Source: an uncultured Elusimicrobia bacterium
GTDB taxonomy: Bacteria; Elusimicrobiota; Elusimicrobia; 2-01-FULL-59-12
DNA: 64,000 nucleotides
Assembly: GCA_963702895.1 (NCBI GenBank)
Contig: OY969767.1
Location: 2,418,398-2,482,397, forward strand
Direction: 5' to 3'
In this document: piece by piece, positions 1 through 64,000 of the stretch
Numbering within the stretch: the first letter of the stretch is position 1
Layout of the letters: each line of letters begins with the position of its first letter
Notes under the pieces: generated by a model
Seen by the model: the letters and a program-made list of their open reading frames with translations, nothing else
Told to the model about the DNA's origin: nothing
The model's database searches: none
Translations under genes and position numbers: made by a program

Positions 1-3000
1 TTGACCTCGATCACCCGGACATCGAAGACTACATCAACTGGAAGGTCAAAGAAGAGCAAAAGGTGGCGGCTTTGGTCGCTGGGTCCAAGCTCTGCAAAAA
101 GCATCTGAACGAAATCATCAAAGCCGTTCACGCCTGGCCGGAAACCTCCGAGAAGCTTGACCGTAAAAAGAACACGCGCCTGGCCGCCGCCATCCGGGCC
201 GCCAGCGTCTCCATGGTCCCTCTGAATTACGTGGAGCGCGTCCTGGAGCTGGCCGCCCAAGGCGTCATCGAGATTGATTTTGACGAGTACAACACAGACT
301 GGACCTCGGAAGCTTACATCACGGTCTCAGGCCAAAACTCGAACAACTCGGTTCGCATCCCGAACGCCTTTATGGAAGCTCTGCTCGCGGATGGCGATTG
401 GCCGCTCTTCTGGCGCACAGAAAAGGAAAAAGCGGCCAAGGAAAAGCGTGATCCGAAGCCCTACCGGTCCGTCAAGGCAAAAGAACTCTGGGATCAGATC
501 TGCTACGCCGCATGGGCGTGCGCGGACCCTGGCCTGCAATTTGACACGATCATCAACGACTGGCACACCTGCCCCTCGGACGGCCGTATCAACGCTTCCA
601 ACCCCTGCGTGACAGGAGACACCCTCGTTTCCACCACGCAAGGCTATCGCAAAATCATTGATCTTGTGGGTCAGGAAGTTGAAATTGTGGCAGGCGATGG
701 ATCCTCGAAATGGATCAGCCAGGTTTTTCCCACCGGCCATCAGCCTATCTATGAATTAAAAACCGTCTCGGGCTATACCCTCCGTCTCACGGCGGACCAT
801 CGTGTTCTGACTGCCAACCGAGGGGATGTGCGAGCCTGTGAGCTGAGCCAAGACGATTGCGTGGTGTTAGGTCATGTGGGTTTTGGACCCGAATCGCTCC
901 CCAGCGCCGTGGCGGAGGTCATTGGTCTGGCCATCGGCGACGGATGCATTAATTCCGATGGCTATCTCATGATCAACATGGACCGCCTTCAGGAACAGAG
1001 GGTTCTGGAGGCCGCCTCGCGCACCATCAACGCTCTCAAACCAAACAAATTTGGAACGGTTCACTCTGGCGGCACGACCGCGCGGGTCGCGACCTGCGCC
1101 CCTGAGATTGTGCAAGTGGCGGACCACTACGCGGTGTTGGACCAGGGATCTGCCAAGAAGCAATTTTCGGACGCCGTTTGGTCTCTCAATAAAACCAGCC
1201 AGGCCGCTCTTCTCCGAGGTTTGTTCACGTCCGACGGAACGGTGGCCCATTATGGGGAGAAGAGCCACTATGTTGCGCTGGACAGCACTTCTCTTCTCCT
1301 TCTCCAGCAAGTTCAACAGCTCCTGCTTGGCTTCGGCATCAAGGCAAAGATTTACGAAAATCGTCGTGTTGCCGGCAATACCGTTTCTCTGCTTCCGGAT
1401 GGCAAAGGAGGCATCAAGCCTTACGCGGTTCAACAGATCCATTCCCTAAGAATCTCACGATCCTCTCGCCTCCTCTTTCAAAAGGAGATTGGATTCTTGC
1501 CGGATTCCCCAAAAACGGAAAAGCTGGCCGAACTGAATCGATCGATCAGCGTGTACGCGGATGTGATGGTCGATGAAGTGGCATCGCTTGTCCCTTGCGG
1601 TTCCGCTGATGTCTTTGATCTGACAGAACCCCAAACGCATCACTTTGTTGCCAATGGACTGGTGGTTCACAACTGCTCGGAGTACATGTTTCTGGACGAC
1701 ACGGCCTGCAATCTGGCCTCCATCAACCTGATGAAGTTCTACGACACCACCACGGCGCGCCTGGACATTGAAGCCTATCGCCATGCCGTGCGCCTGTGGA
1801 CGATCACCCTGGAAATCTCGGTGACCATGGCCCAATTTCCTTCCTACCCCATCGCGGAAAAATCTTACCTCTATCGGACGCTCGGTCTGGGGTACGCCAA
1901 CCTGGGGGCGCTCCTCATGGTTCAAGGGATCCCTTATGACTCCGACCGAGGGCGCGCGATCGCTGCGGCGCTGAGCGCCATCATGCACATGGGCGCCTAT
2001 GCGACGTCGGCCGAAATGGCTTCCGCGATCGGACCGTTCCCGCGCTTCGAGGCCAACCGAGACGCGATGTTGCGCGTGGTTCGGAACCATCGGCGCGCGG
2101 CCTACCCGACGAAGCGCGAAGACTACGAAGCCTTGACGGTCACGCCGCAGCACATCCGTCCTGAACACTGTCCGGAAGATCTGCTCAAGGGTGCACGCGA
2201 GGATGCGGACCGGGCCCTGGTGATGGGCGAACAGTTTGGGTACCGCAACGCACAGGTCACCGTCATTGCTCCGACGGGAACGATCGGCCTTTCCATGGAT
2301 TGCGACACGACGGGCATCGAGCCGGATTTCGCCCTGGTGAAATTTAAGAAACTGGCTGGCGGCGGCTATCTCAAGATCATCAATCAGACGGTTCCTCCGG
2401 CCCTGAAGACGCTGGGCTACACCACCCTGCAGGTCGACGATATCGTGCGCTATTGCAAAGGAGCCGGCACCCTCAAGGGCTGTCCCCATATCAACCCGGA
2501 CGCACTCAAGACAAAGGGCTTTACCGATGAGGTGATCGCCAAAGTCGAATCCGCGCTGCCCCAAGCCTTTGAAATCGGCTTCGCGTTTAACCAGTGGACC
2601 CTGGGAGAACCCTTCTGCAAAGAAACACTGAAAATCACGGAGGAGCAACTCCATGACTGGAGGTTCTCGATCCTCAAGCACATGGGTTTTTCGCAAGACG
2701 AGATTGCCATCGCGAACGAATACGTCTGCGGCACGATGACCCTGGAAGGAGCTCCACACCTCAAAGCCGAGCACATGCCGGTCTTTGACTGCGCCAATCG
2801 ATGCGGCGCCAAAGGCAAACGCTATATCGCGCCGCTCGCCCACCTGAAGATGATGGCCGCCGCTCAACCCTTCATCTCGGGCGCCATCTCCAAGACCATC
2901 AACCTCCCGCACGAAGCGACGCTTCGGGACATCAACGAAGCCTATGTGGAGTCCTGGCAGTTGATGCTCAAGGCGGTCGCGCTCTACCGCGATGGGTCGA

Positions 3001-3905
3001 AACTCTCTCAACCGCTGAACACCACCTCGGATTCCAGCGGCGACTCCACGATCACGATGGCGGACCTCCAGGAAGGGCCGCTCAAGATATCGGAGAAGAT
3101 TATTCACCGCTATATCGCGCGGCGCCGCCGGCTTCCTTATCGACGCTCCGGCTACACCCAAAAAGCCAAGATTGGGGGCCATACCATTTACCTTCGCACG
3201 GGGGAATACGAAGACAATGCCCTCGGCGAAATCTTCATCGACATGCATAAGGAAGGCGCGGCCTTCCGGAGCCTCATGAACTGCTTTTCCATCGCGATCT
3301 CATTGGGGCTTCAGCACGGTGTGCCGCTCGAAGAATTCGTGGAAGCCTTTGTTTTTACGCGTTTTGAGCCCAACGGGATGGTCCAGGGCAACCCGCAGAT
3401 TAAGATGACAACCTCCATCATCGACTACATCTTCCGGGAGCTCGCCATTTCCTATCTCAACCGGCAAGATTTGGCCCAGGTGACCACGGAGGACCTGCGT
3501 GCTTCTTCCGTCGGCGATCCGGGCGTACAACAGCCGGACTTCTCCGAAGAAGAAGTGGTGAGCGAACGCGTGGTGGACCCCAAGGACATGGCCCAGGTCT
3601 CGCCGACGCATGTGCCCAAGTCGACCCACCTCTCGAACGTGCAGCCCACTCCTCCGGGGCAAGGCACACACGCCATACCCATCAAGAACCAGGCGTCGGC
3701 GGGGGCCTCTTCTGCCGCGTCTTCGGCCGTTTCCCCTGCCATTGGATTCCGACCCCAAATGTCCGCCTTGGCAGACAAGGCCCGCGAGGCCAAGCTCAAA
3801 GGGTATGAAGGGGATCCCTGCCGAGAATGCGGCCAATTCACAATGGTCCGCAATGGCACCTGCCTGAAATGCGATACGTGCGGCACAACATCAGGATGTT
3901 CTTAA
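1..3905 (+). CDS. nrdJ: Class II (adenosylcobalamin-dependent) ribonucleotide reductase, 5'-truncated at window edge, interrupted by an intein
   Basis: Reading frame is open to the window start (frame 3, no upstream stop). Extein shows an RNR-like NPC(S)E active-site motif that is split by the insertion, class II-like blocks ([25 protein letters not shown]; [27 protein letters not shown]) and a C-terminal Cys-rich ribbon ([25 protein letters not shown]). Confidence 0.85.
606..1673 (+). other. Intein (Hint domain with LAGLIDADG homing-endonuclease motifs) inside nrdJ, 356 aa
   Basis: Insertion starts with Cys directly after INASNP and ends GLVVHN followed by Cys+1 (CSEYMFLDD). Contains LAGLIDADG-type motifs [13 protein letters not shown] and [12 protein letters not shown]. 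Removing it restores a contiguous NPCSE motif. Confidence 0.8.
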
Positions 3906-3906
3906 G

Positions 3907-4230
3907 GTGTGCCGCACGCGGCACGACATGCGGTGTCCCAATGCCCCGCCGGAGCCCCTTTTTGTGAATCGATTTCTTAGGCCTCTTGGTGCTCACCGAA
4001 GAAGTTCCGTTGTTCTGGCCATCGCTGGCGTAACATTCTGTCTCGGGTGCCAGCGAAGGACCCCCGACTCTGTGGCACAGGCTCCCCAGGAACCACAGGT
4101 CCAGAACGCTTTCACCGATTACGTCGACCGTGGCGTCCATACGATGGAGAAAGCCGAGAAAGCAGCGGAGACTGCCAACGCTCGCAACGCCGAGTTGCAG
4201 CGTCAGAGTGAGTCTATCCAGGAGCCCTAA
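3907..4230 (+). CDS. Small hypothetical protein, probably secreted; true start may be the in-frame GTG near 3964
   Basis: From the internal GTG the product begins MNRFLRPLGAHRRSS-VVLAIAGVTFCLGC, i.e. a basic n-region followed by a hydrophobic stretch. Stop overlaps the ATG of the next gene (TAATG), suggesting translational coupling. Confidence 0.35.
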   Translation: MCRTRHDMRCPNAPPEPLFVNRFLRPLGAHRRSSVVLAIAGVTFCLGCQRRTPDSVAQAPQEPQVQNAFTDYVDRGVHTMEKAEKAAETANARNAELQRQSESIQEP

Positions 4231-4598
4231 TGGCACGGATCCTGATCATTGATGATGATGTCGACGTGATTGAAATCATCCGGTACACCATCGCCCAGGA
4301 AGGGCATGAACTTTTCGAGGCAAAAAATGGAAAAGAGGGCCTCGATATGTCCATACGAGAGCGCCCTGATATCATTGTGCTCGACATCATGATGCCCGTC
4401 ATGGACGGGTTGACCTTGAACTCTCACCTGAGCGCTTTGCCCGCCACCAAAGACATCCCTGTCATTGTGCTCACAGCGAAAGGACGCATGAAAGATACGT
4501 TTGACAAAGCTCCGAATGTCCGGTGCTATATGGAAAAGCCGTTCGAGCCTGTCGTGCTGCAGGAGAAGATCCGGGAGATTCTGTCCAAGAAACAATAG
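4230..4598 (+). CDS. Single-domain response regulator (CheY-like receiver)
   Basis: 122 aa with receiver hallmarks: ILIIDDD acidic pocket, phospho-acceptor region IIVLDIMMPVMDG, VIVLTAKG and a conserved Lys in EKPF. Confidence 0.85.
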   Translation: MARILIIDDDVDVIEIIRYTIAQEGHELFEAKNGKEGLDMSIRERPDIIVLDIMMPVMDGLTLNSHLSALPATKDIPVIVLTAKGRMKDTFDKAPNVRCYMEKPFEPVVLQEKIREILSKKQ

Positions 4599-4685
4599 CC
4601 AAGATTTCGGAGTCCTCTCACCCCCGGTCGTAGGGACCCGCCTCCGACGAAATAAGCCTTGCACATTCGTGAGGCCTGCTTAGAC

Positions 4686-4956
4686 TTACCCTAAGTACTG
4701 ACTTTCATAGGAGCGCAGCGGGTTTGCGGGAACGATTTTGATGGCGAGACAAGGAACGAGGAGCGAGCATACCTGGAAGGTATGTAAGCGACGAGAGACG
4801 CGGTCGCAGCCCAAAAGCGTCCCGCCCTGCGGGGACGCCGATCTCGGGCGGATGCGTTGTTGCTTCTCACTCACAGACCGCTTCGGGTATGCTCGTTCGT
4901 CGCGCCTAGCCTCCGCCACGAGCTCGGCGTCCAAACCCGCTGCGATCCTATGAAAG
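4686..4956. repeat. 271-bp element bounded by 33-bp imperfect terminal inverted repeats; MITE-like or structured RNA
   Basis: AGTACTGACTTTCATAGGAGCGCAGCGGGTTTG at the left end pairs with the reverse complement of CAAACCCGCTGCGATCCTATGAAAGGCAGTACT at the right end (2 mismatches). Interior holds further stems, e.g. CGAGCATACC ... GGTATGCTCG and GCGTCCC-N8-GGGACGC. Confidence 0.5.
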
Positions 4957-4969
4957 GCAGTACTAAGCT

Positions 4970-7180
4970 ATGATGAGCGCTTCTCACTCTCGGGCGGTCC
5001 GCCTTGCCTTTGGTGTGACCGTTGGAGTCCTTGCCTCCATGAGCGCGGCGGCTTCCTGGAGCGCCTACGCGCTCTTCGGGTCCTTCCGGCAAGTGACGCA
5101 AGCCCAACAGGCCCTCGCCAGATTCCATCATATCGAAGCCCTCATGGAATCAGCGTTTTCTGGCGTGAGCGGCTATGCCCTCTCCGGGGAAGTGGACCGG
5201 CTGAACGCGTTTCACTACGCGAAAATAATTATTCCGCGCGAACTCGATGAGATGGTACGGCTTTCCCCCGTCCGTCGGGAAGACCTGTGGATCTCACTCC
5301 AGAACCAGCTCAACACGCGCCTGGCGCTCATGGCGCGTGCGATCCGACTGAAAGACACGCGAGGGCAGGCGGCCAGCGCGCAGCTGTTAATCTCAGAATC
5401 CGGTTCCTCCCGGGATCAAAGGGAGCGCCTTCTCTCGGAATGCCAGCAGGCCTATCTGCAGCAGATCCAGACAAAGCACGAGGCTTTGAACAGAAGTGCC
5501 GCGCAGACCCAGGGATGGTTGGCGCTCGCGACACTCGTCAGTTTCGCTCTGGTCGGATGGACCTCCTTTCTTCTTCGTAAAGAGACTTGGCAAAGGGCAC
5601 AAGCGGAAACGATCAAAGACCAGACAGAAGCGATGCTGCAATCCGTCATTGAGCGAATTCCTTACATGATTTCCGTCAAAGAGGGCCAGCACCTTCGCGT
5701 GACCCTGGTCAATCGTGCCGCCACGGAATGGATGGGCATGCCCGCTCAAAACATCCTTGGATCTCTGGAGAGTGATCTCCGAGACCCGGAAGAAGCCGCG
5801 GCGTCCATGCAAGCGGATCGAACGGCCCTGGGGGAGGCAAGGACTCTGGAGCTCCATGAGCGCTTGTCGCGCCCAGGCCGAGAGGCGCTCCTGCTCTTCA
5901 CCCAAAAGATCCCGCTCGTCGATGCCAAGGGGCGGCCCACGCATGTTCTGAGCATTTCAGAAAATATCACCCAGCGCAAACAGGCGGAACAGATGCTGGA
6001 GCTCTCCCGGGACGCCGCCGTCGAGGCGGCGCGCCTCAGGTCCGAATTCATCCGGAACATGAGCCACGAATTTCGAACACCCTTAAGCATCGTGATGGGC
6101 ATGACTTCCCTGCTGATGGACACCTCTCTGACGGACGAGCAGCGCTCCTTTGCACAGAGGATCCGGCGCTCCGCAGAAGGGCTTTCGGGGCTCACGAAGA
6201 ACATCCTCGACTTCTCAAAAATCGAAAACGGCTCTTTCACCCTCGAGAACCGTGAGATGAATGTCCTTGAGATTGCTGAAGACGTCCGTGCCATGCTGGC
6301 GGAGCAAGCCAGGGTGAAGGGTCTAGCGCTCGTGACGCTGGCTTCCCCCGCTGTTCCTCCGATCGTCCGGGGCGATGCGACGAGACTTCGCCAAGTCCTG
6401 ACGCAGCTCGTGGCCAACGCCGTCAAGTTCACGGACCGAGGGCAGATCAGCATACGCTTGAGCGTCGAGAAACAAACCGATTCCCAGCTCTGGTTGCGCT
6501 ATCAGGTGACCGATACCGGCATCGGGATATCGGACGATGTACAAAAATATCTTTTTGAACCCTTCCGGCAAGGCGATGGGTCATGGACCAGACGCTATGG
6601 CGGCACGGGTCTGGGCCTGGCCATGGCTAAGCGGATGGTCCAGCTCATGGGGGGACAGATGGGCTTCGAAAGCGCACTCGGCATGGGGTCCACGTTCTGG
6701 TTCACACTGCCGGTCCACAAGCGGCACGTCCAAGGCCCGGTCGTCCAGATTTCATCCCTTCCCTGGACTCGCGCGCGCGTGATGATCGTCAGCGAAAATG
6801 AAGTGGTGCGTAAGATGATTCAGCAGCAGCTCCACGATTGTGCGGTCGCCTGCGAAATGGTTTCGAGCGGTCAAGCGGCGATGGAAATTCTTCGGCGCGA
6901 ACAGAAAGCCGGCAAGAGTTTCCCTATCGTCCTTCTGGGCATGCATTTAACAGACATGGATGCCGTTCATTTCGCCAAGCTGCTTAAACAGGACCATGAC
7001 TTAAAAGCGACCAAGCTGGCCTTGCTCATGCCTGAAACGGATGTGCTGGATAGCTTGACCGCCACGACGCTTGGGTTCGTCGGGGGGGTCCGTCTTCCGT
7101 GCCAGGCCCAGGAACTCTATGACCGCCTGGCCGGCTGGATCGACGCCGCCGAAATGAAGCATCCGCAAAGGGCCGCCTAA
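4970..7180 (+). CDS. Sensor histidine kinase with N-terminal membrane/sensor region, PAS-like domain and C-terminal degenerate receiver-like domain
   Basis: H-box SHEFRTPLSIVMGM and ATP-binding G-box GTGLGLAMAKRMVQLMGG. N-terminal hydrophobic segments. The C-terminal receiver-like region has Gly where the phospho-acceptor Asp is expected (VLLGMHL). Confidence 0.85.
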   Translation: MMSASHSRAVRLAFGVTVGVLASMSAAASWSAYALFGSFRQVTQAQQALARFHHIEALMESAFSGVSGYALSGEVDRLNAFHYAKIIIPRELDEMVRLSPVRREDLWISLQNQLNTRLALMARAIRLKDTRGQAASAQLLISESGSSRDQRERLLSECQQAYLQQIQTKHEALNRSAAQTQGWLALATLVSFALVGWTSFLLRKETWQRAQAETIKDQTEAMLQSVIERIPYMISVKEGQHLRVTLVNRAATEWMGMPAQNILGSLESDLRDPEEAAASMQADRTALGEARTLELHERLSRPGREALLLFTQKIPLVDAKGRPTHVLSISENITQRKQAEQMLELSRDAAVEAARLRSEFIRNMSHEFRTPLSIVMGMTSLLMDTSLTDEQRSFAQRIRRSAEGLSGLTKNILDFSKIENGSFTLENREMNVLEIAEDVRAMLAEQARVKGLALVTLASPAVPPIVRGDATRLRQVLTQLVANAVKFTDRGQISIRLSVEKQTDSQLWLRYQVTDTGIGISDDVQKYLFEPFRQGDGSWTRRYGGTGLGLAMAKRMVQLMGGQMGFESALGMGSTFWFTLPVHKRHVQGPVVQISSLPWTRARVMIVSENEVVRKMIQQQLHDCAVACEMVSSGQAAMEILRREQKAGKSFPIVLLGMHLTDMDAVHFAKLLKQDHDLKATKLALLMPETDVLDSLTATTLGFVGGVRLPCQAQELYDRLAGWIDAAEMKHPQRAA

Positions 7181-7204
7181 AAGCCGGCGAAGGGAGGTAG
7201 GACC

Positions 7205-7510
7205 ATGGAGCCAAGAGAAATGAGACGTTCACCAAGAGCCAAACACGATTCCGTGGTGGAGATTTTCGACGCGGAGGGACATCTCATTATCGGCATTGGA
7301 CGAATGATCAATTTTTCCAACGTCGGCATTTGCTTTTCGAGCACCCAAGTTCTTAAAAAGGGTCAGAGATTGCATGCTCGCATTCGTCTTTTAAGGGAGG
7401 GAGCGCTGGAGACATCGGCCCATATCGTTTGGGTGAAAAAGCGCCCTGCGTTTATGCTCTATGGAATCGCTTTTGATACCATACAAAAGATCCAGACCTC
7501 GGTGATTTGA
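7205..7510 (+). CDS. PilZ-domain protein (putative c-di-GMP receptor)
   Basis: 101 aa with RxxxR (RRSPR) and N/DxSxxG (NFSNVG) PilZ motifs. Good SD (GGGAGG) upstream. Immediately downstream of the two-component genes. Confidence 0.6.
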   Translation: MEPREMRRSPRAKHDSVVEIFDAEGHLIIGIGRMINFSNVGICFSSTQVLKKGQRLHARIRLLREGALETSAHIVWVKKRPAFMLYGIAFDTIQKIQTSVI

Positions 7511-7720
7511 CTGCTCCCTGGACACTTGAAGGGGTCTGGCATCGCAGCGCAAAGACGAATATAATCGGCCGCGATGAAAGCCATCCAAGCCGGTGTTATT
7601 GAACCTAATCGAGGATCCCATACCAAAAGCGACGAAGAATGGCTGCACAGCAGCTCCTCGTCTATCCATTCTTAGGCGAGCGATCATGCCTCCCTCGCCA
7701 GGGAACACCTGGAGAGTTTC

Positions 7721-8803
7721 GTGATCTTCAGCTCTCATGGCCTACGGAAGGCCTTCTTCGCCCTCCCTTTGATCGTCTTGAGCTCCCTCGATGCGTCCGA
7801 TTCCTCCGGCAAGCGTCTTTGTGAAAAAGATTTTTCCTCCTATAAGAATCAACTCGCGAAGAACCCCTCCGATGATCTGACGTGGACAGAATTCAGGGTC
7901 TGCGCATCGGAACTTAAGAAGTGGGATGAAGCCATTCAGGTCGCGCTCCAGGCCAGACAGAAAAACAAAAACCTGCCCCAGCCTTATCTCATCCTCGGAC
8001 TCGCCCAAATGCACCAGAAGAATTTTGAGAGAGCCATTGAGCATTTCGACCAAAGCATTGCCCTCAACTCCATGCAGCCCCTCGCCTACTTTCAAATGGG
8101 GATGGCCTACCTTTTTCTCAATGAGCCGACCAAGGCGGCCCAAGCAGCAGAGCGAGCCATTGAACTCGACCCCACGAACTCCGCCTACCACAGGCAGCTG
8201 GCTTACACACGGCTCTTGCTGGACGATCTGTCGGGAGCAGAATTGTCGGCCAAGCGAGCCATCCAGTTGGACAAGGAGGACCTCGCGGCCCACAAGATCT
8301 TGGCGAAGATTTATACCAAGGCCGGCAACACCACAGGCGCGGCCTCTGAGCTCGCTTGGATCAAGTCGGCGGAGAGCGCCGCGGGGATTTCCCCGTCGGC
8401 ACTTCCCACCCAAACAGAACCCTCTTCCATGAAAGCCAAGGATGACGGCGAGGACGAGGAGGAAAAGACAGGCAAACAAGAGGATTATCAGGTGATTGGG
8501 CAATGCATCGGGCAGTGGACCCGGATGAAGAGCGCCGTTCTCCGTGGAAATTTGAACGAGTCACTGACCTATTATTCTGATTATCTCGATACGCGGGACC
8601 AATACCGCTCCTCTTTTGAGGCCATGGGGATGGAACGACTCAAGTCCATTTTCGGAAATTTCGGGGATCTTTACGATTGCGAAGTGGTGTTTGCCTCAGC
8701 CCATTGCAAGGCGATGGTCCATGGTCCATCGGGCGCCGTCGTCGTCACAAAGATTCGATTTGAGAAAAATCCCGATAAAGTTTGGAGAATTCGATCTTTT
8801 TAA
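7721..8803 (+). CDS. Secreted tetratricopeptide-repeat (TPR) protein
   Basis: N-terminal signal-like hydrophobic segment followed by several TPR-like repeats (e.g. AYFQMGMAYLFLNEPTKAAQAAERAIELDP). Confidence 0.7.
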   Translation: MIFSSHGLRKAFFALPLIVLSSLDASDSSGKRLCEKDFSSYKNQLAKNPSDDLTWTEFRVCASELKKWDEAIQVALQARQKNKNLPQPYLILGLAQMHQKNFERAIEHFDQSIALNSMQPLAYFQMGMAYLFLNEPTKAAQAAERAIELDPTNSAYHRQLAYTRLLLDDLSGAELSAKRAIQLDKEDLAAHKILAKIYTKAGNTTGAASELAWIKSAESAAGISPSALPTQTEPSSMKAKDDGEDEEEKTGKQEDYQVIGQCIGQWTRMKSAVLRGNLNESLTYYSDYLDTRDQYRSSFEAMGMERLKSIFGNFGDLYDCEVVFASAHCKAMVHGPSGAVVVTKIRFEKNPDKVWRIRSF

Positions 8804-8871
8804 AGCCGCGTCGGTCGTGCCGATACCGCGCGGCTCACCCCGTATCTGATTAACCGGGAAACTGCAGTTGC

Positions 8872-8953
8872 CGTCACCCCGGCGGCCGCCAGCCGGGGTC
8901 TATCAGACGTACAAAACCTGATGGATCCCCTGCTTACTACCGCAGGGGATGAC
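8872..8953. repeat. Composite palindromic (REP-like) element cluster, two hairpin units
   Basis: GTCACCCCGGC-N8-GCCGGGGTCTATCAGACG followed by GATGGATCCCCTGC-N8-GCAGGGGATGACGG. The same flank motifs recur at several other sites in the window. Confidence 0.5.
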
Positions 8954-8994
8954 GGCACTAAAAAGTGCACTGGGTTCAGACGGAGAGAATTGGC

Positions 8995-10157
8995 CAACTG
9001 CAGCGTAATATGAAAGCGGGCCTCAAGAGAGTTATAAACAAGGCTGTCGGTAAAGACACCTTAATAACCCCAGGAGGCCCAAAATCATGATATCCATCGG
9101 CATTGATCATCACAAGAAGTATTGTCAGGTTGTGGCTATGAGGGAGTCTGGCGAGATTGTATGGGAAGGTCAAGTCCCCACACGGCGAGAAGGTCTTGCA
9201 CAAGTTAAAGAGGCGATTCCTCCAGGAGAACCGGTGCAAAGTGTATTGGAATCTGGACGGAGCTGGGGCATTGCCTATGACATTCTGGAAGATCTCGGGA
9301 TGAATCCGGTGTTGGCCAATCCTTATAGATCACGATTGATCGCCGACTCGTTTATCAAAACAGACAAAATCGATGCAACGGCACATGCCCTGCTGCTACG
9401 TTTGGGGGTGACCCCAACAATCCACGTGCCGAGTCGAGATCGGCGGGAACAGAAAGCGCTATTGCGGCACCGACTATGGCTAGTGAAGGGACAAACGGTG
9501 ATCAAGAATCGAGTTCATGATTTACTCGACCGACTTCATGTTGACGTTCCCGAACGAAGCGACTTGTTTGGAGCGCATGGCCGGGCGTGGCTGAAGGCTT
9601 TGGAGCTTCCGGAGATGCACCAGCATTTATTGAGATCCCACATGGCATTGCTCGATGAGATTCGCGTCCAAATTCGAGCGACAGAAGAATGGATTGATCG
9701 GGTTTTAAGGGATCACCCTTTGCGCGAGCTTGTCGATTCATTTCCTGGGGTCGGCAAGATCTTAAGTGCTCTGATGGCCTTGGAAATTGACACCATTGAA
9801 CGGTTTCCGACGGCTGCGCGGTTTGCATCGTACTGTGGCGTGGTGTGTAGTACCTACAGTTCAGGGGGTAAGACGTATCACGGAGGATTGATCCCGTCTT
9901 GTAACCGCTATTTACGCTACGCATTAATCGAGGCCTGTTGGACGGCTGTATCTGTATCACCGTACTTTAAAGCCTTTTATCAGCAACGAAGAATTCGAAA
10001 GCTGTCATCGGTCGCTATTGTGGCAGTGGCCAGAAAGATGGCAGAGATCATGTGGGTATGCCTGAAGAACAAGAGGAAGTATAAGGAAAAGATGTATCGA
10101 TTTGGTCGAGTCGCCTTGGCGAAATCTTAACGGAAGCCGCGTTTAACTGCAGCGTAA
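8995..10157 (+). mobile_element. IS110-family insertion sequence (approximate boundaries)
   Basis: Contains a DEDD-type IS110 transposase ORF. Region is flanked by a 13-bp direct repeat AACTGCAGCGTAA (about 8995-9007 and 10145-10157), lacks obvious terminal inverted repeats as is typical for IS110, and is lower in GC than its surroundings. Confidence 0.6.
9087..10130 (+). CDS. IS110-family transposase
   Basis: N-terminal ISIGIDHHKK (GIDxxK-type DEDD start) and C-terminal block FPGVGKILSALMALEIDTIERFPTAARFASYCGVV..SGGK typical of IS110/IS1111 transposases. Confidence 0.85.
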   Translation: MISIGIDHHKKYCQVVAMRESGEIVWEGQVPTRREGLAQVKEAIPPGEPVQSVLESGRSWGIAYDILEDLGMNPVLANPYRSRLIADSFIKTDKIDATAHALLLRLGVTPTIHVPSRDRREQKALLRHRLWLVKGQTVIKNRVHDLLDRLHVDVPERSDLFGAHGRAWLKALELPEMHQHLLRSHMALLDEIRVQIRATEEWIDRVLRDHPLRELVDSFPGVGKILSALMALEIDTIERFPTAARFASYCGVVCSTYSSGGKTYHGGLIPSCNRYLRYALIEACWTAVSVSPYFKAFYQQRRIRKLSSVAIVAVARKMAEIMWVCLKNKRKYKEKMYRFGRVALAKS

Positions 10158-10391
10158 GGGACCCGGCCTCGAACCATTACAGTGTCCAGACGTCGTGGAC
10201 GAAGAAAAGTGTGAGTACAGCTTAAGCATCAAGACGAGGCGACGGTAAGAAAAACGCTCAAATAGCTAGTCGCACCACGGCCTACTTCAAAGGCAAGGAG
10301 AGACCTTTTGTCATTAAAGAATTTACTTGCGCCCGCTTTCAGAAAAGTTTTCGGGTTAACAGACCGCAAGGGTGCTTTTTTCAGGAGACGT

Positions 10392-11597
10392 CTAGCTGGA
10401 ACCCCTCGGCCGAATGGCCAGAACGAGCGCGTTGGCCACGGGCCTGCCACCTTCGAAGTAACGCTCATCCGCGGGGGCTTCTCCTTGCTGCGCGAAGATC
10501 GCACGCGACCTCCCCCCATCGAGCGCGATCGCCTCTTGAACGTTCATCTTGGAGAGCACGTAAGCCAATTGTTCATAGGACAAATTGCCGTTTGAATTTT
10601 TATGGGCCCAAAGCAAGACGATATCACCGTTCGCTTTCTCTGCCAGGGCAACACGGTCGCGACTTTTGAGCGTATGCAAACGCTCTTGTTGCGCCGTCAC
10701 TTGAATCTGGCCACGTTCGATCAGGCGCGGCCCAGCCAGAAGACCATGCACGATCTCTTGGGATGACCAGGCGGCTGGCAGCGACCAGGTGGCACGAACG
10801 AGAGCGCCACTCCTCAGGAGACTGGCACTGGCCCGCGCATCGCCGTGCAAAGCGACCACCAGGCCGTCCGGTGGGATCCGAAGGGGCCCCTGCCGAAAGT
10901 GGTCCTGGATTCGGTAGATCCCAGGCCGTGCGGGCTCGCTCTGTGCCGTGAGATAAATTGCATCACGAGGAATTCTGAGAAGTTTCCCATAGAGGGGCGT
11001 GAAAAGCGTCAGCGCGTTTTTTCCCCCAGGAATGTTGATATGGTGGACGGCGATTTTGGCCGCGCGGAAAGGCTTCCCCTTCCCTACGGCGAAGGTCTCC
11101 ATCCAGACCTTCGGCATCTGACGAGGCGAGGCGATGTGGAGGCGGGCCCGCGTAAGTCCGCCCTTCGAATCGCTAAATCCGACCATGCTTCGGGTAAAGC
11201 CCTGGGGCATGTTAAAGAATTCCATTTTCCGATCACGCATGAGAAACCCGATCGGGAGCCCTGTGGCCGTATCAAAAAATCCCCCGTTAATAGCCGCAAT
11301 CACGGTCCACCGGGTCTGCGCGCTAAAACGCCGGGCGATTTCACGGATGGACTCCGTCCCCGGGCCCTGGTCCCGGTAGAAGGGCACAGGGATAAGTTCC
11401 AGGCTCTCGGATCGCGCGCTGGCTGTGACATACTTGAGCGTGAGGTCCCCTTGCCTCTTGATAATAAAGCGTCCCGTACCGTTTGAGACGAGCCCATTCT
11501 GCCAGAACGTCGGAACGGAACGCTCCGGCTGGTCGACCAAGAGGGCCGAGACCAGAGCACAACAACCCAGGAGAAGGCGTTCCTTAGAGATGTTCAT
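10392..11597 (-). CDS. Phosphodiester glycosidase family protein (NAGPA-like), secreted
   Basis: Signal peptide; AINGGFFDTATGLPIGFLMRD motif characteristic of the phosphodiester glycosidase family. Confidence 0.6.
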   Translation of the reverse strand: MNISKERLLLGCCALVSALLVDQPERSVPTFWQNGLVSNGTGRFIIKRQGDLTLKYVTASARSESLELIPVPFYRDQGPGTESIREIARRFSAQTRWTVIAAINGGFFDTATGLPIGFLMRDRKMEFFNMPQGFTRSMVGFSDSKGGLTRARLHIASPRQMPKVWMETFAVGKGKPFRAAKIAVHHINIPGGKNALTLFTPLYGKLLRIPRDAIYLTAQSEPARPGIYRIQDHFRQGPLRIPPDGLVVALHGDARASASLLRSGALVRATWSLPAAWSSQEIVHGLLAGPRLIERGQIQVTAQQERLHTLKSRDRVALAEKANGDIVLLWAHKNSNGNLSYEQLAYVLSKMNVQEAIALDGGRSRAIFAQQGEAPADERYFEGGRPVANALVLAIRPRGSS

Positions 11598-11649
11598 TCA
11601 GCCAAGCGTATCCGCAGAAAGCGATAAATTCAACCGATGGTTTTAGGCC

Positions 11650-13536
11650 CTAATGGAGCAATCTGATTTGTTTCTGAATATCACCCAAACGCTGGCTCAG
11701 CTCTTTGACCCGTGCAGGGTTTTCGTGGGTCTCAAGACGCGCCATTTCACTCAGCAAGAGTGACTCTGTGTCCTGGAGCTGCCGCAGCACCTCCTGCTTC
11801 CGTTTTTGTTCCTCTTCCAGCCGATATTTCGCCTGGCGCTGTTCCGCTTCAAGCCGCTTTTGATCTTTGGTTTTTCGTTGGGAGCCTTGCGCCTGGCGGG
11901 GCTGAGCGGGTCCCCGGGCTGGGTGAGCGTGGGGAACCAGAAACGGCTGGCGGTGGTGGGCCTGCTCAATGCGCTCTTCAGAACGGAAAAGCTCCGCTTC
12001 TTCCCCTTCTTCCTGGGCTTTTTTATGAAGAAAATAGTCATAGTCGCCGGGGTACCAGGTGACTTTGCCTTTTTGGACATGGATGACGTGATCCGCGAGC
12101 TGCCGGATGAAATAGACGTCATGGCTGATAAAGCAGAGGGTCCCTTCGAAGCTCTTCAAGGCTTCGAGGAGAACATCGACGCTCGCCATGTCTAAATGGG
12201 TGGTGGGTTCATCCAGAAGCATCAGATTGGGAGGGTCCAATAAGAGTTTCGCAAGCCCCAGCCGGCTTTTTTCACCACCGCTGAGCACCTCAATCTTTTT
12301 GAAGACGGCGTCCCCCCGAAAAAGAAAGGACCCGAGCAAGGTGCGAATGGTTTGTTCCGTGTGATGGCGCTTGGTGTGGAGCGCTTCTTCGAGGACCGTT
12401 TTGTCCGGGCGGAACATCTCTGCCCGATGCTGTGAGTAATAGCCCACCTCCACGTTATGCCCCAGTTTTGTTTCACCTCCTTGATAAGGGACGACCCCTG
12501 CCAGAAGCTTGATTAAGGTGGATTTGCCGGCACCGTTCGGCCCGACCAGCGCGATTTTTTGGCCGCGCTCCAGCGTCAAGTCGAGGCCCTCATAGACCCA
12601 TGTTTTCCCGTCGTAAGACTGCCGGATGTTTTTGAGCGCCATCACATTCTGGCCGCTTCGGGCAGGTTGCGGAAAGGAAAATCCAACCGTTTTGAGCTCC
12701 TCGGGCAGTTCGATGCGCTCCATCTTTTCGAGATACTTGATTTTGGCCTGGGCCCGCGAGGCCGTGGACGCCTTCGCGCGGAATTTGTTGATGAAATCTT
12801 CCAGTTCCTTAATCTCTTTCTGCTGCCGCGTGTACGCCGCGATGAGATTTTTTTCTTCCTGCTTCTTCTGTGCCAGGTAGTCCTCAAAAGTGCCGGTGTA
12901 GATGTTGAGCTTCTGTCCGCGGACTTCGACAATCCGATCGACCACGCTGTTGATAAATTCCCGATCATGGGAGATGAGAAAAATCGCGCCCCTGTAGTTC
13001 TGCAGGTAGTCCTGAAACCAAAGCAGAGATTCCAAATCCAAGTGGTTGGTGGGTTCGTCCAACATCAAAAGATCCGGCTCATCCAGAAGGAGCCGGGCGA
13101 TTGCCACGCGCATCTGCCACCCGCCCGAGAGCTCCGAGATCGGGCGGTCGAATTCGCTCTGCCGAAATCCCAACCCCGCTAAAATCCTCTTCGCCCTCGG
13201 GACCCGGGTCGAGTCGGCCGACTCCTGCCCCACCAACTCGTCGAGCACCCGATGGTGCGAAAACTCCGCGGTCTCTTGAGGCAGGTAGCCAAAGCTCACG
13301 CCGGTTCTGTGTTGGATGGAGCCTTCATCGGTCTCCAGGCGCCCCATGATGAGCTTGAAGAGGGTCGATTTGCCCGCACCGTTGGGCCCCACCAGAGCAA
13401 AACGGTCCCTTTCATTGATCTGGAGGGAGGCGGACTCGAAGAGCGTCTGATCTCCGAAAGCTTTCGATATGTTTTTCAGTGTAATCATGCTCGAGATTGC
13501 TTCGCCCATAATGGTTCCAGCGAAGTCCAAGGACAC
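11650..13536 (-). CDS. ABC-F family ATPase (tandem ABC domains, no transmembrane domain) with C-terminal coiled-coil tail
   Basis: Two Walker A motifs (GPNGAGKSTLFKL and GPNGAGKSTLIKL), two ABC signatures (LSGGWQMRVAIARLL and LSGGEKSRLGLAKLL), inter-domain linker, charged Q/R/K/E-rich C-terminus. Confidence 0.85.
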   Translation of the reverse strand: MSLDFAGTIMGEAISSMITLKNISKAFGDQTLFESASLQINERDRFALVGPNGAGKSTLFKLIMGRLETDEGSIQHRTGVSFGYLPQETAEFSHHRVLDELVGQESADSTRVPRAKRILAGLGFRQSEFDRPISELSGGWQMRVAIARLLLDEPDLLMLDEPTNHLDLESLLWFQDYLQNYRGAIFLISHDREFINSVVDRIVEVRGQKLNIYTGTFEDYLAQKKQEEKNLIAAYTRQQKEIKELEDFINKFRAKASTASRAQAKIKYLEKMERIELPEELKTVGFSFPQPARSGQNVMALKNIRQSYDGKTWVYEGLDLTLERGQKIALVGPNGAGKSTLIKLLAGVVPYQGGETKLGHNVEVGYYSQHRAEMFRPDKTVLEEALHTKRHHTEQTIRTLLGSFLFRGDAVFKKIEVLSGGEKSRLGLAKLLLDPPNLMLLDEPTTHLDMASVDVLLEALKSFEGTLCFISHDVYFIRQLADHVIHVQKGKVTWYPGDYDYFLHKKAQEEGEEAELFRSEERIEQAHHRQPFLVPHAHPARGPAQPRQAQGSQRKTKDQKRLEAEQRQAKYRLEEEQKRKQEVLRQLQDTESLLLSEMARLETHENPARVKELSQRLGDIQKQIRLLH

Positions 13537-13589
13537 AAGCGCGGATTATACCTGACCCGTGTCAGGCAGATATACTATCCTTATAAATT

Positions 13590-15023
13590 ATGGGACGCGG
13601 TAAAAGATGGCCCATCGTGCTACTGTTGCTGCTGCTTCTTTTGGGATTTCTGTGGTGGCGCTTCTCTCGTCTTCAAAAGCCGGAGACTCTCCCGCCACCC
13701 CCCGTCATGCCATCGAGCGTGACCACCGTGACGCCGCTTCCGGAGCCGCCCAAACCAACACCGGCCGTCCGCCCGAAACCGGCCCCGACCACGAGCACCG
13801 GGGCCCCTGTGGCTCCAAAAGTCAAGCTCCACAAGGAACTGATCCCTAAGAATATCGAAATTGTGCGCTGCTATTATGCCGCTGAGGTGATCCCTCCGGG
13901 AGCCACGCTTGGCTTTGATATCAATGGATCGGGCTTCACCAGTGAATTTGAGAAAATGATCCGGGTGGATGCGGGACATGAACATGTCTCCGTCAAGAAT
14001 CTGTTGCTGGTCACCGCCAATCAGATTCATGGAGAGATCGTCGCAGGCGAGCGCGCGAAAACAGGTTTTGTCTTTCCTCGCGTCCTTATTAAAGGGCTAC
14101 CCGTGTTTAGCGCTCCTGAGCCTTTCGCCATTGTGCGAAAAGGCGAGGTCCTGACTGTGTTTTTCACCAGCATGCAAGAGAATGGGCGCGGTGGGAAATT
14201 TCGCGTGATTACCCATCTTGATGAGAAGATGGCCAAGACCTTTCGCATTGAACCCAGCACGCCCGGCATCGTTGTTTCCGAGATTGAGCCAGAACTTCCT
14301 TATTTAGTGCATGGTTCCATGCAGATCACGCCCGGTGTCCCTCCGGGCGATCATGGTCTGACCATGTCGATTCATGGGAAGGAGGTCTTCAAACGTATGG
14401 GGATGATCCGCATTGTGCGACCCAACGTTGGGCAGCTGGGCTTTATTCAGAATTTGTCGGCGGAGGAACGGTATCATCGCCCTGGTGACATGATTCAAAT
14501 CTACGTTCAGGGAACTGGCCTCTCCGCGGAAGATGCGCCCAAACTCAGGGCCAAAGTCGAAGAATTTAATCTGGGCCAGGGCTCCTTCACTTATCTTTCC
14601 CCTTTTCAGATCAGGCTTGCTCTCCAAAGCCTGACCACGATGCCCCTGAAGTCCTACAGCGTGAAAATTCAGAATGAGTCCGGGACGGAGCTCTTTGAGA
14701 AAAAGAACCTGTTTGAACTTGTCCCTCCAAACTGGGTCAAGGGAGTGCAGGTATCCCCGCCTCTGAAAGCAGGAGGGAAAAGTCTCCTCAGAGTTATAGG
14801 GCGCGATTTGACCGAAGACTTTGCGACCGCGTTTCGCATCGAAGTCGATGAGTCTGGGATTACGCTGGGGCCCATCCAGCGCGAGAGCGCCACCACCCTT
14901 TCCGCCGACATTATGGCATCGGACGGGGTGGCGCCGGGCGACTATTGGCTGCATCTTTCAGCGCACCATGCCAAGATCAGTCCACCTTTTGGCAGTATCA
15001 TTAAAGTCGAAGCGTCCCACTAA
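13590..15023 (+). CDS. Hypothetical membrane-anchored protein with Pro-rich linker
   Basis: N-terminal hydrophobic anchor (PIVLLLLLLLLGFLWW), Pro/Thr-rich linker, then about 380 aa with no motif I recognise. Confidence 0.5.
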   Translation: MGRGKRWPIVLLLLLLLLGFLWWRFSRLQKPETLPPPPVMPSSVTTVTPLPEPPKPTPAVRPKPAPTTSTGAPVAPKVKLHKELIPKNIEIVRCYYAAEVIPPGATLGFDINGSGFTSEFEKMIRVDAGHEHVSVKNLLLVTANQIHGEIVAGERAKTGFVFPRVLIKGLPVFSAPEPFAIVRKGEVLTVFFTSMQENGRGGKFRVITHLDEKMAKTFRIEPSTPGIVVSEIEPELPYLVHGSMQITPGVPPGDHGLTMSIHGKEVFKRMGMIRIVRPNVGQLGFIQNLSAEERYHRPGDMIQIYVQGTGLSAEDAPKLRAKVEEFNLGQGSFTYLSPFQIRLALQSLTTMPLKSYSVKIQNESGTELFEKKNLFELVPPNWVKGVQVSPPLKAGGKSLLRVIGRDLTEDFATAFRIEVDESGITLGPIQRESATTLSADIMASDGVAPGDYWLHLSAHHAKISPPFGSIIKVEASH

Positions 15024-15041
15024 CATTCCAGGGAGGTCTTT

Positions 15042-15638
15042 ATGTCACATCTTCGTATCGGGTTGGTTGCATCGCTGCTGTCGCTCTTCCTCATCCCTCA
15101 AGCCCCCGGTTGGTCAGCAGAATTCGAGATTGATCCAACCCACTCGAGTGTCGGATTCGTGGTCAAACATATCGTCTCCAAGGTCAAGGGGCAATTTAAC
15201 GAATTTACCGGGTCCTTCCGTTATGACCCCAAGGCCCCCGAGAAGTCTTCCGTCGAAGCCGTCCTCCAGGCCCACAGTATCAACACGAATATGGCCAAGC
15301 GTGATGATCATCTGCGCTCACCGGACTTCTTTGACACCGCCAAGTATCCCACAGCGACCTTTAAGAGCACTTCCGCAAAGAGCGCAGGCGACCATCGGTT
15401 GGAAGTGCCCGGCGTTTTGACGCTGCATGGGGTCTCGAAGCCTGTTGTCCTGAGCGTCCAAGGAGGCGAGATGGCCAAGGATCCCTGGGGAGGGACCCGC
15501 ACCGGCTTTACGGCAACGACCACCATCAACCGCAAAGACTTTGGCATCTCGTGGAATAAGACGCTCGATAACGGCGGGCTGCTGATTGGGGACGAAGTTC
15601 GGATTGAGATTGAAATTGAGGGCGTACAGAAGAAGTAG
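15042..15638 (+). CDS. yceI: YceI-family periplasmic protein
   Basis: Signal peptide, EFEIDPTHSSVGFVVKHIVSKVKGQF block and typical length (198 aa). Strong SD (GGGAGG) upstream. Confidence 0.75.
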   Translation: MSHLRIGLVASLLSLFLIPQAPGWSAEFEIDPTHSSVGFVVKHIVSKVKGQFNEFTGSFRYDPKAPEKSSVEAVLQAHSINTNMAKRDDHLRSPDFFDTAKYPTATFKSTSAKSAGDHRLEVPGVLTLHGVSKPVVLSVQGGEMAKDPWGGTRTGFTATTTINRKDFGISWNKTLDNGGLLIGDEVRIEIEIEGVQKK

Positions 15639-15713
15639 AACCGGATAGGCGCCCTGGCCCGGCACTCGTTCAAAGAGAGAGGGGGGCTTGTTCAGGCCGC
15701 AGGGCCTGTCTCC

Positions 15714-16121
15714 TCACCAATCCTCAGCGGAGATCTTTCGTAAGCCCTTCTTTTCGGCCTGGTGGTGCTTGGCGGCGAGCATCTTTTCTTTGGAGCGCCT
15801 GGACCGTCGCCTTTTCTGGCGGCGGATCTTTTCGATTCGCCGCTGTTCCTCTGACTTTTTCCCGAGCCTCATCGCCTCGTAGCGTTCCAGCAGGCGCCGT
15901 CGAGCCAGGAACCGATTGACCGCCTGGGAACGGTCTTCTTGACATTTCACCAGGATCCCCGTTGGCCGATGGAAGATCTGCACGCAGGTGGAGGTTTTGT
16001 TGACGTGTTGACCACCGGCGCCGCTGGAGCGGACAAAACTCTCTTCGATATCCTTCTCCTGAAGGCCAAGAGCGCGCATTTTGTCCCGAAGCGATTGCTC
16101 TTTTTGCGGGCTGATGCTCAC
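15714..16121 (-). CDS. arfB: Alternative ribosome-rescue factor ArfB (peptidyl-tRNA hydrolase with GGQ motif)
   Basis: 135 aa; [17 protein letters not shown] motif and a basic C-terminal tail ([16 protein letters not shown]). Confidence 0.8.
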
Positions 16122-16164
16122 GAGGGGCGAAGGGCGAGGGGCGAGGGGCGAAGAGGCATCGTGA

Positions 16165-18660
16165 TCACTCTTCTCTCTTCGTTTTCCGCCCTGGGGTCGC
16201 GGCGGGAAATTCTTGTTCCATTCCTTTGCGGATCTTCCGGACCGTCTCTTCCGCGGCGCGCTTCATGCGCCCGTCATAATCACCCGTCGTGTATTTCATA
16301 AGAGCGTCGGTTGCGCGCTCATCGGCAAACGTCCCCAGCGCCCGGACCGCGGTCAGTTGAACAAGGAGGTGCTTGTCTTCCAGCAGCCCTACCAAATGGT
16401 TCTGGACGTCCTCGCGCCCGCCTCGCCCCAACGAGGCAAGCCTTCGGATCGCCGTCATGCGCACATGGGGATGGTACCCCGAGCGGCTGTATTGCTTAAG
16501 AATCGCGCGAGATTCCGCTAACTGGAGTGAGCCGATGGCATCGAGGGCTGCGCACCGGAAAGTGTCATTCCAAGATTCTTTCTTCAAGTACTCCTTGAAG
16601 AGGCTGAGGAGGGAGGGATCTTTCATGCGGCCCAGAGAGCGGAGCGCTTCGCTTTGCGCAAAGTAGCTTTTTTCATGGGGCAGCCCAGAACGGATTTCTG
16701 CCTCCACTTTGGGAGTGGGGTAGGACCCGAGCGCTTCATAAATGGCCCGTCGCACTTTGGGATGCTGGATCTGGCGCAAAGCCTCGAGCAGCGCCTCCGC
16801 GGCCCCCGCCATGCCCGCATGGCCTAAAGCGCGGGCGATGTTCACCTGAACACCCCAAAATTGTTCCTTGAGAAGCGCCTGGCGAAGCGCCTGGACCGCG
16901 GAGGGGCTCGCAAGACGCCCCAGGGCGGCGGCCGCGTCCACCCTTCCCAGAAGATGAGGGTCCTCGGTGAGCTGGACAGCCCACATCTCTTCGGACTTGG
17001 CGAAATCAACTCGCTTGAGCAAACCATGATCGGGATCAAAGAGGATGAGCCGAGGCGGCGCGGACAACGTGTAGCAAAAGAGCTGGTCCTTCTTGTCGAG
17101 GGTTCCCTTAAATCGTCGAGAGACCCCCCCCACATCGACAGCCCATTCCACGGGGAGCGTGTAAAGCGGCGTTTCATCATTGACCGTCTGGGTTTGCAGG
17201 ACCCTCAAGTTCAGCTTTCTTGATTTCGCGTCCCACCAGGACCGGATCTTGATCTCGGGATGGCCTCCCTTGTAGACCCATTGGTCAAAGAACGACCGCA
17301 TGTTCCTGCCGGTGGCTTCCTGAATGGACTCAATGAGGTCGATCGTTTCCACGCCTTGAGCTTTGTGGCGCGCGAGGTAGGTATGAATAGAGCGCCACCA
17401 GTCCCGGTCCCCTAACAGGCGCCGGATCATGTGCAAAATGCATGCCCCCTTCTCGTAAAGGTGACGGTCAAAGAGATCGTTCGTGTTTTTATACAGTTTG
17501 GTCGAAAGCGGCCGACGGTAGCGGTCTTTGTCCTCGTCAAAATAGGTCTCGGCATTCGTGCGCATCTCGTACATAAACTCATCATGGCCGAGATCATGCT
17601 CACGGAAAAGGGCCTCAAAATAGGTGGCAAAGCTTTCATTGAGCCAAGCATGCGACCAGTCCTTGCAAGTGACCAGATCGCCAAACCACTGATGGGCAAG
17701 CTCATGCGCCACCAGAGGGTCGCTTGTGAAATCGAGATGGGCCCGCTCATCATGCAGGGTCAGCGCCGTTTGGGTGGTGCAGGAGGTGTTCTCCATTCCT
17801 CCATAGATAAAATCGATTGCCGCGACCTGCGCGTATTTCGCGTAAGGGTAAGGAACTCCCAGTTTTTTGGAAAAGAAATCGATCATTCTGGGGGTGTTGC
17901 CAAAAGCGCGCTTGGCGTCTTCTTCCCGGCCCGCAGGACAGTAATAGAGCACAGGGACCCTGCCCCAACGGTCTTTGATTTCGCTGAACTCTCCCACGGC
18001 CAGCGAGACCAAATAAGGGGAATGGGGTACATTCTGTTTCCAGTGGAAGGTCCGGGTGGCACCCTTACGCTGGACGCCCAGCAAGGCCCCGTTGGAGATG
18101 GCCGTGAATCGGGAGGGCACGCTCACGATCATTTCTGTGGTCGTTTTCTCCTGCGGGGCATCATGGCAAGGAAACCAGTAACGGTTGTATTCGTCTTCGC
18201 CTTGGGTCCAGGCCTGAAGGGGCTTCTGGGGATAGTGCCGATCGGGACCGATGAAGTGGAGCCCGAGCTTAGGCCGAACGACCCGATAGTCAATCGTGAC
18301 TTCCAGGGAAGCTCCGCGGCGCACTGGCGTCGGCCACTTGATCTTGAGCTCGCGGCCGGAATAGGTGAATGGAAGTCTCTTGCCCTTGGCGCTGACGCGT
18401 ACCTCGATGAAGTTGACCGCGTCGAAGAGGATGTCGGTCGCACCATCCGCGATGGCCACCAAAGATGAGGTGCAGCGTCCACGCAGCGATTGCTTTGAGA
18501 AATCGAGCGCTAACTCGAGCCGAATATGGCGGGTGTCAAAAAGACGGTCCGGGGCGTAATGCGGCGTGGCCCCCGGATAGGCAAAGCGGCCATCCGCTGC
18601 CCAGGCACCTGTATAGGCACGACATCGCATTTCTTCATTCACCTTCGTGTTCCTTTTCAA
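16165..18660 (-). CDS. M1-family zinc aminopeptidase (aminopeptidase N-like) with C-terminal HEAT repeats
   Basis: GGMEN exopeptidase motif, HELAHQWFG HExxH zinc motif with downstream NESFATYFE, then HEAT-like repeats. Confidence 0.85.
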
Positions 18661-18771
18661 TCATGGTCGCAAGGCCATGGGCAAGGCGGTGCGCTATTCC
18701 ATAACACCGAGCCGATGGCAGGCGGTCATTTTATCAATTTCTCGCTTTTTCAAACCTCTTGCAAAAACAAT

Positions 18772-19551
18772 ATGAATCAGCTACATAAAACTATGCGTCC
18801 AGGGCCACGAAAGCATAAGAGCTGTGTCTTCATCTCCGTTCTGTGTCTCTTGCTTCAAACCACCCTGCTCCAATGTGCGGAAACGCCCTTCACGCGTGTC
18901 TACGCGTTAAAGAATATTGAGGCTCCTATTGTTATCCAACTTCTCAATTTTTCCGTAGTGGATGCTTCAAAAAAACGAATCCTCTCCGGCCAGGGAAAGA
19001 GATTGGTTGTGACAGACACTGAGGCAAATCAAAATGCCATCGCCGAACTCTTGCCGATCATTGACCAACCCACGACGGAATCAGAACCACGGAAAATACT
19101 CATGGAAGCAGGTGTGCGGCTGACCAATTATCTCAACAGTCGTGCGAAGGAAAGAGAAGGATATGCTCCATCAGGGGCCTCTGCGATGACTGCCTTATCA
19201 CCCTCAGGACCAGCTCAAACCTATGATGACAGGAAGAGAACAGTTGCCTACAAGAGCGTCTACTCCAATGAGGACGAAATACTAAATAAGAAGACTCGTG
19301 TGATCACCAACGATCCGCCCCTTCCTTCAGTCGCCAATCTTACTCTCCAAGGAATATTTTTCATCAATCCTCGAACACCGATCGCACTTCTTTCCTTTCA
19401 GGGCACAAATTTTACAGCTCGCAACGGCGGTCTTTATTACAACAACAAGTCTCCCTTGAAGGGCATTTCCACGAAGGTTCTGAAAGACCGCGTTATTGTC
19501 ACAGGTCCCGATAGAATTCCTAGAGAAATCACTTTCAAGACCAGCCTATGA
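18772..19551 (+). CDS. Secreted protein with secretin-N-like domain
   Basis: Start moved to the ATG at about 18772; the longer track ORF would overlap the 5' end of the convergent aminopeptidase gene. Signal peptide SCVFISVLCLLLQTTLLQCAE. Domain VYALKNIEAPIVIQLLNF...RLVVTDTEANQNAIAELLPIIDQ resembles secretin N-terminal domains. Lower local GC. Confidence 0.5.
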   Translation: MNQLHKTMRPGPRKHKSCVFISVLCLLLQTTLLQCAETPFTRVYALKNIEAPIVIQLLNFSVVDASKKRILSGQGKRLVVTDTEANQNAIAELLPIIDQPTTESEPRKILMEAGVRLTNYLNSRAKEREGYAPSGASAMTALSPSGPAQTYDDRKRTVAYKSVYSNEDEILNKKTRVITNDPPLPSVANLTLQGIFFINPRTPIALLSFQGTNFTARNGGLYYNNKSPLKGISTKVLKDRVIVTGPDRIPREITFKTSL

Positions 19552-20045
19552 GAGTCCGGCAAACCATGAGACAGGGTCGTGGTGGGTGGATGCTGACCGA
19601 GCTACTCATTCTCCTTGTTATCGTGAGCATCATCTATTGCATTTTTCTAGCTTCCTACGATGCTTTACAGGCCAGACTCCGCTTTAACGTGGTCAAAGCC
19701 AATATGGACGCGATAAGCAAAGCTGCCTTTGTGGATTTCACTTCCAGCAAGGACCACGTATGGGCTCCTATGGTGGCTCCAGGCTCAGCTCCGAGTTTCA
19801 CAGCATCGCACCTCTCCAAATGGCCGGAACCACCCTGCCCTGGGTGGATGTATGGTTGGGATAATTATTACGGGGTGGCGACGGTCAAGGCCGTGCGCGT
19901 CACTGTTTATCAACGTAACGGGCATGCCCTTTGGAGCATTTGTTTAGAAAACTATGGCGGCGATTGTGAGGGAGCCGATATGTTTGGCGACAGCCCGACA
20001 GAACTGTCCAAAGTGACCGATCGCTACGTCTATTGCAACGAGTAA
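19548..20045 (+). CDS. Type IV pilin-like protein (prepilin-type N-terminal cleavage/methylation domain)
   Basis: RQGRGG|WMLTELLILLVIVSII: Gly at the cleavage site, Glu at mature position +5 and a hydrophobic helix. C-terminal Cys residues. Start overlaps the stop of the upstream gene. Confidence 0.6.
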   Translation: MRVRQTMRQGRGGWMLTELLILLVIVSIIYCIFLASYDALQARLRFNVVKANMDAISKAAFVDFTSSKDHVWAPMVAPGSAPSFTASHLSKWPEPPCPGWMYGWDNYYGVATVKAVRVTVYQRNGHALWSICLENYGGDCEGADMFGDSPTELSKVTDRYVYCNE

Positions 20046-20076
20046 TAGCCTTCCTTTCCTTTTGTAGAATGCGGCG

Positions 20077-21156
20077 GTGTCCATACCGCCATTAAAAATC
20101 CCTTCCTTTCCCTCCAGCGCTTCCCAGGCTCTCGAACAATCTCCTTTCATGAGGGCCTGTCGCAAGGAAACCGTGCCGTATACGCCCATTTGGCTCATGC
20201 GCCAAGCGGGGCGCTACATGAAGGAATACCGCACGCTCCGGGAAAAACATGGATTTGTCGAGCTCTGCAAGAATTCGGATCTGGCCTGCGAAGTCACCGT
20301 GTACGCGGCAGAGCGTCTCAAGGTCGATGCGGCCATCATCTTTTCTGATCTGCTCCTGATTCTCGAGCCTATGGGGATTCAGCTGGAATATTCCAAGGGG
20401 GAGGGTCCTGTCATTGGAAATCCCATTCGCTCCTCCAGCGACATCGAACGGCTGCGCGCTTTTTCCGATCCTGCCTCGCTTTCTTTTGTTTTCGACGGCC
20501 TCCGTAAGACACGTCAAGCGCTTCCCTCTGAAATTCCTCTGATCGGGTTTGCAGGCGCACCGTTTACGCTGGCGTCCTACATGATCGAAGGCGGCGGCTC
20601 GGATCATTATCTCCACACGAAAACGCTCATGCGCGGCTCCCCCCGGGACTGGAACGCTCTGATGGTGAAACTGTCCCAGTCTCTGGTCGGCTATCTCAAT
20701 GGCCAAATCGCGGCGGGGACTCAATGCGTCCAGCTCTTTGACAGCTGGGTGGGGTGCCTGAGTCCCGCGGATTACAAAACCTACGTTCTCCCCCACGCCC
20801 AATACGTCATTCGCCACATCACTCCAGGGGTCCCCGTCATCCATTTCGGGACGGGTACAGCGGCGCTCTTAGAACTCATGAAAGAGGCAGGAGGAGACGT
20901 GATCGGCCTGGACTGGCGTGTGGAACTGGGGGAGGCTTGGAACCGGCTGGGATCCGTCGCCGTCCAGGGAAATATGGATCCTGTTTTTCTCTTAAATGAT
21001 GTGGCCGCGATCCGGCGAGAAGCCAAGCGCATCCTCGATCAGGCCGCCGGCCGTCCGGGCCACATCTTTAACCTTGGGCATGGCGTTGTGCCGCAAACGC
21101 CCGTCGATCACGCCAAGGCCCTCGTCGACGCGGTCCATGAAATGAGCCAGAGGTGA
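20077..21156 (+). CDS. hemE: Uroporphyrinogen decarboxylase
   Basis: TPIWLMRQAGRYMKEYR N-terminal signature. Track ORF begins at a GTG at 20077; the ATG at about 20149 is an alternative start. Confidence 0.85.
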   Translation: MSIPPLKIPSFPSSASQALEQSPFMRACRKETVPYTPIWLMRQAGRYMKEYRTLREKHGFVELCKNSDLACEVTVYAAERLKVDAAIIFSDLLLILEPMGIQLEYSKGEGPVIGNPIRSSSDIERLRAFSDPASLSFVFDGLRKTRQALPSEIPLIGFAGAPFTLASYMIEGGGSDHYLHTKTLMRGSPRDWNALMVKLSQSLVGYLNGQIAAGTQCVQLFDSWVGCLSPADYKTYVLPHAQYVIRHITPGVPVIHFGTGTAALLELMKEAGGDVIGLDWRVELGEAWNRLGSVAVQGNMDPVFLLNDVAAIRREAKRILDQAAGRPGHIFNLGHGVVPQTPVDHAKALVDAVHEMSQR

Positions 21157-21159
21157 TCC

Positions 21160-22299
21160 GTGCCGACGTATGACGCCGTTCTCTTTATCGGATTTGGCGG
21201 GCCCGAAAAACGGGAGGATATCCGCCCCTTTCTGGAGATCGTAACGAGAGGCCGCCCGATTCCTCCCGAGCGGATCGAGGAAGTCGCGCATCACTATGAG
21301 GCCATCGGCGGCTCCTCTCCCATCAACGCCATCACCATAAGCCAAGCTGAAGGCCTGCGTAAGCTTCTGAACAGTCCCGAGTCCCGAGTCTCGAGTCTTG
21401 CGTCGAAAAGAGGAACGCGGGACAACATTCCCGTCTATGTCGGAAACCGGAACTGGCACCCCTTTATCGAAGATGCCCTCCGCCAGATGCAGTCGGGCGG
21501 CGTGAAGCGCGCCATCGGGTTTTACACCGCGGCACACCGCTCCGAAGCCAGTCTTGAACGATACCTGAATGCCGTGGAAAGCGCGAGAACGCGCATCGGG
21601 CCGGAAGCGCCGGTCGTGGATCTGGTCGGCCCCTGGTTCGACCATCCCCTCTTCATCGAGGCCATTACGCTCAGAGCGCAAGAGGCCCTACAGGCTGTTC
21701 CAGGCGAAGAACGTTCCTCTATCCCTTTGATCTTTACAGCCCACAGTATTCCTTGTGCCATGGCGAAGGATTCGACCTATGTTCTGGAGCTGCAAAAAAC
21801 AGCGGAACTCATCGCTCACAAACTCGGGCGTAAAGAATGGAAGCTCGCCTACTCCAGCCGAAGCGGGAATCCCCGCGACCCGTGGCTCGAGCCGGACATT
21901 GGCGATGAGATCCGGACAAGAGCCCGACACGGCCAGAAGCAGCTTCTCATGATTCCGATCGGGTTCATCGCCGATCATGTGGAAATCCTTTTTGATCTGG
22001 ATGTGGAAGCCCAACAAGTTGCTCGGGAGGTGGGGGTTACGATTTACCGCGCCAAAACCGTAGGCGATCACCCCGTCTTTTGCCGCATGATCGCGGACGT
22101 TGTGCAAAAGCGTGCCGCCCAGGAGGCGCTGCCCGAGATGATGTCTTCCCAGACCACGCGCGACCAAAGCGGCCAAATCTTCACGGCCCCCGGGCGCTCG
22201 TCCAAAGTCTGCTACTGCCAGCCCGTCTCGGCGAGCCCCCCTTGCCTGCAGACGCTGCCCACGGCGGGGTCGCCTGCGATGCACGCGCGCCGAAGTTAA
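21160..22299 (+). CDS. hemH: Ferrochelatase (possibly coproporphyrin ferrochelatase) with C-terminal extension
   Basis: DAVLFIGFGGPEKREDIRPFLEIV and PIGFIADHVEILFDLD ferrochelatase blocks. 4 nt downstream of hemE. Confidence 0.85.
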   Translation: MPTYDAVLFIGFGGPEKREDIRPFLEIVTRGRPIPPERIEEVAHHYEAIGGSSPINAITISQAEGLRKLLNSPESRVSSLASKRGTRDNIPVYVGNRNWHPFIEDALRQMQSGGVKRAIGFYTAAHRSEASLERYLNAVESARTRIGPEAPVVDLVGPWFDHPLFIEAITLRAQEALQAVPGEERSSIPLIFTAHSIPCAMAKDSTYVLELQKTAELIAHKLGRKEWKLAYSSRSGNPRDPWLEPDIGDEIRTRARHGQKQLLMIPIGFIADHVEILFDLDVEAQQVAREVGVTIYRAKTVGDHPVFCRMIADVVQKRAAQEALPEMMSSQTTRDQSGQIFTAPGRSSKVCYCQPVSASPPCLQTLPTAGSPAMHARRS

Positions 22300-23808
22300 T
22301 TGAGGGTTGCCCAGATGAAATCGACAGGAAAGAAAGTCACGGTTATTGGCGGAGGGATCACGGGCCTTGCCGCGGCTCTCCGGTTGACCCGGCGCGCCAA
22401 AGAAGAGGGCCGGGATCTCGAGGTCGAGCTTCTGGAAAGCTCTTCCCGTCTTGGGGGAAGCCTGCACTCCACCCGGCGTGATGGGTTTCTGCTGGAAGGT
22501 GGTCCCGACTGCTTCATTTCGAACAAAGCGCGGGGTGTGAAGCTCTGCGAAGAGCTTGGGCTTTTCGATCAATTGATCAATACGCGGCCCGAGTTTCGCC
22601 GCAGCTTTATCGTGAAAAATGGAAAGCTTCACCCGGTGCCGGAGGGTTTTTATCTTCTGGCCCCGGCCAAACTCCACCCTTTTCTCATGAGCCCGCTTCT
22701 TTCCTGGCCGGGGAAACTGCGGACGCTGCTGGAGCCCCTTGTGCCGGCCAAGCCTCAGGACGAGGAATCGCTCGCTTCTTTTGTCCGGCGCAGGCTCGGC
22801 CGTGAAGTGTTGGACTGGCTTGCGCAGCCGCTGGTGGCGGGGATCTACGCGGCCGACCCGGAAACGTTAAGCCTTCGGTCCACTTTTCCGCTCTTTATTG
22901 AAATGGAAAAGAAATACGGAAGCATTTTGCTGGGACTCGCCAAGCGCGACAGCGCCGTTCAGAGCGCCAGCGGCGCGCGCTACAGCCTATTCGTCAGCTT
23001 CCGTAATGGAATGGAAACGTTCGTATCCAGGATTGCGGCGCTGCTCCCCCAAGAGTCGGTTCGACGGAACACGCCGGTCCAGCACATTCAGCGGAGCGAG
23101 CAAGGCTGGGACATTCATCTCAAAAATGGCGAGCGGTCCCACAGCGATGCGATTTGCTTGTGCACAGGCGCTCCTCAATCGGCGAGGCTCCTTGAGCTTC
23201 AGAACCGCGCGCTCTCGGCGGAGCTCTCGAGCATCCCGTACACGCACTCCATGACGGTCAACCTGGCCTTTGATGCCGGCCTCATACGGCATCCCATGGA
23301 CGGCGTCGGGTTTGTGACGCCGGAGCTCGAAGCGCATCGCCATTCCTTCGAAATGGAGGAAGAGACAGCCCCCCGTCGGGATGGCGGACGGCCGGCCATC
23401 GCCTGCACCTTTGTCCACCGGAAATTTGCCGGCCGCGCGCCGGAAGGGACCGCGCTTCTTCGCGCTTTTCTGGGCGGAGCGCATCAGGCCGATCTTCTTG
23501 CCAAGGACGACCAGGCACTCACGAACATTGTTCTTGATCAAGTGGGGCGGCTCTTGGGTATTTCCGGGCCTCCGAAGTTCACCTCGGTCGAGCGCTGGCC
23601 GGACGCCATGCCGCAATACACGCTGGGACATCTTCCAAGAATGCTCAAGATCGAAGAAGCGGCGTTCGGTCTCCCCGGGCTGGCGCTCGCGGGAAACTGG
23701 CAATACGGAGCGGGGGTACCGGACTGCATCGAAAGCGGCGAGCGCGCAGCGGATGCGCTCGTCGATCGTTTCTTAAGGCTTGAGCCGGCTGCCCACTCTC
23801 CGCGCTAG
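22300..23808 (+). CDS. hemY: FAD-dependent protoporphyrinogen/coproporphyrinogen oxidase (HemY-type)
   Basis: KVTVIGGGITGLAAA dinucleotide-binding motif and overall HemY-like layout. Likely start is the ATG at about 22315. Contiguous with hemE and hemH. Confidence 0.8.
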   Translation: MRVAQMKSTGKKVTVIGGGITGLAAALRLTRRAKEEGRDLEVELLESSSRLGGSLHSTRRDGFLLEGGPDCFISNKARGVKLCEELGLFDQLINTRPEFRRSFIVKNGKLHPVPEGFYLLAPAKLHPFLMSPLLSWPGKLRTLLEPLVPAKPQDEESLASFVRRRLGREVLDWLAQPLVAGIYAADPETLSLRSTFPLFIEMEKKYGSILLGLAKRDSAVQSASGARYSLFVSFRNGMETFVSRIAALLPQESVRRNTPVQHIQRSEQGWDIHLKNGERSHSDAICLCTGAPQSARLLELQNRALSAELSSIPYTHSMTVNLAFDAGLIRHPMDGVGFVTPELEAHRHSFEMEEETAPRRDGGRPAIACTFVHRKFAGRAPEGTALLRAFLGGAHQADLLAKDDQALTNIVLDQVGRLLGISGPPKFTSVERWPDAMPQYTLGHLPRMLKIEEAAFGLPGLALAGNWQYGAGVPDCIESGERAADALVDRFLRLEPAAHSPR

Positions 23809-24024
23809 GCCACTCCGTGCGGCGGGGAGGGAGGGTTGCTGACAAAAAAGATGTTTCTTCATCGCATCATGACTTGGTTTTTAAGGAGGAAGAATACCAC
23901 CTATGTTTTGGATGGGACTAAGCGGAAACCTCTGGGTCAAGGCTTCGCACTCGAGATAGCATGCCATTGGCTTCGACCCCATCGAGTTCCTCTGAAGCCT
24001 CCCAACAAGGCATAATATTGTCCG

Positions 24025-25365
24025 ATGCACCGCTATAAGACCCACCTGCATGAGACCGAGATGCCAACACGCTGGTACAACGTGGTGGCTGATCTTCCTT
24101 TCGCGCTGCCGCCGCCGCTCCATCCCGGGACCCGGCAGCCGCTCGACCCCAAAGAACTCGAAGCCATTTTCCCCAAGTCGTTGATCGAGCAGGAAGGCTC
24201 GCGCGAGCGCTGGATCGACATTCCCCAGGAAGTGCGCGATGTCCTGCGTCTGTGGCGGCCGACTCCCTTGCGGCGCGCCCATCGGCTCGAGCACGTTCTC
24301 AAGACTTCATCCCGCATCTATTACAAGGATGAAAGCGTCTCACCCACGGGCAGCCACAAGACCAACACGGCTGTCGCGCAAGCTTTTTACAACAAGCAGG
24401 CCGGGATCAAGCGTCTCACCACGGAGACCGGCGCGGGTCAGTGGGGCTGCGCCCTCTCCTTTTCCTGCAACGTGTTCGGCCTCGCGTGCCGGGTTTACAT
24501 GGTGAAAGTGACCTACAACCAGAAACCGATGCGCCAGTCGCTCATGCATCTCTGGGGCGGCGAGGTGATCGCTTCGCCTTCTGATCGGACGGAAGCCGGC
24601 CGAAAGATTCTGCAGGCCGATCCGCACTGTCCCGGCAGCCTCGGTATTGCCATCTCGGAGGCAGTGGAGGACGCCGCGGGCGACCCACAGGCCAACTACT
24701 CTTTAGGGAGCGTGCTCAATCATGTCCTTCTGCACCAGACTGTGATCGGCTTGGAGGCCAAGGAGCAATTGTCGCAGCTCGGTGAAACTCCGGATGCCGT
24801 GATCGCCTGCGTTGGCGGCGGCAGCAACTTCGGCGGCATCGCCTTTCCCTTTGTCCCTGACAAGCTCACAAAGCACAAGGCCATGCGCATCATCGCCGTG
24901 GAACCGACGTCCTGCCCGTCGCTCACACGCGGAAGCTACGCCTACGATTTCGGCGACACGGTGGGCCTTACGCCCCTTTTAAAAATGTTTACGCTCGGCC
25001 ATACCTTTATCCCCCCCAGCATTCATGCCGGCGGCTTGCGCTACCACGGGGCCTCGCCGATCGTGAGCGCCCTGGTCGATCAGAAGATTGTCGAGCCCAT
25101 GGCCTACGAGCAGACCACCGTCTTTGAAGCCGCGGTTGCTTTTGCGCGCGCCGAAGGGATCGTGCCCGCACCGGAAACTTCCCATGCGGTCAAAGCCGCC
25201 ATGGACCTGGCCACCCTGCCCGATCCGCCCAAGGTGATCCTTTTCAATCTAAGCGGTCACGGGTTCCTTGACCTGGCGTCTTATGACAAGTATTTGGCGG
25301 GTGAGCTCAAGGACTTCGCCGACCCCGCTCACGGGATCCAAAAAGCCCTCAAAGAACTGCCGTAA
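24025..25365 (+). CDS. TrpB-like PLP-dependent enzyme (tryptophan synthase beta, TrpB2 type)
   Basis: [18 protein letters not shown]-lysine block, [12 protein letters not shown] and [16 protein letters not shown] blocks; 446 aa with the N-terminal extension typical of TrpB2. Confidence 0.8.
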
Positions 25366-25377
25366 CTGAATTTTCTT

Positions 25378-25791
25378 TTGTTCATGAAACTCTCTCGTCA
25401 CTCCTGGACCTTCTTTTTTCTTCTCCTCTGCTGCATCGTGAATTTTGTATTCCTCTTGCCGAATGGTTGGAAGGCCGCGCAGGCTTTCCGTGACGCCTCT
25501 GGCCTTTCGAACCCCGAACGCCGAATTCTGCAAGGCGGGCATTGGCATCGCGTGGTCACGCAGGTCGCCAGCCAAATTCCTCTCGAAGCTTCGGTCCGAT
25601 TGGTCTCTGCTGCACCACCCTGGTATCTCTCTTATTATTTATATCCGCGGCTTCTGAAAAATGGTTCACGGGTCCTGAGTGAACGGGACGAAGTCCGAAA
25701 GAGGTACCCTTCCGCCTGGGTCTTGGTCTACGTGCTCCCCCCTCACGCGGAATTGACGGCTTATCCCCCGCTCGTTCCAATCCATGAGTGA
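25378..25791 (+). CDS. Hypothetical small membrane protein
   Basis: N-terminal transmembrane segment (WTFFFLLLCCIVNFVFLL). Stop overlaps the start of the downstream membrane-protein gene. No recognised motif. Confidence 0.3.
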   Translation: MFMKLSRHSWTFFFLLLCCIVNFVFLLPNGWKAAQAFRDASGLSNPERRILQGGHWHRVVTQVASQIPLEASVRLVSAAPPWYLSYYLYPRLLKNGSRVLSERDEVRKRYPSAWVLVYVLPPHAELTAYPPLVPIHE

Positions 25792-27163
25792 ACTTGTCGT
25801 GCTTCTGTATTTAGCGTATGTGACCCTCTTGGGTCTGGCCTGGATGCGCTTATTGAAGAAAACCATCGGGTGGGAAGACCTGGCTTGGGGTTTTGGTGTT
25901 GGAACGATCGTTTGGGCATACGCGCAGTTCTTGCTCAATGTTTTCCATATTCAGACGCGCGGTGCCCTGTTTTATGTATGGCAGGCGGGGTTGGTGGCGG
26001 TGCCCCTTCTCTTCTATCGGAGGCCCCAAGCCAGCATCTCTGATTTGAATGGCCGTCAGATTTCGGACTTCAGACTTTGGAAGCCACATTATTGGCTTTG
26101 CATTCCTGTCGCGATCGCTCTCCTCACCTCCCTGCTTCAGGCCCTCACCTTCCCCATGCATATGTGGGACAGCATCGTAATTTATGGGTATAAGGCTAAA
26201 ATACTGTTTTACAAAGAGACGTTTAGAACGGAAGCTTTTCTCGATCCTTCTGTTCTGCATATCAACGCCGATTATCCGTTGCTCATCCCCTATCTGGAAG
26301 CGGGCTTCTACCGATGGCTGGGACACCCGGATGACCGGGCGGTCCGGCTCTTGTTTGTTGGGCACTGGACCGCGTGGCTCGGGATGATCTATGCCGCACT
26401 CTCTCGGAGAATCCACAAAGAGTATGCTTTGGTCGTTTGCGGGGTTGTCGCGACGCTCCCTCTTTTTTCTAGTACGTTTATGGGGCAGGCTGCTTCTGGA
26501 TTTGCCGACATCCCCTTCGGATTTTATTGGACGGGTTTTTTGCTTTGTCTCGTCAAGACGTCTGGAGTCCGAGGCTCAAAGTCGGGGAGCTTGGGTGAGC
26601 CTGCTATGACCGCCTTGTTCGCTTTGGGGTGTGTCTTTACCAAAAATGAAGGTATTCCAGCCGTCATCATCGGACTCGTTTTATGTGCTTTTTCATTACG
26701 TCCTCGTTTCCAGGACTTTGGACTTCGGACGGTATTACCCACGGCGCTTCTGCTTGTTCCCTGGATATGGACAAGGTATTTCCTGCCGCATAACTCCGTC
26801 CATACAGTGCGGCTTCTGGCGCTTCCTTGGGACGAGGCATGGCAGCGAATGTATATCACAGCCTATGCTTTGGGTCGTGAGCTGTTCCATGTGCGGAACT
26901 GGGGCCTCTACTGGATTTTGGTGGCGGCGGGATTGCTGTGGCCAGCGACAAAGCGGCCCTTTCCAAGGGAATCCAAAATGCTCTTCGCGGCCGCGGGGCT
27001 GCAGATGTGTGCCTATGTCTACGCGTACTTAACGTACTCGCAGGATTTTGACTTTGTTTTGCCCATCACGCTCCTTCGGCTGATGGTTCACCTCATTGGC
27101 CCCCTCACGCTGGCGATCGGCTGGCGCCTTGCCGATGATGACCGAGCGGGTGGACCGCGGTAG
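25784..27163 (+). CDS. Polytopic membrane protein, possibly a GT-C-type glycosyltransferase
   Basis: About 12 predicted hydrophobic helices. Sits in a cluster with GT4, GT9 and a DUF1736/TPR protein. No catalytic motif confidently identified. Confidence 0.5.
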   Translation: MSELVVLLYLAYVTLLGLAWMRLLKKTIGWEDLAWGFGVGTIVWAYAQFLLNVFHIQTRGALFYVWQAGLVAVPLLFYRRPQASISDLNGRQISDFRLWKPHYWLCIPVAIALLTSLLQALTFPMHMWDSIVIYGYKAKILFYKETFRTEAFLDPSVLHINADYPLLIPYLEAGFYRWLGHPDDRAVRLLFVGHWTAWLGMIYAALSRRIHKEYALVVCGVVATLPLFSSTFMGQAASGFADIPFGFYWTGFLLCLVKTSGVRGSKSGSLGEPAMTALFALGCVFTKNEGIPAVIIGLVLCAFSLRPRFQDFGLRTVLPTALLLVPWIWTRYFLPHNSVHTVRLLALPWDEAWQRMYITAYALGRELFHVRNWGLYWILVAAGLLWPATKRPFPRESKMLFAAAGLQMCAYVYAYLTYSQDFDFVLPITLLRLMVHLIGPLTLAIGWRLADDDRAGGPR

Positions 27164-27226
27164 GGAAAAGCGAAGAGATCTCTTTGCGGTGGATTGTTGA
27201 TTCCGAGCCTCGAGAGGTGCAACCGC

Positions 27227-27418
27227 TCAGCGGCGAACCAACAACCATCCCAATAACGCTCCGTAGAGCGTGCTGATATAGGGATTCGCGGTGATCGGGC
27301 AAACACCGCTACGACATCCGACGATGCGATGATAAGCATAGCCGGCTAAAGCGCCGAGTCCAATTCCTAAAGTGATTCGCAGCACGGACGTTCTCCTTTC
27401 AGAAGATGCTTTTGACAA
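27227..27418 (-). CDS. Small membrane protein with CxxGxCP motif
   Basis: 63 aa: hydrophobic GIGLGALAGYAY stretch, then VGCRSGVCPITANPYISTLYGALLGWLL; resembles small conserved membrane proteins of unknown function. Confidence 0.4.
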   Translation of the reverse strand: MSKASSERRTSVLRITLGIGLGALAGYAYHRIVGCRSGVCPITANPYISTLYGALLGWLLVRR

Positions 27419-27755
27419 AGGTGCTTGGATTTTGGGGCCTCCCTCGATCGCTCAAACCTCCGCCGCTTGAGGTTCGAAGGGTCGCTTTGGGGGAGCGCGT
27501 GTAAGACGATTGGGCGATCGGTAGCTGAGCGGAATGAGATGGCCCTCTTCGTCCGCAGCTTGGTCGCGCGCAGAATCATTCGTGTATTCATGGAATTCGG
27601 ATTTCATTTGATCATAACAAGTCCAAAACCTGTAATTCCCAGAAAACAAAACGGCGGGTGCCGGGACCTCTGTCTTTCTCAAAGACCAGCAGGCTCCGAG
27701 GTCACGAGCCCGTCAGCGGTTCGGGTTGTGACACCCAGATGGCTATAATCGGTTT

Positions 27756-28940
27756 ATGGTTCTTGAAGCAGGTGCGTTGAACGACAGCCAGAACGCTCAA
27801 AGTCTGGCCCCGATCAAGATTCTCCTGGTCACGGAGAGCTCTGGTTGGAGCGGCGGCGCGGCACAGACCCTCTTGCTCGCCCGCGGCCTGGCAGCACGAA
27901 AGCATGGGGTCTGGATTGCCTGTCAGCGAGGAAGCGAGATTGCCCGTCGCGCGGAGTCTTTCGGCATACCGCTTTTGCTCACCAGGATCCGCGGTGATCT
28001 CGATGTATTGGCCATCTGGGCCCTCCTTCGCTTCGTCCGGAAAAAAGGGATCCAGATTCTTCATGCCCAGCATCCCAAAGCTCACGGCGTGGGGCTCTTC
28101 GCCACGGCGTTGGCTTCGCATTCCTGCTCGTTTCTCGTCACCCGCCGGGTTTCCTTCCCCGTTGGAGAACACCGCTTCAGTCGGTTGAAATACACCTCTT
28201 CTTATGTGGATCGTTATCTCGCCGTCTCCGATGGGGTTAAACAGGTGTTGATTCAAGGGGGTCTTGAGCCCTCCCGCGTCCAAGTGGTCTATAGCGGCGT
28301 GGAAACGGAGGACTTCCGTCCCTCGTCGCCCCAGCAGGTGGAGTCTTTGCGCCACGCCTTGCAGTTGCATCCGAAGGTTCCAACGTTTATCAAAGTGGCC
28401 AATTACTCCCAATGGAAAGGGCAAGAAGTGTTTCTCCGGGCGATCCAACGATACCTATCCTGGGGCCACCCCGGACAATTCATTTTTGCCGGCCGGGCAA
28501 CAGACGGACCTGAAATGACGGGCCTGGTCGATTCTTTGGGCATTCGATCCTCCGTGCGGCGGCTCGGGTTCCGAACGGATGTCGCGGATCTTCTGGCTGC
28601 CAGCGACGCGAGCGTCAATTCCGCCATTGCCGGCGAGGGTTTGTCGGGGGCACTGCGGGAATCTTTATTGCTCGGAATCCCCGTGGTGGCCAGCGACGTG
28701 GCCGGCAACCGGGAACTCGTGCAAGAAGGCGTCACGGGAAAACTCGTTCCCGTGGGGGACTCCGAATCTCTGGCGAAGGCGCTCGTCTGGATGATCCAGA
28801 ACCGAGACGAGGCCCGGCGCCTGGCCGAGCAGGGCCGCCAGCGCGTTCTGACCGAGTTTTCAGCGGACCAAATGGTGCATAAAACCGAGCAAGCCTACCG
28901 TGAACTCCTCACGCAAAAGGAGGGTTCCTCGAAGAGATGA
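27756..28940 (+). CDS. Glycosyltransferase family 4
   Basis: C-terminal GT4 signature EGLSGALRESLLLGIPVVASDVAGNRELV...GKLV; N-terminal Rossmann-like ILLVTESSGWSGGAAQ. Confidence 0.8.
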   Translation: MVLEAGALNDSQNAQSLAPIKILLVTESSGWSGGAAQTLLLARGLAARKHGVWIACQRGSEIARRAESFGIPLLLTRIRGDLDVLAIWALLRFVRKKGIQILHAQHPKAHGVGLFATALASHSCSFLVTRRVSFPVGEHRFSRLKYTSSYVDRYLAVSDGVKQVLIQGGLEPSRVQVVYSGVETEDFRPSSPQQVESLRHALQLHPKVPTFIKVANYSQWKGQEVFLRAIQRYLSWGHPGQFIFAGRATDGPEMTGLVDSLGIRSSVRRLGFRTDVADLLAASDASVNSAIAGEGLSGALRESLLLGIPVVASDVAGNRELVQEGVTGKLVPVGDSESLAKALVWMIQNRDEARRLAEQGRQRVLTEFSADQMVHKTEQAYRELLTQKEGSSKR

Positions 28941-30094
28941 TATCGGCTGAACGCCTCTCAAGAGTACGCAATGCGATTGCTCTGCTTCTCACACCTTCCG
29001 GACCCGCAAAGAAGCTAACACCAGCGGAAGTGCGCCGCCACATGGAGTCAGGGACGATTCGCAAAATCCTGTTTATCCGGCCACAACAGGGCATCGGCGA
29101 CATGCTCTTGACCACGCCTCTTTTTCGCTCACTGAAGGAGAGCTATTCTTCTTTGCGCCTTGATCTGTTGGCAAGCCGACACAACGCCACCGCCATCCGG
29201 GGGAACTCTCGGCTCACGAAGGTGTGGGTTTGGGATAAGAAGGCCATGTGGAACCCTCTCTGGATCTTTCGCTTTTTGAGTGGTTTGCGAAAAGAACAAT
29301 ACGATCTGGTGATCGCTGTCTATAGCCACTCTCCTTCTTTGACGAATCTCCTTCTGGCGAAATGTTTAGGCGTCAAGATCATCTGGTGTTTAGACAGCGC
29401 TGCTTTAACATTAGGACTGAATTGGAGCCAGCGCCTGGCTCAGGTGGAGGTCCAACCCGCACCTGCTTCCGAGCCCGAGTGGAACCGTTACGCGCAGTTG
29501 ATCCGTCCTCTCGTTGATCACGTAGCACCGGAACCCGAGTTTTTCCCAAGTGCCGAGGACCATGCTTGGGCGGAAAGATGGTGGAGCGAAATCCACTGGA
29601 ACTCTAAACTACCGAAGGTGGGACTATTTTTGGCAGGGAACCCGACACGTCCCGACCGATTATGGCCTGTCGTTTCGTGGGTGAAATTAGCAGAACGTTT
29701 CTTGCAGAATCAAAACGCAGAGCTGATCGCCATCAATCCTCCGCCAGGTCATCGGACGGGAACGGGCAAGGTGGAGACAGGCATGTATGCCCCGTTCTGC
29801 GCCGCGCTCGGCCGAGAGATCCCTCTGTACAAAGAACGAGGTCTCGGGACTGTCGCGGCACTCTTCCAACGCCTCCAGCTCTTCCTCTGCCCCGACGGCG
29901 GCATTTTTCATGTTGCGGTCGCTTGCCGCGTCCCCACACTGGGGCTTTTTTTCCAGACCGATCCCAAGCGGTGGTGTCCTTCCGTCCCCTGGGCCAACGC
30001 CATCAAAATACCCGCGGGCGAGGCAACAGAGGAGACCCTCATGACGGTTTATCAAAAGGTGGAACATCTGCTGCGCCATCAAGATCGTTGTTAA
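28937..30094 (+). CDS. Glycosyltransferase family 9 (heptosyltransferase-like)
   Basis: IRKILFIRPQQGIGDMLLTTPLFRSLKE GT9 N-terminal signature. Start overlaps the GT4 stop. Confidence 0.8.
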   Translation: MISAERLSRVRNAIALLLTPSGPAKKLTPAEVRRHMESGTIRKILFIRPQQGIGDMLLTTPLFRSLKESYSSLRLDLLASRHNATAIRGNSRLTKVWVWDKKAMWNPLWIFRFLSGLRKEQYDLVIAVYSHSPSLTNLLLAKCLGVKIIWCLDSAALTLGLNWSQRLAQVEVQPAPASEPEWNRYAQLIRPLVDHVAPEPEFFPSAEDHAWAERWWSEIHWNSKLPKVGLFLAGNPTRPDRLWPVVSWVKLAERFLQNQNAELIAINPPPGHRTGTGKVETGMYAPFCAALGREIPLYKERGLGTVAALFQRLQLFLCPDGGIFHVAVACRVPTLGLFFQTDPKRWCPSVPWANAIKIPAGEATEETLMTVYQKVEHLLRHQDRC

Positions 30095-30174
30095 GAGTCC
30101 TCCTCTGCGCTGGGGCAAGGCCACCCCGCATAGAAATTCAGATCTAAAAAAACTACATTCTGTCGCGTATAGCT

Positions 30175-32067
30175 ATGGATAAGCCTCTTTCACCGCCGCG
30201 TTTTCGAATCATTCTGCCTTTACTCGTTGCCGTGTTGACGTTCGTGGCCTTTTCCCCAGCGCTCAAGAATGGCTTCCTGGCCTGGGATGACCTGGACAAT
30301 TACGTCAAGAATCCCCACTTTAGAGGTTTTGGCCTGGAGCACCTCCGGTGGATGTTCACCACCTACCACATGGGGCCGTACCAGCCTTTGAGTTGGCTCA
30401 CGAGCGCCTTGGATTACAAAATATGGGCGTTGGACCCAAAGGGTTATCACCTCACGAACCTTCTGATTCAGAGTCTCAATGGTGTTGTGTTCTTTTATTT
30501 CGTACGGCGGGTCCTTCTGTTCGCTTGGGATCGACCGGATACACAGAGGAATATTCTAGGGGCATCGTTTCTTGCCGCTTTGTTTTTTTCCATCCATCCT
30601 CTCCGTGTGGAGTCGGTGGTCTGGGCGACGGAACGCCGCGACGTTCTTTCAGGGCTCTTCTTTCTGTTGGCAGGCTGGGCGTATCTGAAGCGCTGGCCAA
30701 CCCTGACCGGAGGGCCGGAAGAAACGCGGTGGTACCCATGGTCCCTGGTGCTCTTTCTTCTCGGTCTCTTATCCAAAGCAACCACGGTTGGGCTCCTCTG
30801 GGTCTTGATAGCGCTGGATGTTTTCCCTCTGCGCCGCCTGGCGACGGATCCCCGCCGGTGGTTCAGGCGGGAGAGCTGGCCGATTTGGCGCGAGAAGATT
30901 CCGTTCTTCGTCCTGGGAGCTGCCGCCGTGATCAACGGCGCCCTGGGCCTCACCCAAGCGATGAGTCCTTACAGTCTTACGGAGCGCCTGTCGTTCTTCT
31001 TCTATGGGACCATCTTCTACCTTCAAAAAACGATTTGGCCTGGCGAGTTGTCGCCTCTGTATGAAGTGCCGTACGTCTTTCAAAGCATGGCAGGCTCGTT
31101 TGCTGCCTGCGCCATTCTTTCGCTTGTGCTGACGGCCATCTTCCTTGGCCTCTATCGCCGTTCTCCGGCCTTCCTCCTCGCCTGGGGATGCTACCTCCTC
31201 ATCTTCGCGCCGGTCTCGGGGCTCGCCCAAAACGGCCCGCAGCTGGTCGCCGCGCGCTACAGCTATTTATCCTGCATTCCGTGGCCTTTTCTCCTGGCGG
31301 GATTTCTCCTCAAGCGCCGTTCCGCGTGGCTGCCGATGGCCGCGCTCTTGGGGGTGCTGGGATGGCAGACATGGGCGCAAACTCACCATTGGCGGGATGA
31401 TCTGTCCCTGTGGGGACATGCCCTGGAGATGGATCCCAAGAACAGCCGGGCCCATAACAATTACGGCGCGGCGCTGATGAAGAAGGGCCGCCTGGAAGAA
31501 GCCGCGGCCCACTATGAACAATCCCTGGAGCTGAACCCGACCCTGGCGGAAGCTTACCGGGACATGGGGCTTGTGCTCATGGAACAAAAGAAGCCGCAAG
31601 AGGCCCTCGCCTATTACAAGAATGCTGAAGCGCTTCGCGCTTCAGTTCCTGAGCTGGCCGTCAACATGGCAGCGGCTTACTACGCGCTTGGCAAGATCGA
31701 TGAAGCGATTACGTACTACCAAAAAGCGCTTGATCTGCACACGCCCCATGAGGCGGAAGTGTTCAGCAACCTGGCCCTGTCTTATATGCTCAAGGGCAAC
31801 ACCGAAATGGCGATCGCCTATTATGAGAAAGCAAGAAACCTCAGGCCCGATCTTCCGCAGGTCCGGCTGAACCTCGCGACGGCCTACGCGAAGCTCGGCC
31901 GACGGGAAGAAGCCATCAAGGAAGCGCAAGCGGCGCTGGATATAAAACCGGACTATGCCAAGGCCCACTATCTGTTGGGGAAGCTTTTGACTGAATCCGG
32001 GAGAGCTGAGGAAGGCGCGGAACATCTTCGTCAAGCCGAACGCTTGGGCCTTCCTACGAAGAAGTAA
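30175..32067 (+). CDS. DUF1736 membrane domain fused to TPR repeats (TMTC-like putative protein O-glycosyltransferase)
   Basis: N-terminal multi-helix membrane domain (FLAWDDLDNYVKNPHFRGF ... ) followed by at least six TPR repeats (AHNNYGAALMKKGRLEEAAAHYEQSLELNP etc.). Confidence 0.75.
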   Translation: MDKPLSPPRFRIILPLLVAVLTFVAFSPALKNGFLAWDDLDNYVKNPHFRGFGLEHLRWMFTTYHMGPYQPLSWLTSALDYKIWALDPKGYHLTNLLIQSLNGVVFFYFVRRVLLFAWDRPDTQRNILGASFLAALFFSIHPLRVESVVWATERRDVLSGLFFLLAGWAYLKRWPTLTGGPEETRWYPWSLVLFLLGLLSKATTVGLLWVLIALDVFPLRRLATDPRRWFRRESWPIWREKIPFFVLGAAAVINGALGLTQAMSPYSLTERLSFFFYGTIFYLQKTIWPGELSPLYEVPYVFQSMAGSFAACAILSLVLTAIFLGLYRRSPAFLLAWGCYLLIFAPVSGLAQNGPQLVAARYSYLSCIPWPFLLAGFLLKRRSAWLPMAALLGVLGWQTWAQTHHWRDDLSLWGHALEMDPKNSRAHNNYGAALMKKGRLEEAAAHYEQSLELNPTLAEAYRDMGLVLMEQKKPQEALAYYKNAEALRASVPELAVNMAAAYYALGKIDEAITYYQKALDLHTPHEAEVFSNLALSYMLKGNTEMAIAYYEKARNLRPDLPQVRLNLATAYAKLGRREEAIKEAQAALDIKPDYAKAHYLLGKLLTESGRAEEGAEHLRQAERLGLPTKK

Positions 32068-32079
32068 ACCCAAATGTTC

Positions 32080-32205
32080 GTCACCCCGGCGGATTGTTAG
32101 CCGGCCCTCCAGACGCCCGGCGGGCCGTCCGCCCTGCCGTGTGGCGGACGGAGTCTATCATCGACGAAAAAGACATGATGGATCCCGGCTTTCGCCGGGA
32201 TGACG
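32080..32205. repeat. Composite palindromic (REP-like) element cluster, three hairpins
   Basis: GTCACCCCGGCGG...; CCGTCCGCC-N9-GGCGGACGG; GATGGATCCCGGC-TTTC-GCCGGGATGACGG. Same flank motifs as the 8872-8953 cluster. Confidence 0.5.
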
Positions 32206-32300
32206 GCATAGTAGAGTTTGCTTATTACGGACGATAACACCGTTTCATTCGACAATTTTCGGGTTAATACGTCTATTAGGTTAGAGAGGCAAAGGAACGA

Positions 32301-33347
32301 TCAAGAGGTTTTCGCGGCGGGCTCGTAAGCGCAATAGGGTTCTTCCGACTGGACGTTCCCCGTCGCGTAATACCCTCGGGCACGACACCCGCCACAGACA
32401 TCCTTAAAGTCGCACACCCCGCAGCGACCTTCCAACAGGTCTGAGTTTCGCAGCGAACGAAAGAGCGTGGCGCTCTCCCAAATCTTCTGGAAGGGCTCTT
32501 GGCGAATGTTGCCAGCCGCCTGGGGCAAGTAGCCGCAAGGGAACACGTCACCCTTGTGCGAGATAAAGCACATGTGAATGCCGGCCAGGCACCCTTTGCG
32601 GTCGCTCGAGATGGGGTTGGCCTGTGGTGCTTCAAGACTTTCATGCTCTATACGGTAGATGTGCGGCGCGCAAATGGCTTTGAGCGGAAGGGACCCTGGC
32701 TTGTCGTGCTCGCAAACCCACTTGAGCCATTCTTCCACTTCGGAGCTGCTCAGCATCTGGGAGTCGGCGATCTGGACCCCGCAACCCACGGGCACAAGGA
32801 GAAAGAGGTAGAGCGCCGCTGCCTTGGACTCTTTGGCGAGCGCATAGACCTGCTCGATCTGGTCCTTGTTTTGACGCGTGACGGTGAAATTGATCTGGAC
32901 CTTCAAGCCAGCCTCACGCAGAAGACTCATGCCCTGGAGTGTTTTTTCAAAAGTGCCGGGGCCTCTAAATTTGTCATGGGTCTCCGCTGTTGCACCATCC
33001 AGGGAAACCGAGGCGTAATAAATCCCGACTTGCCGAATCTTTTCAGCCATGGGCTTGTCGACAAGGGTTCCGTTCGTCGAAAGCGCTATGGGCAGGCCGC
33101 AATTCTTGGCGTAGGCCGCGAGCTCAAATAAGTCCTTACGGTATAAGGGTTCTCCGCCAGAAAAGATGAGCACAGGCCTTCCCATGGACTGCAGGTCCTT
33201 GATGAGTGCCATGCCCTCTTCCGTCGTGAGTTCGTCCTTGGCGGGCTGATCCAAAATATCCAAGCGACGGCAATGGATGCAACGCAAGTTGCAGCCTGCG
33301 GTCGTTTCCCAATACACCCTTCGTAAGTGAGGATTCCAAACGGTCAT
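32301..33347 (-). CDS. Radical SAM enzyme with C-terminal SPASM domain (AhbD/NirJ-like)
   Basis: CNLRCIHC CxxxCxxC radical-SAM cluster motif near the N-terminus and a Cys-rich SPASM-type C-terminus (CGVCDFKDVCGGCRARGY...EPYC). Confidence 0.8.
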   Translation of the reverse strand: MTVWNPHLRRVYWETTAGCNLRCIHCRRLDILDQPAKDELTTEEGMALIKDLQSMGRPVLIFSGGEPLYRKDLFELAAYAKNCGLPIALSTNGTLVDKPMAEKIRQVGIYYASVSLDGATAETHDKFRGPGTFEKTLQGMSLLREAGLKVQINFTVTRQNKDQIEQVYALAKESKAAALYLFLLVPVGCGVQIADSQMLSSSEVEEWLKWVCEHDKPGSLPLKAICAPHIYRIEHESLEAPQANPISSDRKGCLAGIHMCFISHKGDVFPCGYLPQAAGNIRQEPFQKIWESATLFRSLRNSDLLEGRCGVCDFKDVCGGCRARGYYATGNVQSEEPYCAYEPAAKTS

Positions 33348-33401
33348 TCGATTTACGCCTGCATTATACCAAGGCGGCTTCCAAGCCCTTAAGATTTCCG
33401 A

Positions 33402-35069
33402 TCAGAGCGCCCGAAGCGCCTCCAGAACCTGAGAGACGGTGAGAAACTCTGAAAGGAGGATGGGTTCTCCGCCGGGGCGGTACAAGGCGTAAAAAGGGAT
33501 GCCGGCGCGGCCGTACTTCATCAGATAGCGGCCGATGGCAGGATCACGGTTAGTCCAGTCCGCTTTCATGAGGACCACGCGACGTTTCGCAAACTCTGAC
33601 ATGACCCGCGCATCCGCCAGAACAAAGCGCTCGTTGTATTTGCAGGTCACACACCAGTCCGCTGTGACATCAACCAAGACAGGTCTTCCTTCGTTCAAAT
33701 AGCGTGGAATGGCCGGTTCATCAAAGGCACCCCAAGTGGAACTGGCTTGGGCTTGCGCCGGGCGCTCCTTCTGCTGTTGATAGAGGACCCAGCCCAGCCA
33801 GGCCGCTGTGGCAAAAAGCAAGATGGCGAACCCTTTCTTGAGCGTGACCATCCAGGCCCCTGGCTTAGGGAGCCAACGGATGCTCTGGGGAAAGGCGGCA
33901 AGCGCGAGATACGGAAGTGCCATTCCCACCCCGACCGCCGTGAAGGTCATCAAGATGACGGAAGACGGCTGGGAAAGCGCGAAGCCCATAGCCGTTCCCA
34001 GGTAGGGAGCTGAGCAGGGTGTGGCGAGGAGCGTTGCCAAGAGTCCCGAAACAAAATGAGCGGGAAGCGTCTCGTGATAGCCATAGGACGTCGCGAAATG
34101 ACCGAGGAAACGTGGCATTTGAATTTCAAAGACCCCCCACAGGTTCAACGCAAAAAAGAGAACGACCGCCATGAGAAAGGCGACAAAGACGGGGTTCTGG
34201 AACTGGATTCCCCACCCAATCGCGTGTCCCGCCCGGCGGGCGAGGATCGCGACAAGGGCCAGGACCTCAAAGGAAACCAGGATCCCGGCAAAAGACGCCA
34301 GGGAACTTTTCACCACATCAGAGGAAGATTGCCCGGAGTGTTGGAGAAGTCCCGCGAGCTTGATGGAGAGCACGGGCAGCACGCAAGGCATCACATTGAG
34401 AAGCACGCCCCCCAAAAAAGCGAGGAGCAAGATGACGAGGAGCGATCCTTTCCTGTCCGTCCCTGGCTCCATGCCGACCCCTGGAAACTTCTCGAGGGTT
34501 GGCGCCCGCTTCATGATTTCCTCATCCGTCATGCTGCCGGCGGGGACTTTCCTGAGCGCTTCCTGGATCAGACGATCTGCTTCGGCGTCCGGGTGGGCGA
34601 CGGGTCCCGCGGGCAAATCAAGGGTGAAGGTGTAGTCGTAGGCCACGCAAGAGGTATAACAGGTGAGATAGGACAGGTCCACGACGATGCGGACGCTGCC
34701 GCCAGTCAGTTTGGCCTTGATGGGATAGACCGTCTCGCCGTCGTAGCCAAATTCTTCGATGGGGCCTGGGAGGAGGATGCGCGTCGGGGCGGGCCAAAGA
34801 AGCCGGGCGTCGCGAAAGCCTCGGGACTCTTTCCACCGGAGGCGGGGAGGGTAACCGCTTTCTCCCGGCACCTTCCAGTAGAGATACCAGTCCGGGGCCG
34901 GCTTGAAATGCAGCCCCAGGAGGATCTCCCCAGAAGCCGGCACGGTATTCCAAGCGGAGACGAGCCTGACCGCTCCATGAGGATTGGATTGCCACTTTGT
35001 GGAAACAGCCTCGACGGTCCGAATGGCGGAGAGGGAGCACAGAAGAGCGAAGACGTAGCGTTTCGTCAC
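33402..35069 (-). CDS. dsbD: DsbD-family thiol:disulfide interchange protein (CcdA-like membrane core with C-terminal thioredoxin domain)
   Basis: Membrane core with paired Cys (NVMPCVLPVL ... LLATPCSAPYLG) and C-terminal thioredoxin-like domain with WCVTCK CxxC. Confidence 0.75.
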   Translation of the reverse strand: MTKRYVFALLCSLSAIRTVEAVSTKWQSNPHGAVRLVSAWNTVPASGEILLGLHFKPAPDWYLYWKVPGESGYPPRLRWKESRGFRDARLLWPAPTRILLPGPIEEFGYDGETVYPIKAKLTGGSVRIVVDLSYLTCYTSCVAYDYTFTLDLPAGPVAHPDAEADRLIQEALRKVPAGSMTDEEIMKRAPTLEKFPGVGMEPGTDRKGSLLVILLLAFLGGVLLNVMPCVLPVLSIKLAGLLQHSGQSSSDVVKSSLASFAGILVSFEVLALVAILARRAGHAIGWGIQFQNPVFVAFLMAVVLFFALNLWGVFEIQMPRFLGHFATSYGYHETLPAHFVSGLLATLLATPCSAPYLGTAMGFALSQPSSVILMTFTAVGVGMALPYLALAAFPQSIRWLPKPGAWMVTLKKGFAILLFATAAWLGWVLYQQQKERPAQAQASSTWGAFDEPAIPRYLNEGRPVLVDVTADWCVTCKYNERFVLADARVMSEFAKRRVVLMKADWTNRDPAIGRYLMKYGRAGIPFYALYRPGGEPILLSEFLTVSQVLEALRAL

Positions 35070-35413
35070 TGAAACAGGTGGTCTAATTTCTCTGGGGGGC
35101 GGGCGATGACGGCCCGATCCCCCAACACCACGACGGGGCGCTCGATCAGGATTGGGTTTTCATGGAGAACTTTGATCCACTCGGCACGTGAAAGGTCTTT
35201 ATCCGCGAATTTCTCTTGGTAGAGCGGCTCTTTCTTCCTCAGAAGCATCTGAGGCTCAAGCTTGAGTTTCTTCAAGAGCGCGTCGAGTTCAGCAAGAGAA
35301 GGCGGCGTTTTGAGGTACTCAATGGCTGTGATGTCGGCGCCCTTCTTCTTGAGCGCCTTCATCACTTTCTGGCAGGTGCCGCATGTCGGCTTATGGTAGA
35401 GCGTGATTTTCAT
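35066..35413 (-). CDS. ArsC/Spx-family thioredoxin-fold protein
   Basis: MKITLYHKPTCGTCQK N-terminal CxxC motif; about 115 aa from this Met. The longer track ORF (to 35524) adds an implausible N-terminal extension. Stop overlaps the dsbD start. Confidence 0.65.
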   Translation of the reverse strand: MKITLYHKPTCGTCQKVMKALKKKGADITAIEYLKTPPSLAELDALLKKLKLEPQMLLRKKEPLYQEKFADKDLSRAEWIKVLHENPILIERPVVVLGDRAVIARPPEKLDHLFQ

Positions 35414-35631
35414 GGGTCTTATTGTGACAAATTTTATTGTAGGATCAACTCTGTGATTCATCGAATTCTGGCAACGACGGCGGTCTGGAGTATCGCCTCG
35501 GTTGTGACGATGCGGCTGCGCCACCCGATGGTGGGGCTCACGCTGGGAGCGCTGGCTGCTTATCTAACCTTCCTCATCTGGACCCCGCGGCATCCGAAAT
35601 TACCCTACGACTCCAATGGAGGATCAAACTA

Positions 35632-36549
35632 ATGTGGTTTACGCTGGCTGTCATTTTCGTTGTCATCATGATGGCGCTCGGATACAAGACTTGGTTTTCT
35701 CCACGAGAACAACTCTTTCACACGGATGTTTTCATTCGCAGCCTCGCCAAATACTTCGCCATCGGGCTTTCGGTGGCTCTCTTGGCGACCTTCATCACAG
35801 ATTCTGTTGTGATCGTCCCAGCCGGCAATCGAGGGGTGGTCTTTGACCGATTTAAAGGGGTGCGGCCCGTTTCGCTCAATGAAGGCCTCAATATGATCCT
35901 GCCTATTGTTCAAGATGCGACGCTTTTTGAGGTGCGTGTCCAAAAGGTGGAGTTTGACGCAACAGCCGCCTCCAAAGACCTCCAAAGCGTGCGCACCAAA
36001 ATCGCGCTCAACTTCCACCCGATCCCGGAGCAGGTCCCGGAAATCTATCGTGCCTACGGGCTTGGCTACACAGAAAAGATTGTGCATCCCGCTGTTCAGG
36101 AAGCCGTGAAATCCGTCACCGCCCGCTACACCGCCGAGGAACTGATCACGCGGCGCGAAGAGGTCAAGGGCCATATTCACGACCAGCTGGTCAGGCATGT
36201 GGGGGCGGCGAACTTAAAACTCGTGGAAACCTACATTACGGATTTTGAATTCTCATCGGAATTCGCGCACGCGATTGAGGCCAAGCAAGTGGCCGAGCAG
36301 CAGGCCTTCAAGGCCAGGCGCGACTTAGACAGAATTAAGATTGAGGCGGAGCAGCGTATCGCCCAAGCACGCGCTGAGGCGGAGGGTCTCAAGATGCAAC
36401 GGGAAGCGATCACCCCGCAGCTGATTGAACTTCGGAAAATCGACGCCCAGAAACTCGCCATTGAGAAGTGGGATGGCCGCATGCCCCAAGTCATCATGGG
36501 ACAGGGTTCTACCCCCTTCATCGACGTTAATCGTTTTATCCAAAAATAG
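35632..36549 (+). CDS. SPFH/band-7 (prohibitin-like) membrane protein
   Basis: N-terminal transmembrane helix, SPFH core (NRGVVFDRFKGVRPVSLNEGLNMILPIVQDATLFEVRVQKVEF), coiled-coil C-terminus. Confidence 0.8.
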   Translation: MWFTLAVIFVVIMMALGYKTWFSPREQLFHTDVFIRSLAKYFAIGLSVALLATFITDSVVIVPAGNRGVVFDRFKGVRPVSLNEGLNMILPIVQDATLFEVRVQKVEFDATAASKDLQSVRTKIALNFHPIPEQVPEIYRAYGLGYTEKIVHPAVQEAVKSVTARYTAEELITRREEVKGHIHDQLVRHVGAANLKLVETYITDFEFSSEFAHAIEAKQVAEQQAFKARRDLDRIKIEAEQRIAQARAEAEGLKMQREAITPQLIELRKIDAQKLAIEKWDGRMPQVIMGQGSTPFIDVNRFIQK

Positions 36550-36589
36550 CGAAAACTTCGTTCACGAAACGGCCGTGGAAGGCGCTGAG

Positions 36590-37075
36590 CTCCCGGACCT
36601 GGGCGCCGCACGACCGGCGCTCGCCCGACTATAGTGTGTCGGGTGAACCTAGACGAAGTGCAAAACTCCCGGACTAGGATTCGAGCGCCACACTTCGGGC
36701 GCTCGCCCGACTGTTGTGTGTCGGGTGAACCTAGACGAAGTGCAAAACTCCCGGACTAGGATTCGAGCGCCACACTTCGGGCGCTCGCCCGACTGTTGTG
36801 TGTCGGGTGAACCTAGACGAAGTGCAAAACTCCCGGACTAGGATTCGAGCGCCACACTTCGGGCGCTCGCCCGACTGTTGTGTGTCGGGCGAACCTAGAC
36901 GAAGTGCAAAACTCCCGGACTAGGATTCGAGCGCCACACTTCGGGCGCTCGCCCGACTGTTGTGTGTCGGGCGAACCTAGACGAAGTGCAAAACTCCCGG
37001 ACTAGGATTCGAGCGCCACACTTCGGGCGCTCGCCCGACTGTTGTGTGTCGGGCGAACCTAGACGAAGTGCAAAA
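36590..37075 (-). repeat. Tandem array of six head-to-tail ~82-bp units (five 82-bp plus one degenerate 76-bp distal copy), each a tRNA-Gln 3'-end copy with a two-hairpin insert
   Basis: The motif CAAAACTCCCGGACTAGG recurs at a strict 82-bp period (36661, 36743, 36825, 36907, 36989, 37071). Units contain two perfect 7-bp hairpins, GCCCGAC-N8-GTCGGGC and GAGCGCC-N8-GGCGCTC. No unique spacers. Confidence 0.85.
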
Positions 37076-37146
37076 CTCCCGGACTAGGATTCGAACCTAG
37101 ACTAAGGGATTCAGAGTCCCTCGTGCTACCGTTACACAATCCGGGA
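37076..37146 (-). tRNA. tRNA-Gln (anticodon CUG), 71 nt, CCA not encoded
   Basis: Manual cloverleaf: acceptor TCCCGGA/TCCGGGA with U1-A72 and G73 discriminator (both typical of bacterial tRNA-Gln); D-arm GTGT-AACGGTA-GCAC; anticodon arm AGGGA-CTCTGAA-TCCCT (CUG at about 37112-37114 on the minus strand); T-arm CTAGG-TTCGAAT-CCTAG. Confidence 0.8.
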
Positions 37147-37330
37147 GTTTTGCACTCCATATGCCAGAGTCCCTCGTGCTACCTAACCTTTATCCTTCGA
37201 CTCCGCACGCCCTGAGCGCAATCGAAGGACTCGTTCCGCTTAGGATGGTTCGGCTCGTATCACTGATGGTGAGCGAGGTCGCCAAACATCTGGCGACCGA
37301 GTCGAACCAGACCCTCCGAAAGCATGACTC

Positions 37331-37849
37331 TTATGGTTTGATGATTTCCGGTCCTTTGCTCACGCCGGGCGGGATGATTATATCAGGGCCTTTTTTCTCC
37401 GTCGCCTTTTCGGCGGACGCCTCGGACTTGCGGACTTCGTCAGCAAAGTTGAGCTCCAGGTCGGACACCAGGTTGTCGAGCATCTCCTGTTCTTTGACGC
37501 TCAAGTTTCCTTCCGTCTTTTCCTGAAGCATGCGCAAGAACTCAATCGAGATGCGGGCCTGATCGATGTCCTTTTCGATCTTCTGGGTCACCGGATGGGG
37601 CACTTTCCCCAGCTGCGCCCAGGCGGCAGACCCCAAGGACATCACCAGCGTCAAAAACCGGTAATCGTCCACAACGCTATCAGGCGGACGAGCGCCTGTT
37701 GTGTGGCGCTCGGCTTCTCCTGGCATTTCAATTTTTTCTTCTGACACAACCACCCTCCTTGCCGTCACCCCAGCGGATTGTGAGCCGGGGTCCATCGTTA
37801 TTGGCGTAGGCATGATGGATCCCCCACTTACAGCCGTGGGGGATGACAC
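37331..37849 (-). CDS. DUF1844-like protein; N-terminal region overlaps a palindromic repeat, so the true start may be internal
   Basis: C-terminal part (LTLVMSLGSAAWAQLGKVPHPVTQKIEKDIDQARISIEFLRMLQEKTEGNLSVKEQEMLDNLVSDLELNF) matches the small conserved family commonly encoded beside gltX. The N-terminal about 40 codons lie on palindromic-repeat sequence. Confidence 0.55.
   Translation of the reverse strand: MSSPTAVSGGSIMPTPITMDPGSQSAGVTARRVVVSEEKIEMPGEAERHTTGARPPDSVVDDYRFLTLVMSLGSAAWAQLGKVPHPVTQKIEKDIDQARISIEFLRMLQEKTEGNLSVKEQEMLDNLVSDLELNFADEVRKSEASAEKATEKKGPDIIIPPGVSKGPEIIKP
37762..37849. repeat. Palindromic element pair overlapping the 5' end of the DUF1844-like ORF
   Basis: CATGATGGATCCCCCA-CTTACAGCC-GTGGGGGATGACAC plus an adjacent GGACCCCGGCTCACAATCCGCTGGGGTGACGG unit. 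Near-identical to the element inside metH at about 47011-47127. Confidence 0.5.
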
Positions 37850-39334
37850 CTAGATTACTTTTGCCTGCAAAAGTTGTTGGGCCTTCTTAATACGCTCGAG
37901 CGTGCGTTTCTTTCCTAAAAATTCCACCATGTGCCAAAGGCTTGGCCCTTCCGTCCGCCCGGACACGCAAACGCGCAAGGGATGAAACACGGCACCGTTC
38001 TTGACCCCTTTATCTTTGGCCAAGGTCTTGCATAGGTTCTCAATGCCCGGCACGTCAAAGGGCTCAAGCGCCGCCAGGCGCTTGACAAGTTCTTCGATGA
38101 TCCCCGCAGCACCCTCGGCGCGAAGCACTTTGCCCACCGCCTCCTCTCGATACTCGTAATCATCCCAGAGAAGAAAATCCGTGAGCTTCGGAACATCCGA
38201 GAGCAGCTTGACTTTTTCGAGCTCGAGGGCGACCGCTGCCTCATAAGTGGACGCAGGCACAGCGGATATGTCTTTGCCCTTGTAGAAGGGTTCCGCCAGG
38301 GCAGCCAGTTCCCGAGCGGACGTTTTGCGGATGTATTCGCCGTTCATCCACAAAAGCTTCGTGGGATCAAAGGTCGCGGCGCTTTTGCCGCAGCGTTCAA
38401 TCTGAAATTTTTCCACCATCTCTTGCTGCGTGAACAGCTGCTGGCTGTCTTCGGTCCCCCAGCCAAGAAGAGCGAGATAATTCAGCAGCGCGTTCGGGAG
38501 ATACCCCGCGTCCCGGTACTCCGTGACAGAGGTCGCGCCATGCCGCTTGGAGAGCCGGGCGCCATCGGAACCCAGGATCATCGCCAGATGCGCAAATTGT
38601 GGCACCTGCCAGCCCAGCGCCTCGTAAACGAGCATCTGCCGCGGCGTGTTGGAGAGGTGGTCATCGCCGCGGATCACATGGCTGATCTTCATGAGATGGT
38701 CGTCCACCACGCAAGCGAAGTTGTAGGTCGGCACCCCCGTCGACTTGAGGACCACGAAATCTTCCATGAGAGCATTCTCAAAAACTTTGACGCCATGGAT
38801 GAGATCCGTAAAGCGCGTCTCGCCCACATGCGGGGTCTTAAAACGGATGGATTTCTTCCGCCCCTGGGCTTCCTTGGCTTTTCGCTCATCAGCGCTCAGG
38901 TTGCGGCACCTGCCGTCATACTTGGGAGGCCTTTTGGCAAGGAGCGCGAGCTCCCGCATTTTCTCCACTTCTTCTGGAGTGCAGTAACAGGGATAGGCAA
39001 ACCCCTTCTTCAGCAGCTCGTCGCACGCGGCCCAATAGCCTGCCAGGCGTTGCATCTGATAGTAGGGACCATAGTCGCCCTTCACTCCTCTGCCATCGGC
39101 GGTTGGCCCTTCGTCCCAATCGAGGCCCAGCCACTTCATGGACTCGAGGATCCCGTTGACAGACTCATCTGTGGAGCGCACTTCATCGGTATCTTCAATC
39201 CGAAGAATGAACGTCCCCTGATGGTGACGGGCAAAGAGCCAGTTAAACAGGGCTGTACGCGCCCCGCCGATATGGAGGAAACCCGTGGGCGAAGGCGCAA
39301 ACCGGACGCGGATAGACGGTTTATCCATAGACAT
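37850..39334 (-). CDS. gltX: Glutamyl-tRNA synthetase
   Basis: HIGH-region (RFAPSPTGFLHIGGARTALFN) and KMSKS-like RLSKRHG. 494 aa. Confidence 0.9.
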   Translation of the reverse strand: MSMDKPSIRVRFAPSPTGFLHIGGARTALFNWLFARHHQGTFILRIEDTDEVRSTDESVNGILESMKWLGLDWDEGPTADGRGVKGDYGPYYQMQRLAGYWAACDELLKKGFAYPCYCTPEEVEKMRELALLAKRPPKYDGRCRNLSADERKAKEAQGRKKSIRFKTPHVGETRFTDLIHGVKVFENALMEDFVVLKSTGVPTYNFACVVDDHLMKISHVIRGDDHLSNTPRQMLVYEALGWQVPQFAHLAMILGSDGARLSKRHGATSVTEYRDAGYLPNALLNYLALLGWGTEDSQQLFTQQEMVEKFQIERCGKSAATFDPTKLLWMNGEYIRKTSARELAALAEPFYKGKDISAVPASTYEAAVALELEKVKLLSDVPKLTDFLLWDDYEYREEAVGKVLRAEGAAGIIEELVKRLAALEPFDVPGIENLCKTLAKDKGVKNGAVFHPLRVCVSGRTEGPSLWHMVEFLGKKRTLERIKKAQQLLQAKVI

Positions 39335-39432
39335 AGGCGCTATTTTAACACACCCGCTAACTCGCCGGCGAAAGCGCGTTAGCTTGAACCTCTCTGACGC
39401 TTAACATACGATATCGCATCCTGAGGAGCATC

Positions 39433-41820
39433 ATGACCATCACACCGCATTTTCGCCACTACCTGAGCCTCTTTTTGATGGCGATGAGCATCATTGTCTG
39501 GGAAATTTTGCTCACGCGCATCTACAGTGTGGTACTGTTCTACCATTTTGCGTTTATGGCTGTTTCGATTGCGATGTTTGGGCTCTCTATGGGCGCCGCT
39601 TGCGTCGCCCTGCAAAAAGTGGATCGTTCTTCAGAGTCTCCCCTGTCCGACCGTATGCTGGCAGCGCTCGGCCTGCTCACAGGGGTTCTCATGGTGCTGG
39701 CGATCACGTTGCAGTTAAGCTTGCCCATCCCGCCCACACGCAATCCGTGGCAGCTCTTTGGGGTACTTTTCCGAACGTACGTGCTTTCATCGCTTCCGTT
39801 TTTCCCGGCAGGGGCTTTTATATGTCTATTGCTTACGCGCTCCAAGCAAGTGGGACGGCTCTATGCTGTGGATTTGATCGCCGCAGGGCTTGGATGCGCG
39901 CTGATCCCCGTTCTTCTTTCAGTCTTCGGAGGCCCTGGGGCCACCCTGGTGGCAGCAGCGCTGGCCGGCGGTTCTGCTCTTTGTTTTCTCCCAAGGAAAT
40001 CACGCGCGTCCAGGGTGGCATGGCTTTTGGTCGTAGGGCTCTTGCTGGGGGCCTTGATCAACCGATCAGCCCAAGTCCTGCGCGTGCGTTGGCGGCACAA
40101 CGGCCCGGTTCCTATCCCTTTATTTGAAAAATGGAACTCCTTTTCGCGCATTATGATCCAGCCGGGCGGGTCCAGCAATCTGAATTGGGGAGTTGAAGAG
40201 ACCTGGAGACGTCAACTGACGCCGGCTCCTCAACTTCAGCTTGAAATTGACTCCGGGGCCGGGACCGCCATCACGCATTTTGACGGGAGACTGGAACCTC
40301 TTCGTTTTTTACAGTACGACATCACGTCGTTTGCTCATTACTTGCGGCCCCAATCCAAAGTGCTCATCATCGGGCCGGGCGGCGGCCGCGATGTGTTGGC
40401 GGCCTTAAGCTTCAAACAGGTCTCCGTGCATGCCGTTGAAGTCAACCCCTCTATTCTATACGCCGTCAATGACGTCTTCGGTGATTTCACGGGCCGCTTG
40501 AACAAACGCCCCGACGTTCACTTCGTGGTTGATGAAGGCCGGAGCTACTTACATCACGAACAACAACCCTTTGACATCATCCAAGCCTCCCTTGTGGATA
40601 CGGTGGCGGCCACGGCCTCTGGCGCCTATTCCTTTGTCGAAAACGGCCTCTACACCGTTGAAGCATGGCGGCTTTTTCTCCATCGGCTCACGCCGCGGGG
40701 CCTTCTGTCCTTTTCACGTTGGTATTTTGGGTCCACGACTTGGCCCGTGGAAGTGTGCCGCACGGTAGCGCTCGCCGCTGAAGCCCTCCGCCAGGAAAGC
40801 AAAAGACCTCAAGACCACATTCTGGTCATCCGCAACAGCAATTTGCGGCCGCCGAAAGAAGGCATCGCGACGGTCCTGGTCTCACGTGAACCCTTTTCAT
40901 CTTCGGACTGGGCCAAAGCTTTTGAAACATGCCGGCGGCTCCATTGCGAAATCGCTCTGGCCAAGGGACAAGGGGAACCTCTGCTCGCGTCCATCGTCGG
41001 GACCACCAACCCGCGCGCGCTGTACGCCGAACTTCCCTTGGACATCTCACCGCCCTCGGACAACAAACCTTATTTCTTTTTCCATGCAAGACTGCGGGAT
41101 ATTCTTCGGTTTCGTCAGAGCCCGCAATTCGGGGCCTCAGGCTTCAACTTGCCCGCCGTCCGCATTCTGGTCGAGTTAAGTTTGATTACGCTTGCTCTGT
41201 CCGCCCTCATGGTGGTTTGGCCCTACCGCATCCTAAGTCGCAGAACGTCTTGGGCGCCCGTGCCTGCTCGACGGTCTGTTGGGATGCCTTTCTATTTTGG
41301 ACTGATCGGTCTTGCTTTTATGTTCCTTGAAATTGGGTGGATGCAGCGCTTCAGCCTTTTCCTTGGTCACCCAACCTATGGGTTCACTGTGATATTGCTG
41401 GGACTTCTCGTCATGAGCGGTCTCGGGAGTTGGTGGGTCACTTCTACGAAGCTTTTGAGCGACCAATCGCGTCGGTGGATTCCATTGCTCCTCATTCCAC
41501 TTCTGCTCATCTCCAATAGGGTGGTCCAGATATTTTTGCCACAGTGGATGGGATCTCCCCTGGAGGTCCGCATTCTAATTACGCTGCTTTCGATCAGTCC
41601 TCCGGCGATCGTGATGGGCATGTTTTTCCCCCTGGCCATGGCGCCTGCTCAGCGCTGGATGGCGGACCGGGTAGGATGGCTATGGGCCATCAACGGCGCC
41701 CTGTCGGTGACAGGCTCCGTGCTCGCGATGGTTTGTTCGTTGGCGTTCGGCATCAGCGGGACTCTAATGCTGGGAACGGGCGCTTATTTCTTGGCTGCGA
41801 TCCTGCTTTTACTCCTCTAA
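39433..41820 (+). CDS. Membrane protein with central spermidine-synthase-like (SAM-dependent) domain flanked by transmembrane regions
   Basis: Multiple N- and C-terminal hydrophobic helices. Central VLIIGPGGGRDVLAALSFKQVSVHAVEVNPSILYAVNDVF ... FDIIQASL resembles the spermidine/spermine synthase fold. Confidence 0.7.
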   Translation: MTITPHFRHYLSLFLMAMSIIVWEILLTRIYSVVLFYHFAFMAVSIAMFGLSMGAACVALQKVDRSSESPLSDRMLAALGLLTGVLMVLAITLQLSLPIPPTRNPWQLFGVLFRTYVLSSLPFFPAGAFICLLLTRSKQVGRLYAVDLIAAGLGCALIPVLLSVFGGPGATLVAAALAGGSALCFLPRKSRASRVAWLLVVGLLLGALINRSAQVLRVRWRHNGPVPIPLFEKWNSFSRIMIQPGGSSNLNWGVEETWRRQLTPAPQLQLEIDSGAGTAITHFDGRLEPLRFLQYDITSFAHYLRPQSKVLIIGPGGGRDVLAALSFKQVSVHAVEVNPSILYAVNDVFGDFTGRLNKRPDVHFVVDEGRSYLHHEQQPFDIIQASLVDTVAATASGAYSFVENGLYTVEAWRLFLHRLTPRGLLSFSRWYFGSTTWPVEVCRTVALAAEALRQESKRPQDHILVIRNSNLRPPKEGIATVLVSREPFSSSDWAKAFETCRRLHCEIALAKGQGEPLLASIVGTTNPRALYAELPLDISPPSDNKPYFFFHARLRDILRFRQSPQFGASGFNLPAVRILVELSLITLALSALMVVWPYRILSRRTSWAPVPARRSVGMPFYFGLIGLAFMFLEIGWMQRFSLFLGHPTYGFTVILLGLLVMSGLGSWWVTSTKLLSDQSRRWIPLLLIPLLLISNRVVQIFLPQWMGSPLEVRILITLLSISPPAIVMGMFFPLAMAPAQRWMADRVGWLWAINGALSVTGSVLAMVCSLAFGISGTLMLGTGAYFLAAILLLLL

Positions 41821-44147
41821 GCCAATAATCCCCACGTGTGAAGGAGGTCCCCTTCATGCCGCCACCGGAACCCGATGTCGGTGCGGTAGAACATGTTGGG
41901 GATGATGATGGTTTTGACGCGGGAGTAGGCCTCGCGGTGGGCTTCTTCCATGGTGGACCCGGAACCGGTGATCACGAGCGCATACCCGTCGCGTCCCGTG
42001 ATCTTCCAGTCGCCGTCTTCGAGTTTGACGTCGCCAAGATGGATCCCGTCCATCCCAGGCTTGGTGAATATCACGACCGCGTCCTCGGAAAACTTGCGGA
42101 ACGTATCCAAGTCGGCAAAGGGCCAAGGAGGAAGCGCGATGACCACCCCCACCTGAAATCCTTTTTGTGTTTTGAGGTTATAGGGCTTTTTGTTAGCAAG
42201 CGCGTAGAGAAATTCTCCCCACGGGCTCTGGATGCCCTCCATTTGGATGCTGACCGTCGGGTAGCCAAAACGTGGGGTGATCTCCAAGGGGTAGACGTTG
42301 CGGGCCGTGGCGATGCAATTGATATCAAAATAACCCACGTAGCCTGCTTCTTTGAGGCGCGGCACCATTTTCTCGATCGTTTCGCGGTAGAGCCGGCTGG
42401 GTCCCGTCCAAAACATCGAGGTATTTCCACACCACAAAGGCTTTCCATTTCTCCTAACATAGAGCGTGTGATAAGGAACTGTGACACAGTAGACACGCCC
42501 TTTGTAATCAACCACGGTCGTATCTCTGCGGTCAAGCCACGCGTTTGTCTTTTGGATCCTTTCGATCACTTCGTAGCAGGGATGGACCTTTTGAAAGACT
42601 CTCGTTCCGATCTTGCCTCCACGACGTAAGCGCCGTTTGACGATTCCGACACGACCCATCTTGAGAAGCAGTTCTTGGACGTCGTCCGCTAATCGAGGAG
42701 AAGAGGTGTAGTAAATTCGAAAACCGGTGCGCTGTTTATTCCCGTCCCCTAAACACATATGGTCGAAGAGAATCGCTAATTGGCGAGGGGATTGCTCCTT
42801 GTATTCCGAGGGAATATATTTCGTGAGCGCGTGACCGAAAGGCTTAAGATACGCCCACAAGCGCTTGTCGTAGCATTTCCAGCCTCCTTTCACCTTTCTA
42901 AAACGGAATGGCAACCTTTCAATCGTCTCTTGAACGGCACGCGCCTTCCGGGCATTCACTTGAGAGATGCCGACCTGATAAGATTTCTCGGAAGTCCAGC
43001 CTTCCGCGAGCCAGAGCCCAAGGAATGCCAGCCAATGGTCCATCGCCATGAGCAAGGGCTGGAACTTGTCCCTGCTTAGGCCATGCCCAGAACGTCCTCT
43101 TAATGCAGGCAACGAAAACACGGCTTCTTCCTTGCCTTTCCAACAACCCGAGCGCGGCACCACAAATTGGTGGGGAAGATTTTTCGCTTTCACAAAGGTC
43201 CACTGTTTTTTCTTGCGATATCGCGTGGCTTCCTGGCCGAACATCTGGTGGTCGAGCGTCACAAGCAGATCGGTTGCTCGATTGCGAATACGGACCATTT
43301 TCTTGTGATGATCGAACTGAACAACAGCGGATGGTCTATGATATTCGATCTCATCGGACTCGGGGTTCACACTGGCAAAGCGATCCTCCAGAGAAACATC
43401 CCGAAATCTTTTCCAACCGCCCTGCGTAAGCACTTCCGTCTCCTCGTCATAACAGCCCATCTCTCCTGTAGAGGGGCCGATTTCACCGGCAAAGAGTTTC
43501 TTGTGCTCGAAGTTGATGCAGACGGGCATGATGAACTCTTGTCCATTGAAGAAACCACCGACCGCAACTTCAATACCTGAGACAAACTTTTGGATTTGCA
43601 GACGGCGCACTTTGGATCCCCAGCCGACTTTGTACCGGTCTAAAATCGCGACGACGTCTTTCCCGTCTTCTTCATGACCCACGAAAGAAAGGACTTTGTC
43701 GTTTTGCGCTTTGCCGGAGGGTTTCACCACGTAGCGGGCAGGATTTTTTATAACAAACTTGGTCGCTTCATCGAAGGAATCGAATTCCCAGGAGTCCGGG
43801 ATCGTGAGGCCCACGGCCTTCATCTCCTGAGCTCCGAAGTCGCGGTCAAGCTCCAAGCGATCTGAATAAGAAGATCCTCCGACCACGGGCTTGCCTTCTT
43901 TGCGCAGACGGTCCGCGATCGTCCCGAACGCGGCATCATCGATGATGATGAGGTCCGCCCAGTCTTTATGCGATTCCCATTCGTCCACTTTATCGAGAAA
44001 TCCATCATAGAGCACACGGTCGGCTTTGGACTGCACGAACCATTTGACGTTGTAGCCTTCGAGTTTGAGACGGTAAGCGAGGTCGCCCGCACAGGCCTCA
44101 AAGGAGAGGAAGAGAATATTTTTCGGTTTTCCGTTGCCGTTTGCCAT
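41817..44147 (-). CDS. Divergent PurD-like ATP-grasp ligase interrupted by an intein
   Basis: Extein matches the PurD family core (FEHKKLFAGEIGPSTGEMG; PLEITPRFGYP; C-terminal FYRTDIG) but lacks the canonical PurD N-terminal GGREHA motif. A 344-aa insertion sits between GEMG and TSMFW. Coordinates are from the ORF track; my hand reading of the printed sequence around 43440 and 44100 did not reproduce this frame exactly. Confidence 0.7.
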   Translation of the reverse strand: MANGNGKPKNILFLSFEACAGDLAYRLKLEGYNVKWFVQSKADRVLYDGFLDKVDEWESHKDWADLIIIDDAAFGTIADRLRKEGKPVVGGSSYSDRLELDRDFGAQEMKAVGLTIPDSWEFDSFDEATKFVIKNPARYVVKPSGKAQNDKVLSFVGHEEDGKDVVAILDRYKVGWGSKVRRLQIQKFVSGIEVAVGGFFNGQEFIMPVCINFEHKKLFAGEIGPSTGEMGCYDEETEVLTQGGWKRFRDVSLEDRFASVNPESDEIEYHRPSAVVQFDHHKKMVRIRNRATDLLVTLDHQMFGQEATRYRKKKQWTFVKAKNLPHQFVVPRSGCWKGKEEAVFSLPALRGRSGHGLSRDKFQPLLMAMDHWLAFLGLWLAEGWTSEKSYQVGISQVNARKARAVQETIERLPFRFRKVKGGWKCYDKRLWAYLKPFGHALTKYIPSEYKEQSPRQLAILFDHMCLGDGNKQRTGFRIYYTSSPRLADDVQELLLKMGRVGIVKRRLRRGGKIGTRVFQKVHPCYEVIERIQKTNAWLDRRDTTVVDYKGRVYCVTVPYHTLYVRRNGKPLWCGNTSMFWTGPSRLYRETIEKMVPRLKEAGYVGYFDINCIATARNVYPLEITPRFGYPTVSIQMEGIQSPWGEFLYALANKKPYNLKTQKGFQVGVVIALPPWPFADLDTFRKFSEDAVVIFTKPGMDGIHLGDVKLEDGDWKITGRDGYALVITGSGSTMEEAHREAYSRVKTIIIPNMFYRTDIGFRWRHEGDLLHTWGLLA
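42423..43454 (-). other. Putative intein with LAGLIDADG-like motifs inside the PurD-like gene (about 344 aa; boundaries approximate)
   Basis: Insertion begins with Cys (CYDEETEVLTQGG) right after the conserved GEMG loop and ends ...KPLWCGN followed by Thr+1. Internal motifs LGLWLAEGW and LFDHMCLGDGNK. The penultimate residue is Gly rather than the usual His. Confidence 0.6.
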
Positions 44148-44384
44148 GTTCCTCTATATGTATGGAATAAAACTTAAGAAATTGCCACTTATTTTTCTGT
44201 CCGGAGTCCTTTTTCATAAGACACTCGAAGCGTGTCTCAAGGAACATGAGGCGCAGCGCGTCTTTCATCGGTGATGCATCGTGATCGATCTGACCGTTTT
44301 TTTAAGAATGATCCGTCGTGCTTGCTCGGCACCCAGACGAGACGTGGACATTATTCTATTCGATAGGATGCTAAAATACTGAAT

Positions 44385-45206
44385 ATGAGACGGCGAGCTT
44401 GGCTTTCCTTGCTTCTTTTGGGGTTCTGTGTGTTCAATTTGGCTCCGGGGTCAGAGGCCCGCGTGAAGATTTCGAAGCTTGCTGAGAAATTGGTTTACGG
44501 CGACCAGCCCACGAGGCTCGCCGGGATTGAAGAGTTCAACAAGCTGCCCGCGGAAGCCCAGCAAAAACTGGTACCTGATTTTATGGTCGCCATGAGCGAT
44601 GAAGATCCAGAGGCCCGCAAAATCGCCTCTCGCATCTTGAAAGCGATGGGTGTCCAAGCGGAAGCCCAGGTCCCAGACGCGAAAAAGGAGATCGCCTCAG
44701 AGAAGTCCAAGACCAAGCCCATCGACAAGTGGGAAGAAGAGAAACGCTTAAAACAGGAGGCGAGTCAGGATAAGTGGGCTGATTTAAGAAGCATGCGCTC
44801 GGAAGAGCAGGGGGGCTACGCCTCCATGAAGCAACAACTCGAAAGCGAAAAGAAGGGCCAGGTGTGGATCGATCCCTCCCAGCTCACCACCGAGGCCTTG
44901 GACAAGACCTCGCCTCTCGGTTCTGTGACCGAGGCTTTGCGTGACTCGGATCCGTGGGTGAGAGCACAGGCCGCGCGGCGCCTCGGCACGATCCGGCCCG
45001 CGCCCGTGGAAGCCATCCCCGACCTCATCGCGATGCTGGGTGAGAACATCCCGGAGTCGCGCCGCGCGGCGGCCGCTGCGCTCGGTTCCTTTGGGCCCCT
45101 GGCGGAAAAAGCGCTTCCTGCCCTCACAACGGCCCTCTCCGACCCTGACCCCGCCACGCGGCAGATCGCGCAAGAGGCGATTAAGCAGATTCAAATGCAC
45201 CCGTGA
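44385..45206 (+). CDS. Secreted HEAT-repeat protein
   Basis: Signal peptide; C-terminal HEAT-like repeats (DSDPWVRAQAARRLGTI; ESRRAAAAALGSFG; DPATRQIAQEAIKQI). Confidence 0.6.
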   Translation: MRRRAWLSLLLLGFCVFNLAPGSEARVKISKLAEKLVYGDQPTRLAGIEEFNKLPAEAQQKLVPDFMVAMSDEDPEARKIASRILKAMGVQAEAQVPDAKKEIASEKSKTKPIDKWEEEKRLKQEASQDKWADLRSMRSEEQGGYASMKQQLESEKKGQVWIDPSQLTTEALDKTSPLGSVTEALRDSDPWVRAQAARRLGTIRPAPVEAIPDLIAMLGENIPESRRAAAAALGSFGPLAEKALPALTTALSDPDPATRQIAQEAIKQIQMHP

Positions 45207-48200
45207 CCCGAGACGATTTCAACAAACTCCTTCGCGAACAGGTTCTCGTCTTCGACGGGGCTACAGGCACCAACCTTCAGCTCCACAATCCCACCCTGGA
45301 CGACTATGCCGGCATGGAAGGCTGCACCGAAATTCTTCTTGAAACACATCCGGAATGGATCGAGGAGCTTCACGCCTCCTTCTTTAAAGCGGGATGCCAG
45401 GTCGTGGAGACCAATTCTTTTGGGGCGAATCGTATCGTTTTCACCGAATACGGTCTTGAGGACCGGGTTCATGAGTTTAATGTCAAAGCGGCCCAGCTTG
45501 CTCGGAAAGTCGCCCATGCCTTCAGCGCCCAAGACAAACCCCGTTTTGTCGCGGGCTCCATGGGTCCTGGCACGAAGCTTCCTTCTCTTGGACACACCAC
45601 TTTCGACACACTGCGCCATAACTACCAGGAACAAGCTGAAGGTCTGATCGACGGGGGCGTGGACATCCTCCTGATCGAAACCTGCCAGGATATCCTACAG
45701 GCCAAAGCCGCCACGGTGGGCGTTCTGGACGCTCTTTCCCGCAAGAAGAAGGACCTCCCGATCATGGTGCAGGTCACCGTGGAGTCCACGGGGACTTTGC
45801 TCTTGGGGACCGAAATGGCGGCGGTCATCTCCGCTTTGGAGCCCTATCCCATCGCTTCCCTCGGCATGAACTGTGCGACGGGCCCCCAGGAGATGTCGGA
45901 ACACGTGCGGATCCTGTCCCAGCAGTGGGCCCGGCCTATTTCTGTTCTTCCCAACGCGGGTTTACCCGAAAACGTGGGCGGACGAGCAGTCTATCGGCTC
46001 ACTCCTCAGGAGCTGGCCGAGCATCTGAAAGATTTCGTCACCCGGTTCGGGATCAATATCGTAGGCGGCTGCTGTGGGACCACGCCCGCGCATCTGGCTG
46101 AAGTCGTGAAAGTCATGGAGAAGATCAAGCCTGTTCCGAGAAGCCTCTCAAGCACCCCGGCTTGTTCAAGCCTCTACCTTCAAGTGCCCTTCAAGCAGGA
46201 GCCGAGGCCTCTTATCATCGGTGAACGCACGAATGCCAACGGCTCCAAGAAATTTCGTGAGCTGCTCGCCAAGGATGACTTTGATGCGATCGCCGCCATG
46301 GGAAAAGAAGAGGTGAACGAGGGCGCTCACATGATCGACCTCTGCACAGCTTTTGTGGGCCGGGACGAGGTCCGTGACATGAAGGAATGTGTGAGCCGCA
46401 TGGCGCTCCAGGTGCGCCTGCCGCTCATGATTGACTCCACCGAGGCCCCCGTGATTGAAGAAGCTCTTAAACGTGCGGGCGGACGCTGTGTCATCAATTC
46501 CATCAACCTGGAAGATGGCGAAGAAAGAATGAAGGCGGTCTGCCCTCTGGCCAAGACTTATGGCGCAGCCCTGGTGGCGCTCACAATCGACGAGCAAGGC
46601 ATGGCCAAAACCCGGCAAAAGAAGCTCGCCATCGCCAAGCGCATTCACGATCTGGCCATCAAGCGCTTCGGTCTGCGACCGGAAGATTTGCTGTTCGACG
46701 CTTTGACGTTTACGCTCGGTTCGGGTGACGAGGATTTTCGCAAGGCAGGTCTCGAGACCATCGAGGCCATCCGCCTGATCAAAAAGGAGCTCCCCGGAGT
46801 CTTCACCGTACTGGGCGTTTCCAATATCTCGTTTGGTCTGGCACCCCAGATCCGCCAGGTGTTGAACTCGGTGTTTCTCCATTACGCCATTGAAGCCGGT
46901 CTCGACGCTGCCATTGTCCACGCACGCAAGATCCTGCCCCTCTACAAAATCGATGAGAAAGGACGGGAGCTCGCTCGTAAATTGATTTTTGATGATCGCA
47001 CACCCCTCTCGTCATCCCCCGCGGGTGTCAGCGGGGGATCCATCATGATGGACCCCGGGTCTCCAAACAACAGGCGACCCGGCCCGCCGGACGTGTGGAG
47101 GGCCGGCTTACAATCCGCCGGGGTGACGGCTTCTTTTGATCCTCTGACCGCGCTCATGGCGCACTATGCCGAAACCTCAGAGATCTCTGCGAAAGCGAAT
47201 AAGGAAGAACCCAAGACCATCGAAGAGCATCTCAAGGTCCGTATCATCGACGGGAATAAACAGGGCCTGGAGGGACTGCTCGATGAGGCGATGAAGAAGT
47301 GGGGTCCGCTCGAGATCATCAACACCATACTGCTTGACGGGATGCGGGTGGTGGGCGATTTGTTTGGTTCGGGCCAGATGCAGCTCCCCTTCGTTCTTCA
47401 GTCCGCGGAAACCATGAAAGTGGCGGTGCGTCATCTGGAGCCCTTCATGCCTAAGGCGGACGCTGGTGTTCATAAAGGGAAGCTCGTCCTTGCGACCGTC
47501 AAAGGGGACGTTCACGACATCGGGAAGAACCTCGTCGATATCATCCTCACGAACAACGGCTACAAGGTTTTCAATTTGGGCATCAAGATGTCGATCGATG
47601 AGATCCTCAAGGCTGCCGCGGAAAAGAAGGCCGATGCGATCGGGATGTCAGGCTTGCTCGTCAAATCGACGGCGGTCATGAAGGAAAACTTAGAGGAGAT
47701 GAATAAACGAGGCGTGCAAACGCCGGTCCTTTTGGGTGGGGCGGCTCTCACGCGCCGATTTGTGGAAGAAGATCTCCGGCAGCTCTACAAGGGCTATGTC
47801 TATTATGGGGTGGACGCTTTTGCGGGGCTTCGCATCATGGACGAGCTGACCAACCCTTCCAGAGAAAAGAAGTTGACCCTCTATGAGACGCGTGGCGGTT
47901 CGGGCCAAACCTTGAAAGCGGGAGACTTGCCCTCACCCCACCCCTCTCCCGCCTTCGGCGGGAGAGGGCGGTCGCCAGACGCCTGGCGACCGGGTGAGGG
48001 CACGCTCTATATCCCTCTATCCCCCTCTCCTTCTATTCCTCATCCGCCGTTCTGGGGCAGCCGGGTCGCGCGAGGAATCGCTTTAAAGGATGTCTTCCCC
48101 TATATCAACGAAACGGCCCTCCTCAAAGTGCGCTGGGGCTTTTCCAGGGGGCAAACAAGCGCCGAAGATTACGCGCAACTCCTTAAGGAAACCGTTGGGC

Positions 48201-48904
48201 CGCTCTTTCAGAAGTGGAAAAACTACTGCCTTAAGGAGCAGATACTGGTCCCGCAAGTGGTTTACGGTTATTTCCCTTGCCTGTCTGAAGGAGATGATGT
48301 GGTGGTGTATAGGCCGGAAGATTTGAAAAAGGAATGGGTGCGCTTTAAATTCCCGCGACAAAACACGACTCCGATGCGATGTATCAGTGACTTCTTTCTC
48401 CAAAAGCCGTCATCCCGGCATGCTGTAAGCCGGGATCCATCAGACGTGATGGATCCCCCGCTAAAGTCCGCGGGGGATGACAGAAAGAATTTTGACGTAT
48501 TAGGTTGCTTTGTCGTGACGGTCGGAACCCAGGCAAGCAACAAAGCGCATGCCCTCTTCAAGGAGAACTCCTACAGCGATTATCTCTACCTGCACGGGCT
48601 AAGCGTGGAAACGGCCGAAGCCTTAGCCGAGCACTGGCACCGCCGCATGCGTGAGGAGCTGAACATCCACCAGGAAGATCACCCGGAGGTGCGTGAATGG
48701 TTTCACCAGAAGTACCATGGCGGTCGCTACTCTTTTGGGTATCCCGCCTGCCCCAACCTGGAAGATCAAGCAAAGCTTTTTGAACTGCTGGATCCCCAAC
48801 GCATTGGCGTAGCGCTCTCCGAAGCGTTTCAGTTAGACCCTGAGCAAAGCACCTCCGCCATCGTCCTGCACCACCCCGAAGCCAAATACTTTAACGTCCA
48901 GTAA
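45203..48904 (+). CDS. metH: Cobalamin-dependent methionine synthase (Hcy-binding, pterin-binding, B12-binding and AdoMet-activation domains) carrying three in-frame palindromic insertions
   Basis: Single 1233-aa ORF with Hcy-domain start (VLVFDGATGTNLQ), GCCGTTPAHL, B12-binding region and C-terminal activation domain. Start overlaps the upstream stop. Confidence 0.9.
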   Translation: MTRDDFNKLLREQVLVFDGATGTNLQLHNPTLDDYAGMEGCTEILLETHPEWIEELHASFFKAGCQVVETNSFGANRIVFTEYGLEDRVHEFNVKAAQLARKVAHAFSAQDKPRFVAGSMGPGTKLPSLGHTTFDTLRHNYQEQAEGLIDGGVDILLIETCQDILQAKAATVGVLDALSRKKKDLPIMVQVTVESTGTLLLGTEMAAVISALEPYPIASLGMNCATGPQEMSEHVRILSQQWARPISVLPNAGLPENVGGRAVYRLTPQELAEHLKDFVTRFGINIVGGCCGTTPAHLAEVVKVMEKIKPVPRSLSSTPACSSLYLQVPFKQEPRPLIIGERTNANGSKKFRELLAKDDFDAIAAMGKEEVNEGAHMIDLCTAFVGRDEVRDMKECVSRMALQVRLPLMIDSTEAPVIEEALKRAGGRCVINSINLEDGEERMKAVCPLAKTYGAALVALTIDEQGMAKTRQKKLAIAKRIHDLAIKRFGLRPEDLLFDALTFTLGSGDEDFRKAGLETIEAIRLIKKELPGVFTVLGVSNISFGLAPQIRQVLNSVFLHYAIEAGLDAAIVHARKILPLYKIDEKGRELARKLIFDDRTPLSSSPAGVSGGSIMMDPGSPNNRRPGPPDVWRAGLQSAGVTASFDPLTALMAHYAETSEISAKANKEEPKTIEEHLKVRIIDGNKQGLEGLLDEAMKKWGPLEIINTILLDGMRVVGDLFGSGQMQLPFVLQSAETMKVAVRHLEPFMPKADAGVHKGKLVLATVKGDVHDIGKNLVDIILTNNGYKVFNLGIKMSIDEILKAAAEKKADAIGMSGLLVKSTAVMKENLEEMNKRGVQTPVLLGGAALTRRFVEEDLRQLYKGYVYYGVDAFAGLRIMDELTNPSREKKLTLYETRGGSGQTLKAGDLPSPHPSPAFGGRGRSPDAWRPGEGTLYIPLSPSPSIPHPPFWGSRVARGIALKDVFPYINETALLKVRWGFSRGQTSAEDYAQLLKETVGPLFQKWKNYCLKEQILVPQVVYGYFPCLSEGDDVVVYRPEDLKKEWVRFKFPRQNTTPMRCISDFFLQKPSSRHAVSRDPSDVMDPPLKSAGDDRKNFDVLGCFVVTVGTQASNKAHALFKENSYSDYLYLHGLSVETAEALAEHWHRRMREELNIHQEDHPEVREWFHQKYHGGRYSFGYPACPNLEDQAKLFELLDPQRIGVALSEAFQLDPEQSTSAIVLHHPEAKYFNVQ
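47011..47127. repeat. Palindromic element pair lying in frame inside metH
   Basis: GTCATCCCCCGCGGG-TGTCA-GCGGGGGATCCATCATGATGGACCCCGGG ... GGCTTACAATCCGCCGGGGTGACGG. Encodes SSSPAGVSGGSIMMDPGSPNNRRPGPPDVWRAGLQSAGVTA. Confidence 0.6.
47930..48000. repeat. Nested palindrome (CCCTCACC ... GGGTGAGGG family) lying in frame inside metH
   Basis: CCCTCACCCCACCCCTCTCCCGCC-TTCG-GGCGGGAGAGGGCGGTCGCCAG-ACGC-CTGGCGACCGGGTGAGGG: an outer stem enclosing two hairpins, followed by a CT-rich tract. Encodes PSPHPSPAFGGRGRSPDAWRPGEG. Confidence 0.6.
48409..48482. repeat. Two opposed palindromic units lying in frame inside metH
   Basis: GTCATCCCGGC-ATGCTGTAA-GCCGGGATCCATCAGACGTGATGGATCCCCCGC-TAAAGTCC-GCGGGGGATGACAG. 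Confidence 0.6.
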
Positions 48905-48908
48905 CGTC

Positions 48909-48940
48909 GTCATCCCGGCTTACGTCCTGCCGGGGTGACG
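48909..48940. repeat. Palindromic hairpin immediately after the metH stop, between convergent genes
   Basis: GTCATCCCGGC-TTACGTCCT-GCCGGGGTGACG followed by TTAAAAAATC. May act as a bidirectional terminator or mRNA 3'-end stabiliser. Confidence 0.45.
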
Positions 48941-48949
48941 TTAAAAAAT

Positions 48950-50464
48950 CTATTTCTGGGTGGAGGCCCTGAGGAACTGGAGTCGAGCGGCCGCCGGGAG
49001 TTTGGACGCAGGGATCGCCCGCAGCGACCATTCTTTCCAGCCTCCCTGTAAGCGGCCAAAGGCGGGCTGTGACTGATATTTCGTAGGGATGAGTGCTTTG
49101 AGGGGTGCGTCCTTTTCTCGAAAATCGATGCGCGTATAGACGTCGATGCCTTTGCGCTCAAGATCCACCCGGCCAAAACCGCTGGCCCGGACGCTCGACA
49201 TGACCAGAAGCCCCTCTTGCGCCGTGACGATGCCGTTTTTCGCCTGCCAACGGACGCTGAGCTTGCTAAAAGGGATACCCGTCGACGAGTCGAGATATTT
49301 TTTCTTCAAGTAGGGCATCGATTTGGCTTTGGCCAGTCGTTTAAGGGAACTCGCCGGGAACTCGTAGCGCCCTTCTTGAAGTTCCAGAGAACCCCGCCCT
49401 TCGATCGTGCTCGAGGTGCGACTGGAGAAGACCATTCCGAAGTCTTGGGTGATGCCGGTGAGCTTCCCGGACAATGAGAGATTTTCCCCCGTCACCAGAA
49501 GCAACGCTTCGACCGGCACGGCGCTCACAGCGCCCTCCAAACGCAGTCGCGGCCCCGCGGTCTCAGGCGTGAGAGTCCCCTTGAGCTCACTCTGTCCTCC
49601 AGAGATTTGGGCCGAATGCTCAAAGGCCATCCCAGATCCACTCTCTTTGATGGACAACTGCCATAGGTCCAAGCTCAGCGCTGTGTCGAGGGATGGACTG
49701 ATCGGGAGCCGCGCCAGAAATTGAAGGACAGTGCTCGCCCGGCTCAGGCGCCACGTCGAGGCCTGAGATTTGAGCTCAAAGCCTTGAGGGGTCCTCGTGA
49801 GGCGTGCGGTGAGCGCGTGGGCCTGGTCGGCCACCTCGAGGTCTCCCGTCCACTGGGGATTTGCGAAAAACTGTCCATTGGCGGCAAACGCAAGGCTCAC
49901 CCCCGAAAGAGGCCCCGTGAAGGCGCCACGAACTTCCAGCGTCTCAGGTCTTGGGTTCCAGCTCCCTTCGACAAGGGACAGAACAAGCTCCTGTGGCGCA
50001 CTCGCGTAGGAGTCCACCCAGTGGATCTCCCCTTGCTTCCAATTCACGCGCCGGAGGGTTGACATCTTAGCGCCAGGAAGGCTTGCATCACGCGGCCACC
50101 AGTCGCGGTCGTCCCATTGGCCATTGGGCTTTCGATTGATGACCGCGGACCATCCTTTGATCTCAGCCTCTTCCGGCAAGATTTTTAAGCGAAGGAGGCC
50201 TGAGAAGCTCAAGGGCGCGGAAAGGGTCTCGATTTGGAGAAAAGGCTCCTTTTGGTCGTTCAGGACGGCGATCTGTCCGAGACGAAGGGTTGGCGGCCAG
50301 TATCCGAAGGAGCATTGACCGATCACGACGGGCCGATGGAGGAGGGTGGCGAGGACTTCTTCTATTTTGGCCCGCTGCTGTTCCGGGCGAATCAGGAGTG
50401 GAAGGGTCGCGACCGCCGCCACCAGGACAACGATCAAGAGAACAAAAAACGCTAATCGTTTCAC
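48950..50464 (-). CDS. AsmA-family outer-membrane biogenesis protein
   Basis: N-terminal membrane anchor (FFVLLIVVLVAAVATLPLLI) followed by a long beta-rich periplasmic region, typical AsmA-like layout. Confidence 0.6.
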   Translation of the reverse strand: MKRLAFFVLLIVVLVAAVATLPLLIRPEQQRAKIEEVLATLLHRPVVIGQCSFGYWPPTLRLGQIAVLNDQKEPFLQIETLSAPLSFSGLLRLKILPEEAEIKGWSAVINRKPNGQWDDRDWWPRDASLPGAKMSTLRRVNWKQGEIHWVDSYASAPQELVLSLVEGSWNPRPETLEVRGAFTGPLSGVSLAFAANGQFFANPQWTGDLEVADQAHALTARLTRTPQGFELKSQASTWRLSRASTVLQFLARLPISPSLDTALSLDLWQLSIKESGSGMAFEHSAQISGGQSELKGTLTPETAGPRLRLEGAVSAVPVEALLLVTGENLSLSGKLTGITQDFGMVFSSRTSSTIEGRGSLELQEGRYEFPASSLKRLAKAKSMPYLKKKYLDSSTGIPFSKLSVRWQAKNGIVTAQEGLLVMSSVRASGFGRVDLERKGIDVYTRIDFREKDAPLKALIPTKYQSQPAFGRLQGGWKEWSLRAIPASKLPAAARLQFLRASTQK

Positions 50465-50494
50465 TTTTCCCTCCCCTGGGTCCCGGCGCGGGCC

Positions 50495-51376
50495 TTACGG
50501 TATGACTTTATTGAGCGGGTACTCGATGATCCCCTCAGCACCCGCGCGCTTGAGCTGAGGGAGCAGCTTCTTGACCGTTTTTTCTTCGATGATCACTTCC
50601 AGTGCCGACCAGCCGGGTTCACTCAAGCTGGCGATGGTAGGACGTTTGAGCGCTGGCAAAAGTTTCATCACTTCCTTCAAATCCTTCTGAGCGACATTCA
50701 TCTTGAGACCCACAAGACCTTCAGCGGCAAGAGCGCCTTGGAGCAGCATCGCGAGATTTTCCATTTTCTCGCGTTTCCACGAGTCTTTCCAGGCCTGCGG
50801 ATTCGCGATAAAACGCGTACTGGAGGTCAGAATCTCCTCCACCACACGCAGTTTATTGGCGCGCAGCGAGCTTCCGGTCTCAGTGAGCTCCACAATGGCA
50901 TCGACCAAGACCCCGGCTTTGGCTTCCGTGGCGCCCCAAGAGAACTCGACTTCGGCATTCACCTTGTGCTTCGCCAAGTATTTCTTGACCACCCCGACCA
51001 GCTCCGTCGCAATCCTTTTGCCTTCCAAATCTTTGACAGACTTAATCGCTGAATCCTGAGGAACCGCCAGCACCCAGCGGACCGGGCGGAAACCGGACTT
51101 TGCATAAAGAAGTTCACAGACTTCATGGACCTTGGCCCCCGACTCCATCACCCAGTCATGACCGGTGAGGCCGGCATCAAAGACACCCTCCGCCACGTAA
51201 CGGGCCATTTCCTGGGAACGGACGAGCATGATTTCAAGCTCATCGTCATCCGTGCCGGGAAAATAGGAGCGCTCCGAAGCGTGCACGCGGATACCGGCAC
51301 GCTTAAAGATTTCAATCGTTGATTCCTGGAGACTCCCCTTGGGAAGCCCGAGTTTGAGTTTTTTGTCTTCAGCCAT
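50495..51376 (-). CDS. hisG: ATP phosphoribosyltransferase, long form with C-terminal regulatory domain
   Basis: [24 protein letters not shown]-terminus, catalytic core, C-terminal regulatory domain; 293 aa. Confidence 0.85.
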
Positions 51377-51452
51377 AAAGAGTCCTTTTATTGAGAAATG
51401 GTAGTGAATTATAGCAAGCAGAGCCAGTGTGGTGATTCCAACGTCGCTTTAT

Positions 51453-52385
51453 TTATGCGGAAGCGATTTTGGCCAGCGTCAAGGTGCGACGAGAGGGCCA
51501 TGGTGAAGCTTTGTAAGCGTGGTGCACATAATCCTGAAAAAGCTGTTGCAAGCGCCGGGTTATGGGCTTGGACAAACCTCGGCCAAGAGGATGCGCCCGG
51601 GAAGATCCCGCGCTCTTGAGCAGGACGACCGGAACAACTTCGAGCGTTGTGCTGGTGAGGAAGACCTCCTCCGCTTTCAGCAGATCAAGCGGCCTGTAGC
51701 GGCCTTCATGAGCTGGAATCTCATGAAGCTTGGCAAGTTTCAAGACCACGCCGCGCGTAATGCCCGGGAGGAGTCCGCAGGCCAGAGACGGCGTGTAGAG
51801 CTGGCCTTGCTTGACGAAAAAGATATTGGAAGTCGTTCCTTCCGTGAGCTCACCCTTCAGGTTCAAGAGGATGGCCTCAAAAACGCCCATCGCGTTGGCT
51901 TCCATCTTCGCCTGAATGGTATTAAGCGAGCTGATGGATTTGATCTGGGGATCGAGCGCCTCGGGCGGGTTACGGCGGACTTGGGTGATCCCAATGGACA
52001 CGCCCTCGCGCTGATAGCGCTCCACGTCTCGATGGGGGTGCAGCATCATCACCAGGGTAGGCGTCTTGCAAACCGATGGATCAAGCCCCAAAGGGCCCGG
52101 GCCGCGCGCCAGGGTGATGCGAACGCTCGCGTTGGGCTGCCGATTGGCTTTGAGCAGTTTCACCACGGCTCTTTCGAGCGCCCGGCCCGCCCATGGGCAT
52201 CTCAAAGCGATGCGGCTGGCAGAATTCAGAAACCTGCGGTAATGGTCAGGCCAATGAAAGATCTGGTAGCCATAGGCATGGACGGTCTCATAAACCCCGT
52301 CGCCGTAGAGAAAGCCATGGTCGAAGGCGGAGACCCTGGCCGAACGCGCGTCGACGAGGCGGTCATTGATCCAGATCATCGCCAA
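51453..52385 (-). CDS. Class IV PLP aminotransferase (aminodeoxychorismate lyase / branched-chain aminotransferase family)
   Basis: SAFDHGFLYGDGVYETV class IV fold motif; 310 aa. Two genes downstream of a chorismate-utilising enzyme, which favours PabC-like. Confidence 0.7.
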   Translation of the reverse strand: MAMIWINDRLVDARSARVSAFDHGFLYGDGVYETVHAYGYQIFHWPDHYRRFLNSASRIALRCPWAGRALERAVVKLLKANRQPNASVRITLARGPGPLGLDPSVCKTPTLVMMLHPHRDVERYQREGVSIGITQVRRNPPEALDPQIKSISSLNTIQAKMEANAMGVFEAILLNLKGELTEGTTSNIFFVKQGQLYTPSLACGLLPGITRGVVLKLAKLHEIPAHEGRYRPLDLLKAEEVFLTSTTLEVVPVVLLKSAGSSRAHPLGRGLSKPITRRLQQLFQDYVHHAYKASPWPSRRTLTLAKIASA

Positions 52386-52390
52386 GAGCG

Positions 52391-53680
52391 TTATCGATCC
52401 TTCGGGGCGAAGTACCCTCGACGCTTATCGAAGGTGAGACTCTCGGCGTTTTCTTTCCACCAGGCTTTGGCTTCTTTGAAGGCTTTCTTCTTGTCTTTGG
52501 AGGTATAGGCGGAGGAGAAATCAAAATTCCTGTGGCAGAGGAGCTCAAAAGCCTGTTCTGCCGGAATCACACCTACGGTCCGAAGGACGCTGAGTTGGTT
52601 GCGCGTCTCATCATCCATAATTTTGTAACTGAGAGGCTGTGTTTGATGGCGTTCGATAAGGGTCATCAGATCCACCAGGGCCGTCCGGTCCCCCAGTGAG
52701 CCGCGCGCCACAAGGCGCCCTCCTGTAGGCCAAGAGCGGGATGCCACCTGGAGGATTGGCAAAGAAGCCCGGCTGTTCCGCCAAGCGAGCAGTACGCTCG
52801 CGTAATCGCCGTAGCCCACGTCATTGACCAGTTTTTCAAGGTACGCGCCCACGCGCGGGTCTGGCTGATGGGCCACCCGGTCCAGGATGTCCTTGGCTTC
52901 GGACCAGTCGGCAACGTGTTGCCTGGCTCCGGCGGCAGGGCCATTGCTCCAAGCGATGATTTTCTCCTGCTCCTGCTCCGGCCTTTTTTCAAAGGCGACT
53001 TGGGCGTCCTTGATCCCTTCTGGCACGTACCAGAACTGCTCTTGCGCAAAGGGATGGACGCGTATCTGCTGGAGCCTGGATCTTGTGTCCTTTAAAAGGT
53101 GCCCCACGAGGTCCGCCTTACCCCCCTGGCTTTTCCACCATTTCTGCCAGACCTTGACGGATGGATCGAGACGCTTGCCGGTCACCTCCTGAAGAATCTC
53201 ATAAGCGAGCACATTCGGTCCGGGGACCTTGAGGAGATTGATCAGCTCAGGAACATGCGCGGGTTGGATGAAGAGCACGAGTTTTTTTCGTGCCTTGTTT
53301 CGCAAATCCGGGTTCTTGCTACGAAGTCCCGCCAAATAGAGATTGCCTGAGAGGGAGAAGCTGTCCCATCTTTGGGACACGATGCCCGCCAGAACACATC
53401 GCGCGGAGGGGTTGAGCTTTGAGCGGACCTCCGCTTTGCCCAGCAAGGTTCGCACGTTGAGAAAATCGGGGCCATCCTGATCGTAGATTGAGCGCAGGAT
53501 GGAGAATCCAGGGTCGGTCATGTCGCTGAGCTGCTCTTCGGGGATCTGGTTGAGCCGCTGGATAAGCTGAAGGACCGAAGTCTCCTCCGCAGCAGGGGCG
53601 GATCCCGACAACATCGCAAGCGCTAAGATCAAAGAGACAAGAGATGAGAGACGGATGGTGGGGTGTCGTGACGGGTTCAT
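52391..53680 (-). CDS. Hypothetical secreted protein
   Basis: Signal peptide (LSSLVSLILALAMLSGSAPAAEE). No recognised motif. Start overlaps the upstream stop. Confidence 0.45.
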   Translation of the reverse strand: MNPSRHPTIRLSSLVSLILALAMLSGSAPAAEETSVLQLIQRLNQIPEEQLSDMTDPGFSILRSIYDQDGPDFLNVRTLLGKAEVRSKLNPSARCVLAGIVSQRWDSFSLSGNLYLAGLRSKNPDLRNKARKKLVLFIQPAHVPELINLLKVPGPNVLAYEILQEVTGKRLDPSVKVWQKWWKSQGGKADLVGHLLKDTRSRLQQIRVHPFAQEQFWYVPEGIKDAQVAFEKRPEQEQEKIIAWSNGPAAGARQHVADWSEAKDILDRVAHQPDPRVGAYLEKLVNDVGYGDYASVLLAWRNSRASLPILQVASRSWPTGGRLVARGSLGDRTALVDLMTLIERHQTQPLSYKIMDDETRNQLSVLRTVGVIPAEQAFELLCHRNFDFSSAYTSKDKKKAFKEAKAWWKENAESLTFDKRRGYFAPKDR

Positions 53681-55227
53681 GGAAGCCTCCTGTCTTTCGT
53701 GGGTGCCGGGACGCTCGCCCCCAATGCCTCGAGCATCGCCGCAGCTTTATAGAGTGTTTCCTGATATTCCCGAAGAGGAACGGAATCCGCGACAATGCCG
53801 GCGCCCACGGGAAAGGACAACTGGTTCTGATCGAGAAAGAGGGTCCTGATCAGGATATTCAGGGTGGCATCTCCCGTAAACCCGATCCATCCGAGAGACC
53901 CGGTATAGGGCCCGCGCTTGTGCGGCTCGAGTTTATGAATGATTTCCATCGACCGGATCTTCGGACAGCCTGTGATGGTACCTCCGGGAAAGGCGGCGCG
54001 CAGAAGATCCAGCCAGGAACATTCAGGTTTGAGCGTTCCGCGCACGTCGGAGACCAGGTGAATCACATGCGAATAAATCTCCCGGACCAGAGCTTCGGCC
54101 ACACGAACGGTCTTCGGCAAGCACACGCGCCCTAAATCATTGCGCTCAAGGTCCACGAGCATGATATGTTCCGCGCGCTCCTTCGCATCTTGCGCGAGGG
54201 CCTTCGCGAGCCAGACGTCATTGGAGAGCGGCACTCTTCTCGGATAAGTGCCCGCGATCGGTCGCGTCTCCACGCGCCCAGCTTCCAGACGCAGGAGAAG
54301 TTCCGGGGATTGACTGACCATCCAGCGTGTGCCGGATTTATAAAGCGCCGCGTAGGGAGAGGGATTAATCCGGGTCAGCTCCCGGTAGAGTGCCCAGGGA
54401 TGACCGCTCCATCGCGAGGTAAAGGCCTGGCTCAGATTACATTGGTAGATCTCTCCTGCCGCAATGAGGCCCTTGGCGCGCCGTACCATCAGTTGATAAG
54501 CGGCCTCCGAACGGTTGGACCGCACGTCCGTCGCATGGAACTCTCCCCAAGACCTATGACGATGAATGGCCTTCTGGAGAACCACCGCTGATCGACGCAA
54601 ACGGTCCTGCCCCTGGCGGTAAAGGCGTTCCAGTTGAATCGGGGAGAGCGCACGGCCTTCAGGAATGAAAACAGAATGCACAAGCCACAAACGCTTCCTG
54701 GCGTGATCGATCGCGGCCACCGCGTCATAGATGCCAAACTCGAAATCCGGAAATCTTTCTACGGAGAGCATCGCGGGTTTAGGCCGTTTGCTTTGGAACA
54801 GAGACTGAAGGCGCGGCTCGAGCGATGCCGCGCTTTCATAGCCAAAATACCCTACCGCCCCACCCCAAAAGGGAGGAAGCCCGTCCACGCGGGGTCCTGT
54901 CATAGGACTAAACCAACCATGGAAGCGTTCAAAGGTGTTCCCGATTTTGATGGCTTCTTGCTTGGTCCCGGAGGAGGTGCGATGACGGAGCGTTAACGTG
55001 TCCTGGGCGGCCTCGACATGATACCGAGGAGCGTCGAGCGATAAATAAGAATATCGGGCCTGGGAGCCACCCGCAGCGCTGTGGAGAAAAAACGAATCCT
55101 TGTCCTGGGACTGGAGGTTATACACCCACTCCAGCAAATCGCTGGAAGGGAGGTGCGGCTCGATCCAAAGAGGGACCACCCGGTACTGGGTGGCCCAGCG
55201 GGCGAACTGATTAAAGGTCGGAAACAT
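53677..55227 (-). CDS. Chorismate-utilising enzyme, anthranilate/aminodeoxychorismate synthase component I family
   Basis: Chorismate-binding C-terminal domain (RPIAGTYPRR; GGTITGCPKIRSMEII; GAGIVADSVPLREYQE). Lies next to a class IV aminotransferase, suggesting PabB/PabC. Confidence 0.8.
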   Translation of the reverse strand: MFPTFNQFARWATQYRVVPLWIEPHLPSSDLLEWVYNLQSQDKDSFFLHSAAGGSQARYSYLSLDAPRYHVEAAQDTLTLRHRTSSGTKQEAIKIGNTFERFHGWFSPMTGPRVDGLPPFWGGAVGYFGYESAASLEPRLQSLFQSKRPKPAMLSVERFPDFEFGIYDAVAAIDHARKRLWLVHSVFIPEGRALSPIQLERLYRQGQDRLRRSAVVLQKAIHRHRSWGEFHATDVRSNRSEAAYQLMVRRAKGLIAAGEIYQCNLSQAFTSRWSGHPWALYRELTRINPSPYAALYKSGTRWMVSQSPELLLRLEAGRVETRPIAGTYPRRVPLSNDVWLAKALAQDAKERAEHIMLVDLERNDLGRVCLPKTVRVAEALVREIYSHVIHLVSDVRGTLKPECSWLDLLRAAFPGGTITGCPKIRSMEIIHKLEPHKRGPYTGSLGWIGFTGDATLNILIRTLFLDQNQLSFPVGAGIVADSVPLREYQETLYKAAAMLEALGASVPAPTKDRRLP

Positions 55228-56446
55228 CGCCGTCTAAGGTCCGCATGACAAGGCCCGTGGTGACCTTGGGATAGAAATAAGTCGATTTTTGGGGCAGGGG
55301 CCTGCCCGCTTTACAAATGCGGGCAAACACCTCTTTGTCAGGGGGCGGCAGCAGGAACACCGCATCGTATTCCCCGCGCATGAGGTGTTCCGCCATCTCG
55401 CGCGGATTTTGCCCATAGGAGATCTGCTCCAGCGGAATATCTTTGAGGACGCCCTCATGCAGCGCGACCACAGGCATGGGAGAGACTTTGTCCTTGGGCG
55501 AGAGCCAGTAGGCCGGACCACTTTTTAAAAGAAGCCCCATGCCGGAATGCTCATTCTTTCGTCTCAAGCGGCTCATGACAACGCTCAAGCCCGGGACCTT
55601 TCGAAGGATGAAATAGGGCGTGATGCGATTTTCCCATTCCGCTTGTGAGGCTTGATAGCGCACGGCTCGATGCGTCGGTTGAATGACAAGCCCCGGGTCC
55701 GTCAGGGAGCACAAAAAGGTCATCACGTAATGGTAAGCCTTTGTCTTTTTGGACGAGTGCTGGCTTGCTTGAGAGCGCTCCTGTGCATAATCCCAAGACG
55801 TTTCATACCGGTGATGGCCGTCTGCGATCAAAATATCCCCTGAAGAAACGATTTTTCTTAAGGCCTTGATCGTTGGAGGATCTGACCATTTCCATAAGCG
55901 GTGTGTGACGCCTTTGTCGTCCCGGCAAACGAGAAGCGGTTTTGCCTGCATGCGCTCGCCGATGATCTTACAGGCCTGGCTTTGGGGGTCGAAATAGATG
56001 CCAAAGATAGGGCTGATGTTGGCGCGCGTCGCGCGCATGAGCATCAGACGGTCCGCCTTATGCTTGGGGAAGGTCCGCTCATGAGGACGGATGCGGCCTC
56101 TCCCCGGTTTTTCCACACGCAGCGCCGCGAAGAACCCCTGACGCACAAAAGGCGCGCCGCTCACATTAAATCGTTGTTCATACCCGTAGAAGCATGGTTC
56201 TTTTTCTCGGATGAGCGTCTTGTTGTTCTGCCACTTCTTCCAGAAAAGCGCGGCGACCTCATATTTGTCTTTGCTGCCCTGGGTCATCGGAAGCTCCACG
56301 CGGACCATGTTCCAGGGACTCCTGCCCATCAAGCGGTGATAGTCCGTGATGCTGATCACGTCATAGGGAGGGCAAATGATCTGGGAAAGGCTGGGGTGGC
56401 GCTTGAGGTTATAGCGAAGTGCCTTGAAAGGCGCGATCTCGACCAT
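55211..56446 (-). CDS. Conserved hypothetical protein (DUF1015-like)
   Basis: 411 aa, soluble, no catalytic motif recognised. Overlaps the downstream gene start. Confidence 0.45.
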   Translation of the reverse strand: MVEIAPFKALRYNLKRHPSLSQIICPPYDVISITDYHRLMGRSPWNMVRVELPMTQGSKDKYEVAALFWKKWQNNKTLIREKEPCFYGYEQRFNVSGAPFVRQGFFAALRVEKPGRGRIRPHERTFPKHKADRLMLMRATRANISPIFGIYFDPQSQACKIIGERMQAKPLLVCRDDKGVTHRLWKWSDPPTIKALRKIVSSGDILIADGHHRYETSWDYAQERSQASQHSSKKTKAYHYVMTFLCSLTDPGLVIQPTHRAVRYQASQAEWENRITPYFILRKVPGLSVVMSRLRRKNEHSGMGLLLKSGPAYWLSPKDKVSPMPVVALHEGVLKDIPLEQISYGQNPREMAEHLMRGEYDAVFLLPPPDKEVFARICKAGRPLPQKSTYFYPKVTTGLVMRTLDGDVSDL

Positions 56447-56483
56447 GCTGCTATTTTAGCTTAGAAGGGCTTTCGAAACGAGT

Positions 56484-57803
56484 CTAGCTGACAGGAAGCT
56501 TGGAAAAAGTTTTTTCGATGGCGGCAAGGGCCTTCTTCAGCACAGCCTTGGAGTGGGTGGTCGTGATAAAAGCGGCCTCAAAGGCGGAAGGAGGAAGGTA
56601 GACGCCGCGTTCCAGAAGCTCATGGAAGAACGTCGCGTAGAGCGCTGTGTTGGACCTTTGAACACTGACAAGGTCGACCACAGGAGCGTTGTTGAAGAAG
56701 AGTGTCCACATGGAACCGATGCGATTGATACGGACAGGCAGGCCCGCTTCCCTTGCGATCTCTTCAATTTCACCGGTGAACCAGGTTGTTACTTTTTCAA
56801 GGGCTTTATAAGGTGATCGTGCTTTCAGGATGGTGAGCGTGGCAATGCCGGCAGCGACCGCCACGGGGTTGCCCGCCAGGGTGCCAGCCTGGTAAACAGG
56901 GCCTAGGGGAGCGACCCATTCCATGATGTCGCGCCGACCGCCATAGGCGGCCAGGGGCATTCCCCCCCCTACGATCTTGCCAAGACAGGTGAGATCTGGC
57001 GTGACTTTATAAACGGTTTGAGCGCCGCCGTAGTTGACGCGGAAACCGCTGATCACTTCGTCAAAAATAAGAAGAGCATTATGCGCCGACGTAAGGGTTC
57101 GGAGTTCTTCCAAAAAACCCTCGCGCGGAGGGACCACGCCCATATTGGCGGCGATAGGCTCCACAATGACAGCGGCGATCGACTCGCCTTCCCTCCGAAA
57201 GAGGTCCCGAGCGGCTTCAAGATCGTTGTAGGGCAAAACGCGGGTTTTCTGGGCCAAGGAAGCCGGAATCCCGGCAGAATCGGGCGAGGAGAGCGTCAGC
57301 GCCCCGGAACCGGCCTTGACGAGGAGCGAATCGACATGCCCATGGTAACATCCGGAAAATTTCACAATCACTTCGCGCTGGGTGGCCGCTCTTGCGACAC
57401 GCAAGGCGGACATCACAGCTTCCGTGCCTGAGCTGACCAAGCGCATGCGCGCCATGGACGGAACAGCCTTTTGAATAAGCTGTCCCAACTCCAGTTCCAG
57501 CTCCGTAGGAGCCCCAAAGGAGAGACCCCGCTTGGCTGTGCGGGCAATCGTTGCCGCAAGCACATTCGGTATATGCCCCAAGACAGAGGCGCCCCAAGAG
57601 CCACAGAAGTCGATCAGCCGGTGGCCATCGGCGTCCCACACATAGGGGCCCTGGCCGCGCGTGATAAAGCGCGGCGTCCCTCCCACGCCCTTAAACGAGC
57701 GGACCGGGGAATTCACACCACCTACAAAAACGTCCTGGGACTTCCTAAATAAGAGATCGGATTTCTTCGTTTTCATGGGTTCATTCGGGCAAAATACTAC
57801 CAT
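56484..57803 (-). CDS. hemL: Glutamate-1-semialdehyde 2,1-aminomutase
   Basis: GGVNSPVRSF N-terminal block, class III aminotransferase fold. An alternative start at the Met about 9 codons downstream (near 57776) is possible. Confidence 0.85.
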   Translation of the reverse strand: MVVFCPNEPMKTKKSDLLFRKSQDVFVGGVNSPVRSFKGVGGTPRFITRGQGPYVWDADGHRLIDFCGSWGASVLGHIPNVLAATIARTAKRGLSFGAPTELELELGQLIQKAVPSMARMRLVSSGTEAVMSALRVARAATQREVIVKFSGCYHGHVDSLLVKAGSGALTLSSPDSAGIPASLAQKTRVLPYNDLEAARDLFRREGESIAAVIVEPIAANMGVVPPREGFLEELRTLTSAHNALLIFDEVISGFRVNYGGAQTVYKVTPDLTCLGKIVGGGMPLAAYGGRRDIMEWVAPLGPVYQAGTLAGNPVAVAAGIATLTILKARSPYKALEKVTTWFTGEIEEIAREAGLPVRINRIGSMWTLFFNNAPVVDLVSVQRSNTALYATFFHELLERGVYLPPSAFEAAFITTTHSKAVLKKALAAIEKTFSKLPVS

Positions 57804-57901
57804 TTGAACCCGTCGTTGACAATATCGACGGAAAATTTTACAATCCGCATCGGACCCACAGCAACGACACCGTAAATATCAATCCATATCTAAAAATAAA
57901 C

Positions 57902-58606
57902 ATGATTTCGGCATTATTATTTGATTTTGGGGGCACCCTGGACTCCGATGGCGAGCATTGGCTTAACCGGTTCTATGCCATTTATCCCGATATAGGCTTA
58001 CCCGAAGTGCCTAAACCAAAGATTAAAGAGGCCTTTTACTGGGCTGATGAGCAGGCGAGTATCGACCCTGCCATGCGTCAGGCCGGTCTCAGACAAATGA
58101 CCGAGCTTCACGTCCGCTGGCAATTTCATAAACTGGGGCTCCATGACCGTCAGCTTGAAGTCGAAGCCGCGGCGGCCTTCTACAAACCGGCCAACCGAAT
58201 TCTTCGTCGTAATCGACACGTTCTAGAGAAATTAAAACACGCTGGTTTGAAACTCGGGATCCTCTCGAATTTTTATGGCAACATCGACACACTCTGCAGG
58301 GAATATTCCTTCTCCCCCCATTTGGACATCATCTTGGACTCGGCCGTGATCGGAATAAAAAAGCCTGACCCGAGGCTCTTTGCGCTTGCCTGCGAGCGGC
58401 TGAAGCTACCGGCCCATGAAATCGCTTTTGTCGGCGACTCCTTTGAGCGTGATATCGTCCCAGCGAAAATCCTTGGAATGAAGACGTTTTGGCTTGTTGG
58501 AGATCGCAAGCTCACACCCCCTGAGCCCGCCAAAGTGGACTGCATCCTTCGAAGCCTGGCGGACCTCCCCCATGATCTTGTCCCTCACCACAAAGATCCC
58601 AAATGA
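57902..58606 (+). CDS. HAD-superfamily hydrolase (phosphatase-like)
   Basis: N-terminal LLFDFGGTLD (DxD/G-type motif I) and distal FVGDSFERDI motif. Confidence 0.7.
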   Translation: MISALLFDFGGTLDSDGEHWLNRFYAIYPDIGLPEVPKPKIKEAFYWADEQASIDPAMRQAGLRQMTELHVRWQFHKLGLHDRQLEVEAAAAFYKPANRILRRNRHVLEKLKHAGLKLGILSNFYGNIDTLCREYSFSPHLDIILDSAVIGIKKPDPRLFALACERLKLPAHEIAFVGDSFERDIVPAKILGMKTFWLVGDRKLTPPEPAKVDCILRSLADLPHDLVPHHKDPK

Positions 58607-59472
58607 AGGCAGGCATCATCGCGGCGGGATGGGGCCAGAGACTAGCTCAGAACATCCCCAAAGCCCTGACGCCCATAGGACGGAGAGCTCTGATCGATTA
58701 CGCCCTCGACGGCTTGCAAGCCGCGGGGGCGAGCGAAGTGACCTGTATTGTCAACGAAGCCGCAAGGTCGGTCCCCGACTATGTGGCAAAAGCCAGTCGA
58801 AGAATCAAAATGGACTGGGTGATTCAAACGACACCTTCGTCGATGCACAGTTTTTTAATCGTGCTGGAGCATCTCGCGAATCAGCCCTCACCCCCAACCC
58901 TCTCCCGCGTGCACGCGGGAGAGGGCGAGGTCCGCAGGGCCGCGGGTGAGGGGAGCGAAGCCTTTTTGATTACCACGGTGGACTCGGTTGGTCCGCTTTC
59001 GATCTACAAGGATTTTGTCGAATCTTGCCAGCACTTCCCGGACGCGGATCTCTGCCTGGGGCTGACCCCCCATACCGACGACGAAAAACCCCTACGCGTG
59101 GCGATGCGCGGCAAGGAAGGAACAGGCCTGCTCCCGGAGCGCGTGGCGCAAGATCCCCCGGCCTTTGAGATCACGGCGATGAGCAGCAACGGATTCGAAA
59201 GCGAGTTCGTGACCGCCGGCCTCTACTGGGCTCATCCGCGCATTCTCCAAGAGAAGGAGAAGGTTCTCTCCGGCGGGCTCTCAGCGCTGCGGCAGTACTT
59301 CGGCTACCTGTTAAAATATGGTTATCGTTTCTACGGTGTGCCCCTGCCGCCAGTTCTGGACGTGGACCGGCCTCAGGACATCGCAAAGGCTGCAGAATGG
59401 GAACGCTCCGGGCTCGTGGCGCAAGCCACGGGCAGCGCCCAAGCGCCTCCAGCCGAAAGACGAGAGGGATGA
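58603..59472 (+). CDS. Nucleotidyltransferase (sugar/polyol-phosphate nucleotidyltransferase-like) carrying an in-frame palindromic insertion
   Basis: N-terminal GIIAAGWGQRLAQNIPKALTPIG nucleotide-binding signature. Start overlaps the upstream stop. Confidence 0.6.
   Translation: MKAGIIAAGWGQRLAQNIPKALTPIGRRALIDYALDGLQAAGASEVTCIVNEAARSVPDYVAKASRRIKMDWVIQTTPSSMHSFLIVLEHLANQPSPPTLSRVHAGEGEVRRAAGEGSEAFLITTVDSVGPLSIYKDFVESCQHFPDADLCLGLTPHTDDEKPLRVAMRGKEGTGLLPERVAQDPPAFEITAMSSNGFESEFVTAGLYWAHPRILQEKEKVLSGGLSALRQYFGYLLKYGYRFYGVPLPPVLDVDRPQDIAKAAEWERSGLVAQATGSAQAPPAERREG
58885..58950. repeat. Nested palindrome (CCCTCACC ... GGGTGAGGG family) lying in frame inside the nucleotidyltransferase gene
   Basis: CCCTCACCCCCAACCCTCTCCCGCG-TGCA-CGCGGGAGAGGGCG ... 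GCGGGTGAGGGG. Same family as the metH insert at 47930-48000. Confidence 0.55.
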
Positions 59473-60320
59473 TGCGTTTCTTGGGTATTTATCGTGAGCC
59501 AGAGTTTTCTCCTGGCCGACACCTGTCCAATGACGCCAAAATCCTGCGCTTGGTCGCACAGGCCTTAGCGTGCCAGGACATCTCGGTGCGCCTGGCCACG
59601 CTGGAAGAGGCTCGAGGCGAGTGGCAGGACGCGGACCTCATTTTCTCCATGTGTCAGGGGCCACAAGCTCTCCACGAGCTCACGCGGTGGAAGAGGCAGG
59701 GCGCTTGGATCCTCAATGACCCCGAAGCCTCTCGCCGGACCTATCGCGACAGCCTCTGTTCAGCCCTGCGCGAAGAGGATCTGAGATTTCCGCACAGCGA
59801 ATTTATTTCCACGAGCGCCCACCTCCGGGACCTGGAAAGTTTTCAGCCCTGGTTCTTGAACGAAGGCGCCTGGCTTAAACGCGCGGATGTCCACGCGACC
59901 ACCCCGTCCGACGTGGTGAAACTCGAACGGTGGTCAGACTTGAACTCGGTACTCGGAAGATTTCGCGCGCGCGGCCTCGAGAAAGCGGTTTTGCAGCATC
60001 ATTGCCCGGGCGATGAAGTGAAGTTCTATGCCGTCAAAGGGGATCGCCTGTTTTGGCCTTACTACCCTAAAGAATCCGAAGGGCACCCTTTTGATGAAAA
60101 AGCGCTCAAAGCCCTCGCGGAGCATGCGGCCAAAACGTTGGATCTCGCCATTTATGGCGGAGACGCGATTATTTCCCCGGAAGGCAGGATCACTCTGATC
60201 GATTTAAACGACTGGCCATCTTTCGCCCCCTGCCGGGGTGCCGCGGCCAGCGCCATCGCCAAATTCTTAAAGGATGCCTATCGTGCCCGCCAAAACAAAA
60301 GAGAAACAGCCAAAGTCTAA
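59469..60320 (+). CDS. ATP-grasp-like protein
   Basis: Start set at the MMRFLGIY Met overlapping the upstream stop. ATP-grasp-like blocks (EVKFYAVKGDRLFW; GGDAIISPEGRITLIDLNDWPSF). Confidence 0.5.
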   Translation: MMRFLGIYREPEFSPGRHLSNDAKILRLVAQALACQDISVRLATLEEARGEWQDADLIFSMCQGPQALHELTRWKRQGAWILNDPEASRRTYRDSLCSALREEDLRFPHSEFISTSAHLRDLESFQPWFLNEGAWLKRADVHATTPSDVVKLERWSDLNSVLGRFRARGLEKAVLQHHCPGDEVKFYAVKGDRLFWPYYPKESEGHPFDEKALKALAEHAAKTLDLAIYGGDAIISPEGRITLIDLNDWPSFAPCRGAAASAIAKFLKDAYRARQNKRETAKV

Positions 60321-61755
60321 GTTCGTCCGACGTACGACGTCCGACGCCCGCACATCTCACCCGAAACGGCCTCTGCGGGTCGCCCCTGGCCCCGAAGGAC
60401 TTCAGGACGTCGGACCTCGGACGTCGGACGCCCTCACAGGCTGGCCCGGCCCAAAATCCGTCGCCCTCTTCGAAGAGGAGCAAGCTTTCCTCTCCCCAGG
60501 CAATCAGTCGATCGCGCTCCTCTCGAAATTAACGATCGAGCGTGGCAGCGGCTGTCGCCTCACGGATGCTGACGGCAACTCCTATCTCGACTTGAATGGA
60601 GGTGTTTCGAGCGCAAGCCTTGGCCACTGCCATCCAAAGTTCGTTCAGGCGATGACGGACCAGCTCTCCAAAGTGACCCTGGGCAGTTATACCAGCCGTT
60701 CCCGTCTGGCTTTGGTCAAGTTGCTCGCGAAGATTGCCCCCAAAGGCCTGCGGCGGACTCAGTTTTTTTCCAGCGGCGCCGAAGCCGTCGAGGCCGCTTT
60801 TCGGCTCGCGAAGTCGATCACGAAGAAAAACCAGATCTTTGGGTTCTGGGGTGGCTATCATGGCAAAACACAAGGGACCCTGCCGCTTTCTCTGGTTGAT
60901 TGGAAGTTCGAGCTCGGCCCCTTGATGGCCGGCTACCAACAGACGCCTTATGCGGACTGCTACCGTTGCCCCTTCCGTGCGCGCTATCCGGAATGTGGTC
61001 TGGCCTGCGCTGAATATTTCCGTGATCAGATCCGTGCGACCGCCAGAGGCGACGTCGCCGCCGTTATCGCCGAGCCTGTTCAGGGCACGGCGGGCAATAT
61101 CGTTCCTCCCGATGGATTCATTCGAGCGGTATGCGAAATCGCCAAAGAGGAAGGTGCTGTCTTTATCTCGGACGAAATGATTACGGGCTTTGGCCGCACC
61201 GGTCACATGTTCGGCGTGGACCACGACAACGTCTTGCCGGACGTGATGAGCGTGGGCAAAGGCATGGGCAACGGTTTCCCCGTATCGGGCGTCATCACCA
61301 CGGACGCGCATGCCCAGGCCAGGCCCTGGTCGCTCCCCAGCGCATCCTCTTCGAGCTACGGGGGCAATCCTTTCGCGAGCGAAGCGGTGCGCGTCACGAC
61401 GCAAACGATCCTCGAAGAGGACCTCGTGAACAACAGCGCCCGCGTGGGACGCGTGCTCTTGGATGGCATTCGAAAGCTCCAAGGCCACTATCCTTTTATC
61501 GGGGACGTGCGCGGGCGTGGGCTGCTGATCGGCATGGACCTGGTCAAAGACCGCAAGACAAAGGAGTTCCTGCCTGCGGTCCTTTGCGAGAAGTTCTTTT
61601 TTGAATGTTTAAAGCGCGGTCTCCTCATGATGAGTTACACGCCGCGCGTCCGCATTCATCCGCCCTTGGTCCTGAGCGAATCCGAAGCCCAGGAAGCTCT
61701 CGCCAAAATGGATGAAGCGTTGGCGACCCTTGTCTCCGACTTCGAGAAGCTATGA
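60274..61755 (+). CDS. Class III PLP-dependent aminotransferase (omega-aminotransferase family)
   Basis: GGYHGKTQGTL, DEMITGFGRTGHMFGVDH and the PLP-lysine block SVGKGMGNGFP. About 50 N-terminal codons span the inverted-repeat element; no canonical in-frame start lies downstream of it. Confidence 0.75.
   Translation: MPIVPAKTKEKQPKSKFVRRTTSDARTSHPKRPLRVAPGPEGLQDVGPRTSDALTGWPGPKSVALFEEEQAFLSPGNQSIALLSKLTIERGSGCRLTDADGNSYLDLNGGVSSASLGHCHPKFVQAMTDQLSKVTLGSYTSRSRLALVKLLAKIAPKGLRRTQFFSSGAEAVEAAFRLAKSITKKNQIFGFWGGYHGKTQGTLPLSLVDWKFELGPLMAGYQQTPYADCYRCPFRARYPECGLACAEYFRDQIRATARGDVAAVIAEPVQGTAGNIVPPDGFIRAVCEIAKEEGAVFISDEMITGFGRTGHMFGVDHDNVLPDVMSVGKGMGNGFPVSGVITTDAHAQARPWSLPSASSSSYGGNPFASEAVRVTTQTILEEDLVNNSARVGRVLLDGIRKLQGHYPFIGDVRGRGLLIGMDLVKDRKTKEFLPAVLCEKFFFECLKRGLLMMSYTPRVRIHPPLVLSESEAQEALAKMDEALATLVSDFEKL
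60324..60429. repeat. Inverted-repeat element (duplicated 9-mer arms) at the 5' end of the aminotransferase ORF
   Basis: CGTCCGACGTACGACGTCCGACG ... about 60 bp ... CGTCGGACCTCGGACGTCGGACG. Just downstream of the ATP-grasp stop and in frame within the N-terminal extension of the next ORF. Confidence 0.5.
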
Positions 61756-62822
61756 CGAAACTGCAGGGGGCTTTCATCGGCTTTGGCAAGACCGCGGAAC
61801 TGGGGCACTGGCCTTCTTACACCCGCTCCTCGGACGCGGAAATTGTGGCCGTCATGGACCCCGCGCCGGCCCGCCAGCAGGCAGCACGCGTTCTTGATCC
61901 TCGCTTGCGTGTGTACGGCTCGGTGGAGGAGCTTTTCCGGACCGTGGAGCTCGATTTTGTCGATATCTGCGCGCCTCCTTCCTTTCACGCGCCCCTCGCA
62001 CTCGAGGCCCTGGAGCATCGGTGTCATGTCTTGTGCGAAAAACCCTTGACCTTGAAACCTTCGGAGTATGGGGCGCTCTCCCAGGCCATGAATCGTCATG
62101 GCCGGACGGTCTTTACCGTACACAACTGGAAGTTCGCGCCCATCTTTCAAAAGGCGCTCTCGCTCATCCAGGAAGGTCGGATTGGACCGGTGTGGCATGT
62201 GGAGATCTTCACCCTGCGCGACAACGCATGCAAAGGATCAGAATCGGCGGCGCAAAGAGCGGATTGGCGAAAAAGTATGGCGGTGGCGGGCGGCGGGATT
62301 TTGGTGGACCATGGATGGCATTCGTTCTACCTTCTCTTAAACCTGGTCAACGCCGAGCCGCAGAAAATCCTCGCCAAGATGCTCAAAGATCGGGAGGATC
62401 CGGAGAGCCTGGAGGAAGCAGTCCAAGCGCTGGTGCAATTCCCGGAAGCCCATGGCTACCTCCACCTGACTTGGTGTGCCCCCACGCGTCGGAACCATGT
62501 CCTGGTTCAGGGACAAAAGGGAATACTCCTGATCGACGATGACCGACTTCTCCTCACGACGCGTGACGGCCAGCGAGAGGAAGCCCACTTTGACGCCCCG
62601 CTCTCCGCCGGATCGCATCATGCGGATTGGTTTCAAGCGCTTTTACCGGAGTTTGTCGCTGAAATCAACATTCCCTCCAAACGCGGCACCAACTTCAAGG
62701 AGGCGGGCTGGTGCCTGGCACTGACGTCGGCCGCCTATCAATCGAACCTCCAAGGTTTTAAAGAGGTCTCGGTCGACTTTCCTGGCACCTTCAACGCGCC
62801 AGTCGCTCAAGAAAGCGGCTGA
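61752..62822 (+). CDS. Gfo/Idh/MocA-family NAD(P)-dependent oxidoreductase
   Basis: N-terminal Rossmann fold (FIGFGKTAELGHWPSY) and EKPL motif (HVLCEKPLTL). Start overlaps the upstream stop. Confidence 0.75.
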   Translation: MTKLQGAFIGFGKTAELGHWPSYTRSSDAEIVAVMDPAPARQQAARVLDPRLRVYGSVEELFRTVELDFVDICAPPSFHAPLALEALEHRCHVLCEKPLTLKPSEYGALSQAMNRHGRTVFTVHNWKFAPIFQKALSLIQEGRIGPVWHVEIFTLRDNACKGSESAAQRADWRKSMAVAGGGILVDHGWHSFYLLLNLVNAEPQKILAKMLKDREDPESLEEAVQALVQFPEAHGYLHLTWCAPTRRNHVLVQGQKGILLIDDDRLLLTTRDGQREEAHFDAPLSAGSHHADWFQALLPEFVAEINIPSKRGTNFKEAGWCLALTSAAYQSNLQGFKEVSVDFPGTFNAPVAQESG

Positions 62823-63905
62823 TCAGTTCGGAGGCGGGGAGGTGGGTTTGAATTTGGACAGACGCCAGAAGATCCAGAGGCCAGCGCAGTTCCAGAAGAT
62901 TTCACGAACACGTCGTATGAGAGCCACCGACACACCCAACGCAGGAGGAAGCCCCAGAGCGGCCGCCGCGAGATAGTGCCCTCCTTCATAAAGACCGATC
63001 CCCGCGGGGGCAAAAAGTCCGACGACGGCAGCCAGTTGTGCCATGGCCCCCACATACCAAGCTTCACGCCAATTGACCGCGTGACCGATTAGGCGGAAGA
63101 TGATCGCCACTTCGAGGGCCCCGGCCACCCAACCCGCACTGTGCCACAACGTGCTTCCCAAGAACCGGAGTTTGCCTTCTCGGTAGAAGGCCCCGATGGA
63201 ATCATCCAGAGCGTTGAGCTTTCCTTCCTGTTTCTTCAGCCAGGGGTGCCCGGTGAGATTGTGAAGCCACGCCCCTATCCGACTCAACGACCGGCTGGCC
63301 AAAAGAAAAGTAAAGATCATAATGCCCAGACACAAGGCCATGAGCGCGATGAGCGTTTTAGGGTGATGGGCGAGTCCCGGTTGTCCGCGTTGCGTGCCGA
63401 GCGTTAGTCCGACGCCTACAAAAAGCACCAGTCCTATGCTTTGCGCGGCTTTTGCGATCAGGACAGAAGACGCCGCTTCGCGCAAGGGGACCCACCGGGA
63501 TAAGAGCTGCGCTTTTAAGGGCTCGCCACCGACATAACCAGAGGGCAAAAGAGAATTAAAAGTTTCGCCGGAGAGGCGGATCTGCAATAACCGCAAGAGA
63601 GGCTGATTGGCATATTCCTGATGCAGCGCCATGCGCCACCCTTGAGTGTTGAGCAGATTCCAGCTCACAGCATAAACAATCACCAGGAGGTAGCCCCAGC
63701 CGATCATGCCAAGGGAATGTTGGATCTGCTGCCATCCCACTTCGTGGATGAGAAAAACGACGATCGCCACTCCGATCAGAACACCCAAAGCGCGGAGGAG
63801 GGTCATGAAGCGACTTTTCCGAGGATCAGGCTCGCCCAGAAGTTGATGGTAGATAGCCCTCAGCGACACTAAAAACGCGATACCTAGGGGCGCGTGAACA
63901 GGCAT
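62823..63905 (-). CDS. Polytopic membrane protein (lysylphosphatidylglycerol-synthase-like / flippase-like transmembrane domain)
   Basis: At least 8 hydrophobic helices over 360 aa; resembles the membrane domain family associated with MprF-like proteins. Confidence 0.5.
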   Translation of the reverse strand: MPVHAPLGIAFLVSLRAIYHQLLGEPDPRKSRFMTLLRALGVLIGVAIVVFLIHEVGWQQIQHSLGMIGWGYLLVIVYAVSWNLLNTQGWRMALHQEYANQPLLRLLQIRLSGETFNSLLPSGYVGGEPLKAQLLSRWVPLREAASSVLIAKAAQSIGLVLFVGVGLTLGTQRGQPGLAHHPKTLIALMALCLGIMIFTFLLASRSLSRIGAWLHNLTGHPWLKKQEGKLNALDDSIGAFYREGKLRFLGSTLWHSAGWVAGALEVAIIFRLIGHAVNWREAWYVGAMAQLAAVVGLFAPAGIGLYEGGHYLAAAALGLPPALGVSVALIRRVREIFWNCAGLWIFWRLSKFKPTSPPPN

Positions 63906-64000
63906 GGGGAGATTCTACGGCATCCGTCAAATTTAATAAACGGCAAACTTCGTAAATCGTGAATCGTAAATAGTTTGTGGGGACGGCCTCGTAAACCATT

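Follow-up and report, generated by a model that had tools for sequence, protein, structure and literature searches.

The locus examined here raises the question of whether two overlapping genes in an AT-rich segment of an uncultured Elusimicrobia genome were imported, and what a type IV pilin-like protein and its partner might do there. The window, i.e., the whole stretch of DNA analysed, spans 64,000 nucleotides. A preliminary description based on its letters proposed that the segment at 18700-20050 is a horizontally acquired minimal module.

Gene organization of the locus

The pair was described as lying between an aminopeptidase gene and the heme operon, and this position was borne out: one flank is an M1 aminopeptidase gene and the other is hemE, followed by hemH and hemY (the latter two read by eye from their translations). 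The features are as follows:

16165-18660, minus strand: M1 aminopeptidase with HEAT repeats, flank of the pair
18728..18795, no strand assigned: strongly conserved element (nucleotide alignment) in the spacer that separates the divergently oriented M1 aminopeptidase gene and ORF1
18772..19551, plus strand: ORF1, predicted periplasmic protein, 259 aa from ATG 18772 or 252 aa from ATG 18796
18796..18888, plus strand: predicted Sec-type signal peptide of ORF1 (basic n-region, hydrophobic core, A-x-A-like site in orthologs)
18892..19074, plus strand: secretin N1-type ring-building domain of ORF1, beta-alpha-beta-beta-alpha
19087..19155, plus strand: conserved long helix of ORF1 after the N domain (AF2 and conservation pattern)
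about 19156-19320, plus strand: disordered Ala/Ser/Pro-rich linker of ORF1, following the long helix
19333..19536, plus strand: PilP/GspC-HR-like beta-sandwich domain of ORF1 (predicted)
19548..20045, plus strand: ORF2, type IV pilin-like, 165 aa (sequence, family alignment, N_methyl in orthologs, PDB profile search, AF2)

The ATGA at 19548-19551 forms the ORF2 start, overlapping the ORF1 stop. Both ORFs are real genes: ORF1 has orthologs at 41-59% identity (E 1e-43 to 8e-81), with 63 matches at E ≤ 1e-3 and 11 at E ≤ 1e-30 among 1.84 billion representative proteins, and the ORF2 family profile recovers 28 members (E 1e-21 to 1e-72). For ORF1, the start annotated in the database is ATG 18796 (P0003).

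Predicted domain architecture of ORF1

In the alignment, the signal peptides of ORF1 orthologs finish with VQA, GHA, AQA or AWA followed by D or E, and cleavage would be of the signal-peptidase I type; the structural model places a low-confidence helix (residues 21-34) in this region. Neither a lipobox nor a conserved Cys was found in the ortholog alignment.

The secretin N-terminal-type domain lacking a pore domain, noticed in the preliminary description, is supported by ortholog scores and the predicted fold. The window's own ORF1 scores below the threshold for Secretin_N (PF03958; 17.1 bits versus a gathering cut-off of 28.2), whereas two orthologs pass it (P0011, 33.4 bits; P0060, 30.0 bits), and the predicted ORF1 fold agrees with the assignment as an N1-type domain. 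With a length of 252-259 residues and no match to the secretin pore domain PF00263 in the Pfam scan, ORF1 does not qualify as a secretin.

Beyond the N domain, AF2 modeled the long helix (residues 108-130) with pLDDT 83-91 and residues 131-185 with pLDDT 43-62. The C-terminal domain was modeled with the HR/PilP beta-sandwich fold and is preceded by a Y-K-S-V-Y...D-P-x-L-P motif, which parallels the Y-x-Y...R-D-P-F of PilP. The PilP and GspC models of Pfam and NCBIfam matched neither ORF1 nor related small lipoproteins. Predicted structure, together with a weak, non-significant profile match to M. xanthus PilP (E 0.15), suggests that the domain is PilP/GspC-HR-like. The preliminary description did not mention this domain.

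ORF2 as a type IV pilin-like protein

The N-terminus of ORF2 reads G13/WMLTE18 LLILLVIVSII, with Gly at -1, Trp at +1, Glu at +5 and a hydrophobic stretch. It has the class III signal-peptide motif, which would be cut after Gly13 (codon 19584-19586). G -1 and E +5 are nearly invariant in the 28 family members, and the window copy has drifted from the family consensus GFTLIEL (WMLTE versus FTLIE). The Pfam N_methyl scan (PF07963) gave no match for the window's own ORF2, whereas the cut-off of 21.2 bits was exceeded by orthologs P0013 (33.7 bits) and P0035 (36.6 bits), and many family members have a precomputed PF07963 match. Profile searches on the two proteins gave a divided answer, the window copies falling below threshold or going unmatched and the orthologs passing for both Secretin_N and N_methyl.

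A PDB profile search with ORF2 matched type IV pilins only, over their N-terminal helices: Geopilin (6e-14), M. xanthus PilA (5e-11), PilE (2e-9) and GspG (1e-5). The AF2 model (pLDDT 90.5, pTM 0.78) has the long helix and beta-sheet of the pilin fold, with a 55-residue alpha-1 helix (12-66) and a three-stranded sheet (101-106, 116-121 and 127-134). Four cysteines are conserved in the family (Cys97, 132, 140 and 163), and the head carries the motif WPxPPCPGWxYxWDNW. A Foldseek search of the head domain against the PDB returned no significant match. Sequence and predicted structure together identify ORF2 as type IV pilin-like; G -1/E +5, the four cysteines and the ATGA overlap uphold the earlier reading of a prepilin-like gene that overlaps ORF1 and encodes C-terminal cysteines. 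An origin from a filamentous-phage pIV or coat protein was rejected, as PHROGs gave only E 0.05-0.07.

Composition and inheritance of the pair

The visible AT-richness of the segment was confirmed by windowed GC, which falls to 0.47-0.49 in 400-bp windows between 18600 and 19800 and lies at 0.53-0.64 on both sides; 18700-20050, with a GC of 0.487, ranks second lowest among 1253 sliding windows of 1351 bp. Composition is thus not uniform, and orthologs match both the pilin and the secretin domain. The main source of the dip is ORF1 (GC 0.476, GC3 0.48). Measured against the gene means of the window (GC 0.564, sd 0.029; GC3 0.657, sd 0.050), its z-scores are -3.0 for GC and -3.45 for GC3, the lowest of the 43 window genes and below the IS110 transposase. 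The suggested check of codon usage likewise singled out ORF1, whose synonymous codon usage is the most atypical in the window (z -3.28). As an islet of atypical composition, ORF1 alone qualifies: ORF2 is mildly low (GC 0.52, GC3 0.58, z about -1.5) and the segment has an ordinary dinucleotide signature after GC normalisation (rank 101 of 627), both lying within the normal range.

The extreme composition of ORF1, with a codon usage comparable to that of the IS110 transposase (z -2.96), speaks for a minimal pilin/secretin-N module that was acquired horizontally at this site, with the aminopeptidase gene on one side and the heme operon on the other. Comparison with relatives, i.e., Elusimicrobiota-labelled genomes and loci, makes this highly improbable. 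The pair was present in every relative recovered (L001, L002, L003, L004, L006, L007, L013, L015/L016 and the P0011 contig), and at least eight carry it at the identical site. On every contig that reaches far enough, the M1 aminopeptidase gene precedes the pair in divergent orientation and hemE or hemD-hemE comes after it. The proteins encoded on either side share 64-82% identity with their window counterparts, versus 36-53% for the much faster-evolving pair, and the order of identities for the pair roughly tracks that of its flanks, L002 being the closest for hemE, YceI and ORF2. In three of six relatives (L001, L002 and L003) the dip is absent, the GC3 of the ORF1 ortholog equalling that of its neighbours. 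The hallmarks of a genomic island were rejected as well: no tRNA lies within 17 kb of the segment (the only one in the window is at 37075), flanking repeats are short chance matches only, no integrase or other mobility gene adjoins the pair, and presence at the site is not patchy among the relatives recovered.

The synteny comparison called for in the preliminary description therefore runs contrary to recent import, and the idea of a horizontally acquired module is not sustained. Shared flanks, GC3 parity in L001-L003 and the missing island hallmarks instead make the GC dip a lineage-specific trait of a fast-evolving native gene, and the most likely reading of the low GC of ORF1 is relaxed or fast evolution. 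Judging from the sequences compared, the pair has been passed down at this very position across the related genomes rather than imported recently as an islet. Homologous recombination within the clade, with a member of lower GC as the donor, could conceivably have replaced the resident allele. By itself, a dip in composition is an unreliable sign of gene transfer; the one seen here marks a fast-evolving native envelope gene.

The four-base ATGA overlap is kept in the window, in seven independent loci and in the P0011 contig, which argues for functional coupling of ORF1 and ORF2.

A near-invariant upstream element

The 68-nt element upstream of ORF1 is 87-94% identical in nucleotides to L002, L003, L004, L006 and L013, versus 66-74% for neighbouring housekeeping coding sequences at the same loci and no detectable nucleotide similarity for ORF2. 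Its core, AAACCTCTTGCAAAAACAAYATGAATCAGCTACATA at about 18752-18787, shows no variation between the window and five independent loci, and the element is single-copy within the window. It may represent a shared promoter/operator or a translation-initiation region. A scan of 18500-20300 for sigma-70 promoters and terminators found none on the plus strand, and a TTGCAA-17-TACATA candidate picked by eye fails the scanner's -10 criteria. A structured RNA or riboswitch was rejected, with no Rfam match and an RNAalifold result of four invariant pairs at -0.2 kcal/mol. This strongly conserved element is absent from the preliminary description.

Missing machinery and the proposed role of the pair

The 36 largest of 43 ORFs in the 64-kb window were scanned for filament machinery. 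No match to the GspE/PilB, GspF/PilC, prepilin peptidase or secretin families was obtained among them, in agreement with the earlier remark that no ATPase, platform protein or prepilin peptidase is nearby. The same scan revealed no pilB/C/D/Q or pilMNO in these 64 kb of a 2.72-Mb genome and no cytochrome or T2SS gene, and the six frames of the window hold no second prepilin motif. In Elusimicrobiota genomes, pilD and dispersed type II/IV pilin genes are reportedly kept apart from complete clusters of machinery genes (PMC8809381).

We hypothesize, with moderate confidence, that the pair represents translationally coupled, vertically inherited accessory parts of a type IV filament machine encoded elsewhere, more probably of the type IVa pilus kind than of the type II secretion kind. 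The existence of this machine is assumed; the genes for its core (an ATPase, a platform protein, a prepilin peptidase and, should there be one, a secretin) would lie elsewhere in the genome. ORF2, as a T4a-sized prepilin, would be inserted in the inner membrane, cut after Gly13 by the prepilin peptidase, stabilised in its head domain by two disulfides, and polymerised via its long hydrophobic N-terminal helix with Glu +5. ORF1 would be exported to the periplasm by the Sec pathway. In known systems, the PilP/GspC-HR module links the assembly platform in the inner membrane to the N0 domain of the secretin by docking, and the N1-type domain is the ring-building domain that secretins stack in the periplasm. 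ORF1 could accordingly be pictured as a periplasmic adaptor or ring subunit, coupling the pilin assembly site to an outer-membrane conduit.

The absence of matched machinery in the window, the drifted, Pfam-unscored N-terminus of the window's ORF2 and its structurally unmatched head domain would also suit a pair working without any filament machine, e.g., with ORF2 as a membrane-anchored periplasmic or surface protein that has retained no more than a pilin-like anchor and ORF1 as its periplasmic partner or chaperone. This is quite unlikely, given that G -1 and E +5, needed for processing and assembly, are conserved through the family, and that PilP-like and secretin-N-like domains are known almost only from machines of this type.

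The pair could instead belong to a type II secretion-like system, in which a pseudopilin and a GspC-like adaptor export proteins rather than build an extended pilus. In view of the conserved operon-like linkage with hemE-hemH-hemY, the cargo might be a haem protein, but the adjacency may be mere inherited gene order within one clade. ORF2 also matches type IVa major pilins (1e-9 to 1e-14) far better than GspG (1e-5; NCBIfam GspG E 0.19), ORF1 has neither the transmembrane anchor nor the PDZ domain of GspC, and the scan of the window matched no cytochrome or T2SS gene, so that we regard such a system as unlikely and retain the type IVa-like accessory role.

A pilus role gives no account of why the pair is so tightly and conservedly linked, on the same strand, to hemE-hemH-hemY. 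A very unlikely extension would make ORF1 an undescribed class of soluble periplasmic adaptor, with a PilP/GspC-HR module fused to a secretin-type ring-building domain, forming with its dedicated pilin a lineage-specific filament sub-assembly co-regulated with late haem biosynthesis, the co-regulation operating via the near-invariant 68-nt element and probable co-transcription. Within this extension, the linkage could hint at a pseudopilus that exports or displays haem proteins; a comparable proposal exists for Geobacter PilA-N/C and cytochrome nanowires. The element and the haem-gene linkage together raise testable regulatory questions.

Comparison with known filament and secretion systems

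ORF2 was compared with the type IVa pilins PilA of M. xanthus (8tj2), PilE of Neisseria (2hi2/5kua), PAK pilin (1oqw) and Geobacter PilA-N (7tgg/2m7g). Like type IVa major pilins, it has a short basic leader whose last residue is Gly, a Glu at +5, a conserved hydrophobic N-terminal helix of about 55 residues, a predicted mature length of about 150 aa, a beta-sheet head and C-terminal Cys pairs. Unlike them, it has Trp at +1, a head with its own motif and four-Cys set that lacks significant sequence or Foldseek similarity to solved pilin heads, and ORF1 as the sole adjoining pilus-type gene. ORF2 adds to the known pilins a small subfamily that lacks annotation, from a phylum that has received little study; Pfam has no dedicated family for this subfamily or for ORF1.

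For ORF1, the references were PilP of N. meningitidis (2ivw/4av2_M), P. aeruginosa (2y4x) and M. xanthus (3jc8), and the GspC HR and GspD N0-N1 domains of the ETEC complex (3oss) and PulC (6hcg_e). In contrast to PilP, the lipoprotein of the T4aP alignment subcomplex, ORF1 has no lipobox and no Pfam PilP match, lies outside a pilMNOPQ operon, and carries at its N-terminus a secretin-type N domain and helix that are absent from PilP. It differs from GspC in having no transmembrane anchor, PDZ or coiled-coil domain and in lying outside a gsp operon, and it carries an N1-type N domain (Secretin_N) instead of the HR-binding N0 type found in GspD, the partner of GspC HR. The N1-type ring-building domain is shared with secretins (GspD/PilQ/pIV; PF00263 plus PF03958), whereas their pore, N0/STN and S domains are missing.

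Unlike GspC and GspD, ORF1 unites both modules, secretin N1 and the predicted PilP/GspC-HR, on one soluble 25-kDa protein, a previously undescribed domain combination. Should ORF1 indeed connect the site of pilin assembly with a secretin, nature would have provided a compact version of the alignment subcomplex that could suit structural work. These findings do not overturn the current understanding of type IV filaments. A 265-aa protein encoded next to a distant pilin relative (L008) matches the N domain and helix of ORF1 too weakly (hhalign probability 29%) to bear on this interpretation.

Layout and composition of the segment

The AT-rich segment at 18700-20050, which the preliminary description read as a probable horizontally acquired secretin-N/pilin islet, is filled by two + strand ORFs. 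As that description stated, the pair lies between an aminopeptidase gene and a heme operon:

16165-18660, upstream and divergent from ORF1: M1 aminopeptidase with HEAT repeats
18772 (ATG, MNQLHK...) or 18796 (ATG, MRPG..., the start used in the public annotation, P0003) to 19551, + strand: ORF1, periplasmic secretin-N-domain protein gene
19548-20045, + strand: ORF2, type IV pilin-like gene, its start codon and the ORF1 stop overlapping in ATGA
3' of ORF2, same strand: hemE (Pfam URO-D)
after hemE, same strand: hemH, then hemY, both named by eye from translations

The gaps downstream of the pair are 31, 3 and 0 nt (hemE, hemH and hemY in order).

Analysis in 400-bp windows revealed a GC of 0.47-0.49 at 18600-19800, versus 0.53-0.64 on either flank, and the GC of the whole segment, 0.487, ranked second lowest among 1253 equally long sliding windows, which confirms its AT-richness. 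The anomaly is mostly due to ORF1, with a GC of 0.476 (z = -3.0; 43-gene mean 0.564, sd 0.029), a GC3 of 0.48 (z = -3.45; 43-gene mean 0.657, sd 0.050) and the most atypical synonymous codon usage of the window (z -3.28), as the codon-usage comparison suggested for this segment bears out. ORF2 is just mildly low (GC 0.52, GC3 0.58, z ~ -1.5), and the dinucleotide signature of the segment, normalised for GC, does not stand out (rank 101/627). The GC of ORF1 falls below that of the IS110-family transposase gene at 9087-10130 (+). The latter, which encodes DEDD_Tnp_IS110 and Transposase_20 domains, comes second in the window both for low GC (0.50) and for atypical codon usage.

Synteny and descent of the pair

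Orthologs of ORF1 and ORF2 are rare and come from metagenomes alone; two of the MAG contigs bearing them are labelled Elusimicrobiota bacterium. ORF1 is followed by ORF2 with a 4-bp overlap in every recovered locus of related genomes (L001, L002, L003, L004, L006, L013, L015/L016 and the contig of the ortholog P0011), while the nanopore contig L007 carries ORF2 and an uncalled ORF1, detected by tblastn. Wherever contigs extend far enough, the M1 aminopeptidase gene lies divergent from the pair on one side, and hemE, either alone or fused to hemD, comes after it on the other. The YceI, RF-1 protein, 477-aa protein and ABC-F genes are also common to L002 and L007.

Amino-acid identity between the window and its relatives
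Aminopeptidase (pepM1): 72-76%
hemE: 64-82%
ORF1: 35-53%
ORF2: 36-46% (syntenic loci)

In L001, L002 and L003 the ORF1 ortholog matches its neighbours in GC3; its value dips slightly in L004 and L013, and clearly in L006 alone. No tRNA, repeat or mobility gene was found bracketing the segment. The atypical composition had prompted the reading of a horizontally acquired minimal module; this is not supported, and is contradicted by the relatives, where the pair and its flanks occupy the same site. Given the conserved synteny, the lower identity than that of the flanks, the GC3 of the orthologs and the lack of island hallmarks, the pair is ancestral to the clade and fast-evolving. The GC dip is lineage-specific drift or, at most, intra-clade allele replacement, and no mark of an inserted islet.

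In most relatives, a hemD-hemE fusion (613-662 aa) directly follows the pilin gene (L003 2782-4620; L006 3641-5584; L013 2776-4722; L015 8211-10199). The window and L002 encode hemE alone, without fused hemD, and positions 20077-20150 of the window still encode a vestige of the linker (FPSSASQALEQSPFMRACRKE, compared with FPRSSLENSPFMKACRRE in L006), which suggests from the sequence that hemD was lost here. The 477-aa protein (13590-15023, +) has an N-terminal membrane anchor and a proline-rich linker, matches no Pfam family, and is syntenic in L002 and L007 at 55-65% identity.

Domain architecture of ORF1

The N-terminus of ORF1 resembles a Sec signal peptide; in the ortholog alignment, an A-x-A-like site ends the signal peptide, with no conserved lipobox Cys. 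Three regions follow:

residues ~43-103: secretin N1-type domain, beta-alpha-beta-beta-alpha topology, model pLDDT ~90
residues 108-130: conserved helix, with a disordered linker after it
residues 190-257: C-terminal beta domain, pLDDT ~87, missed in the preliminary description

The window ORF1 scores 17.1 bits against Secretin_N, under the threshold of 28.2, which the orthologs P0011 (33.4 bits) and P0060 (30.0 bits) clear; in the PDB, the family profile matched phage f1 pIV at its N domain (E 0.005). A secretin pore domain was not found in ORF1. The proposed secretin-N-type domain without a pore domain is thus upheld by ortholog scores and model topology. On its own, the N domain matches genuine secretins as well as giant proteins in which Secretin_N-like repeats number up to 18. 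Among the latter, P0052 (2534 aa), P0058 (3162 aa), P0068, P0075 and P0076 contain 6-18 tandem stretches matching this domain.

ORF1 also bears a PilP/GspC-HR-like domain (HR, GspC homology region), which extends the earlier domain calls; the all-beta matches, we infer, belong to the C-terminal domain. An exhaustive HMMER search with ORF1 through 1.84 billion representatives detected just 63 proteins at E<=1e-3. Beyond the orthologs, ~30 of these are proteins of ~150-170 aa matching the C-terminal domain alone (P0056, P0059, P0061-P0063, P0070, P0072 and ~25 more). Those inspected have signal peptides, four with lipoboxes, and a YxYxGDRxRDPF motif; they have no Pfam or NCBIfam assignment and look like unannotated PilP-type proteins. 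In a joint profile, this motif and the next LxLKGI strand align non-significantly to M. xanthus PilP (E 0.15), and ORF1 has a parallel motif, YKSVY...DPxLP...LxLKGIF. The pairing of its two domains makes ORF1 a novel variation on known periplasmic adaptors.

ORF2 and its pilin family

The N-terminus of the window ORF2 reads ...GRGG/WMLTELLILLVIVSII, with Gly at -1 and Glu at +5. It does not match Pfam N_methyl and matches NCBIfam PilA weakly (E 1e-3). With a profile built from orthologs, 28 family members were recovered; their consensus is GFTLIELxIVVAIIGILA, and many of them are assigned PF07963. Two orthologs scanned reached 33.7 and 36.6 bits against the N_methyl cut-off of 21.2. The head carries a diagnostic motif, WPxPPCPGWxYxWDNW, and four nearly invariant Cys. 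The claim of an overlapping prepilin-like gene with C-terminal cysteines therefore holds, given the ATGA overlap, G-1/E+5, the four Cys and the orthologs above the cut-off.

Among PDB sequences, the profile matched type IV pilins alone, via the N-terminal helix alone (Geobacter PilA-N 6e-14, M. xanthus PilA 5e-11, PilE 2e-9, GspG 1e-5). The AlphaFold model (pLDDT 90.5, pTM 0.78) displays a 55-residue helix, then a three-stranded sheet; the head domain gave no significant Foldseek match. ORF2 is thus predicted, from motifs and model, to be a type IV pilin, and its family is a new pilin subfamily of known kind.

Distant family members (25-31% identity) have unrelated surroundings, where they stand by themselves or beside different partners. 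At L008 (6868-10820), the order is a 738-aa unknown protein, a 265-aa unknown protein, a distant pilin (25-28% identity range) and a 103-aa protein; the 265-aa protein has a precomputed T2SSF_N assignment and weakly resembles ORF1 in the N domain and helix. At L010 (202-2481), a PG_binding/PKD protein precedes two tandem pilins (25-28% identity range) and a 118-aa protein.

Proposed role of the pair

The Pfam search covered, along the full length of the window, 36 of its 43 largest ORFs, the seven outside it being hemH, hemY and five more that look like housekeeping genes. Among the 36, none matched the PilB/GspE, PilC/GspF, prepilin peptidase, PilMNO or secretin families, in agreement with the reported lack of an ATPase, platform protein or prepilin peptidase near the pair, and a six-frame regular-expression search found no second prepilin motif in the window. 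The matches included an intein-bearing ribonucleotide reductase, a histidine kinase, TPR proteins, IS110, an ABC-F ATPase, YceI, an ArfB-like RF-1 domain protein, hemE, glycosyltransferases, DsbD and GluRS. The ribonucleotide reductase gene (63-3905, +) carries Intein_splicing and LAGLIDADG_3 domains; a PurD-like GARS gene (41817-44147, -; 776 aa) is split by a LAGLIDADG_3 region and is likewise read as intein-bearing.

The best-supported reading treats ORF1 and ORF2 as detached parts of a type IV filament machine. An orphan pilin locus is unsurprising in this phylum, since Endomicrobia are reported to retain pilD and scattered type II/IV pilin genes, with complete clusters absent (PMC8809381), and pilins to be the sole appendage genes in Endomicrobiaceae (PMC11257099).

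The analysis shows the motifs and fold of a pilin in ORF2, both folds of ORF1, the translational coupling and strict co-occurrence of the two genes, and their vertical descent; the steps of the mechanism draw on established knowledge of the type IV pilus (T4P) and the type II secretion system (T2SS). A prepilin peptidase would cleave ORF2 after Gly13, and the pilin would polymerise through Glu+5 and the N-terminal helix; the four Cys would pair into two periplasmic disulfides. ORF1 would be exported by Sec; its PilP/HR-like domain could dock on the N0 domain of a secretin or on a comparable partner, and its N1-type ring-building domain may oligomerise with, or beneath, the periplasmic rings of the secretin.

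We slightly favour a type IVa (T4a)-like system over a T2SS, because the helix, leader and size of ORF2 are closer to those of T4a major pilins than to GspG and because the motif ahead of the ORF1 beta domain is PilP-like. A T2SS-like export role, possibly tied to the tightly linked haem genes, is a less likely alternative. The pair may also act independently of any machine, but such a role is hard to square with the conserved G-1 and E+5.

A conserved element upstream of ORF1

The intergenic DNA from ~18728 to the ORF1 start is conserved far above its surroundings. This upstream element (18728-18795) shares 87-94% nucleotide identity with relatives over 68 nt, compared with 66-74% for housekeeping coding sequences and nothing detectable for ORF2 in the same relatives, and a 35-nt core (~18752-18787) does not vary between the window and five independent loci. 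It is single-copy, with no RNA structure, Rfam match or scanner-called sigma-70 promoter. In its left part, an extended -10-like TGATAAAAT was noted by eye on the reverse complement, facing the aminopeptidase gene.

The start codon of the aminopeptidase is found ~10 nt to the left of it in several relatives, so the element is essentially the entire divergent control region; it could represent a shared operator/promoter or a translation-initiation region. Among the changes in L015 is a synonymous CTA to TTA inside MNQLHK, which suggests that these first six ORF1 codons may be translated.

Follow-up and report, generated by a model that had tools for sequence, protein, structure and literature searches.

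An AhbD-like radical SAM protein encoded near a hemE-hemH-hemY block is a predicted heme b synthase in an uncultured Elusimicrobia bacterium

Genes at the locus

The window, by which we mean the whole 64,000-nucleotide stretch of contig OY969767.1 that was analysed, carries a hemE-hemH-hemY block on the plus strand and, 8.5 kb away on the minus strand, the gene for an AhbD-like radical SAM protein. These genes and their surroundings are as follows.

16165..18660, minus strand: M1 peptidase carrying HEAT repeats; found upstream of hemE in relatives as well (synteny anchor)
20077..21156, plus strand: hemE, uroporphyrinogen decarboxylase (TIGR01464, 407 bits, cutoff 303)
21160..22299, plus strand: hemH, ferrochelatase, closest to CpfC (TIGR00109, 161 bits, cutoff 125)
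22300..23808, plus strand: hemY, FAD oxidase, probably CgoX (TIGR00562, 287 bits, cutoff 98)
24025..32067, plus strand: genome-specific block of about 8 kb that separates hemY from the AhbD-like gene and lies outside the heme system
32301..33347, minus strand: putative AhbD-like heme b synthase (predicted oxygen-independent coproheme decarboxylase), 348 aa, assigned by TIGR04545, SPASM motif and clade
33348..33401, minus strand: intergenic gap of 54 nt separating dsbD from the AhbD-like gene, sequence read
33402..35069, minus strand: DsbD-type thiol:disulfide reductant transporter, 555 aa (Pfam DsbD_N, DsbD_TM and Thioredoxin_7)
35066..35413, minus strand: ArsC/Spx-fold protein with a CGTC (CXXC) motif, 115 aa (ArsC family, E 1.2e-14)
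37331..39334, minus strand: DUF1844 protein and gltX (glutamyl-tRNA synthetase); synteny anchors after dsbD/arsC in relatives

The ArsC-like, dsbD and radical SAM/SPASM genes are co-oriented, and all three have strong family matches, just as an earlier note on this DNA had read them. That note also described overlapping junctions, and here it was half right: arsC and dsbD share the four nucleotides GTGA at 35066-35069, but the 54-nt gap lies between dsbD and the radical SAM gene. Within this gap, a TGgTATAAT-like element lies 15 nt upstream of the ATG of the AhbD-like gene; no obvious Shine-Dalgarno sequence was found there, and a consensus scan of the gap returned neither a terminator-like site nor a full sigma-70 promoter. 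A search for FNR boxes, here and upstream of clade members, yielded nothing usable, and promoter and terminator scans likewise. A plasmid search found no match.

Both upstream proteins match the thiol-redox families to which they had been assigned. The DsbD-type protein combines a signal peptide, an alpha domain, a transmembrane domain and a thioredoxin-like gamma domain, the same three-domain layout as E. coli DsbD, and it retains six of six redox cysteines (C137/C141, C229/C352 and C473/C476), although its NF001419 score of 114 bits is below the cutoff of 330. The ArsC-like protein scores 99.2 bits on TIGR00014 (cutoff 106.05) and matches glutaredoxin-type arsenate reductases in the PDB at E 1.7e-18; it has the same fold, and its C11, R59, R92 and R105 fall on the conserved cysteine and three arginines, which we take to be the catalytic residues by likeness to R773 ArsC. 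It differs from these enzymes in having, like Spx-type CXXC proteins, a second cysteine (C14) and with it the CGTC motif. Together with its coupling to dsbD, this extra cysteine points to a role other than arsenate reduction; translational coupling to dsbD is, to our knowledge, not an arsenate-resistance arrangement, and our literature search found nothing on ArsC-DsbD pairs.

All members of the hemE-hemH-hemY block (plus strand, 20077-23808) score above their model cutoffs, in keeping with the earlier description of the block. The best PDB matches of HemH are to a 'Coproporphyrin III ferrochelatase' (200 bits) and a Bacillus-type enzyme (169 bits), against 132 bits for PpfC, the PpfC compared being human and not bacterial. 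HemY matches 3I6D best (293 bits versus 214 for 2IVD), and the nearest named homologues that it has beyond Elusimicrobia come from Acidobacteria and Planctomycetes. Judged by these similarities, HemY is probably the coproporphyrinogen oxidase CgoX, and HemY and HemH together resemble coproporphyrin-pathway enzymes most closely. Residue markers taken from Listeria CpfC do not discriminate between CpfC and PpfC: Y46 and S53 are general, and where the Listeria enzyme has Y12, this HemH and the best CpfC structure both have Phe.

After HemY and HemH, ChdC (HemQ) carries out the same net reaction as AhbD, from coproheme to heme b, with an unrelated fold and chemistry; it is chlorite-dismutase-like and oxidant dependent. 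The window had been said to lack it, and we agree: there was no chlorite-dismutase-family match in plausible reading frames of at least 150 aa, and a tblastn search of the 64-kb window of this 2.72-Mb genome with Listeria ChdC, a query first validated against PDB 6FXJ, gave chance matches only (E at least 0.8). Among 95 fetched loci, there was likewise no ChdC homologue.

Family, motifs and phylogenetic placement of the radical SAM protein

The protein encoded at 32301-33347 contains both a radical SAM domain (E 2.7e-30) and a SPASM domain (E 6.9e-09). Its top NCBIfam model is AhbD, whose characterised representatives come from Methanosarcina barkeri and Desulfovibrio vulgaris: the match to TIGR04545 is full-length and scores 397 bits, with residues 11-343 aligned to model positions 2-339 of 339. 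The runners-up, TIGR04053 (307 bits) and NirJ2 (TIGR04055, 303 bits), are about 90 bits behind (90-94 bits lower) and belong to the same superfamily radiation; NirJ2, the Firmicutes-type AhbD, is an alias of AhbD (PMC10991733). The score misses the curated AhbD equivalog cutoff of 500 bits by 103 bits. Three others also stay below 500 bits: an AhbC-linked AhbD (locus L012, 478 bits) and two proteins named as heme b synthases, one by NCBI (P0094, 479 bits) and one by JGI (P0095, 432 bits). Since an AhbD adjacent to AhbC and a 'heme b synthase' named by NCBI both fall short, a sub-cutoff score is common in the AhbD family.

The cysteines follow the AhbD pattern. C19, C23 and C26 form the radical SAM motif CX3CX2C, which is invariant throughout the Elusimicrobia clade described below. 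For the two auxiliary [4Fe-4S] clusters of AhbD, the published SPASM motif is CX20-33CX17CX36-37CX2CX5CX2CX17-35C (Fix et al. 2023, PMC10452713), and the protein matches it exactly with eight cysteines, C226-X26-C253-X17-C271-X37-C309-X2-C312-X5-C318-X2-C321-X17-C339.

Could the protein nonetheless be a diverged AhbD paralog that acts on another substrate, such as coproporphyrinogen III (CgdH-like, in a protoporphyrin route) or another tetrapyrrole or carboxylated cofactor? Its sub-cutoff TIGR04545 score would fit this, and so would four positions that are conserved in AhbC-linked AhbDs and systematically changed in the clade, among them an arginine and a histidine (R to Y at 111, H to Y at 180, Y to V at 204 and T to I at 225). 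Sequence alone also does not fix the order of the steps. On the other side, 87 of 96 conserved AhbD positions (91%) are retained, the 96 being those at least 90% conserved among 23 AhbC-linked AhbDs. Among the conserved positions that the clade shares with AhbC-linked AhbDs, 25 differ in AhbC, which makes them AhbD-specific, and all 25 are kept. The closer likeness of HemY and HemH to coproporphyrin-type than to protoporphyrin-type enzymes also speaks against a protoporphyrin route. Identity to AhbDs adjoining AhbC is 40-51%.

A neighbour-joining tree with 100 bootstraps places the protein in an Elusimicrobia clade (97% support) within the AhbD radiation. The AhbC paralogs, homologous SPASM enzymes that also act on iron tetrapyrroles, form a separate group (31-37% identity, 208-212 bits), split from the AhbD family at 100% bootstrap. 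The phylogenetic placement that the earlier note had called for thus falls in the AhbD radiation, apart from the AhbC/NirJ paralogs. The sister group of the Elusimicrobia clade received just 2% bootstrap in the same tree. Clustered at 90% identity, the clade falls into more than 70 groups of sequences; where its members bear an NCBI name, this is just 'radical SAM protein', a consequence of scores under the strict AhbD model cutoff. Of the 150 cluster representatives (50% identity) nearest to the protein, ten are labelled, and each of these ten has AhbD, NirJ2 or TIGR04053 as its best-scoring model. Scanning a genome-contig collection with the single protein returned two distant loci only.

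SPASM enzymes are often peptide maturases, and the earlier note had offered a peptide or cofactor maturase as its alternative. The form of it considered here is an enzyme working with the DsbD/ArsC-like thiol-redox module on a peptide (RiPP) or protein substrate. The position of the gene, 54 nt downstream of dsbD, fits such a role, and the nearest solved folds to the AF2 model (pLDDT 92.4) are PqqE, SuiB, SkfB and anSME. These are generic SPASM folds, and there was no solved AhbD structure among the PDB matches. RiPP and cofactor maturase models score far lower than AhbD, at 93-180 bits against cutoffs of 265-725. With the barrel beginning at residue 10 and the radical SAM motif at residue 19, the protein leaves no space in which an RRE/PqqD domain could fit; no small co-oriented reading frame that could encode a precursor lies next door, where the downstream gene is convergent. 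As shown below, the adjacency to dsbD is also not recognisable in the eight relatives examined. We therefore regard a maturase as extremely unlikely.

Gene neighbourhoods in relatives

If the ArsC-like, dsbD and AhbD-like genes were a conserved functional module, as the earlier note's operon would have it, they should recur together in relatives. They do not: neither dsbD nor arsC is recognisably beside the AhbD-like gene in eight relatives. The eight include the closest relative, P0002 (72% identity), whose contig is 3 kb long and whose upstream neighbour is an unidentifiable 38-aa fragment. Instead, dsbD adjoins hemEHY in three relatives, directly after hemY or one gene later, and in one of the three the ArsC-like gene is there also. 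The DsbD orthologues adjoining hemY are 60% (L093) and 48% (L092) identical to the protein here; the ArsC-like orthologue of L093 (68% identity) has the same CGTC and also overlaps dsbD. GltX, one of the synteny anchors, is 73-74% identical to its counterparts in L092 and L093.

In relatives the AhbD-like gene is away from hemEHY and dsbD, often near multihaem cytochromes, so the three-gene 'operon' is specific to this genome. Also genome-specific is the block at 24025-32067, which encodes a TrpB-like enzyme, an unknown 459-aa protein, a GT4 glycosyltransferase, a heptosyltransferase-like protein and a TPR protein. Because the AhbD-like gene lies just downstream of dsbD in this genome alone, the preferred reading, that of an AhbD-type heme b synthase, takes the locus to be a loose grouping of genes for heme and cytochrome biogenesis and not a dedicated three-gene machine. 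On the same reading, DsbD and the ArsC-like protein are an older, separate thiol-redox pair, the ancestral neighbour of hemEHY in this lineage, and would pass reducing equivalents across the membrane, with the maturation of cytochrome c as their most plausible use.

The context of the AhbD-like gene in relatives is variable, and this bears on the paralog with another substrate. At L003 and L094 the gene recurs near tyrosine phenol-lyase and a radical SAM cluster, a neighbourhood with no known heme link, and this is what such a paralog might show. In several other relatives, however, the gene sits among cytochrome genes: beside multihaem cytochromes and ResB/CcsA at L002, beside cytochromes and NrfD at L008, and near NrfAH and GluTR at L009. 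Taken with the conserved positions, these neighbourhoods lead us to consider a substrate other than coproheme unlikely.

Both hemEHY and an AhbD-like gene are present on one and the same 943-kb contig in one relative. Elsewhere, an AhbD-family gene lies directly beside hemY (L017) and directly beside hemE-hemH (L010). The L010 gene, from a Solirubrobacteraceae MAG, is divergent from hemE-hemH and parallels the heme linkage here; its product is a TIGR04053 member without the four AuxI cysteines that the AhbD-like protein possesses. One apparent link, between the AhbD-like P0055 and the HemY P0381, each listed on a contig of 12,439 bp, was rejected as coincidental, as the contig of P0055 has no hemY.

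AhbD was defined in the siroheme-dependent (Ahb) route, and a true AhbD might therefore serve that route here, with AhbA, AhbB and AhbC encoded elsewhere in the genome and the proximity of hemEHY coincidental. The wider family offers some precedent, as in 23 of 80 AhbD-family metagenome loci an AhbC-like paralog lies no more than 1-3 kb away. By comparison, no AhbC-like paralog was found within 10 kb in the seven clade relatives with DNA, and neither it nor AhbA or AhbB was noted near the gene here in an unsystematic reading of the window. A complete hemE-hemH-hemY operon, moreover, would already yield coproheme. These observations make a siroheme-dependent role quite improbable.

A proposed route to heme b

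We conclude that the product of the gene at 32301-33347 is probably a radical SAM heme b synthase of the AhbD type that finishes the pathway encoded by the hemE-hemH-hemY block. The guess of an AhbD-type enzyme in the earlier note is strengthened by the full-length best model, the place in the AhbD radiation, the SPASM cysteine motif and the retained positions. Relative to AhbD as modelled in TIGR04545, the protein stands apart in its lower score, its separate Elusimicrobia clade, its hemE-hemH-hemY linkage and its four substitutions.

In the proposed route, whose gene identities come from the matches above and whose steps we infer, HemE would supply coproporphyrinogen III, HemY of the CgoX type would oxidise it to coproporphyrin III, and HemH of the CpfC type would insert iron to give coproheme. 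The AhbD-like enzyme would then convert coproheme to heme b without oxygen. If this last step proceeds as in characterised AhbD, the cluster held by C19, C23 and C26 would cleave SAM reductively, the resulting 5'-deoxyadenosyl radical would abstract a hydrogen from a propionate side chain, and the two SPASM auxiliary [4Fe-4S] clusters would carry the electron away; two rounds would turn two propionates into two vinyl groups.

HemY-type oxidases require oxygen and AhbD is anaerobic, so the pathway would mix oxygen-dependent and anaerobic steps, which we count against it. Other points so counted are the sub-cutoff score, the four changed positions, the bootstrap of the sister group, the varied context in relatives and the chance that the rest of the genome encodes ChdC, AhbA/B/C or CgdC/CgdH.

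A more far-reaching version would make the clade a distinct, unannotated AhbD subfamily that provides the sole coproheme decarboxylase for a coproporphyrin-type pathway in diderm Elusimicrobia, with the ArsC-like CXXC protein as a dedicated cytoplasmic electron donor to DsbD replacing thioredoxin, and hemEHY, the AhbD-like gene, dsbD and arsC as one co-regulated heme and cytochrome c island. We consider this version, taken as a whole, to be unlikely.

An AhbD in organisms of the coproporphyrin pathway has already been proposed bioinformatically and described as untested (PMC13564367, PMC10114771). Our literature search found nothing on heme synthesis in Elusimicrobia. The assignment would fill the last heme step in an Elusimicrobia genome and leaves the understanding of heme synthesis unchanged. 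With it, the organisms whose coproporphyrin-type pathway seems to end in an AhbD-type enzyme would come to include a diderm phylum. It may be of use in metabolic reconstruction, and a first assay of an 'AhbD-like' enzyme taken from an organism with the coproporphyrin pathway would have a candidate in this protein.

The radical SAM gene and its family

The earlier note described an operon of three co-oriented genes with overlapping junctions, and suggested a possible AhbD-type heme step. All three are real minus-strand ORFs with Pfam matches, and the hemE-hemH-hemY block (hemEHY) in the window was confirmed.

35066-35413 (-): ArsC-like gene, 115 aa; Pfam ArsC, E 1.2e-14
33402-35069 (-): DsbD gene, 555 aa; Pfam DsbD_N, DsbD_TM and Thioredoxin_7
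32301-33347 (-): radical SAM/SPASM gene (the AhbD-like gene), 348 aa; Pfam Radical_SAM, E 2.7e-30, and SPASM
20077-23808 (+): hemE, hemH and hemY

The overlap holds for one junction only: arsC and dsbD share 4 nt (GTGA), whereas 54 nt separate dsbD from the AhbD-like gene. A consensus scan of this gap found neither a terminator nor a full promoter. The gap (33348-33401, -) lacks an obvious Shine-Dalgarno sequence and carries an extended -10-like element, TGgTATAAT, just 15 nt 5' of the AhbD-like ATG; transcription could start internally here and leave a very short leader. A 4.5-kb contig (L001) is identical to this locus. By its nearest named homologues, the organism belongs to Elusimicrobiota.

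The best NCBIfam match of the AhbD-like protein (the query) was the AhbD heme b synthase model TIGR04545, at 397 bits, with residues 11-343 aligned to positions 2-339 of 339. The runners-up were TIGR04053 (307 bits), NirJ2 (303), AhbC (212) and NirJ (208), while models of peptide or cofactor maturases (MftC, PqqE, sactipeptide and other RiPP enzymes) gave 93-180 bits, far under their cutoffs. AhbD was earlier also called NirJ2 (PMC10991733). The query's score is below the 500-bit TIGR04545 cutoff; we regard this cutoff as strict, because it is also missed by an AhbD adjoining an AhbC (locus L012, 478 bits) and by proteins named heme b synthase by NCBI (P0094, 479 bits) and JGI (P0095, 432 bits). 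The remaining Elusimicrobia clade members tested scored 364-395 bits. From 1.84 billion cluster representatives, searched exhaustively, the nearest 150 relatives were retrieved; for the ten labelled among them, the best model was always AhbD, NirJ2 or TIGR04053.

We aligned 284 sequences, comprising database homologues, proteins encoded at fetched loci and, as outgroup, ten AhbC-like paralogs, and built neighbor-joining (NJ) trees with 100 bootstraps, a rough, distance-based method. The query fell inside an Elusimicrobia-type clade (97% support), and the whole AhbD family split from the AhbC paralogs at 100%. Grouping with non-heme SPASM maturases, which the earlier note named as one part of its refuting condition, was ruled out by this tree. 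The sister group of the clade was not resolved in the NJ tree; its nearest neighbours there include L012 (AhbC-linked, 51% identical) and another AhbD-family locus, L017.

The full AhbD SPASM motif, CX20-33CX17CX36-37CX2CX5CX2CX17-35C, ligates AuxI and AuxII (Fix et al. 2023, PMC10452713), and the query matches it exactly (C226, C253, C271, C309, C312, C318, C321 and C339). As reference AhbDs we took 23 metagenome loci, regarded as bona fide, in which an AhbC-like paralog lies within 1-3 kb of the AhbD-family gene. The query keeps 87 of the 96 alignment positions that are at least 90% conserved in these proteins; 25 further positions, E14, R28, H124, Q151, N153, R232, H264 and R300 among them, are common to the clade and the AhbC-linked AhbDs and differ in AhbC. 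Four AhbD positions are changed clade-wide: R to Y at 111, H to Y at 180, Y to V at 204 and T to I at 225. The AlphaFold model of the query is confident (pLDDT 92.4) and, in a fold comparison with the PDB, which holds no solved AhbD structure, resembles PqqE, SuiB, SkfB and anSME. The radical SAM motif (C19/C23/C26) begins at residue 19 and therefore leaves no space for a peptide-recognition domain. Taken at the family level, the assignment of the enzyme to the AhbD type is well supported.

Gene context in relatives

The proposed pairing of a thiol-redox module with the radical SAM gene is not conserved. The comparison covered eight relatives, whose AhbD-like proteins are 57-72% identical to the query, and in none was dsbD or arsC recognisably adjoining; on the P0002 contig, a 38-aa unidentifiable fragment stands upstream. 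The pairing is a juxtaposition specific to the source genome.

Neighbours of the AhbD-like gene in eight relatives
L002: multihaem cytochromes, cytochrome b fusion, MtrB-like porin, ResB/CcsA
L003: thioredoxin-reductase-like flavoprotein, overlapping the AhbD-like stop codon
L005: copper oxidase and COX1 fragments
L007: protein with MamS/MamX-type domain
L008: cytochromes, NrfD, NuoE/F-like proteins
L009: NrfH/NrfA and GluTR, within 10 kb
L094: NrfD/DsrP-like protein
P0002 contig: 2-hydroxyacid dehydrogenase

No AhbC-like paralog was found by tblastn near the gene in the seven relatives with DNA. Redox flavoprotein genes lie 3' of it in L003 (10001-11925) and L008 (10001-13327): in L003 and L004 the overlapping gene is thioredoxin-reductase-like (TIGR01292, 224 bits), and in L008 NuoE-like and NuoF-like genes follow. 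These products are possible electron partners of the radical SAM enzyme.

Two relatives from different subclades (L003 12007-19105; L094 868-8531) share a cluster within 1-5 kb of the AhbD-like gene. It encodes radical SAM proteins, a B12-binding radical SAM protein, a 535-aa fusion in which an isochorismatase-like domain is joined to a weakly matching radical SAM region, and a homologue of tyrosine phenol-lyase that scores 696 bits (cutoff 721); a heme link is not evident. Four relatives encode a Crp/Fnr-family regulator 3-6 kb upstream of the AhbD-like gene (L003 4020-4700; L007 5166-5834; L008 5057-5779; L009 5734-6414). In its 250 nt of upstream sequence, the AhbD-like gene had no FNR-box-like site (TTGAT-N4-ATCAA, up to 2 mismatches), save one weak match in L003.

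Heme pathway and the hemEHY neighbourhood

Window HemY scored 293 bits to PDB 3I6D (a Bacillus subtilis enzyme that has been renamed CgoX) against 214 to 2IVD (Myxococcus xanthus PgoX). HemH matched two entries deposited as coproporphyrin III ferrochelatase at 200 and 169 bits, and human ferrochelatase at 132. Among HemY homologues with names from outside Elusimicrobia, the closest belong to Acidobacteria and Planctomycetes, the two diderm phyla for which the coproporphyrin route is reported (PMC10991733). Together, these comparisons are suggestive of, and not decisive for, a coproporphyrin-type pathway. The reported lack of hemQ/chdC was borne out for the 64-kb window: plausible ORFs of at least 150 aa gave no chlorite-dismutase-family match, and tblastn with Listeria ChdC (identical to PDB 6FXJ) found no ChdC.

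Three relatives (L092, L093 and one more contig) keep one order: M1 peptidase, hemE-hemH-hemY, convergent dsbD, DUF1844, gltX, purD. In L093, dsbD is overlapped by an ArsC-like gene that is 68% identical to the one in the window and shares its CGTC motif. L093 and L002 belong to one 943-kb contig, where about 230 kb separate the AhbD-like gene from hemEHY; in the window, hemY and dsbD flank the AhbD-like gene and an 8-kb glycosyltransferase/TPR block. The old neighbour of hemEHY is therefore dsbD, accompanied by arsC in two genomes or more.

Window DsbD combines a signal peptide with the full set of six redox cysteines. The ArsC-like protein aligns with glutaredoxin-type arsenate reductases (E 1.7e-18), including the conserved Cys and three Arg; a second cysteine makes the CGTC motif, and the protein's 99 bits fall slightly under the arsC cutoff of 106. 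Conserved translational coupling to dsbD suggests, by inference only, that it is a cytoplasmic DsbD partner; a literature search turned up no report of an ArsC-DsbD pair. The most economical reading of DsbD is periplasmic reductant supply for cytochrome c maturation, which agrees with where its gene lies, next to heme genes, and with the relatives' cytochrome-rich contexts.

Compared with relatives, window 16165-44147 has additional genes in three places: between peptidase and hemE, after hemY (the 8-kb block and the AhbD-like gene), and after arsC (a Band_7 gene). Directly upstream of hemE (18526-20045, +), two ORFs without family matches, missing at the equivalent place in L092, encode a secreted-looking protein and a 165-aa protein whose N-terminus is like a prepilin/pseudopilin signal (GWMLTELLILLVIV). 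Other features of the window, two housekeeping genes with putative inteins among them, are:

63-3905 (+): ribonucleotide reductase, putative intein (Intein_splicing and LAGLIDADG_3 within the barrel domain)
9087-10130 (+): IS110-family transposase (DEDD_Tnp_IS110 and Transposase_20)
41817-44147 (-): purD (GARS), 776 aa (just 438 in L093), putative intein (LAGLIDADG_3 between GARS_A and GARS_C)
13590-15023, 25784-27163, 39433-41820, 52391-53680, 59397-60320: five ORFs, 307-795 aa, without Pfam match at E <= 1e-5; 25784-27163 likewise without NCBIfam match

AhbD-family genes beyond the clade

AhbC accompanies AhbD-family genes at 23 of 80 metagenome loci, and some others adjoin coproporphyrin-pathway genes; L017 (460 bits to AhbD) has a HemY-type oxidase gene directly downstream. 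In a Solirubrobacteraceae MAG (L010 251-3555), a TIGR04053 radical SAM/SPASM gene (443 bits, above cutoff) is divergent from hemE-hemH and its product lacks the four AuxI cysteines, which hints that this uncharacterised family is the actinobacterial AhbD-type coproheme decarboxylase.

Reviews (PMC13564367, PMC10114771) already place AhbD in coproporphyrin-pathway organisms without other Ahb enzymes and say that the anaerobic step is one for which an AhbD-like enzyme "might be responsible", an account that covers Gram-positive bacteria and is presented as bioinformatic. The present analysis adds a well-supported Elusimicrobia AhbD-like clade left unnamed by annotation pipelines, the physical linkage of its gene to hemEHY in one genome, and the conserved placement of dsbD beside hemEHY in the Elusimicrobia lineage, whether or not an ArsC-like CXXC gene accompanies it.

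What the first reader, a model, noticed from the sequence alone, without database searches (positions are those of the whole stretch)
42423..43454. Putative intein in a divergent PurD-like ATP-grasp gene
A 344-aa insertion interrupts the ATP-grasp core exactly at the conserved glycine-rich loop (GEMG | TSMFW). It starts with Cys, ends with Asn followed by Thr, and has LAGLIDADG-like motifs. The host protein resembles PurD in its core and C-terminus but lacks the canonical N-terminal signature, so it may not be a true GAR synthetase. Inteins are best known in replication and nucleotide-metabolism proteins; I do not recognise this host as a known intein site. The penultimate residue is Gly rather than His.
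Basis: partly seen in the sequence, partly recalled or inferred. Interest (0 to 1): 0.6.

Follow-up and report, generated by a model that had tools for sequence, protein, structure and literature searches.

The report
Homing intein in PurD-like ligase gene
The 344-residue insert is a genuine self-splicing intein with its own homing endonuclease, sitting in the active-site loop of a PurD-like ATP-grasp enzyme; the element is an ordinary kind, but I found no description of this host, which turns out to carry related inteins at five or more sites across bacteria, archaea and phages.

Summary
Observation confirmed exactly. ORF 41817-44147 (-) encodes a 776-aa precursor, and residues 232-575 (window 42423-43454) lie between GEMG and TSMFW.

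Interpretation supported:
- Orthologues up to 91% identical lack the insert and read GEMG|T without a gap.
- 98 full-length homologues of the insert sit in unrelated host proteins (ThyX, MCM, DNA ligase, methylases, terminase). All begin at Cys1 and end Gly-Asn before Ser, Thr or Cys.
- A family profile hits solved inteins (PI-PkoII, 4e-18).
- An AlphaFold model (pLDDT 93) matches the TliVMA, PI-SceI and PI-PfuI inteins.

All splicing residues and both LAGLIDADG acidic residues are present. The penultimate Gly is invariant in this intein family, and a phage intein with penultimate Gly has been shown to splice.

The host has the GAR synthetase fold but fails the PurD family tests. It scores 109 bits against a cutoff of 288, has no GARS_N match, and reads E-x-T / RFGYPT where PurD has E-x-N / RFGDPE.

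The same-site intein occurs in 20 species-representative genomes: Elusimicrobiota, DPANN archaea and Saccharibacteria. The host family carries related inteins at five or more sites, sometimes two in one protein, and also occurs in phage contigs.

Verdict: a new member of a known kind, of moderate interest.

The parts
41817..44147 (-). Precursor gene: PurD-like ATP-grasp ligase interrupted by an intein (776 aa, 89.0 kDa; stop codon at 41817-41819)
   Evidence: The exact protein is in NCBI/ENA on a 2.72-Mb contig.
44150..44154 (-). GAGGA Shine-Dalgarno-like sequence 4 nt upstream of the ATG
   Evidence: Read directly from the sequence. Function is inferred.
43455..44147 (-). N-extein, residues 1-231, ending ...NFEHKKLFAGEIGPSTGEMG
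   Evidence: Pfam GARS_A 4.8e-13.
42423..43454 (-). Intein, residues 232-575 (344 aa, 40.4 kDa, pI 9.9)
41817..42422 (-). C-extein, residues 576-776, starting with Thr+1 (TSMFWTG...), plus the stop codon
   Evidence: Pfam GARS_C.
43425..43454 (-). Splicing block A, CYDEETEVLT. Cys1 (precursor C232) is the N-terminal nucleophile
   Evidence: Cys1 is present in 99/99 family members. Coordinates.
43239..43271 (-). Splicing block B, DLLVTLDHQMF, holding the TxxH motif (T66/H69 of the intein = precursor T297/H300)
   Evidence: T in 97/99 and H in 99/99. Both are 24/24 in same-site inteins.
42630..43055 (-). LAGLIDADG homing-endonuclease domain (intein residues ~134-275)
   Evidence: Secondary structure of the AF2 model. 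Foldseek hits to I-DmoI and I-Tsp061I. PF14528 above its gathering score.
42996..43034 (-). LAGLIDADG motif 1, WLAFLGLWLAEGW; catalytic acid is E151
   Evidence: Position 151 is E or D in 95/99 and in 22/24 same-site inteins.
42735..42770 (-). LAGLIDADG motif 2, LFDHMCLGDGNK; catalytic acid is D237
   Evidence: D in 97/99. D or E in 22/24 same-site inteins.
42444..42497 (-). Splicing block F, RVYCVTVPYHTLYVRRNG. Cys323 stands at position F:4, where Asp is commonest, and His329 follows
   Evidence: C323 in 96/99 and H329 in 69/99. Both are 24/24 in same-site inteins.
42423..42443 (-). Splicing block G, KPLWCGN. Penultimate Gly343 and terminal Asn344 (precursor N575)
   Evidence: G343 in 99/99 and N344 in 99/99.

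Best explanation
The insert is a full-size class 1 intein: a Hint splicing domain split by a two-motif LAGLIDADG homing endonuclease. It lies in the flexible GPSTGEMG loop of the ATP-grasp active site of a PurD-fold ligase.

Proposed mechanism (inferred from conserved residues and published intein chemistry, not shown here):
1. The 89-kDa precursor is translated. It is presumably inactive, because the catalytic loop is interrupted.
2. Cys232 (intein Cys1) makes a thioester with Gly231, helped by Thr297 and His300 of block B.
3. The N-extein is transferred to the hydroxyl of Thr576 (+1).
4. Asn575 cyclises and releases the intein. The penultimate residue is Gly, so the helper is probably the block F His (H560 of the precursor).
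5. An O-to-N shift gives the 48.7-kDa enzyme reading ...GEMG-TSMFW..., identical in layout to the intein-free orthologues.
6. The freed 40-kDa intein would act as a site-specific endonuclease. It would cut intein-free alleles around GGAGAGATGGGC|ACCTCGATGTTT and be copied in by repair (homing). This would account for its patchy spread.

The host is a PurD paralogue whose substrate is unverified.
For: - Clean presence/absence. Orthologues of 79-91% identity are 432-438 aa long and read GEMG|T with no gap. One of them is the syntenic locus L026.
- Boundaries. All 98 full-length homologues in unrelated hosts start at Cys1 and end G-N before S (79), T (10) or C (10).
- Catalytic set. C1, T66, H69, C323, H329, G343 and N344 are 24/24 in same-site inteins.
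- Profile. The family profile hits PI-PkoII at 4e-18, TliVMA at 4e-14, and the AceL NrdHF, KlbA and RecA inteins.
- Fold. The AF2 model has pLDDT 93.2 and pTM 0.91. Its Foldseek top hits are the TliVMA, PhoVMA, PI-PkoII, PI-SceI and PI-PfuI inteins, E 2e-17 to 1e-12.
- Endonuclease. PF14528 passes its threshold, and E151 and D237 are present. Against L001 and L002, the endonuclease domain has dN 0.16-0.19 with dS saturated, which indicates purifying selection.
- Foreign composition. GC3 is 0.56 in the intein against 0.62 and 0.74 in the exteins.
- Spread. The same-site intein is in 20 GTDB species genomes from both domains.
- Literature. [quoted passage not shown] A penultimate-Gly phage intein splices, and a block F His can take over the role (PMC5050341).
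- Reconstituted host. The spliced extein aligns without a break to PurD structures across the junction.
Against: - No experiment: splicing and DNA cleavage are both inferred.
- The curated intein HMMs are below threshold. Pfam Intein_splicing scores 15.2 against 35.8, and TIGR01445 scores 18.5 against 24.5.
- The single sequence finds no PDB chain.
- The penultimate His is absent, and F:4 is Cys rather than Asp. The exact catalytic route and the splicing rate could therefore differ from textbook class 1.
- Endonuclease activity of this particular copy is unproven. Two of the 24 same-site relatives have lost an acidic residue.
Confidence: 0.88

Rival explanations
1. The intein uses a class 3-like or hybrid route. 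The conserved block F Cys (C323), rather than Cys1, would attack the N-terminal junction. Alternatively, the conserved cysteines (C1, C323, C342) would form disulfides that make splicing depend on redox state. Either way it would still be an intein, but with non-standard chemistry or regulation.
For: Cys at F:4 is present in 96/99 family members, and Cys at G:5 in 79/99. Both are 24/24 in same-site inteins. Class 3 inteins are defined by a nucleophilic Cys at F:4 (PMC4031507).
Against: Only one residue of the class 3 Trp-Cys-Thr triplet is present. B:12 is Met or Leu (Trp in 1/99), and G:5 is Cys or Ser (Thr in 3/99). Cys1 is invariant, whereas class 3 inteins arose through loss of that nucleophile. 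Some site-b inteins of the same family have the canonical Asp at F:4 (VWDVEV), so Cys and Asp look interchangeable helper residues. F:4 Cys is the second most common residue among inteins in general (PMC4031507).
Confidence: 0.08
2. The insert is a decayed, splicing-dead intein. The gene would then be a pseudogene, or the protein would tolerate a permanent 344-aa insertion.
For: The penultimate His is absent, and the curated intein HMMs are below threshold. Splicing was not tested.
Against: Every known catalytic position is intact and is invariant across 24 same-site inteins from two domains of life. The ORF is uninterrupted in the window and in all 20 GTDB loci. dN is low while dS is saturated. 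The insertion interrupts an invariant active-site loop, so an unspliced protein could hardly function, yet the exteins remain under strong constraint (dN 0.09-0.11).
Confidence: 0.04
3. The insert is a conserved, non-intein accessory domain of this enzyme family.
For: None beyond the bare fact of an in-frame insertion.
Against: All 120 best extein homologues lack it. The closest relatives (91% identity) lack it, while more distant ones (85%) have it. The same module sits in ThyX, MCM, DNA ligase, methylases, terminase and others.
Confidence: 0.01

Closest known systems
Mycobacteriophage Bethlehem gp51 (RDF) intein and other phage class 1 LAGLIDADG inteins (PMC5050341)
   Same: Class 1 layout with Cys1, an embedded homing endonuclease and penultimate Gly. 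That intein was shown experimentally to splice, and the G316H change slowed splicing. Sequence relatives of the window intein in cultured phages are 26-30% identical over 100% of its length. They sit in mycobacteriophage nucleotidyltransferase and methylase genes, the Gordonia phage GMA6 terminase and the Corynebacterium phage P1201 thymidylate synthase.
   Different: The host protein and insertion site differ, and identity is only about 26-30%. The window intein also has Cys at F:4 and Cys at G:5. I did not check whether Bethlehem gp51 itself is a sequence relative.
TliVMA / PhoVMA inteins (7qsu, 7qss, 7qst) and PI-PkoII (2cw7), PI-SceI, PI-PfuI
   Same: Same two-part architecture: a Hint splicing domain plus a LAGLIDADG endonuclease. 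These are the best fold matches (E 2e-17 to 1e-12, TM about 0.6-0.67) and the best profile matches.
   Different: Only 10-15% sequence identity. They sit in V-ATPase, DNA polymerase or RNR hosts. The window intein is smaller (344 aa against 360-540 aa).
Class 3 inteins (e.g. MP-Be DnaB, AceL NrdHF 6zgq)
   Same: Cys at block F position 4. The AceL NrdHF intein is a significant profile hit (3e-10) and fold hit.
   Different: The Trp-Cys-Thr triplet is incomplete and Cys1 is retained. The window intein is not a member of this class.
GAR synthetase PurD (EC 6.3.4.13; e.g. 2yrx, 1gso)
   Same: The host has the same domain organisation and fold: the top 15 PDB matches are all PurD, TM 0.66-0.73. 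Shared motifs include HK...GPxTGxMG and FYRxDIG.
   Different: 18-23% identity. TIGR00877 scores 109 bits against a cutoff of 288. No GARS_N match. E-I-T replaces E-F-N, RFGYPT replaces RFGDPE, and GKAQNDKV replaces GLAAGKGV. The family is found in CPR, DPANN and phage genomes.

Membership tests
Intein (Hint-domain protein-splicing element), class 1 | In-frame insertion in a conserved host protein that is precisely absent from orthologues | tested here: met
   Intein-free orthologues up to 91% identical read GEMG|T with one clean 344-aa gap. The syntenic locus L026 is also intein-free.
Intein (Hint-domain protein-splicing element), class 1 | Cys or Ser as first residue (N-terminal nucleophile) | tested here: met
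   Cys1. Present in 99/99 family members.
Intein (Hint-domain protein-splicing element), class 1 | Block B Thr-x-x-His | tested here: met
   VTLDH: T66 and H69. T in 97/99 and H in 99/99.
Intein (Hint-domain protein-splicing element), class 1 | C-terminal Asn followed by Cys, Ser or Thr at +1 | tested here: met
   N344|T+1. Family: N in 99/99; +1 is S 79, T 10, C 10. Thr+1 is an accepted nucleophile (PMC4031507).
Intein (Hint-domain protein-splicing element), class 1 | Penultimate His (G:6). Common, but not obligatory | tested here: not met
   Gly343, invariant in 99/99. Inteins without this His are documented to splice (PMC5050341; Chen et al. 2000, cited in PMC4031507).
Intein (Hint-domain protein-splicing element), class 1 | Hint fold and homology to bona fide inteins | tested here: met
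   The profile hits solved inteins at 4e-18 to 1e-2. The AF2 model (pLDDT 93) matches intein structures.
Intein (Hint-domain protein-splicing element), class 1 | Passes the curated intein HMM thresholds (Pfam PF14890, TIGR01445) | tested here: not met
   PF14890 scores 15.2 bits against 35.8. TIGR01445 scores 18.5 against 24.5. The weak matches fall in the right places, so this looks like a sensitivity limit for this subfamily.
Intein (Hint-domain protein-splicing element), class 1 | Autocatalytic excision with extein ligation | not testable with these tools
   Requires expression plus Western blot or mass spectrometry.
LAGLIDADG homing endonuclease (two-motif, monomeric) | Two LAGLIDADG helices, each ending in a catalytic Asp or Glu | tested here: met
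   FLGLWLAEG (E151) and MCLGDG (D237). PF14528 scores 33.3 bits against 22.5.
LAGLIDADG homing endonuclease (two-motif, monomeric) | Endonuclease fold | tested here: met
   Foldseek matches to I-DmoI, I-Tsp061I and I-SceI, E 7e-5 to 2e-3.
LAGLIDADG homing endonuclease (two-motif, monomeric) | Cleaves the intein-free allele (homing) | not testable with these tools
   Indirect support only: a sporadic distribution and purifying selection on the domain.
Class 3 inteins | Trp (B:12), Cys (F:4), Thr (G:5) triplet, with Cys F:4 as the initiating nucleophile | tested here: not met
   B:12 is Met (family Leu/Met; Trp in 1/99). F:4 is Cys. G:5 is Cys (Thr in 3/99). Cys1 is invariant. The definition comes from PMC5050341 and PMC4031507.
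GAR synthetase PurD (TIGR00877 / EC 6.3.4.13) | Score above the equivalog cutoff | tested here: not met
   The spliced extein scores 109.5 bits against a cutoff of 288. The alignment covers model positions 79-422 only.
GAR synthetase PurD (TIGR00877 / EC 6.3.4.13) | GARS_N + GARS_A + GARS_C domain set | tested here: not met
   GARS_A scores 47.9 bits (gathering score 27). GARS_C scores 34.3 for the spliced extein and 35.3 for the precursor (gathering score 34.8). There is no GARS_N hit at E<=1, and none of the 120 homologues lists PF02844.
GAR synthetase PurD (TIGR00877 / EC 6.3.4.13) | PurD fold | tested here: met
   Model of the 91%-identical orthologue P0001: the top 15 PDB hits are all GAR synthetases, TM 0.66-0.73.
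GAR synthetase PurD (TIGR00877 / EC 6.3.4.13) | Conserved E-x-N metal site and the R-[LF]-G-D-P-E signature (signature recalled from memory) | tested here: not met
   The family invariantly reads L-E-x-T-x-R-F-G-Y-P-T.
GAR synthetase PurD (TIGR00877 / EC 6.3.4.13) | Ligates glycine to phosphoribosylamine | not testable with these tools
   Needs an enzyme assay or purD complementation.

The most novel reading that the evidence does not exclude
The host is not GAR synthetase. It is an uncharacterised, strongly conserved ATP-grasp ligase shared by phages (where it sits next to DNA-ejection and tail-fibre genes), CPR bacteria, DPANN archaea and Elusimicrobiota. It is also an unusually heavily invaded intein host for a metabolic-type enzyme: at least five insertion sites within about 60 residues of active-site motifs, with double-intein alleles. 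Its intein load would then flag a phage-linked enzyme of unknown chemistry. The Cys-rich, His-less splicing site (C1 / C at F:4 / C at G:5 / G at G:6) might tune or gate its maturation.
Probability: 0.35. Interest if true: 0.6.

Novelty: new member of a known kind. Interest (0 to 1): 0.4.

Why it matters
Inteins mark residues that a protein cannot afford to change. Five insertion sites packed into the catalytic motifs of one ATP-grasp family, found in phages, ultra-small bacteria and archaea, and free-living bacteria, suggest two things. The family is probably important, and it has probably been exchanged or attacked through viruses. Neither point is visible in current annotation, which calls these genes 'PurD' or 'hypothetical protein'.

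There are practical consequences:
- Gene callers and annotation pipelines mis-size or mislabel these genes.
- Metabolic reconstructions that count the gene as purD in CPR or DPANN genomes may be wrong.
- The intein belongs to a compact (~344 aa), very abundant, phage-borne subfamily with an invariant penultimate Gly and Cys at F:4. That makes it a natural set for studying how splicing works without the canonical His and Asp.

The element itself is a textbook intein, so a specialist would not find it very surprising.

Tried and rejected
- The single-sequence phmmer of the insert against PDB gave no hits. Only the family profile worked.
- The curated intein HMMs were sub-threshold, so I did not rely on them.
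- A class 3 mechanism was considered because of Cys at F:4. I rejected it on the Trp-Cys-Thr triplet and the invariant Cys1, and on the Asp/Cys interchange at F:4 within the family.
- Host function from gene neighbourhood: clustering ORFs of 28 cellular loci found no conserved neighbour.
- Naming the source organism failed. An Elusimicrobiota origin is only inferred, from L001 and L002 at about 85% extein identity.
- No canonical purD or other pur gene turned up among the ten window ORFs I scanned, so whether the genome has a true purD remains open.
- Five literature searches for an intein in PurD / GAR synthetase / ATP-grasp proteins, or in DPANN, found nothing relevant. The 'PurD' hits were the author name Purde.
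- Structure comparison of the host against viral models (BFVD) gave only generic ATP-grasp hits. The afdb50 library was unavailable.
- PHROGs has no family for the extein.
- I suspected a naturally split gene because several database entries start at 'MGC...'. These are artefacts: a contig edge for P0123, and a scaffold gap of Ns causing a frame change for P0126.
- The promoter and terminator scan around the gene found nothing above chance.
- The spliced extein could not be submitted for structure prediction, so I modelled the 91%-identical natural intein-free orthologue P0001 instead.
Full report
**Observation.** The region lies inside one uninterrupted ORF, 41817..44147 on the minus strand, 776 codons. 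A GAGGA ribosome-binding sequence lies 4 nt before the ATG. Translating the ORF and locating the motifs gives ...GPSTGEMG|CYDEETEVLT...GKPLWCGN|TSMFWTG. It starts with Cys, ends Gly-Asn and is followed by Thr.

**The insert is absent from orthologues.** I searched 5.8 billion proteins with the joined flanks (432 aa). The search returned more than 4,600 relatives at E<=1e-10. The best 120 are 406-554 aa long, and the closest 30 are 78-91% identical and mostly 430-440 aa. In a 24-sequence alignment these proteins read GEMG directly followed by T, with one clean gap spanning the insert. One intein-free orthologue, P0019 in locus L026, lies in the same gene neighbourhood as the window: GltX, the PurD-like gene, a HEAT-repeat protein, MetH and a YhdP-like protein. 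Its DNA across the empty site is close to the window's two flanks joined together. This rules out a conserved accessory domain.

**The insert is a module found in unrelated hosts.** Searching with the insert alone gave 227 hits. Local re-alignment showed 98 proteins that cover it from residue 1 to 344. Their hosts carry ThyX, MCM, DNA ligase, thymidylate synthase, methyltransferase, prohead protease, PHP-domain and other domains. In every one, the aligned module begins with Cys and ends Gly-Asn immediately before Ser, Thr or Cys. Boundary-exact recurrence in unrelated proteins is the signature of an intein.

**Splicing motifs are all present.**
- Block A: CYDEETEVLT. Cys1 is present in 99/99 family members.
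- Block B: VTLDH. Thr is present in 97/99 and His in 99/99.
- LAGLIDADG motif 1: FLGLWLAEG. Position 151 is Glu or Asp in 95/99.
- LAGLIDADG motif 2: CLGDG. Asp237 is present in 97/99.
- Block F: VYCVTVPYH. Cys323 is present in 96/99 and His329 in 69/99.
- Block G: WCGN. Gly343 and Asn344 are each present in 99/99.

**Homology and fold.** The curated models are only partly helpful. Pfam LAGLIDADG_3 passes (33.3 bits against 22.5). Intein_splicing (15.2 against 35.8) and TIGR01445 (18.5 against 24.5) do not pass. The single sequence finds nothing in PDB. A 30-sequence family profile does hit solved inteins: PI-PkoII at 4e-18, the Thermococcus and Pyrococcus VMA inteins at 4e-14, AceL NrdHF at 3e-10, and KlbA, RecA, PI-PfuI and PI-SceI. 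AlphaFold2 on that alignment gave a confident model (pLDDT 93.2, pTM 0.91). Its best PDB matches are full-size inteins (TliVMA, PhoVMA, PI-PkoII, PI-SceI, PI-PfuI; E 2e-17 to 1e-12). After those come mini-inteins, the Hedgehog autoprocessing domain, and free-standing LAGLIDADG enzymes such as I-DmoI.

**The unusual residues.**
- The mycobacteriophage Bethlehem gp51 intein also has penultimate Gly. It splices well, and changing that Gly to His slows it. The same paper notes that a block F His can take over the role (PMC5050341). The window intein keeps such a His (H329).
- I considered class 3 chemistry because of Cys at F:4. The defining Trp-Cys-Thr triplet is not there: B:12 is Met or Leu, and G:5 is Cys or Ser. 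Cys1 is invariant. Some family members at another site of the same host have Asp at F:4.
- A standard class 1 pathway is therefore the best reading. A hybrid or redox-gated variant is a low-probability rival.

**Is the element alive?**
- In 24 inteins at this same site, C1, T66, H69, C323, H329, C342, G343 and N344 are all 24/24. The two endonuclease acids are 22/24 each, and the window copy has both.
- Against the two closest intein-bearing genomes (L001, L002), synonymous sites are saturated. dN is only 0.20-0.23 for the whole intein and 0.16-0.19 for the endonuclease domain, against 0.09-0.11 for the exteins. The whole element, endonuclease included, is therefore under purifying selection.
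- Its GC3 (0.56) is below that of the exteins (0.62 and 0.74) and of neighbouring genes (0.64-0.72).
- The distribution is patchy. The closest relatives (91% identity) lack the intein, while relatives at about 85% carry it, with the intein itself at 72-74% identity.

All of this fits a homing element. Splicing and cleavage themselves remain untested.

**Distribution.**
- A scan of one genome per GTDB species found the intein at this exact site in 20 genomes. They are two Elusimicrobiota MAGs (about 85% extein identity, the likely neighbourhood of the window's organism), many DPANN archaea (Micr-, Aenigm-, Iain- and Woesearchaeota), two MAGs labelled Nitrososphaerales, and a Saccharibacteria MAG. 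All have intact ORFs.
- The scan patterns came mostly from the intein, so this is not a frequency estimate.
- In cultured phages it occurs at 26-30% identity in mycobacteriophage nucleotidyltransferase and methylase genes, the Gordonia phage GMA6 terminase and the Corynebacterium phage P1201 thymidylate synthase.

**The host is an intein hot spot.** An exhaustive phmmer search of 1.84 billion cluster representatives with the precursor, plus inspection of the long PurD-like hits and of loci L022, L116, L119, L140 and L146, shows related inteins (31-45% identical to the window's) at five or more positions:
- a: GEMG|T, the window's site.
- b: (L)EFT|CRFGYP.
- c: GPN|[ST]GEMG.
- d: D(I/L)N|CIAT.
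- e: just before CNFEHK.

Two proteins carry two inteins each: P0244 (1123 aa) at sites a and b, and P0256 (1152 aa) at sites c and b. All five sites lie in invariant catalytic motifs.

**What the host is.**
- The spliced protein aligns over almost its whole length to PurD structures, straight across the junction: GPSTGEMG|TSMFW against GPNTGGMG|AYSP.
- A model of the 91%-identical natural intein-free orthologue (pLDDT 81) has GAR synthetases as its top 15 PDB matches, TM 0.66-0.73 at 18-23% identity.
- The GEMG loop is the low-confidence, presumably mobile, segment just before a core strand.
- The protein nevertheless fails the tests for PurD itself. TIGR00877 scores 109.5 bits against a cutoff of 288 and aligns only from model position 79. 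There is no GARS_N match here or in any of 120 relatives. E-x-T replaces the E-x-N metal site. RFGYPT replaces RFGDPE. GKAQNDKV replaces the GLAAGKGV loop.
- The family has no conserved gene neighbour.
- It occurs in CPR and DPANN genomes and in 38 viral contigs. In several of those it sits between DNA-ejection and tail-fibre genes.
- I therefore file it as a PurD-fold paralogue of unverified substrate. I could not check whether the source genome also has a canonical purD.

**Comparison with what is known, and verdict.** The element is an ordinary kind: a class 1 intein with a LAGLIDADG homing endonuclease, in an active-site loop, as inteins usually are. Three things appear to be new. I found no published description of this host or these insertion sites in 7.7 million PMC papers and bioRxiv. 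The number of sites in one non-replication enzyme family is unusual. The allele is spread across domains and viruses. Database entries for it are unnamed, called 'hypothetical protein', or truncated by contig edges or scaffold gaps. I rate it a new member of a known kind, interest 0.4. The open question of the host's real function is the part most worth following.

Noticed in passing
window 47000-47125, 47942-47995, 48413-48451 (inside metH, 45203-48904 +): MetH is 74 aa longer than its 78%-identical syntenic orthologue in L026, because of three in-frame insertions. Two of them carry GC-rich palindromes, TCCCCCGC-N8-GCGGGGGA (47015-47038 and 48454-48477). Further inverted arms lie at 47103-47132 and 48404-48433. 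None is expected by chance. They look like small palindromic repeat elements inserted in frame into a coding sequence.
   Followed up: partly
L132, L129, L146 and other IMG/VR loci L109-L146: Homologues of the PurD-like host (30-54% identity, about 410-445 aa) are encoded on viral contigs. In several they sit between DNA-ejection proteins and tail-fibre proteins, that is, in or next to the virion structural module. That is an odd place for a 'purine biosynthesis' enzyme.
   Followed up: partly
P0244 (1123 aa), P0256 (1152 aa), P0263, P0304; loci L022, L116, L119, L140, L146: The host family carries related inteins at five or more sites, and some alleles carry two. Site-b inteins often have Asp at F:4 and end F-S-G-N.
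   Followed up: yes
L146 (ends FIGQ|T); P0250 (YWCGQ|T), P0332 (CWNGQ|T), P0374 (FFCGQ|C): Some inteins of this family in PurD-like hosts end in Gln instead of Asn.
   Followed up: no
L022 (CAYIUF010000006.1): This record is titled 'uncultured Gammaproteobacteria bacterium', but its flanking genes are syntenic with the Patescibacteria loci L023 and L024. The label is probably a binning or naming error.
   Followed up: partly
window 39433-41820 (+): A 795-aa multi-pass membrane protein with no Pfam match at E<=1e-5. It converges on the PurD-like gene with a 4-nt overlap (41817-41820). It lies between gltX and the PurD-like gene, where the syntenic locus L026 has nothing.
   Followed up: no
L147 (ENA scaffold_55696), about 2900-3034: An intein-bearing PurD-like gene is called as two overlapping genes because a run of Ns in the scaffold shifts the frame. 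P0123 is cut by a contig edge. Other intein-bearing hits are also incomplete at one end, and none exceeds about 600 aa.
   Followed up: yes

Follow-up and report, generated by a model that had tools for sequence, protein, structure and literature searches.

Three palindromic repeat insertions in metH appear to be tolerated in frame at flexible linkers and loops

How does the gene of a large enzyme stay open through three strongly folding palindromes, and what are these palindromes? The question is raised by metH in the window, by which we mean the whole stretch of DNA that was analysed (64,000 nucleotides). The initial annotation had described the 1233-aa reading frame as continuous through three palindromic elements, and the ORF list and the RNA folds bore this out: the frame is free of stop codons across all three, and 0 of 200 shuffles matched the native folding energy for any of them (Table 1). 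The reading we favor, with a probability of about 0.8, is that three REP or other palindromic elements were inserted into metH and have been tolerated in frame at linkers and loops.

Table 1. Coordinates of metH, its three insertions and related repeats in the window; assignments to repeat families are by fit.
Feature	Position	Strand	Location or content	RNA fold (kcal/mol; z)
metH CDS	45203..48904	+	1233 aa, GTG start, intact (ORF list)	
Insertion 1, CGTC-REP head-to-head dimer with nested piece	47010..47128	.	~42 extra aa, residues ~601-644	-71.3; -4.3
Intact REP unit of insertion 1	47010..47042	+	tag CGTC, stem ATCCCCCG, loop CGGGTGTCAG, tail CCA (unit scan)	
Second REP unit of insertion 1	47046-47056 plus 47103-47128	-	stem split by nested piece	
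Nested two-hairpin piece, 46-48 nt	47055..47102	.	interrupts 3' stem of second REP unit	
Insertion 2, untagged double-hairpin palindrome (family 2)	47929..48001	+	Cob:Act linker, residues ~910-933	-67.4; -10.3
Insertion 3, CGTC-REP head-to-head dimer	48408..48482	.	~24 aa, residues ~1069-1093, activation-domain loop	-44.1; -5.8
REP units of insertion 3	48408-48439, 48450-48482	+, -	(unit scan)	
Single CGTC-REP hairpin	48908..48940	.	4 nt past metH stop codon, between convergent genes	-24.1; -5.6
Second family-2 palindrome	58884..58954	+	in frame in NTP_transf_3 gene 58603..59472; adds 22 aa	-51.7; -5.1
Intergenic CGTC-REP dimer	8872..8954	.	~130 nt upstream of IS110-family transposase ORF	
Intergenic CGTC-REP dimer with the nested piece of insertion 1	32079..32205	.	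between convergent genes	
CGTC-REP dimer	37763..37848	.	most likely between gltX stop codon and DUF1844 Shine-Dalgarno and start	

Five MetH Pfam domains were matched in the protein (S-methyl_trans, Pterin_bind, B12-binding_2, B12-binding and Met_synt_B12). The Zn-binding Cys, DxHxxG and RxxxGY were invariant columns in alignment A1, which comprised the window MetH and 18 relatives (60-83% identical, typically 1148 aa). All three segments were missing in most of the 18 relatives, insertion 1 in 15 of them, and the DNA alignment showed clean gaps at the elements in L110, the closest insert-free relative. The site of insertion 3 was a clean gap of 72-75 nt in L108, L109 and L110. Judged from these alignments, the three segments are lineage-specific insertions, as had been proposed. 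Their lengths are all effectively multiples of three, and in each element only three or four of the six frames are open, the frame used in metH being an open one. The peptides that they encode, as predicted from the ORF, include SSSPAGVSGGSIMMDPGSPNNR, SPDAWRPGEGTLYIPLSPSPSIPHPPFWGSR and DPSDVMDPPLK.

The insertions were suggested to lie at inter-domain or surface positions. Mapping onto Thermus MetH, whose structures 8G3H and 8SSC are the nearest solved ones to the window MetH, agreed with this: insertion 1 maps immediately ahead of the Fol:Cap linker, insertion 2 within the Cob:Act linker and insertion 3 to a variable activation-domain loop. On the Thermus chain, insertion 1 falls between residues 631 and 634, some 15 residues ahead of Linker II, the Fol:Cap linker, which is disordered in the Thermus crystal. 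Insertion 2 corresponds to Linker IV of 8G3H, also disordered in the crystal. Where insertion 3 sits, Thermus MetH bears a longer loop of its own, and this loop is naturally variable. In an AlphaFold model of the window MetH, pLDDT falls below 50 precisely where the inserts lie (residues 601-643, 893-933 and 1071-1091). The inserts are probably read through as extra, floppy loops between or on the domains.

The initial annotation had called the elements apparent REP-type hairpins. This description suits elements 1 and 3, which fit head-to-head dimers of CGTC-tagged REPs, but not element 2, which is untagged and belongs to a distinct family. Neisseria dRS3 counts among the members of the CGTC-tagged REP superfamily (Di Nocera, De Gregorio & Rocco 2013, PMC3733652), and so do Rickettsia RPE-4 and RPE-6. 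The superfamily is defined by an unpaired tag CGTC (variants TGTC and CCTC) and a stem of 8-9 bp that begins with A-T pairs; the loop is 4-5 nt, a short CCA-like tail stands at the untagged end, and most copies are head-to-head dimers (PMC3733652). In the window, the unit scan found five dimers that carry their tags at the outer ends, plus one singleton. All of these family-1 units are tagged CGTC or TGTC, and their stems are ATCCCCCG, ATCCCGGC or ACCCCGGC with 0-1 mismatch, pair 1 being always A-T and pair 2 T-A or C-G. The tail is CCA in seven of the eight detected dimer units and CTA in the other, and the single REP has no tail. The loops are 8-10 nt (GAAA in unit 32179-32205 excepted), compared with 4-5 nt in the published CGTC families; loops of other lengths do occur in some families (PMC3733652). 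Copies outside genes are found close to the 3' ends of ORFs, where the genes on either side converge or run in the same direction, both here and in PMC3733652. Intragenic dimers are known to encode 20-30 aa, and several inserts in one gene have been described for uvrA of O. terrae (PMC3733652). The present case differs from that survey in its host, probably a member of the Elusimicrobiota and outside the paper's five phyla, in one dimer with a nested mosaic piece, and in its target gene, since metH is missing from the supplementary list.

The pattern GTCAYCCC-N12-20-GGGRT was observed in nine units in the 64-kb window, whereas 0.11 were expected, and 0 of 100 shuffles reached nine. The nested piece of insertion 1 recurs at the matching position in the 32105-32153 copy (66 nt, 83% complementary). 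Element 1 had also been described as almost identical to the copy at 37763-37848. The REP arms of the two are indeed 89% and 93% complementary, in inverted orientation, but element 1 differs by a nested piece of 46-48 nt and a shorter spacer. The latter copy lies in the mechanical ORF 37331..37849 and had been taken as coding. Since the Pfam domain begins only at residue 63, the DUF1844 orthologues (100-123 aa) begin where the window has VSEEKIEM, and an AGGAGG Shine-Dalgarno sequence directly follows the element, this copy most likely sits in the gltX-DUF1844 spacer and is not coding. The single hairpin behind metH was considered as a classical metH terminator and rejected, because what comes after the hairpin is a stretch of A instead of T; it was absent from the predictions of the terminator scan.

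The CGTC-REP copies have inverted ends. Neither direct repeats nor a target-site duplication were seen at the six window copies or between filled and empty metH sites, and no Rfam family overlaps the elements. We know of no transposase identified for CGTC REPs. With neither a target-site duplication nor a transposase associated with the elements in these 64 kb, it is the distribution of the copies that suggests insertion by transposition. The IS110-family transposase beside the 8872..8954 dimer is probably a guest and not the mobiliser; IS1111/IS110 elements use REP-containing copies as landing sites (PMC5896051).

The family of element 2 has a second member in the window, and the syntenic NTP_transf_3 orthologue in L109 shows a 22-aa gap at this palindrome. 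The ends of both copies read GGGGTGAG and fit, as a weak 8-nt match, the motif GGGGWSAS of TIRYT-associated TIR repeats, which combine this motif with a flanking tyrosine transposase gene (PMC3733652). By eye, the hairpin GGTCNCC..GGCGACC of the nested piece resembles the second hairpin of element 2.

The likeness to Rickettsia palindromic elements that had been pointed out holds: these are also palindromic repeats found in frame in conserved proteins, at tolerated sites, where they add surface peptides. RPE-1 is longer and structurally unrelated, and the host lineage differs from that of the window. The link is made through the classing of RPE-4 and RPE-6 as CGTC REPs in PMC3733652. Neisseria dRS3, assigned to family CGTC-1 (PMC3733652), and NIME share the mosaic of small hairpin modules but form large intergenic clusters, whereas in the window the dimers mostly stand alone, and some lie within genes. 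Coxiella QMITE (PMC5896051), an example of MITEs that produce in-frame fusions, resemble the elements in being small and non-autonomous, in having inverted ends and in their capacity to lengthen or change proteins. Unlike MITEs, the window copies have no flanking direct repeats, and a parent IS with matching ends was not seen. The GTAG REP/REPIN-RAYT system, in which REPs flank a RAYT gene, differs in its GTAG tag, the tag in the window being CGTC. Since in-frame insertion of such elements has been described before, metH clearly illustrates a phenomenon already on record, and the known behaviour of these elements is unchanged by it.

In related genomes, probably also Elusimicrobiota, the three MetH loops likewise hold REPs or other palindromes, as do kdpA and a mutS-like gene. 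Other palindromes fill these MetH loops in L109 and L111-L114, and at least four unrelated palindromic families occur in the MetH loops of the related lineages. In L110, with its insert-free metH, no REP unit was found in 20 kb.

The metH elements are thus dispersed repeats that are lineage-specific, keep the frame and map to linkers or loops. In the mechanism that we propose, small non-autonomous palindromic repeats would have landed inside metH three times and survived, each keeping the frame, without a stop in the frame used, at a site that tolerates extra residues. MetH is a beads-on-a-string enzyme, and the inserts would occupy its permissive parts. Selection would act as a filter, leaving only in-frame, stop-free copies at permissive sites. 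The gene is presumably expressed, and the inserts may be translated as disordered loops with little effect on catalysis.

The hairpins or their peptides could instead have been kept because they are useful, as longer Fol:Cap and Cob:Act tethers or as stable mRNA structures at the borders between domains, where they would slow ribosomes or change the stability of the mRNA. Two of the three inserts lie at or beside the two mobile linkers, and the same MetH loops are occupied in several relatives. The site-1 REP unit (47010..47042) is identical in L109 and L118 and has one mismatch in L108 (32-33 of 33 nt in three lineages), while the third codon positions of metH are only 42-47% identical. However, a constraint specific to metH was rejected when a metagenome scan found the exact unit at unrelated loci, at the 3' flank of atpB and within kdpA on metagenome contigs, and its conservation is therefore that of a conserved repeat subfamily. 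Most relatives lack any insert, and different, unrelated palindromes fill the same loops, so tolerance fits better than need; we consider usefulness highly unlikely. It is barely credible that metH is a decaying pseudogene, an outcome which the initial annotation had allowed for, or that the palindromes arose as artefacts of assembly. Palindromic DNA is difficult to sequence, and the contig of the window is a single 2.72-Mb assembly of unspecified read type, but related inserts occur in independent ENA, NCBI and JGI assemblies, and all 1233 codons are open, with insert lengths that preserve the frame and all domains and motifs conserved. A neighbouring gene has a real intein-like insert, which could suggest that the metH segments are also removed like an intein or intron, if they are not simply native MetH sequence. 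These segments are missing from orthologues and are copies of dispersed repeats; at 24-42 aa and without splicing motifs they are too small for inteins, and no Rfam family matches them. We give native or spliced segments almost no probability.

A further possibility, which we regard as somewhat unlikely, is that the REPs prefer certain targets, site 1 having been struck independently in several lineages, and that selection alone is insufficient to explain the pattern. The window, L108, L109 and L114 all have a REP monomer or dimer at this site, with the same orientation and at positions that differ by no more than a few nt, and each carrier has closer relatives with the uniform empty site ERK-EG-FDPL. 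In addition, the metH and kdpA dimers of the L109 organism are nearly identical, which suggests recent spread there. However, the NJ tree has no support values, and a single ancient insertion with later loss or decay could give the same picture, L114 having only a monomer with changed stem bases. The flanks also differ, with distances of 4, 7, 7 and 10 nt from a conserved CGC codon, and neither a shared target motif nor a duplication was seen. Since at least four unrelated families occupy the three MetH loops and the site-1 REP occurs in four ungrouped lineages, CGTC REPs and their companion palindromes might in general land non-randomly, on a structural or sequence target such as hairpin-prone single-stranded DNA. 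We hold this to be quite unlikely; if it were true, the filled and empty loci together could be used to work out how CGTC REPs are mobilised.

Under the favored reading of tolerated insertions, one large enzyme has taken up three repeat insertions at flexible joints, with filled and empty alleles in close relatives. For MetH enzymology, they mark positions that apparently accept 24-42 additional residues. Annotators should take low-complexity segments of this kind in conserved proteins, and N-terminal 'extensions' like the one of the DUF1844 ORF, for repeat elements.

The hairpin architecture was also searched in a collection of genomes, where at least 107 loci were found in many phyla. Among the matches listed, 101 of 112 had at least three extra complementary pairs, compared with 1.6% expected, and dimers made up 64 of these 112. 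Long 'read-through' ORFs around REPs in GC-rich L008, L020, L041 and L068 looked spurious and were disregarded. CGTC-type REPs were present in Elusimicrobiota, Nitrospirales and Patescibacteria, outside the phyla of their first description.

The metH gene carries three GC-rich palindromes (elements 1, 2 and 3), which the initial annotation had proposed as lineage-specific insertions read through in frame. Aligned with 18 relatives (the closest 77-83% identical over aligned residues, mostly of 1148 aa), the MetH of the window had about 42 extra residues at ~601-644, 24 at ~910-933 and 24 at ~1069-1093. In a DNA alignment with three relatives, clean gaps were found at all three places in the metH of one of them (L110). 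Since the segments are not conserved native sequence in the orthologues, the observation stands. None of 200 shuffles matched the RNA fold of any of the elements. The five Pfam domains are all present and in order, and no variation occurs across the alignment in the Zn-binding cysteines, the DxHxxG cobalamin motif or the RYSFGYPACP AdoMet motif; the gene therefore looks functional.

Palindromic repeats, genes and other features of the window
Feature	Coordinates	Strand	Remarks
REP dimer	8872-8954		intact
REP dimer	32079-32205		intergenic
REP dimer	37763-37848		next to gltX
REP dimer, element 1	47010-47128		RNA fold -71.3 kcal/mol, z-score -4.3
Element 2	47929-48001		RNA fold -67.4 kcal/mol, z-score -10.3
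REP dimer, element 3	48408-48482		RNA fold -44.1 kcal/mol, z-score -5.8
Single REP unit	48908-48940		begins 4 nt past metH stop codon
Second copy of element 2 family	58884-58954	+	in frame in NTP_transf_3 gene 58603..59472
metH ORF	45203..48904	+	1233 aa; S-methyl_trans 15-304, Pterin_bind 340-573, B12-binding_2 674-746, B12-binding 759-876, Met_synt_B12 1009-1232
IS110-family transposase ORF	9087-10130	+	DEDD_Tnp_IS110 and Transposase_20
Spurious ORF	32097-32255	-	52 aa; VIPAKAGIH...PPGVWRAG
Tandem array	36616-37094 and 37075-37147	-	82-nt units, 5.8 copies, 99% identical
purD-like ATP-grasp gene	41817-44147	-	GARS_A ... GARS_C

Among solved structures, the full-length Thermus enzymes 8G3H and 8SSC are the best relatives of the protein. 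On chain 8G3H_A, insertion 1 maps between residues 631 and 634, in a loop between the last helices of the Fol domain, with Linker II (Lys649-Asp657) following about 15 residues later; insertion 2 falls within Linker IV (Glu877-Ala897). No electron density was seen for either linker in the crystal, and both have been called mobile (PMC10567725). The third insertion belongs to the activation domain, in a loop for which Thermus MetH has a longer segment of its own. In an AlphaFold2 model covering residues 560-1233, the mean pLDDT was 72.9 and the folded domains reached 80-94, while the three inserts (601-643, 893-933, 1071-1077 and 1081-1091) fell below 50.

Repeat finding and a unit scan placed elements 1 and 3 in a family dispersed across the window. 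A unit opens with a CGTC or TGTC tag, followed by an 8-bp stem whose first base is A (ATCCCCCG, ATCCCGGC or ACCCCGGC), the loop, the other strand of the stem and finally a CCA tail; the dimers join two such units head to head, tags on the outside. The pattern was found nine times in the window, where 0.11 occurrences were expected. CGTC-tagged REPs as defined by Di Nocera et al. 2013 (PMC3733652) have a CGTC tag, 8-9 bp stems starting with A-T pairs and a CCA-like tail, form mostly head-to-head dimers near the 3' ends of convergent or unidirectional genes, have no known dedicated transposase, and belong to a superfamily including Neisseria dRS3 and Rickettsia RPE-4 and RPE-6. By their sequence, elements 1 and 3 match this definition except for loop length, the sole defining feature in which they differ (8-10 nt in the window units vs 4-5 nt), and the description of REP-type hairpins in frame was borne out for these two elements. 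Intragenic copies are also on record, including genes with two inserts; the dimers encode 20-30 aa, and the inserts have been suggested to lie in linkers or loops (PMC3733652). An IS110-family transposase ORF begins about 130 nt after the first dimer of the window, and REPs are reported targets of IS110/IS1111 elements (PMC5896051, PMC8450116). The spurious ORF wholly inside the intergenic dimer illustrates how false small genes arise from these repeats.

In the second unit of element 1, the 3' stem is split by a piece of 46-48 nt (~47055-47102) that forms two small hairpins. The intergenic dimer (repeat pair I1) contains this piece too, at the corresponding position and likewise oriented; it may mark a long subfamily of the dimer, or it may be a piece that targets this position. 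Element 2 is distinct, being untagged and having an outer stem (CCCTCACCC/GGGTGAGGG) around two hairpins. Its second copy adds 22 residues that are missing from the syntenic orthologue in L109. The ends of this family fit the 8-nt motif GGGGWSAS, quoted for repeats flanking RAYT-like transposase genes, a short match to be taken as no more than a lead.

Stops occur in two or three of the six frames of each element, and the frames in use are open ones, SS(P/R)... in both REP dimers and PSP... in the element 2 family. This fits a selection filter, and the elements need not be "made" for coding. The initial annotation also saw one peptide theme in metH and the DUF1844 gene. The likeness holds, because one type of repeat is read in a common frame; its place in the DUF1844 protein probably does not. 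The mechanical ORF (37331..37849) starts within the REP dimer and reaches the DUF1844 domain at residue 63, while the orthologues (100-123 aa) start at the position of VSEEKIEM in the window. An AGGAGG stands immediately past the repeat, 6 nt ahead of a GTG, and the repeat begins 2 nt past the gltX stop codon. From the orthologue starts and the AGGAGG, this copy is most plausibly a REP in the spacer between gltX and DUF1844.

The relatives show both filled and empty sites. One of them (P0016, 79% identical over ungapped columns, assembly GCA_964604825.1) shares with the window the gene order DUF1844-gltX, metH, hisG, HAD-NTP_transf_3 on its contig. At site 1, L108 and L109 carry a REP dimer and L114 a single unit, all oriented alike and within a few nt of one position; fifteen other relatives have a uniform short loop there (ERK-EG-FDPL). 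An element like element 2 fills site 2 in L109, and L112 has another palindrome at this site; at site 3, L111 and L112 have unrelated palindromes and L113 a member of the element 2 family. Among the palindromes in these loops, L111 has a perfect stem of 14 bp (GGACTGAGGACTGAG...) and L112 has repeats of the GGAGACACG type. The unit scan found five REP units each in L108 and L109, and none in 20 kb of the insert-free L110. The left unit at site 1 is identical to that of L109 at 33/33 nt and to that of L108 at 32/33, in metH genes that are 72-75% identical and only 42-47% identical at third codon positions. Constraint specific to metH was rejected for this unit, because a metagenome scan found the exact unit also after atpB and inside kdpA; judged by this recurrence, it is a conserved repeat subfamily common to these genomes. 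The carriers did not form one group in a neighbor-joining tree without support values, and site 1 may have been struck once or several times.

These observations would be explained by non-autonomous palindromic repeats that some enzyme spreads through the genome, with intragenic copies retained only if the frame is kept, no stop is introduced and a tolerant loop is struck. The long flexible linkers of MetH would be such places. The data show that the elements are repeats, are specific to the lineage, keep the reading frame and sit where described; we infer that the inserts are translated and neutral. The metH finding is real and was correctly interpreted, and the phenomenon is already known from RPEs, GTAG REPs and CGTC REPs. 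Its modest interest lies in three inserts in one enzyme, different families reusing the same loops, and CGTC-type REPs in additional phyla.

A genome collection was scanned with TGATGGATCCC-N8-20-GGGATGAC, which matched at least 107 loci. Among the matches listed, 101 of 112 could form three or more additional base pairs within the unspecified stretch (1.6% expected) and 64 of 112 had a partner unit upstream; the sources were Alpha- and Gammaproteobacteria, Patescibacteria, Elusimicrobiota, Nitrospirales and others. The most window-like units among them came from an Elusimicrobiota MAG (L033, L055, L082, L089) and have 9-nt loops, e.g., GGATTGTTG or TTACGACCT. By their MAG labels, Patescibacteria (Uhrbacteria, Parcubacteria), Elusimicrobiota and Nitrospirales carry this hairpin architecture; the 2013 survey did not name them for CGTC REPs (PMC3733652). 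In-frame REP dimers were found in kdpA (L116, ~9985-10016, from the metagenome shared with L118) and in a mutS-like gene of the Elusimicrobiota MAG (L033). Further in-frame dimers occur in real-looking genes for a zinc-ribbon protein, a membrane protein and a Sphingomonadales protein (L055, L016, L056).

Two other features of the window were observed. The tandem array adjoins the 3' end of tRNA-Gln(CTG) and overlaps it; a hairpin and a T-arm-like GGATTCGA are present in its unit. The purD-like gene is split by a segment of ~300-400 aa, and its L114 orthologue has 436 aa; since the segment matches a LAGLIDADG domain, an intein is suggested.
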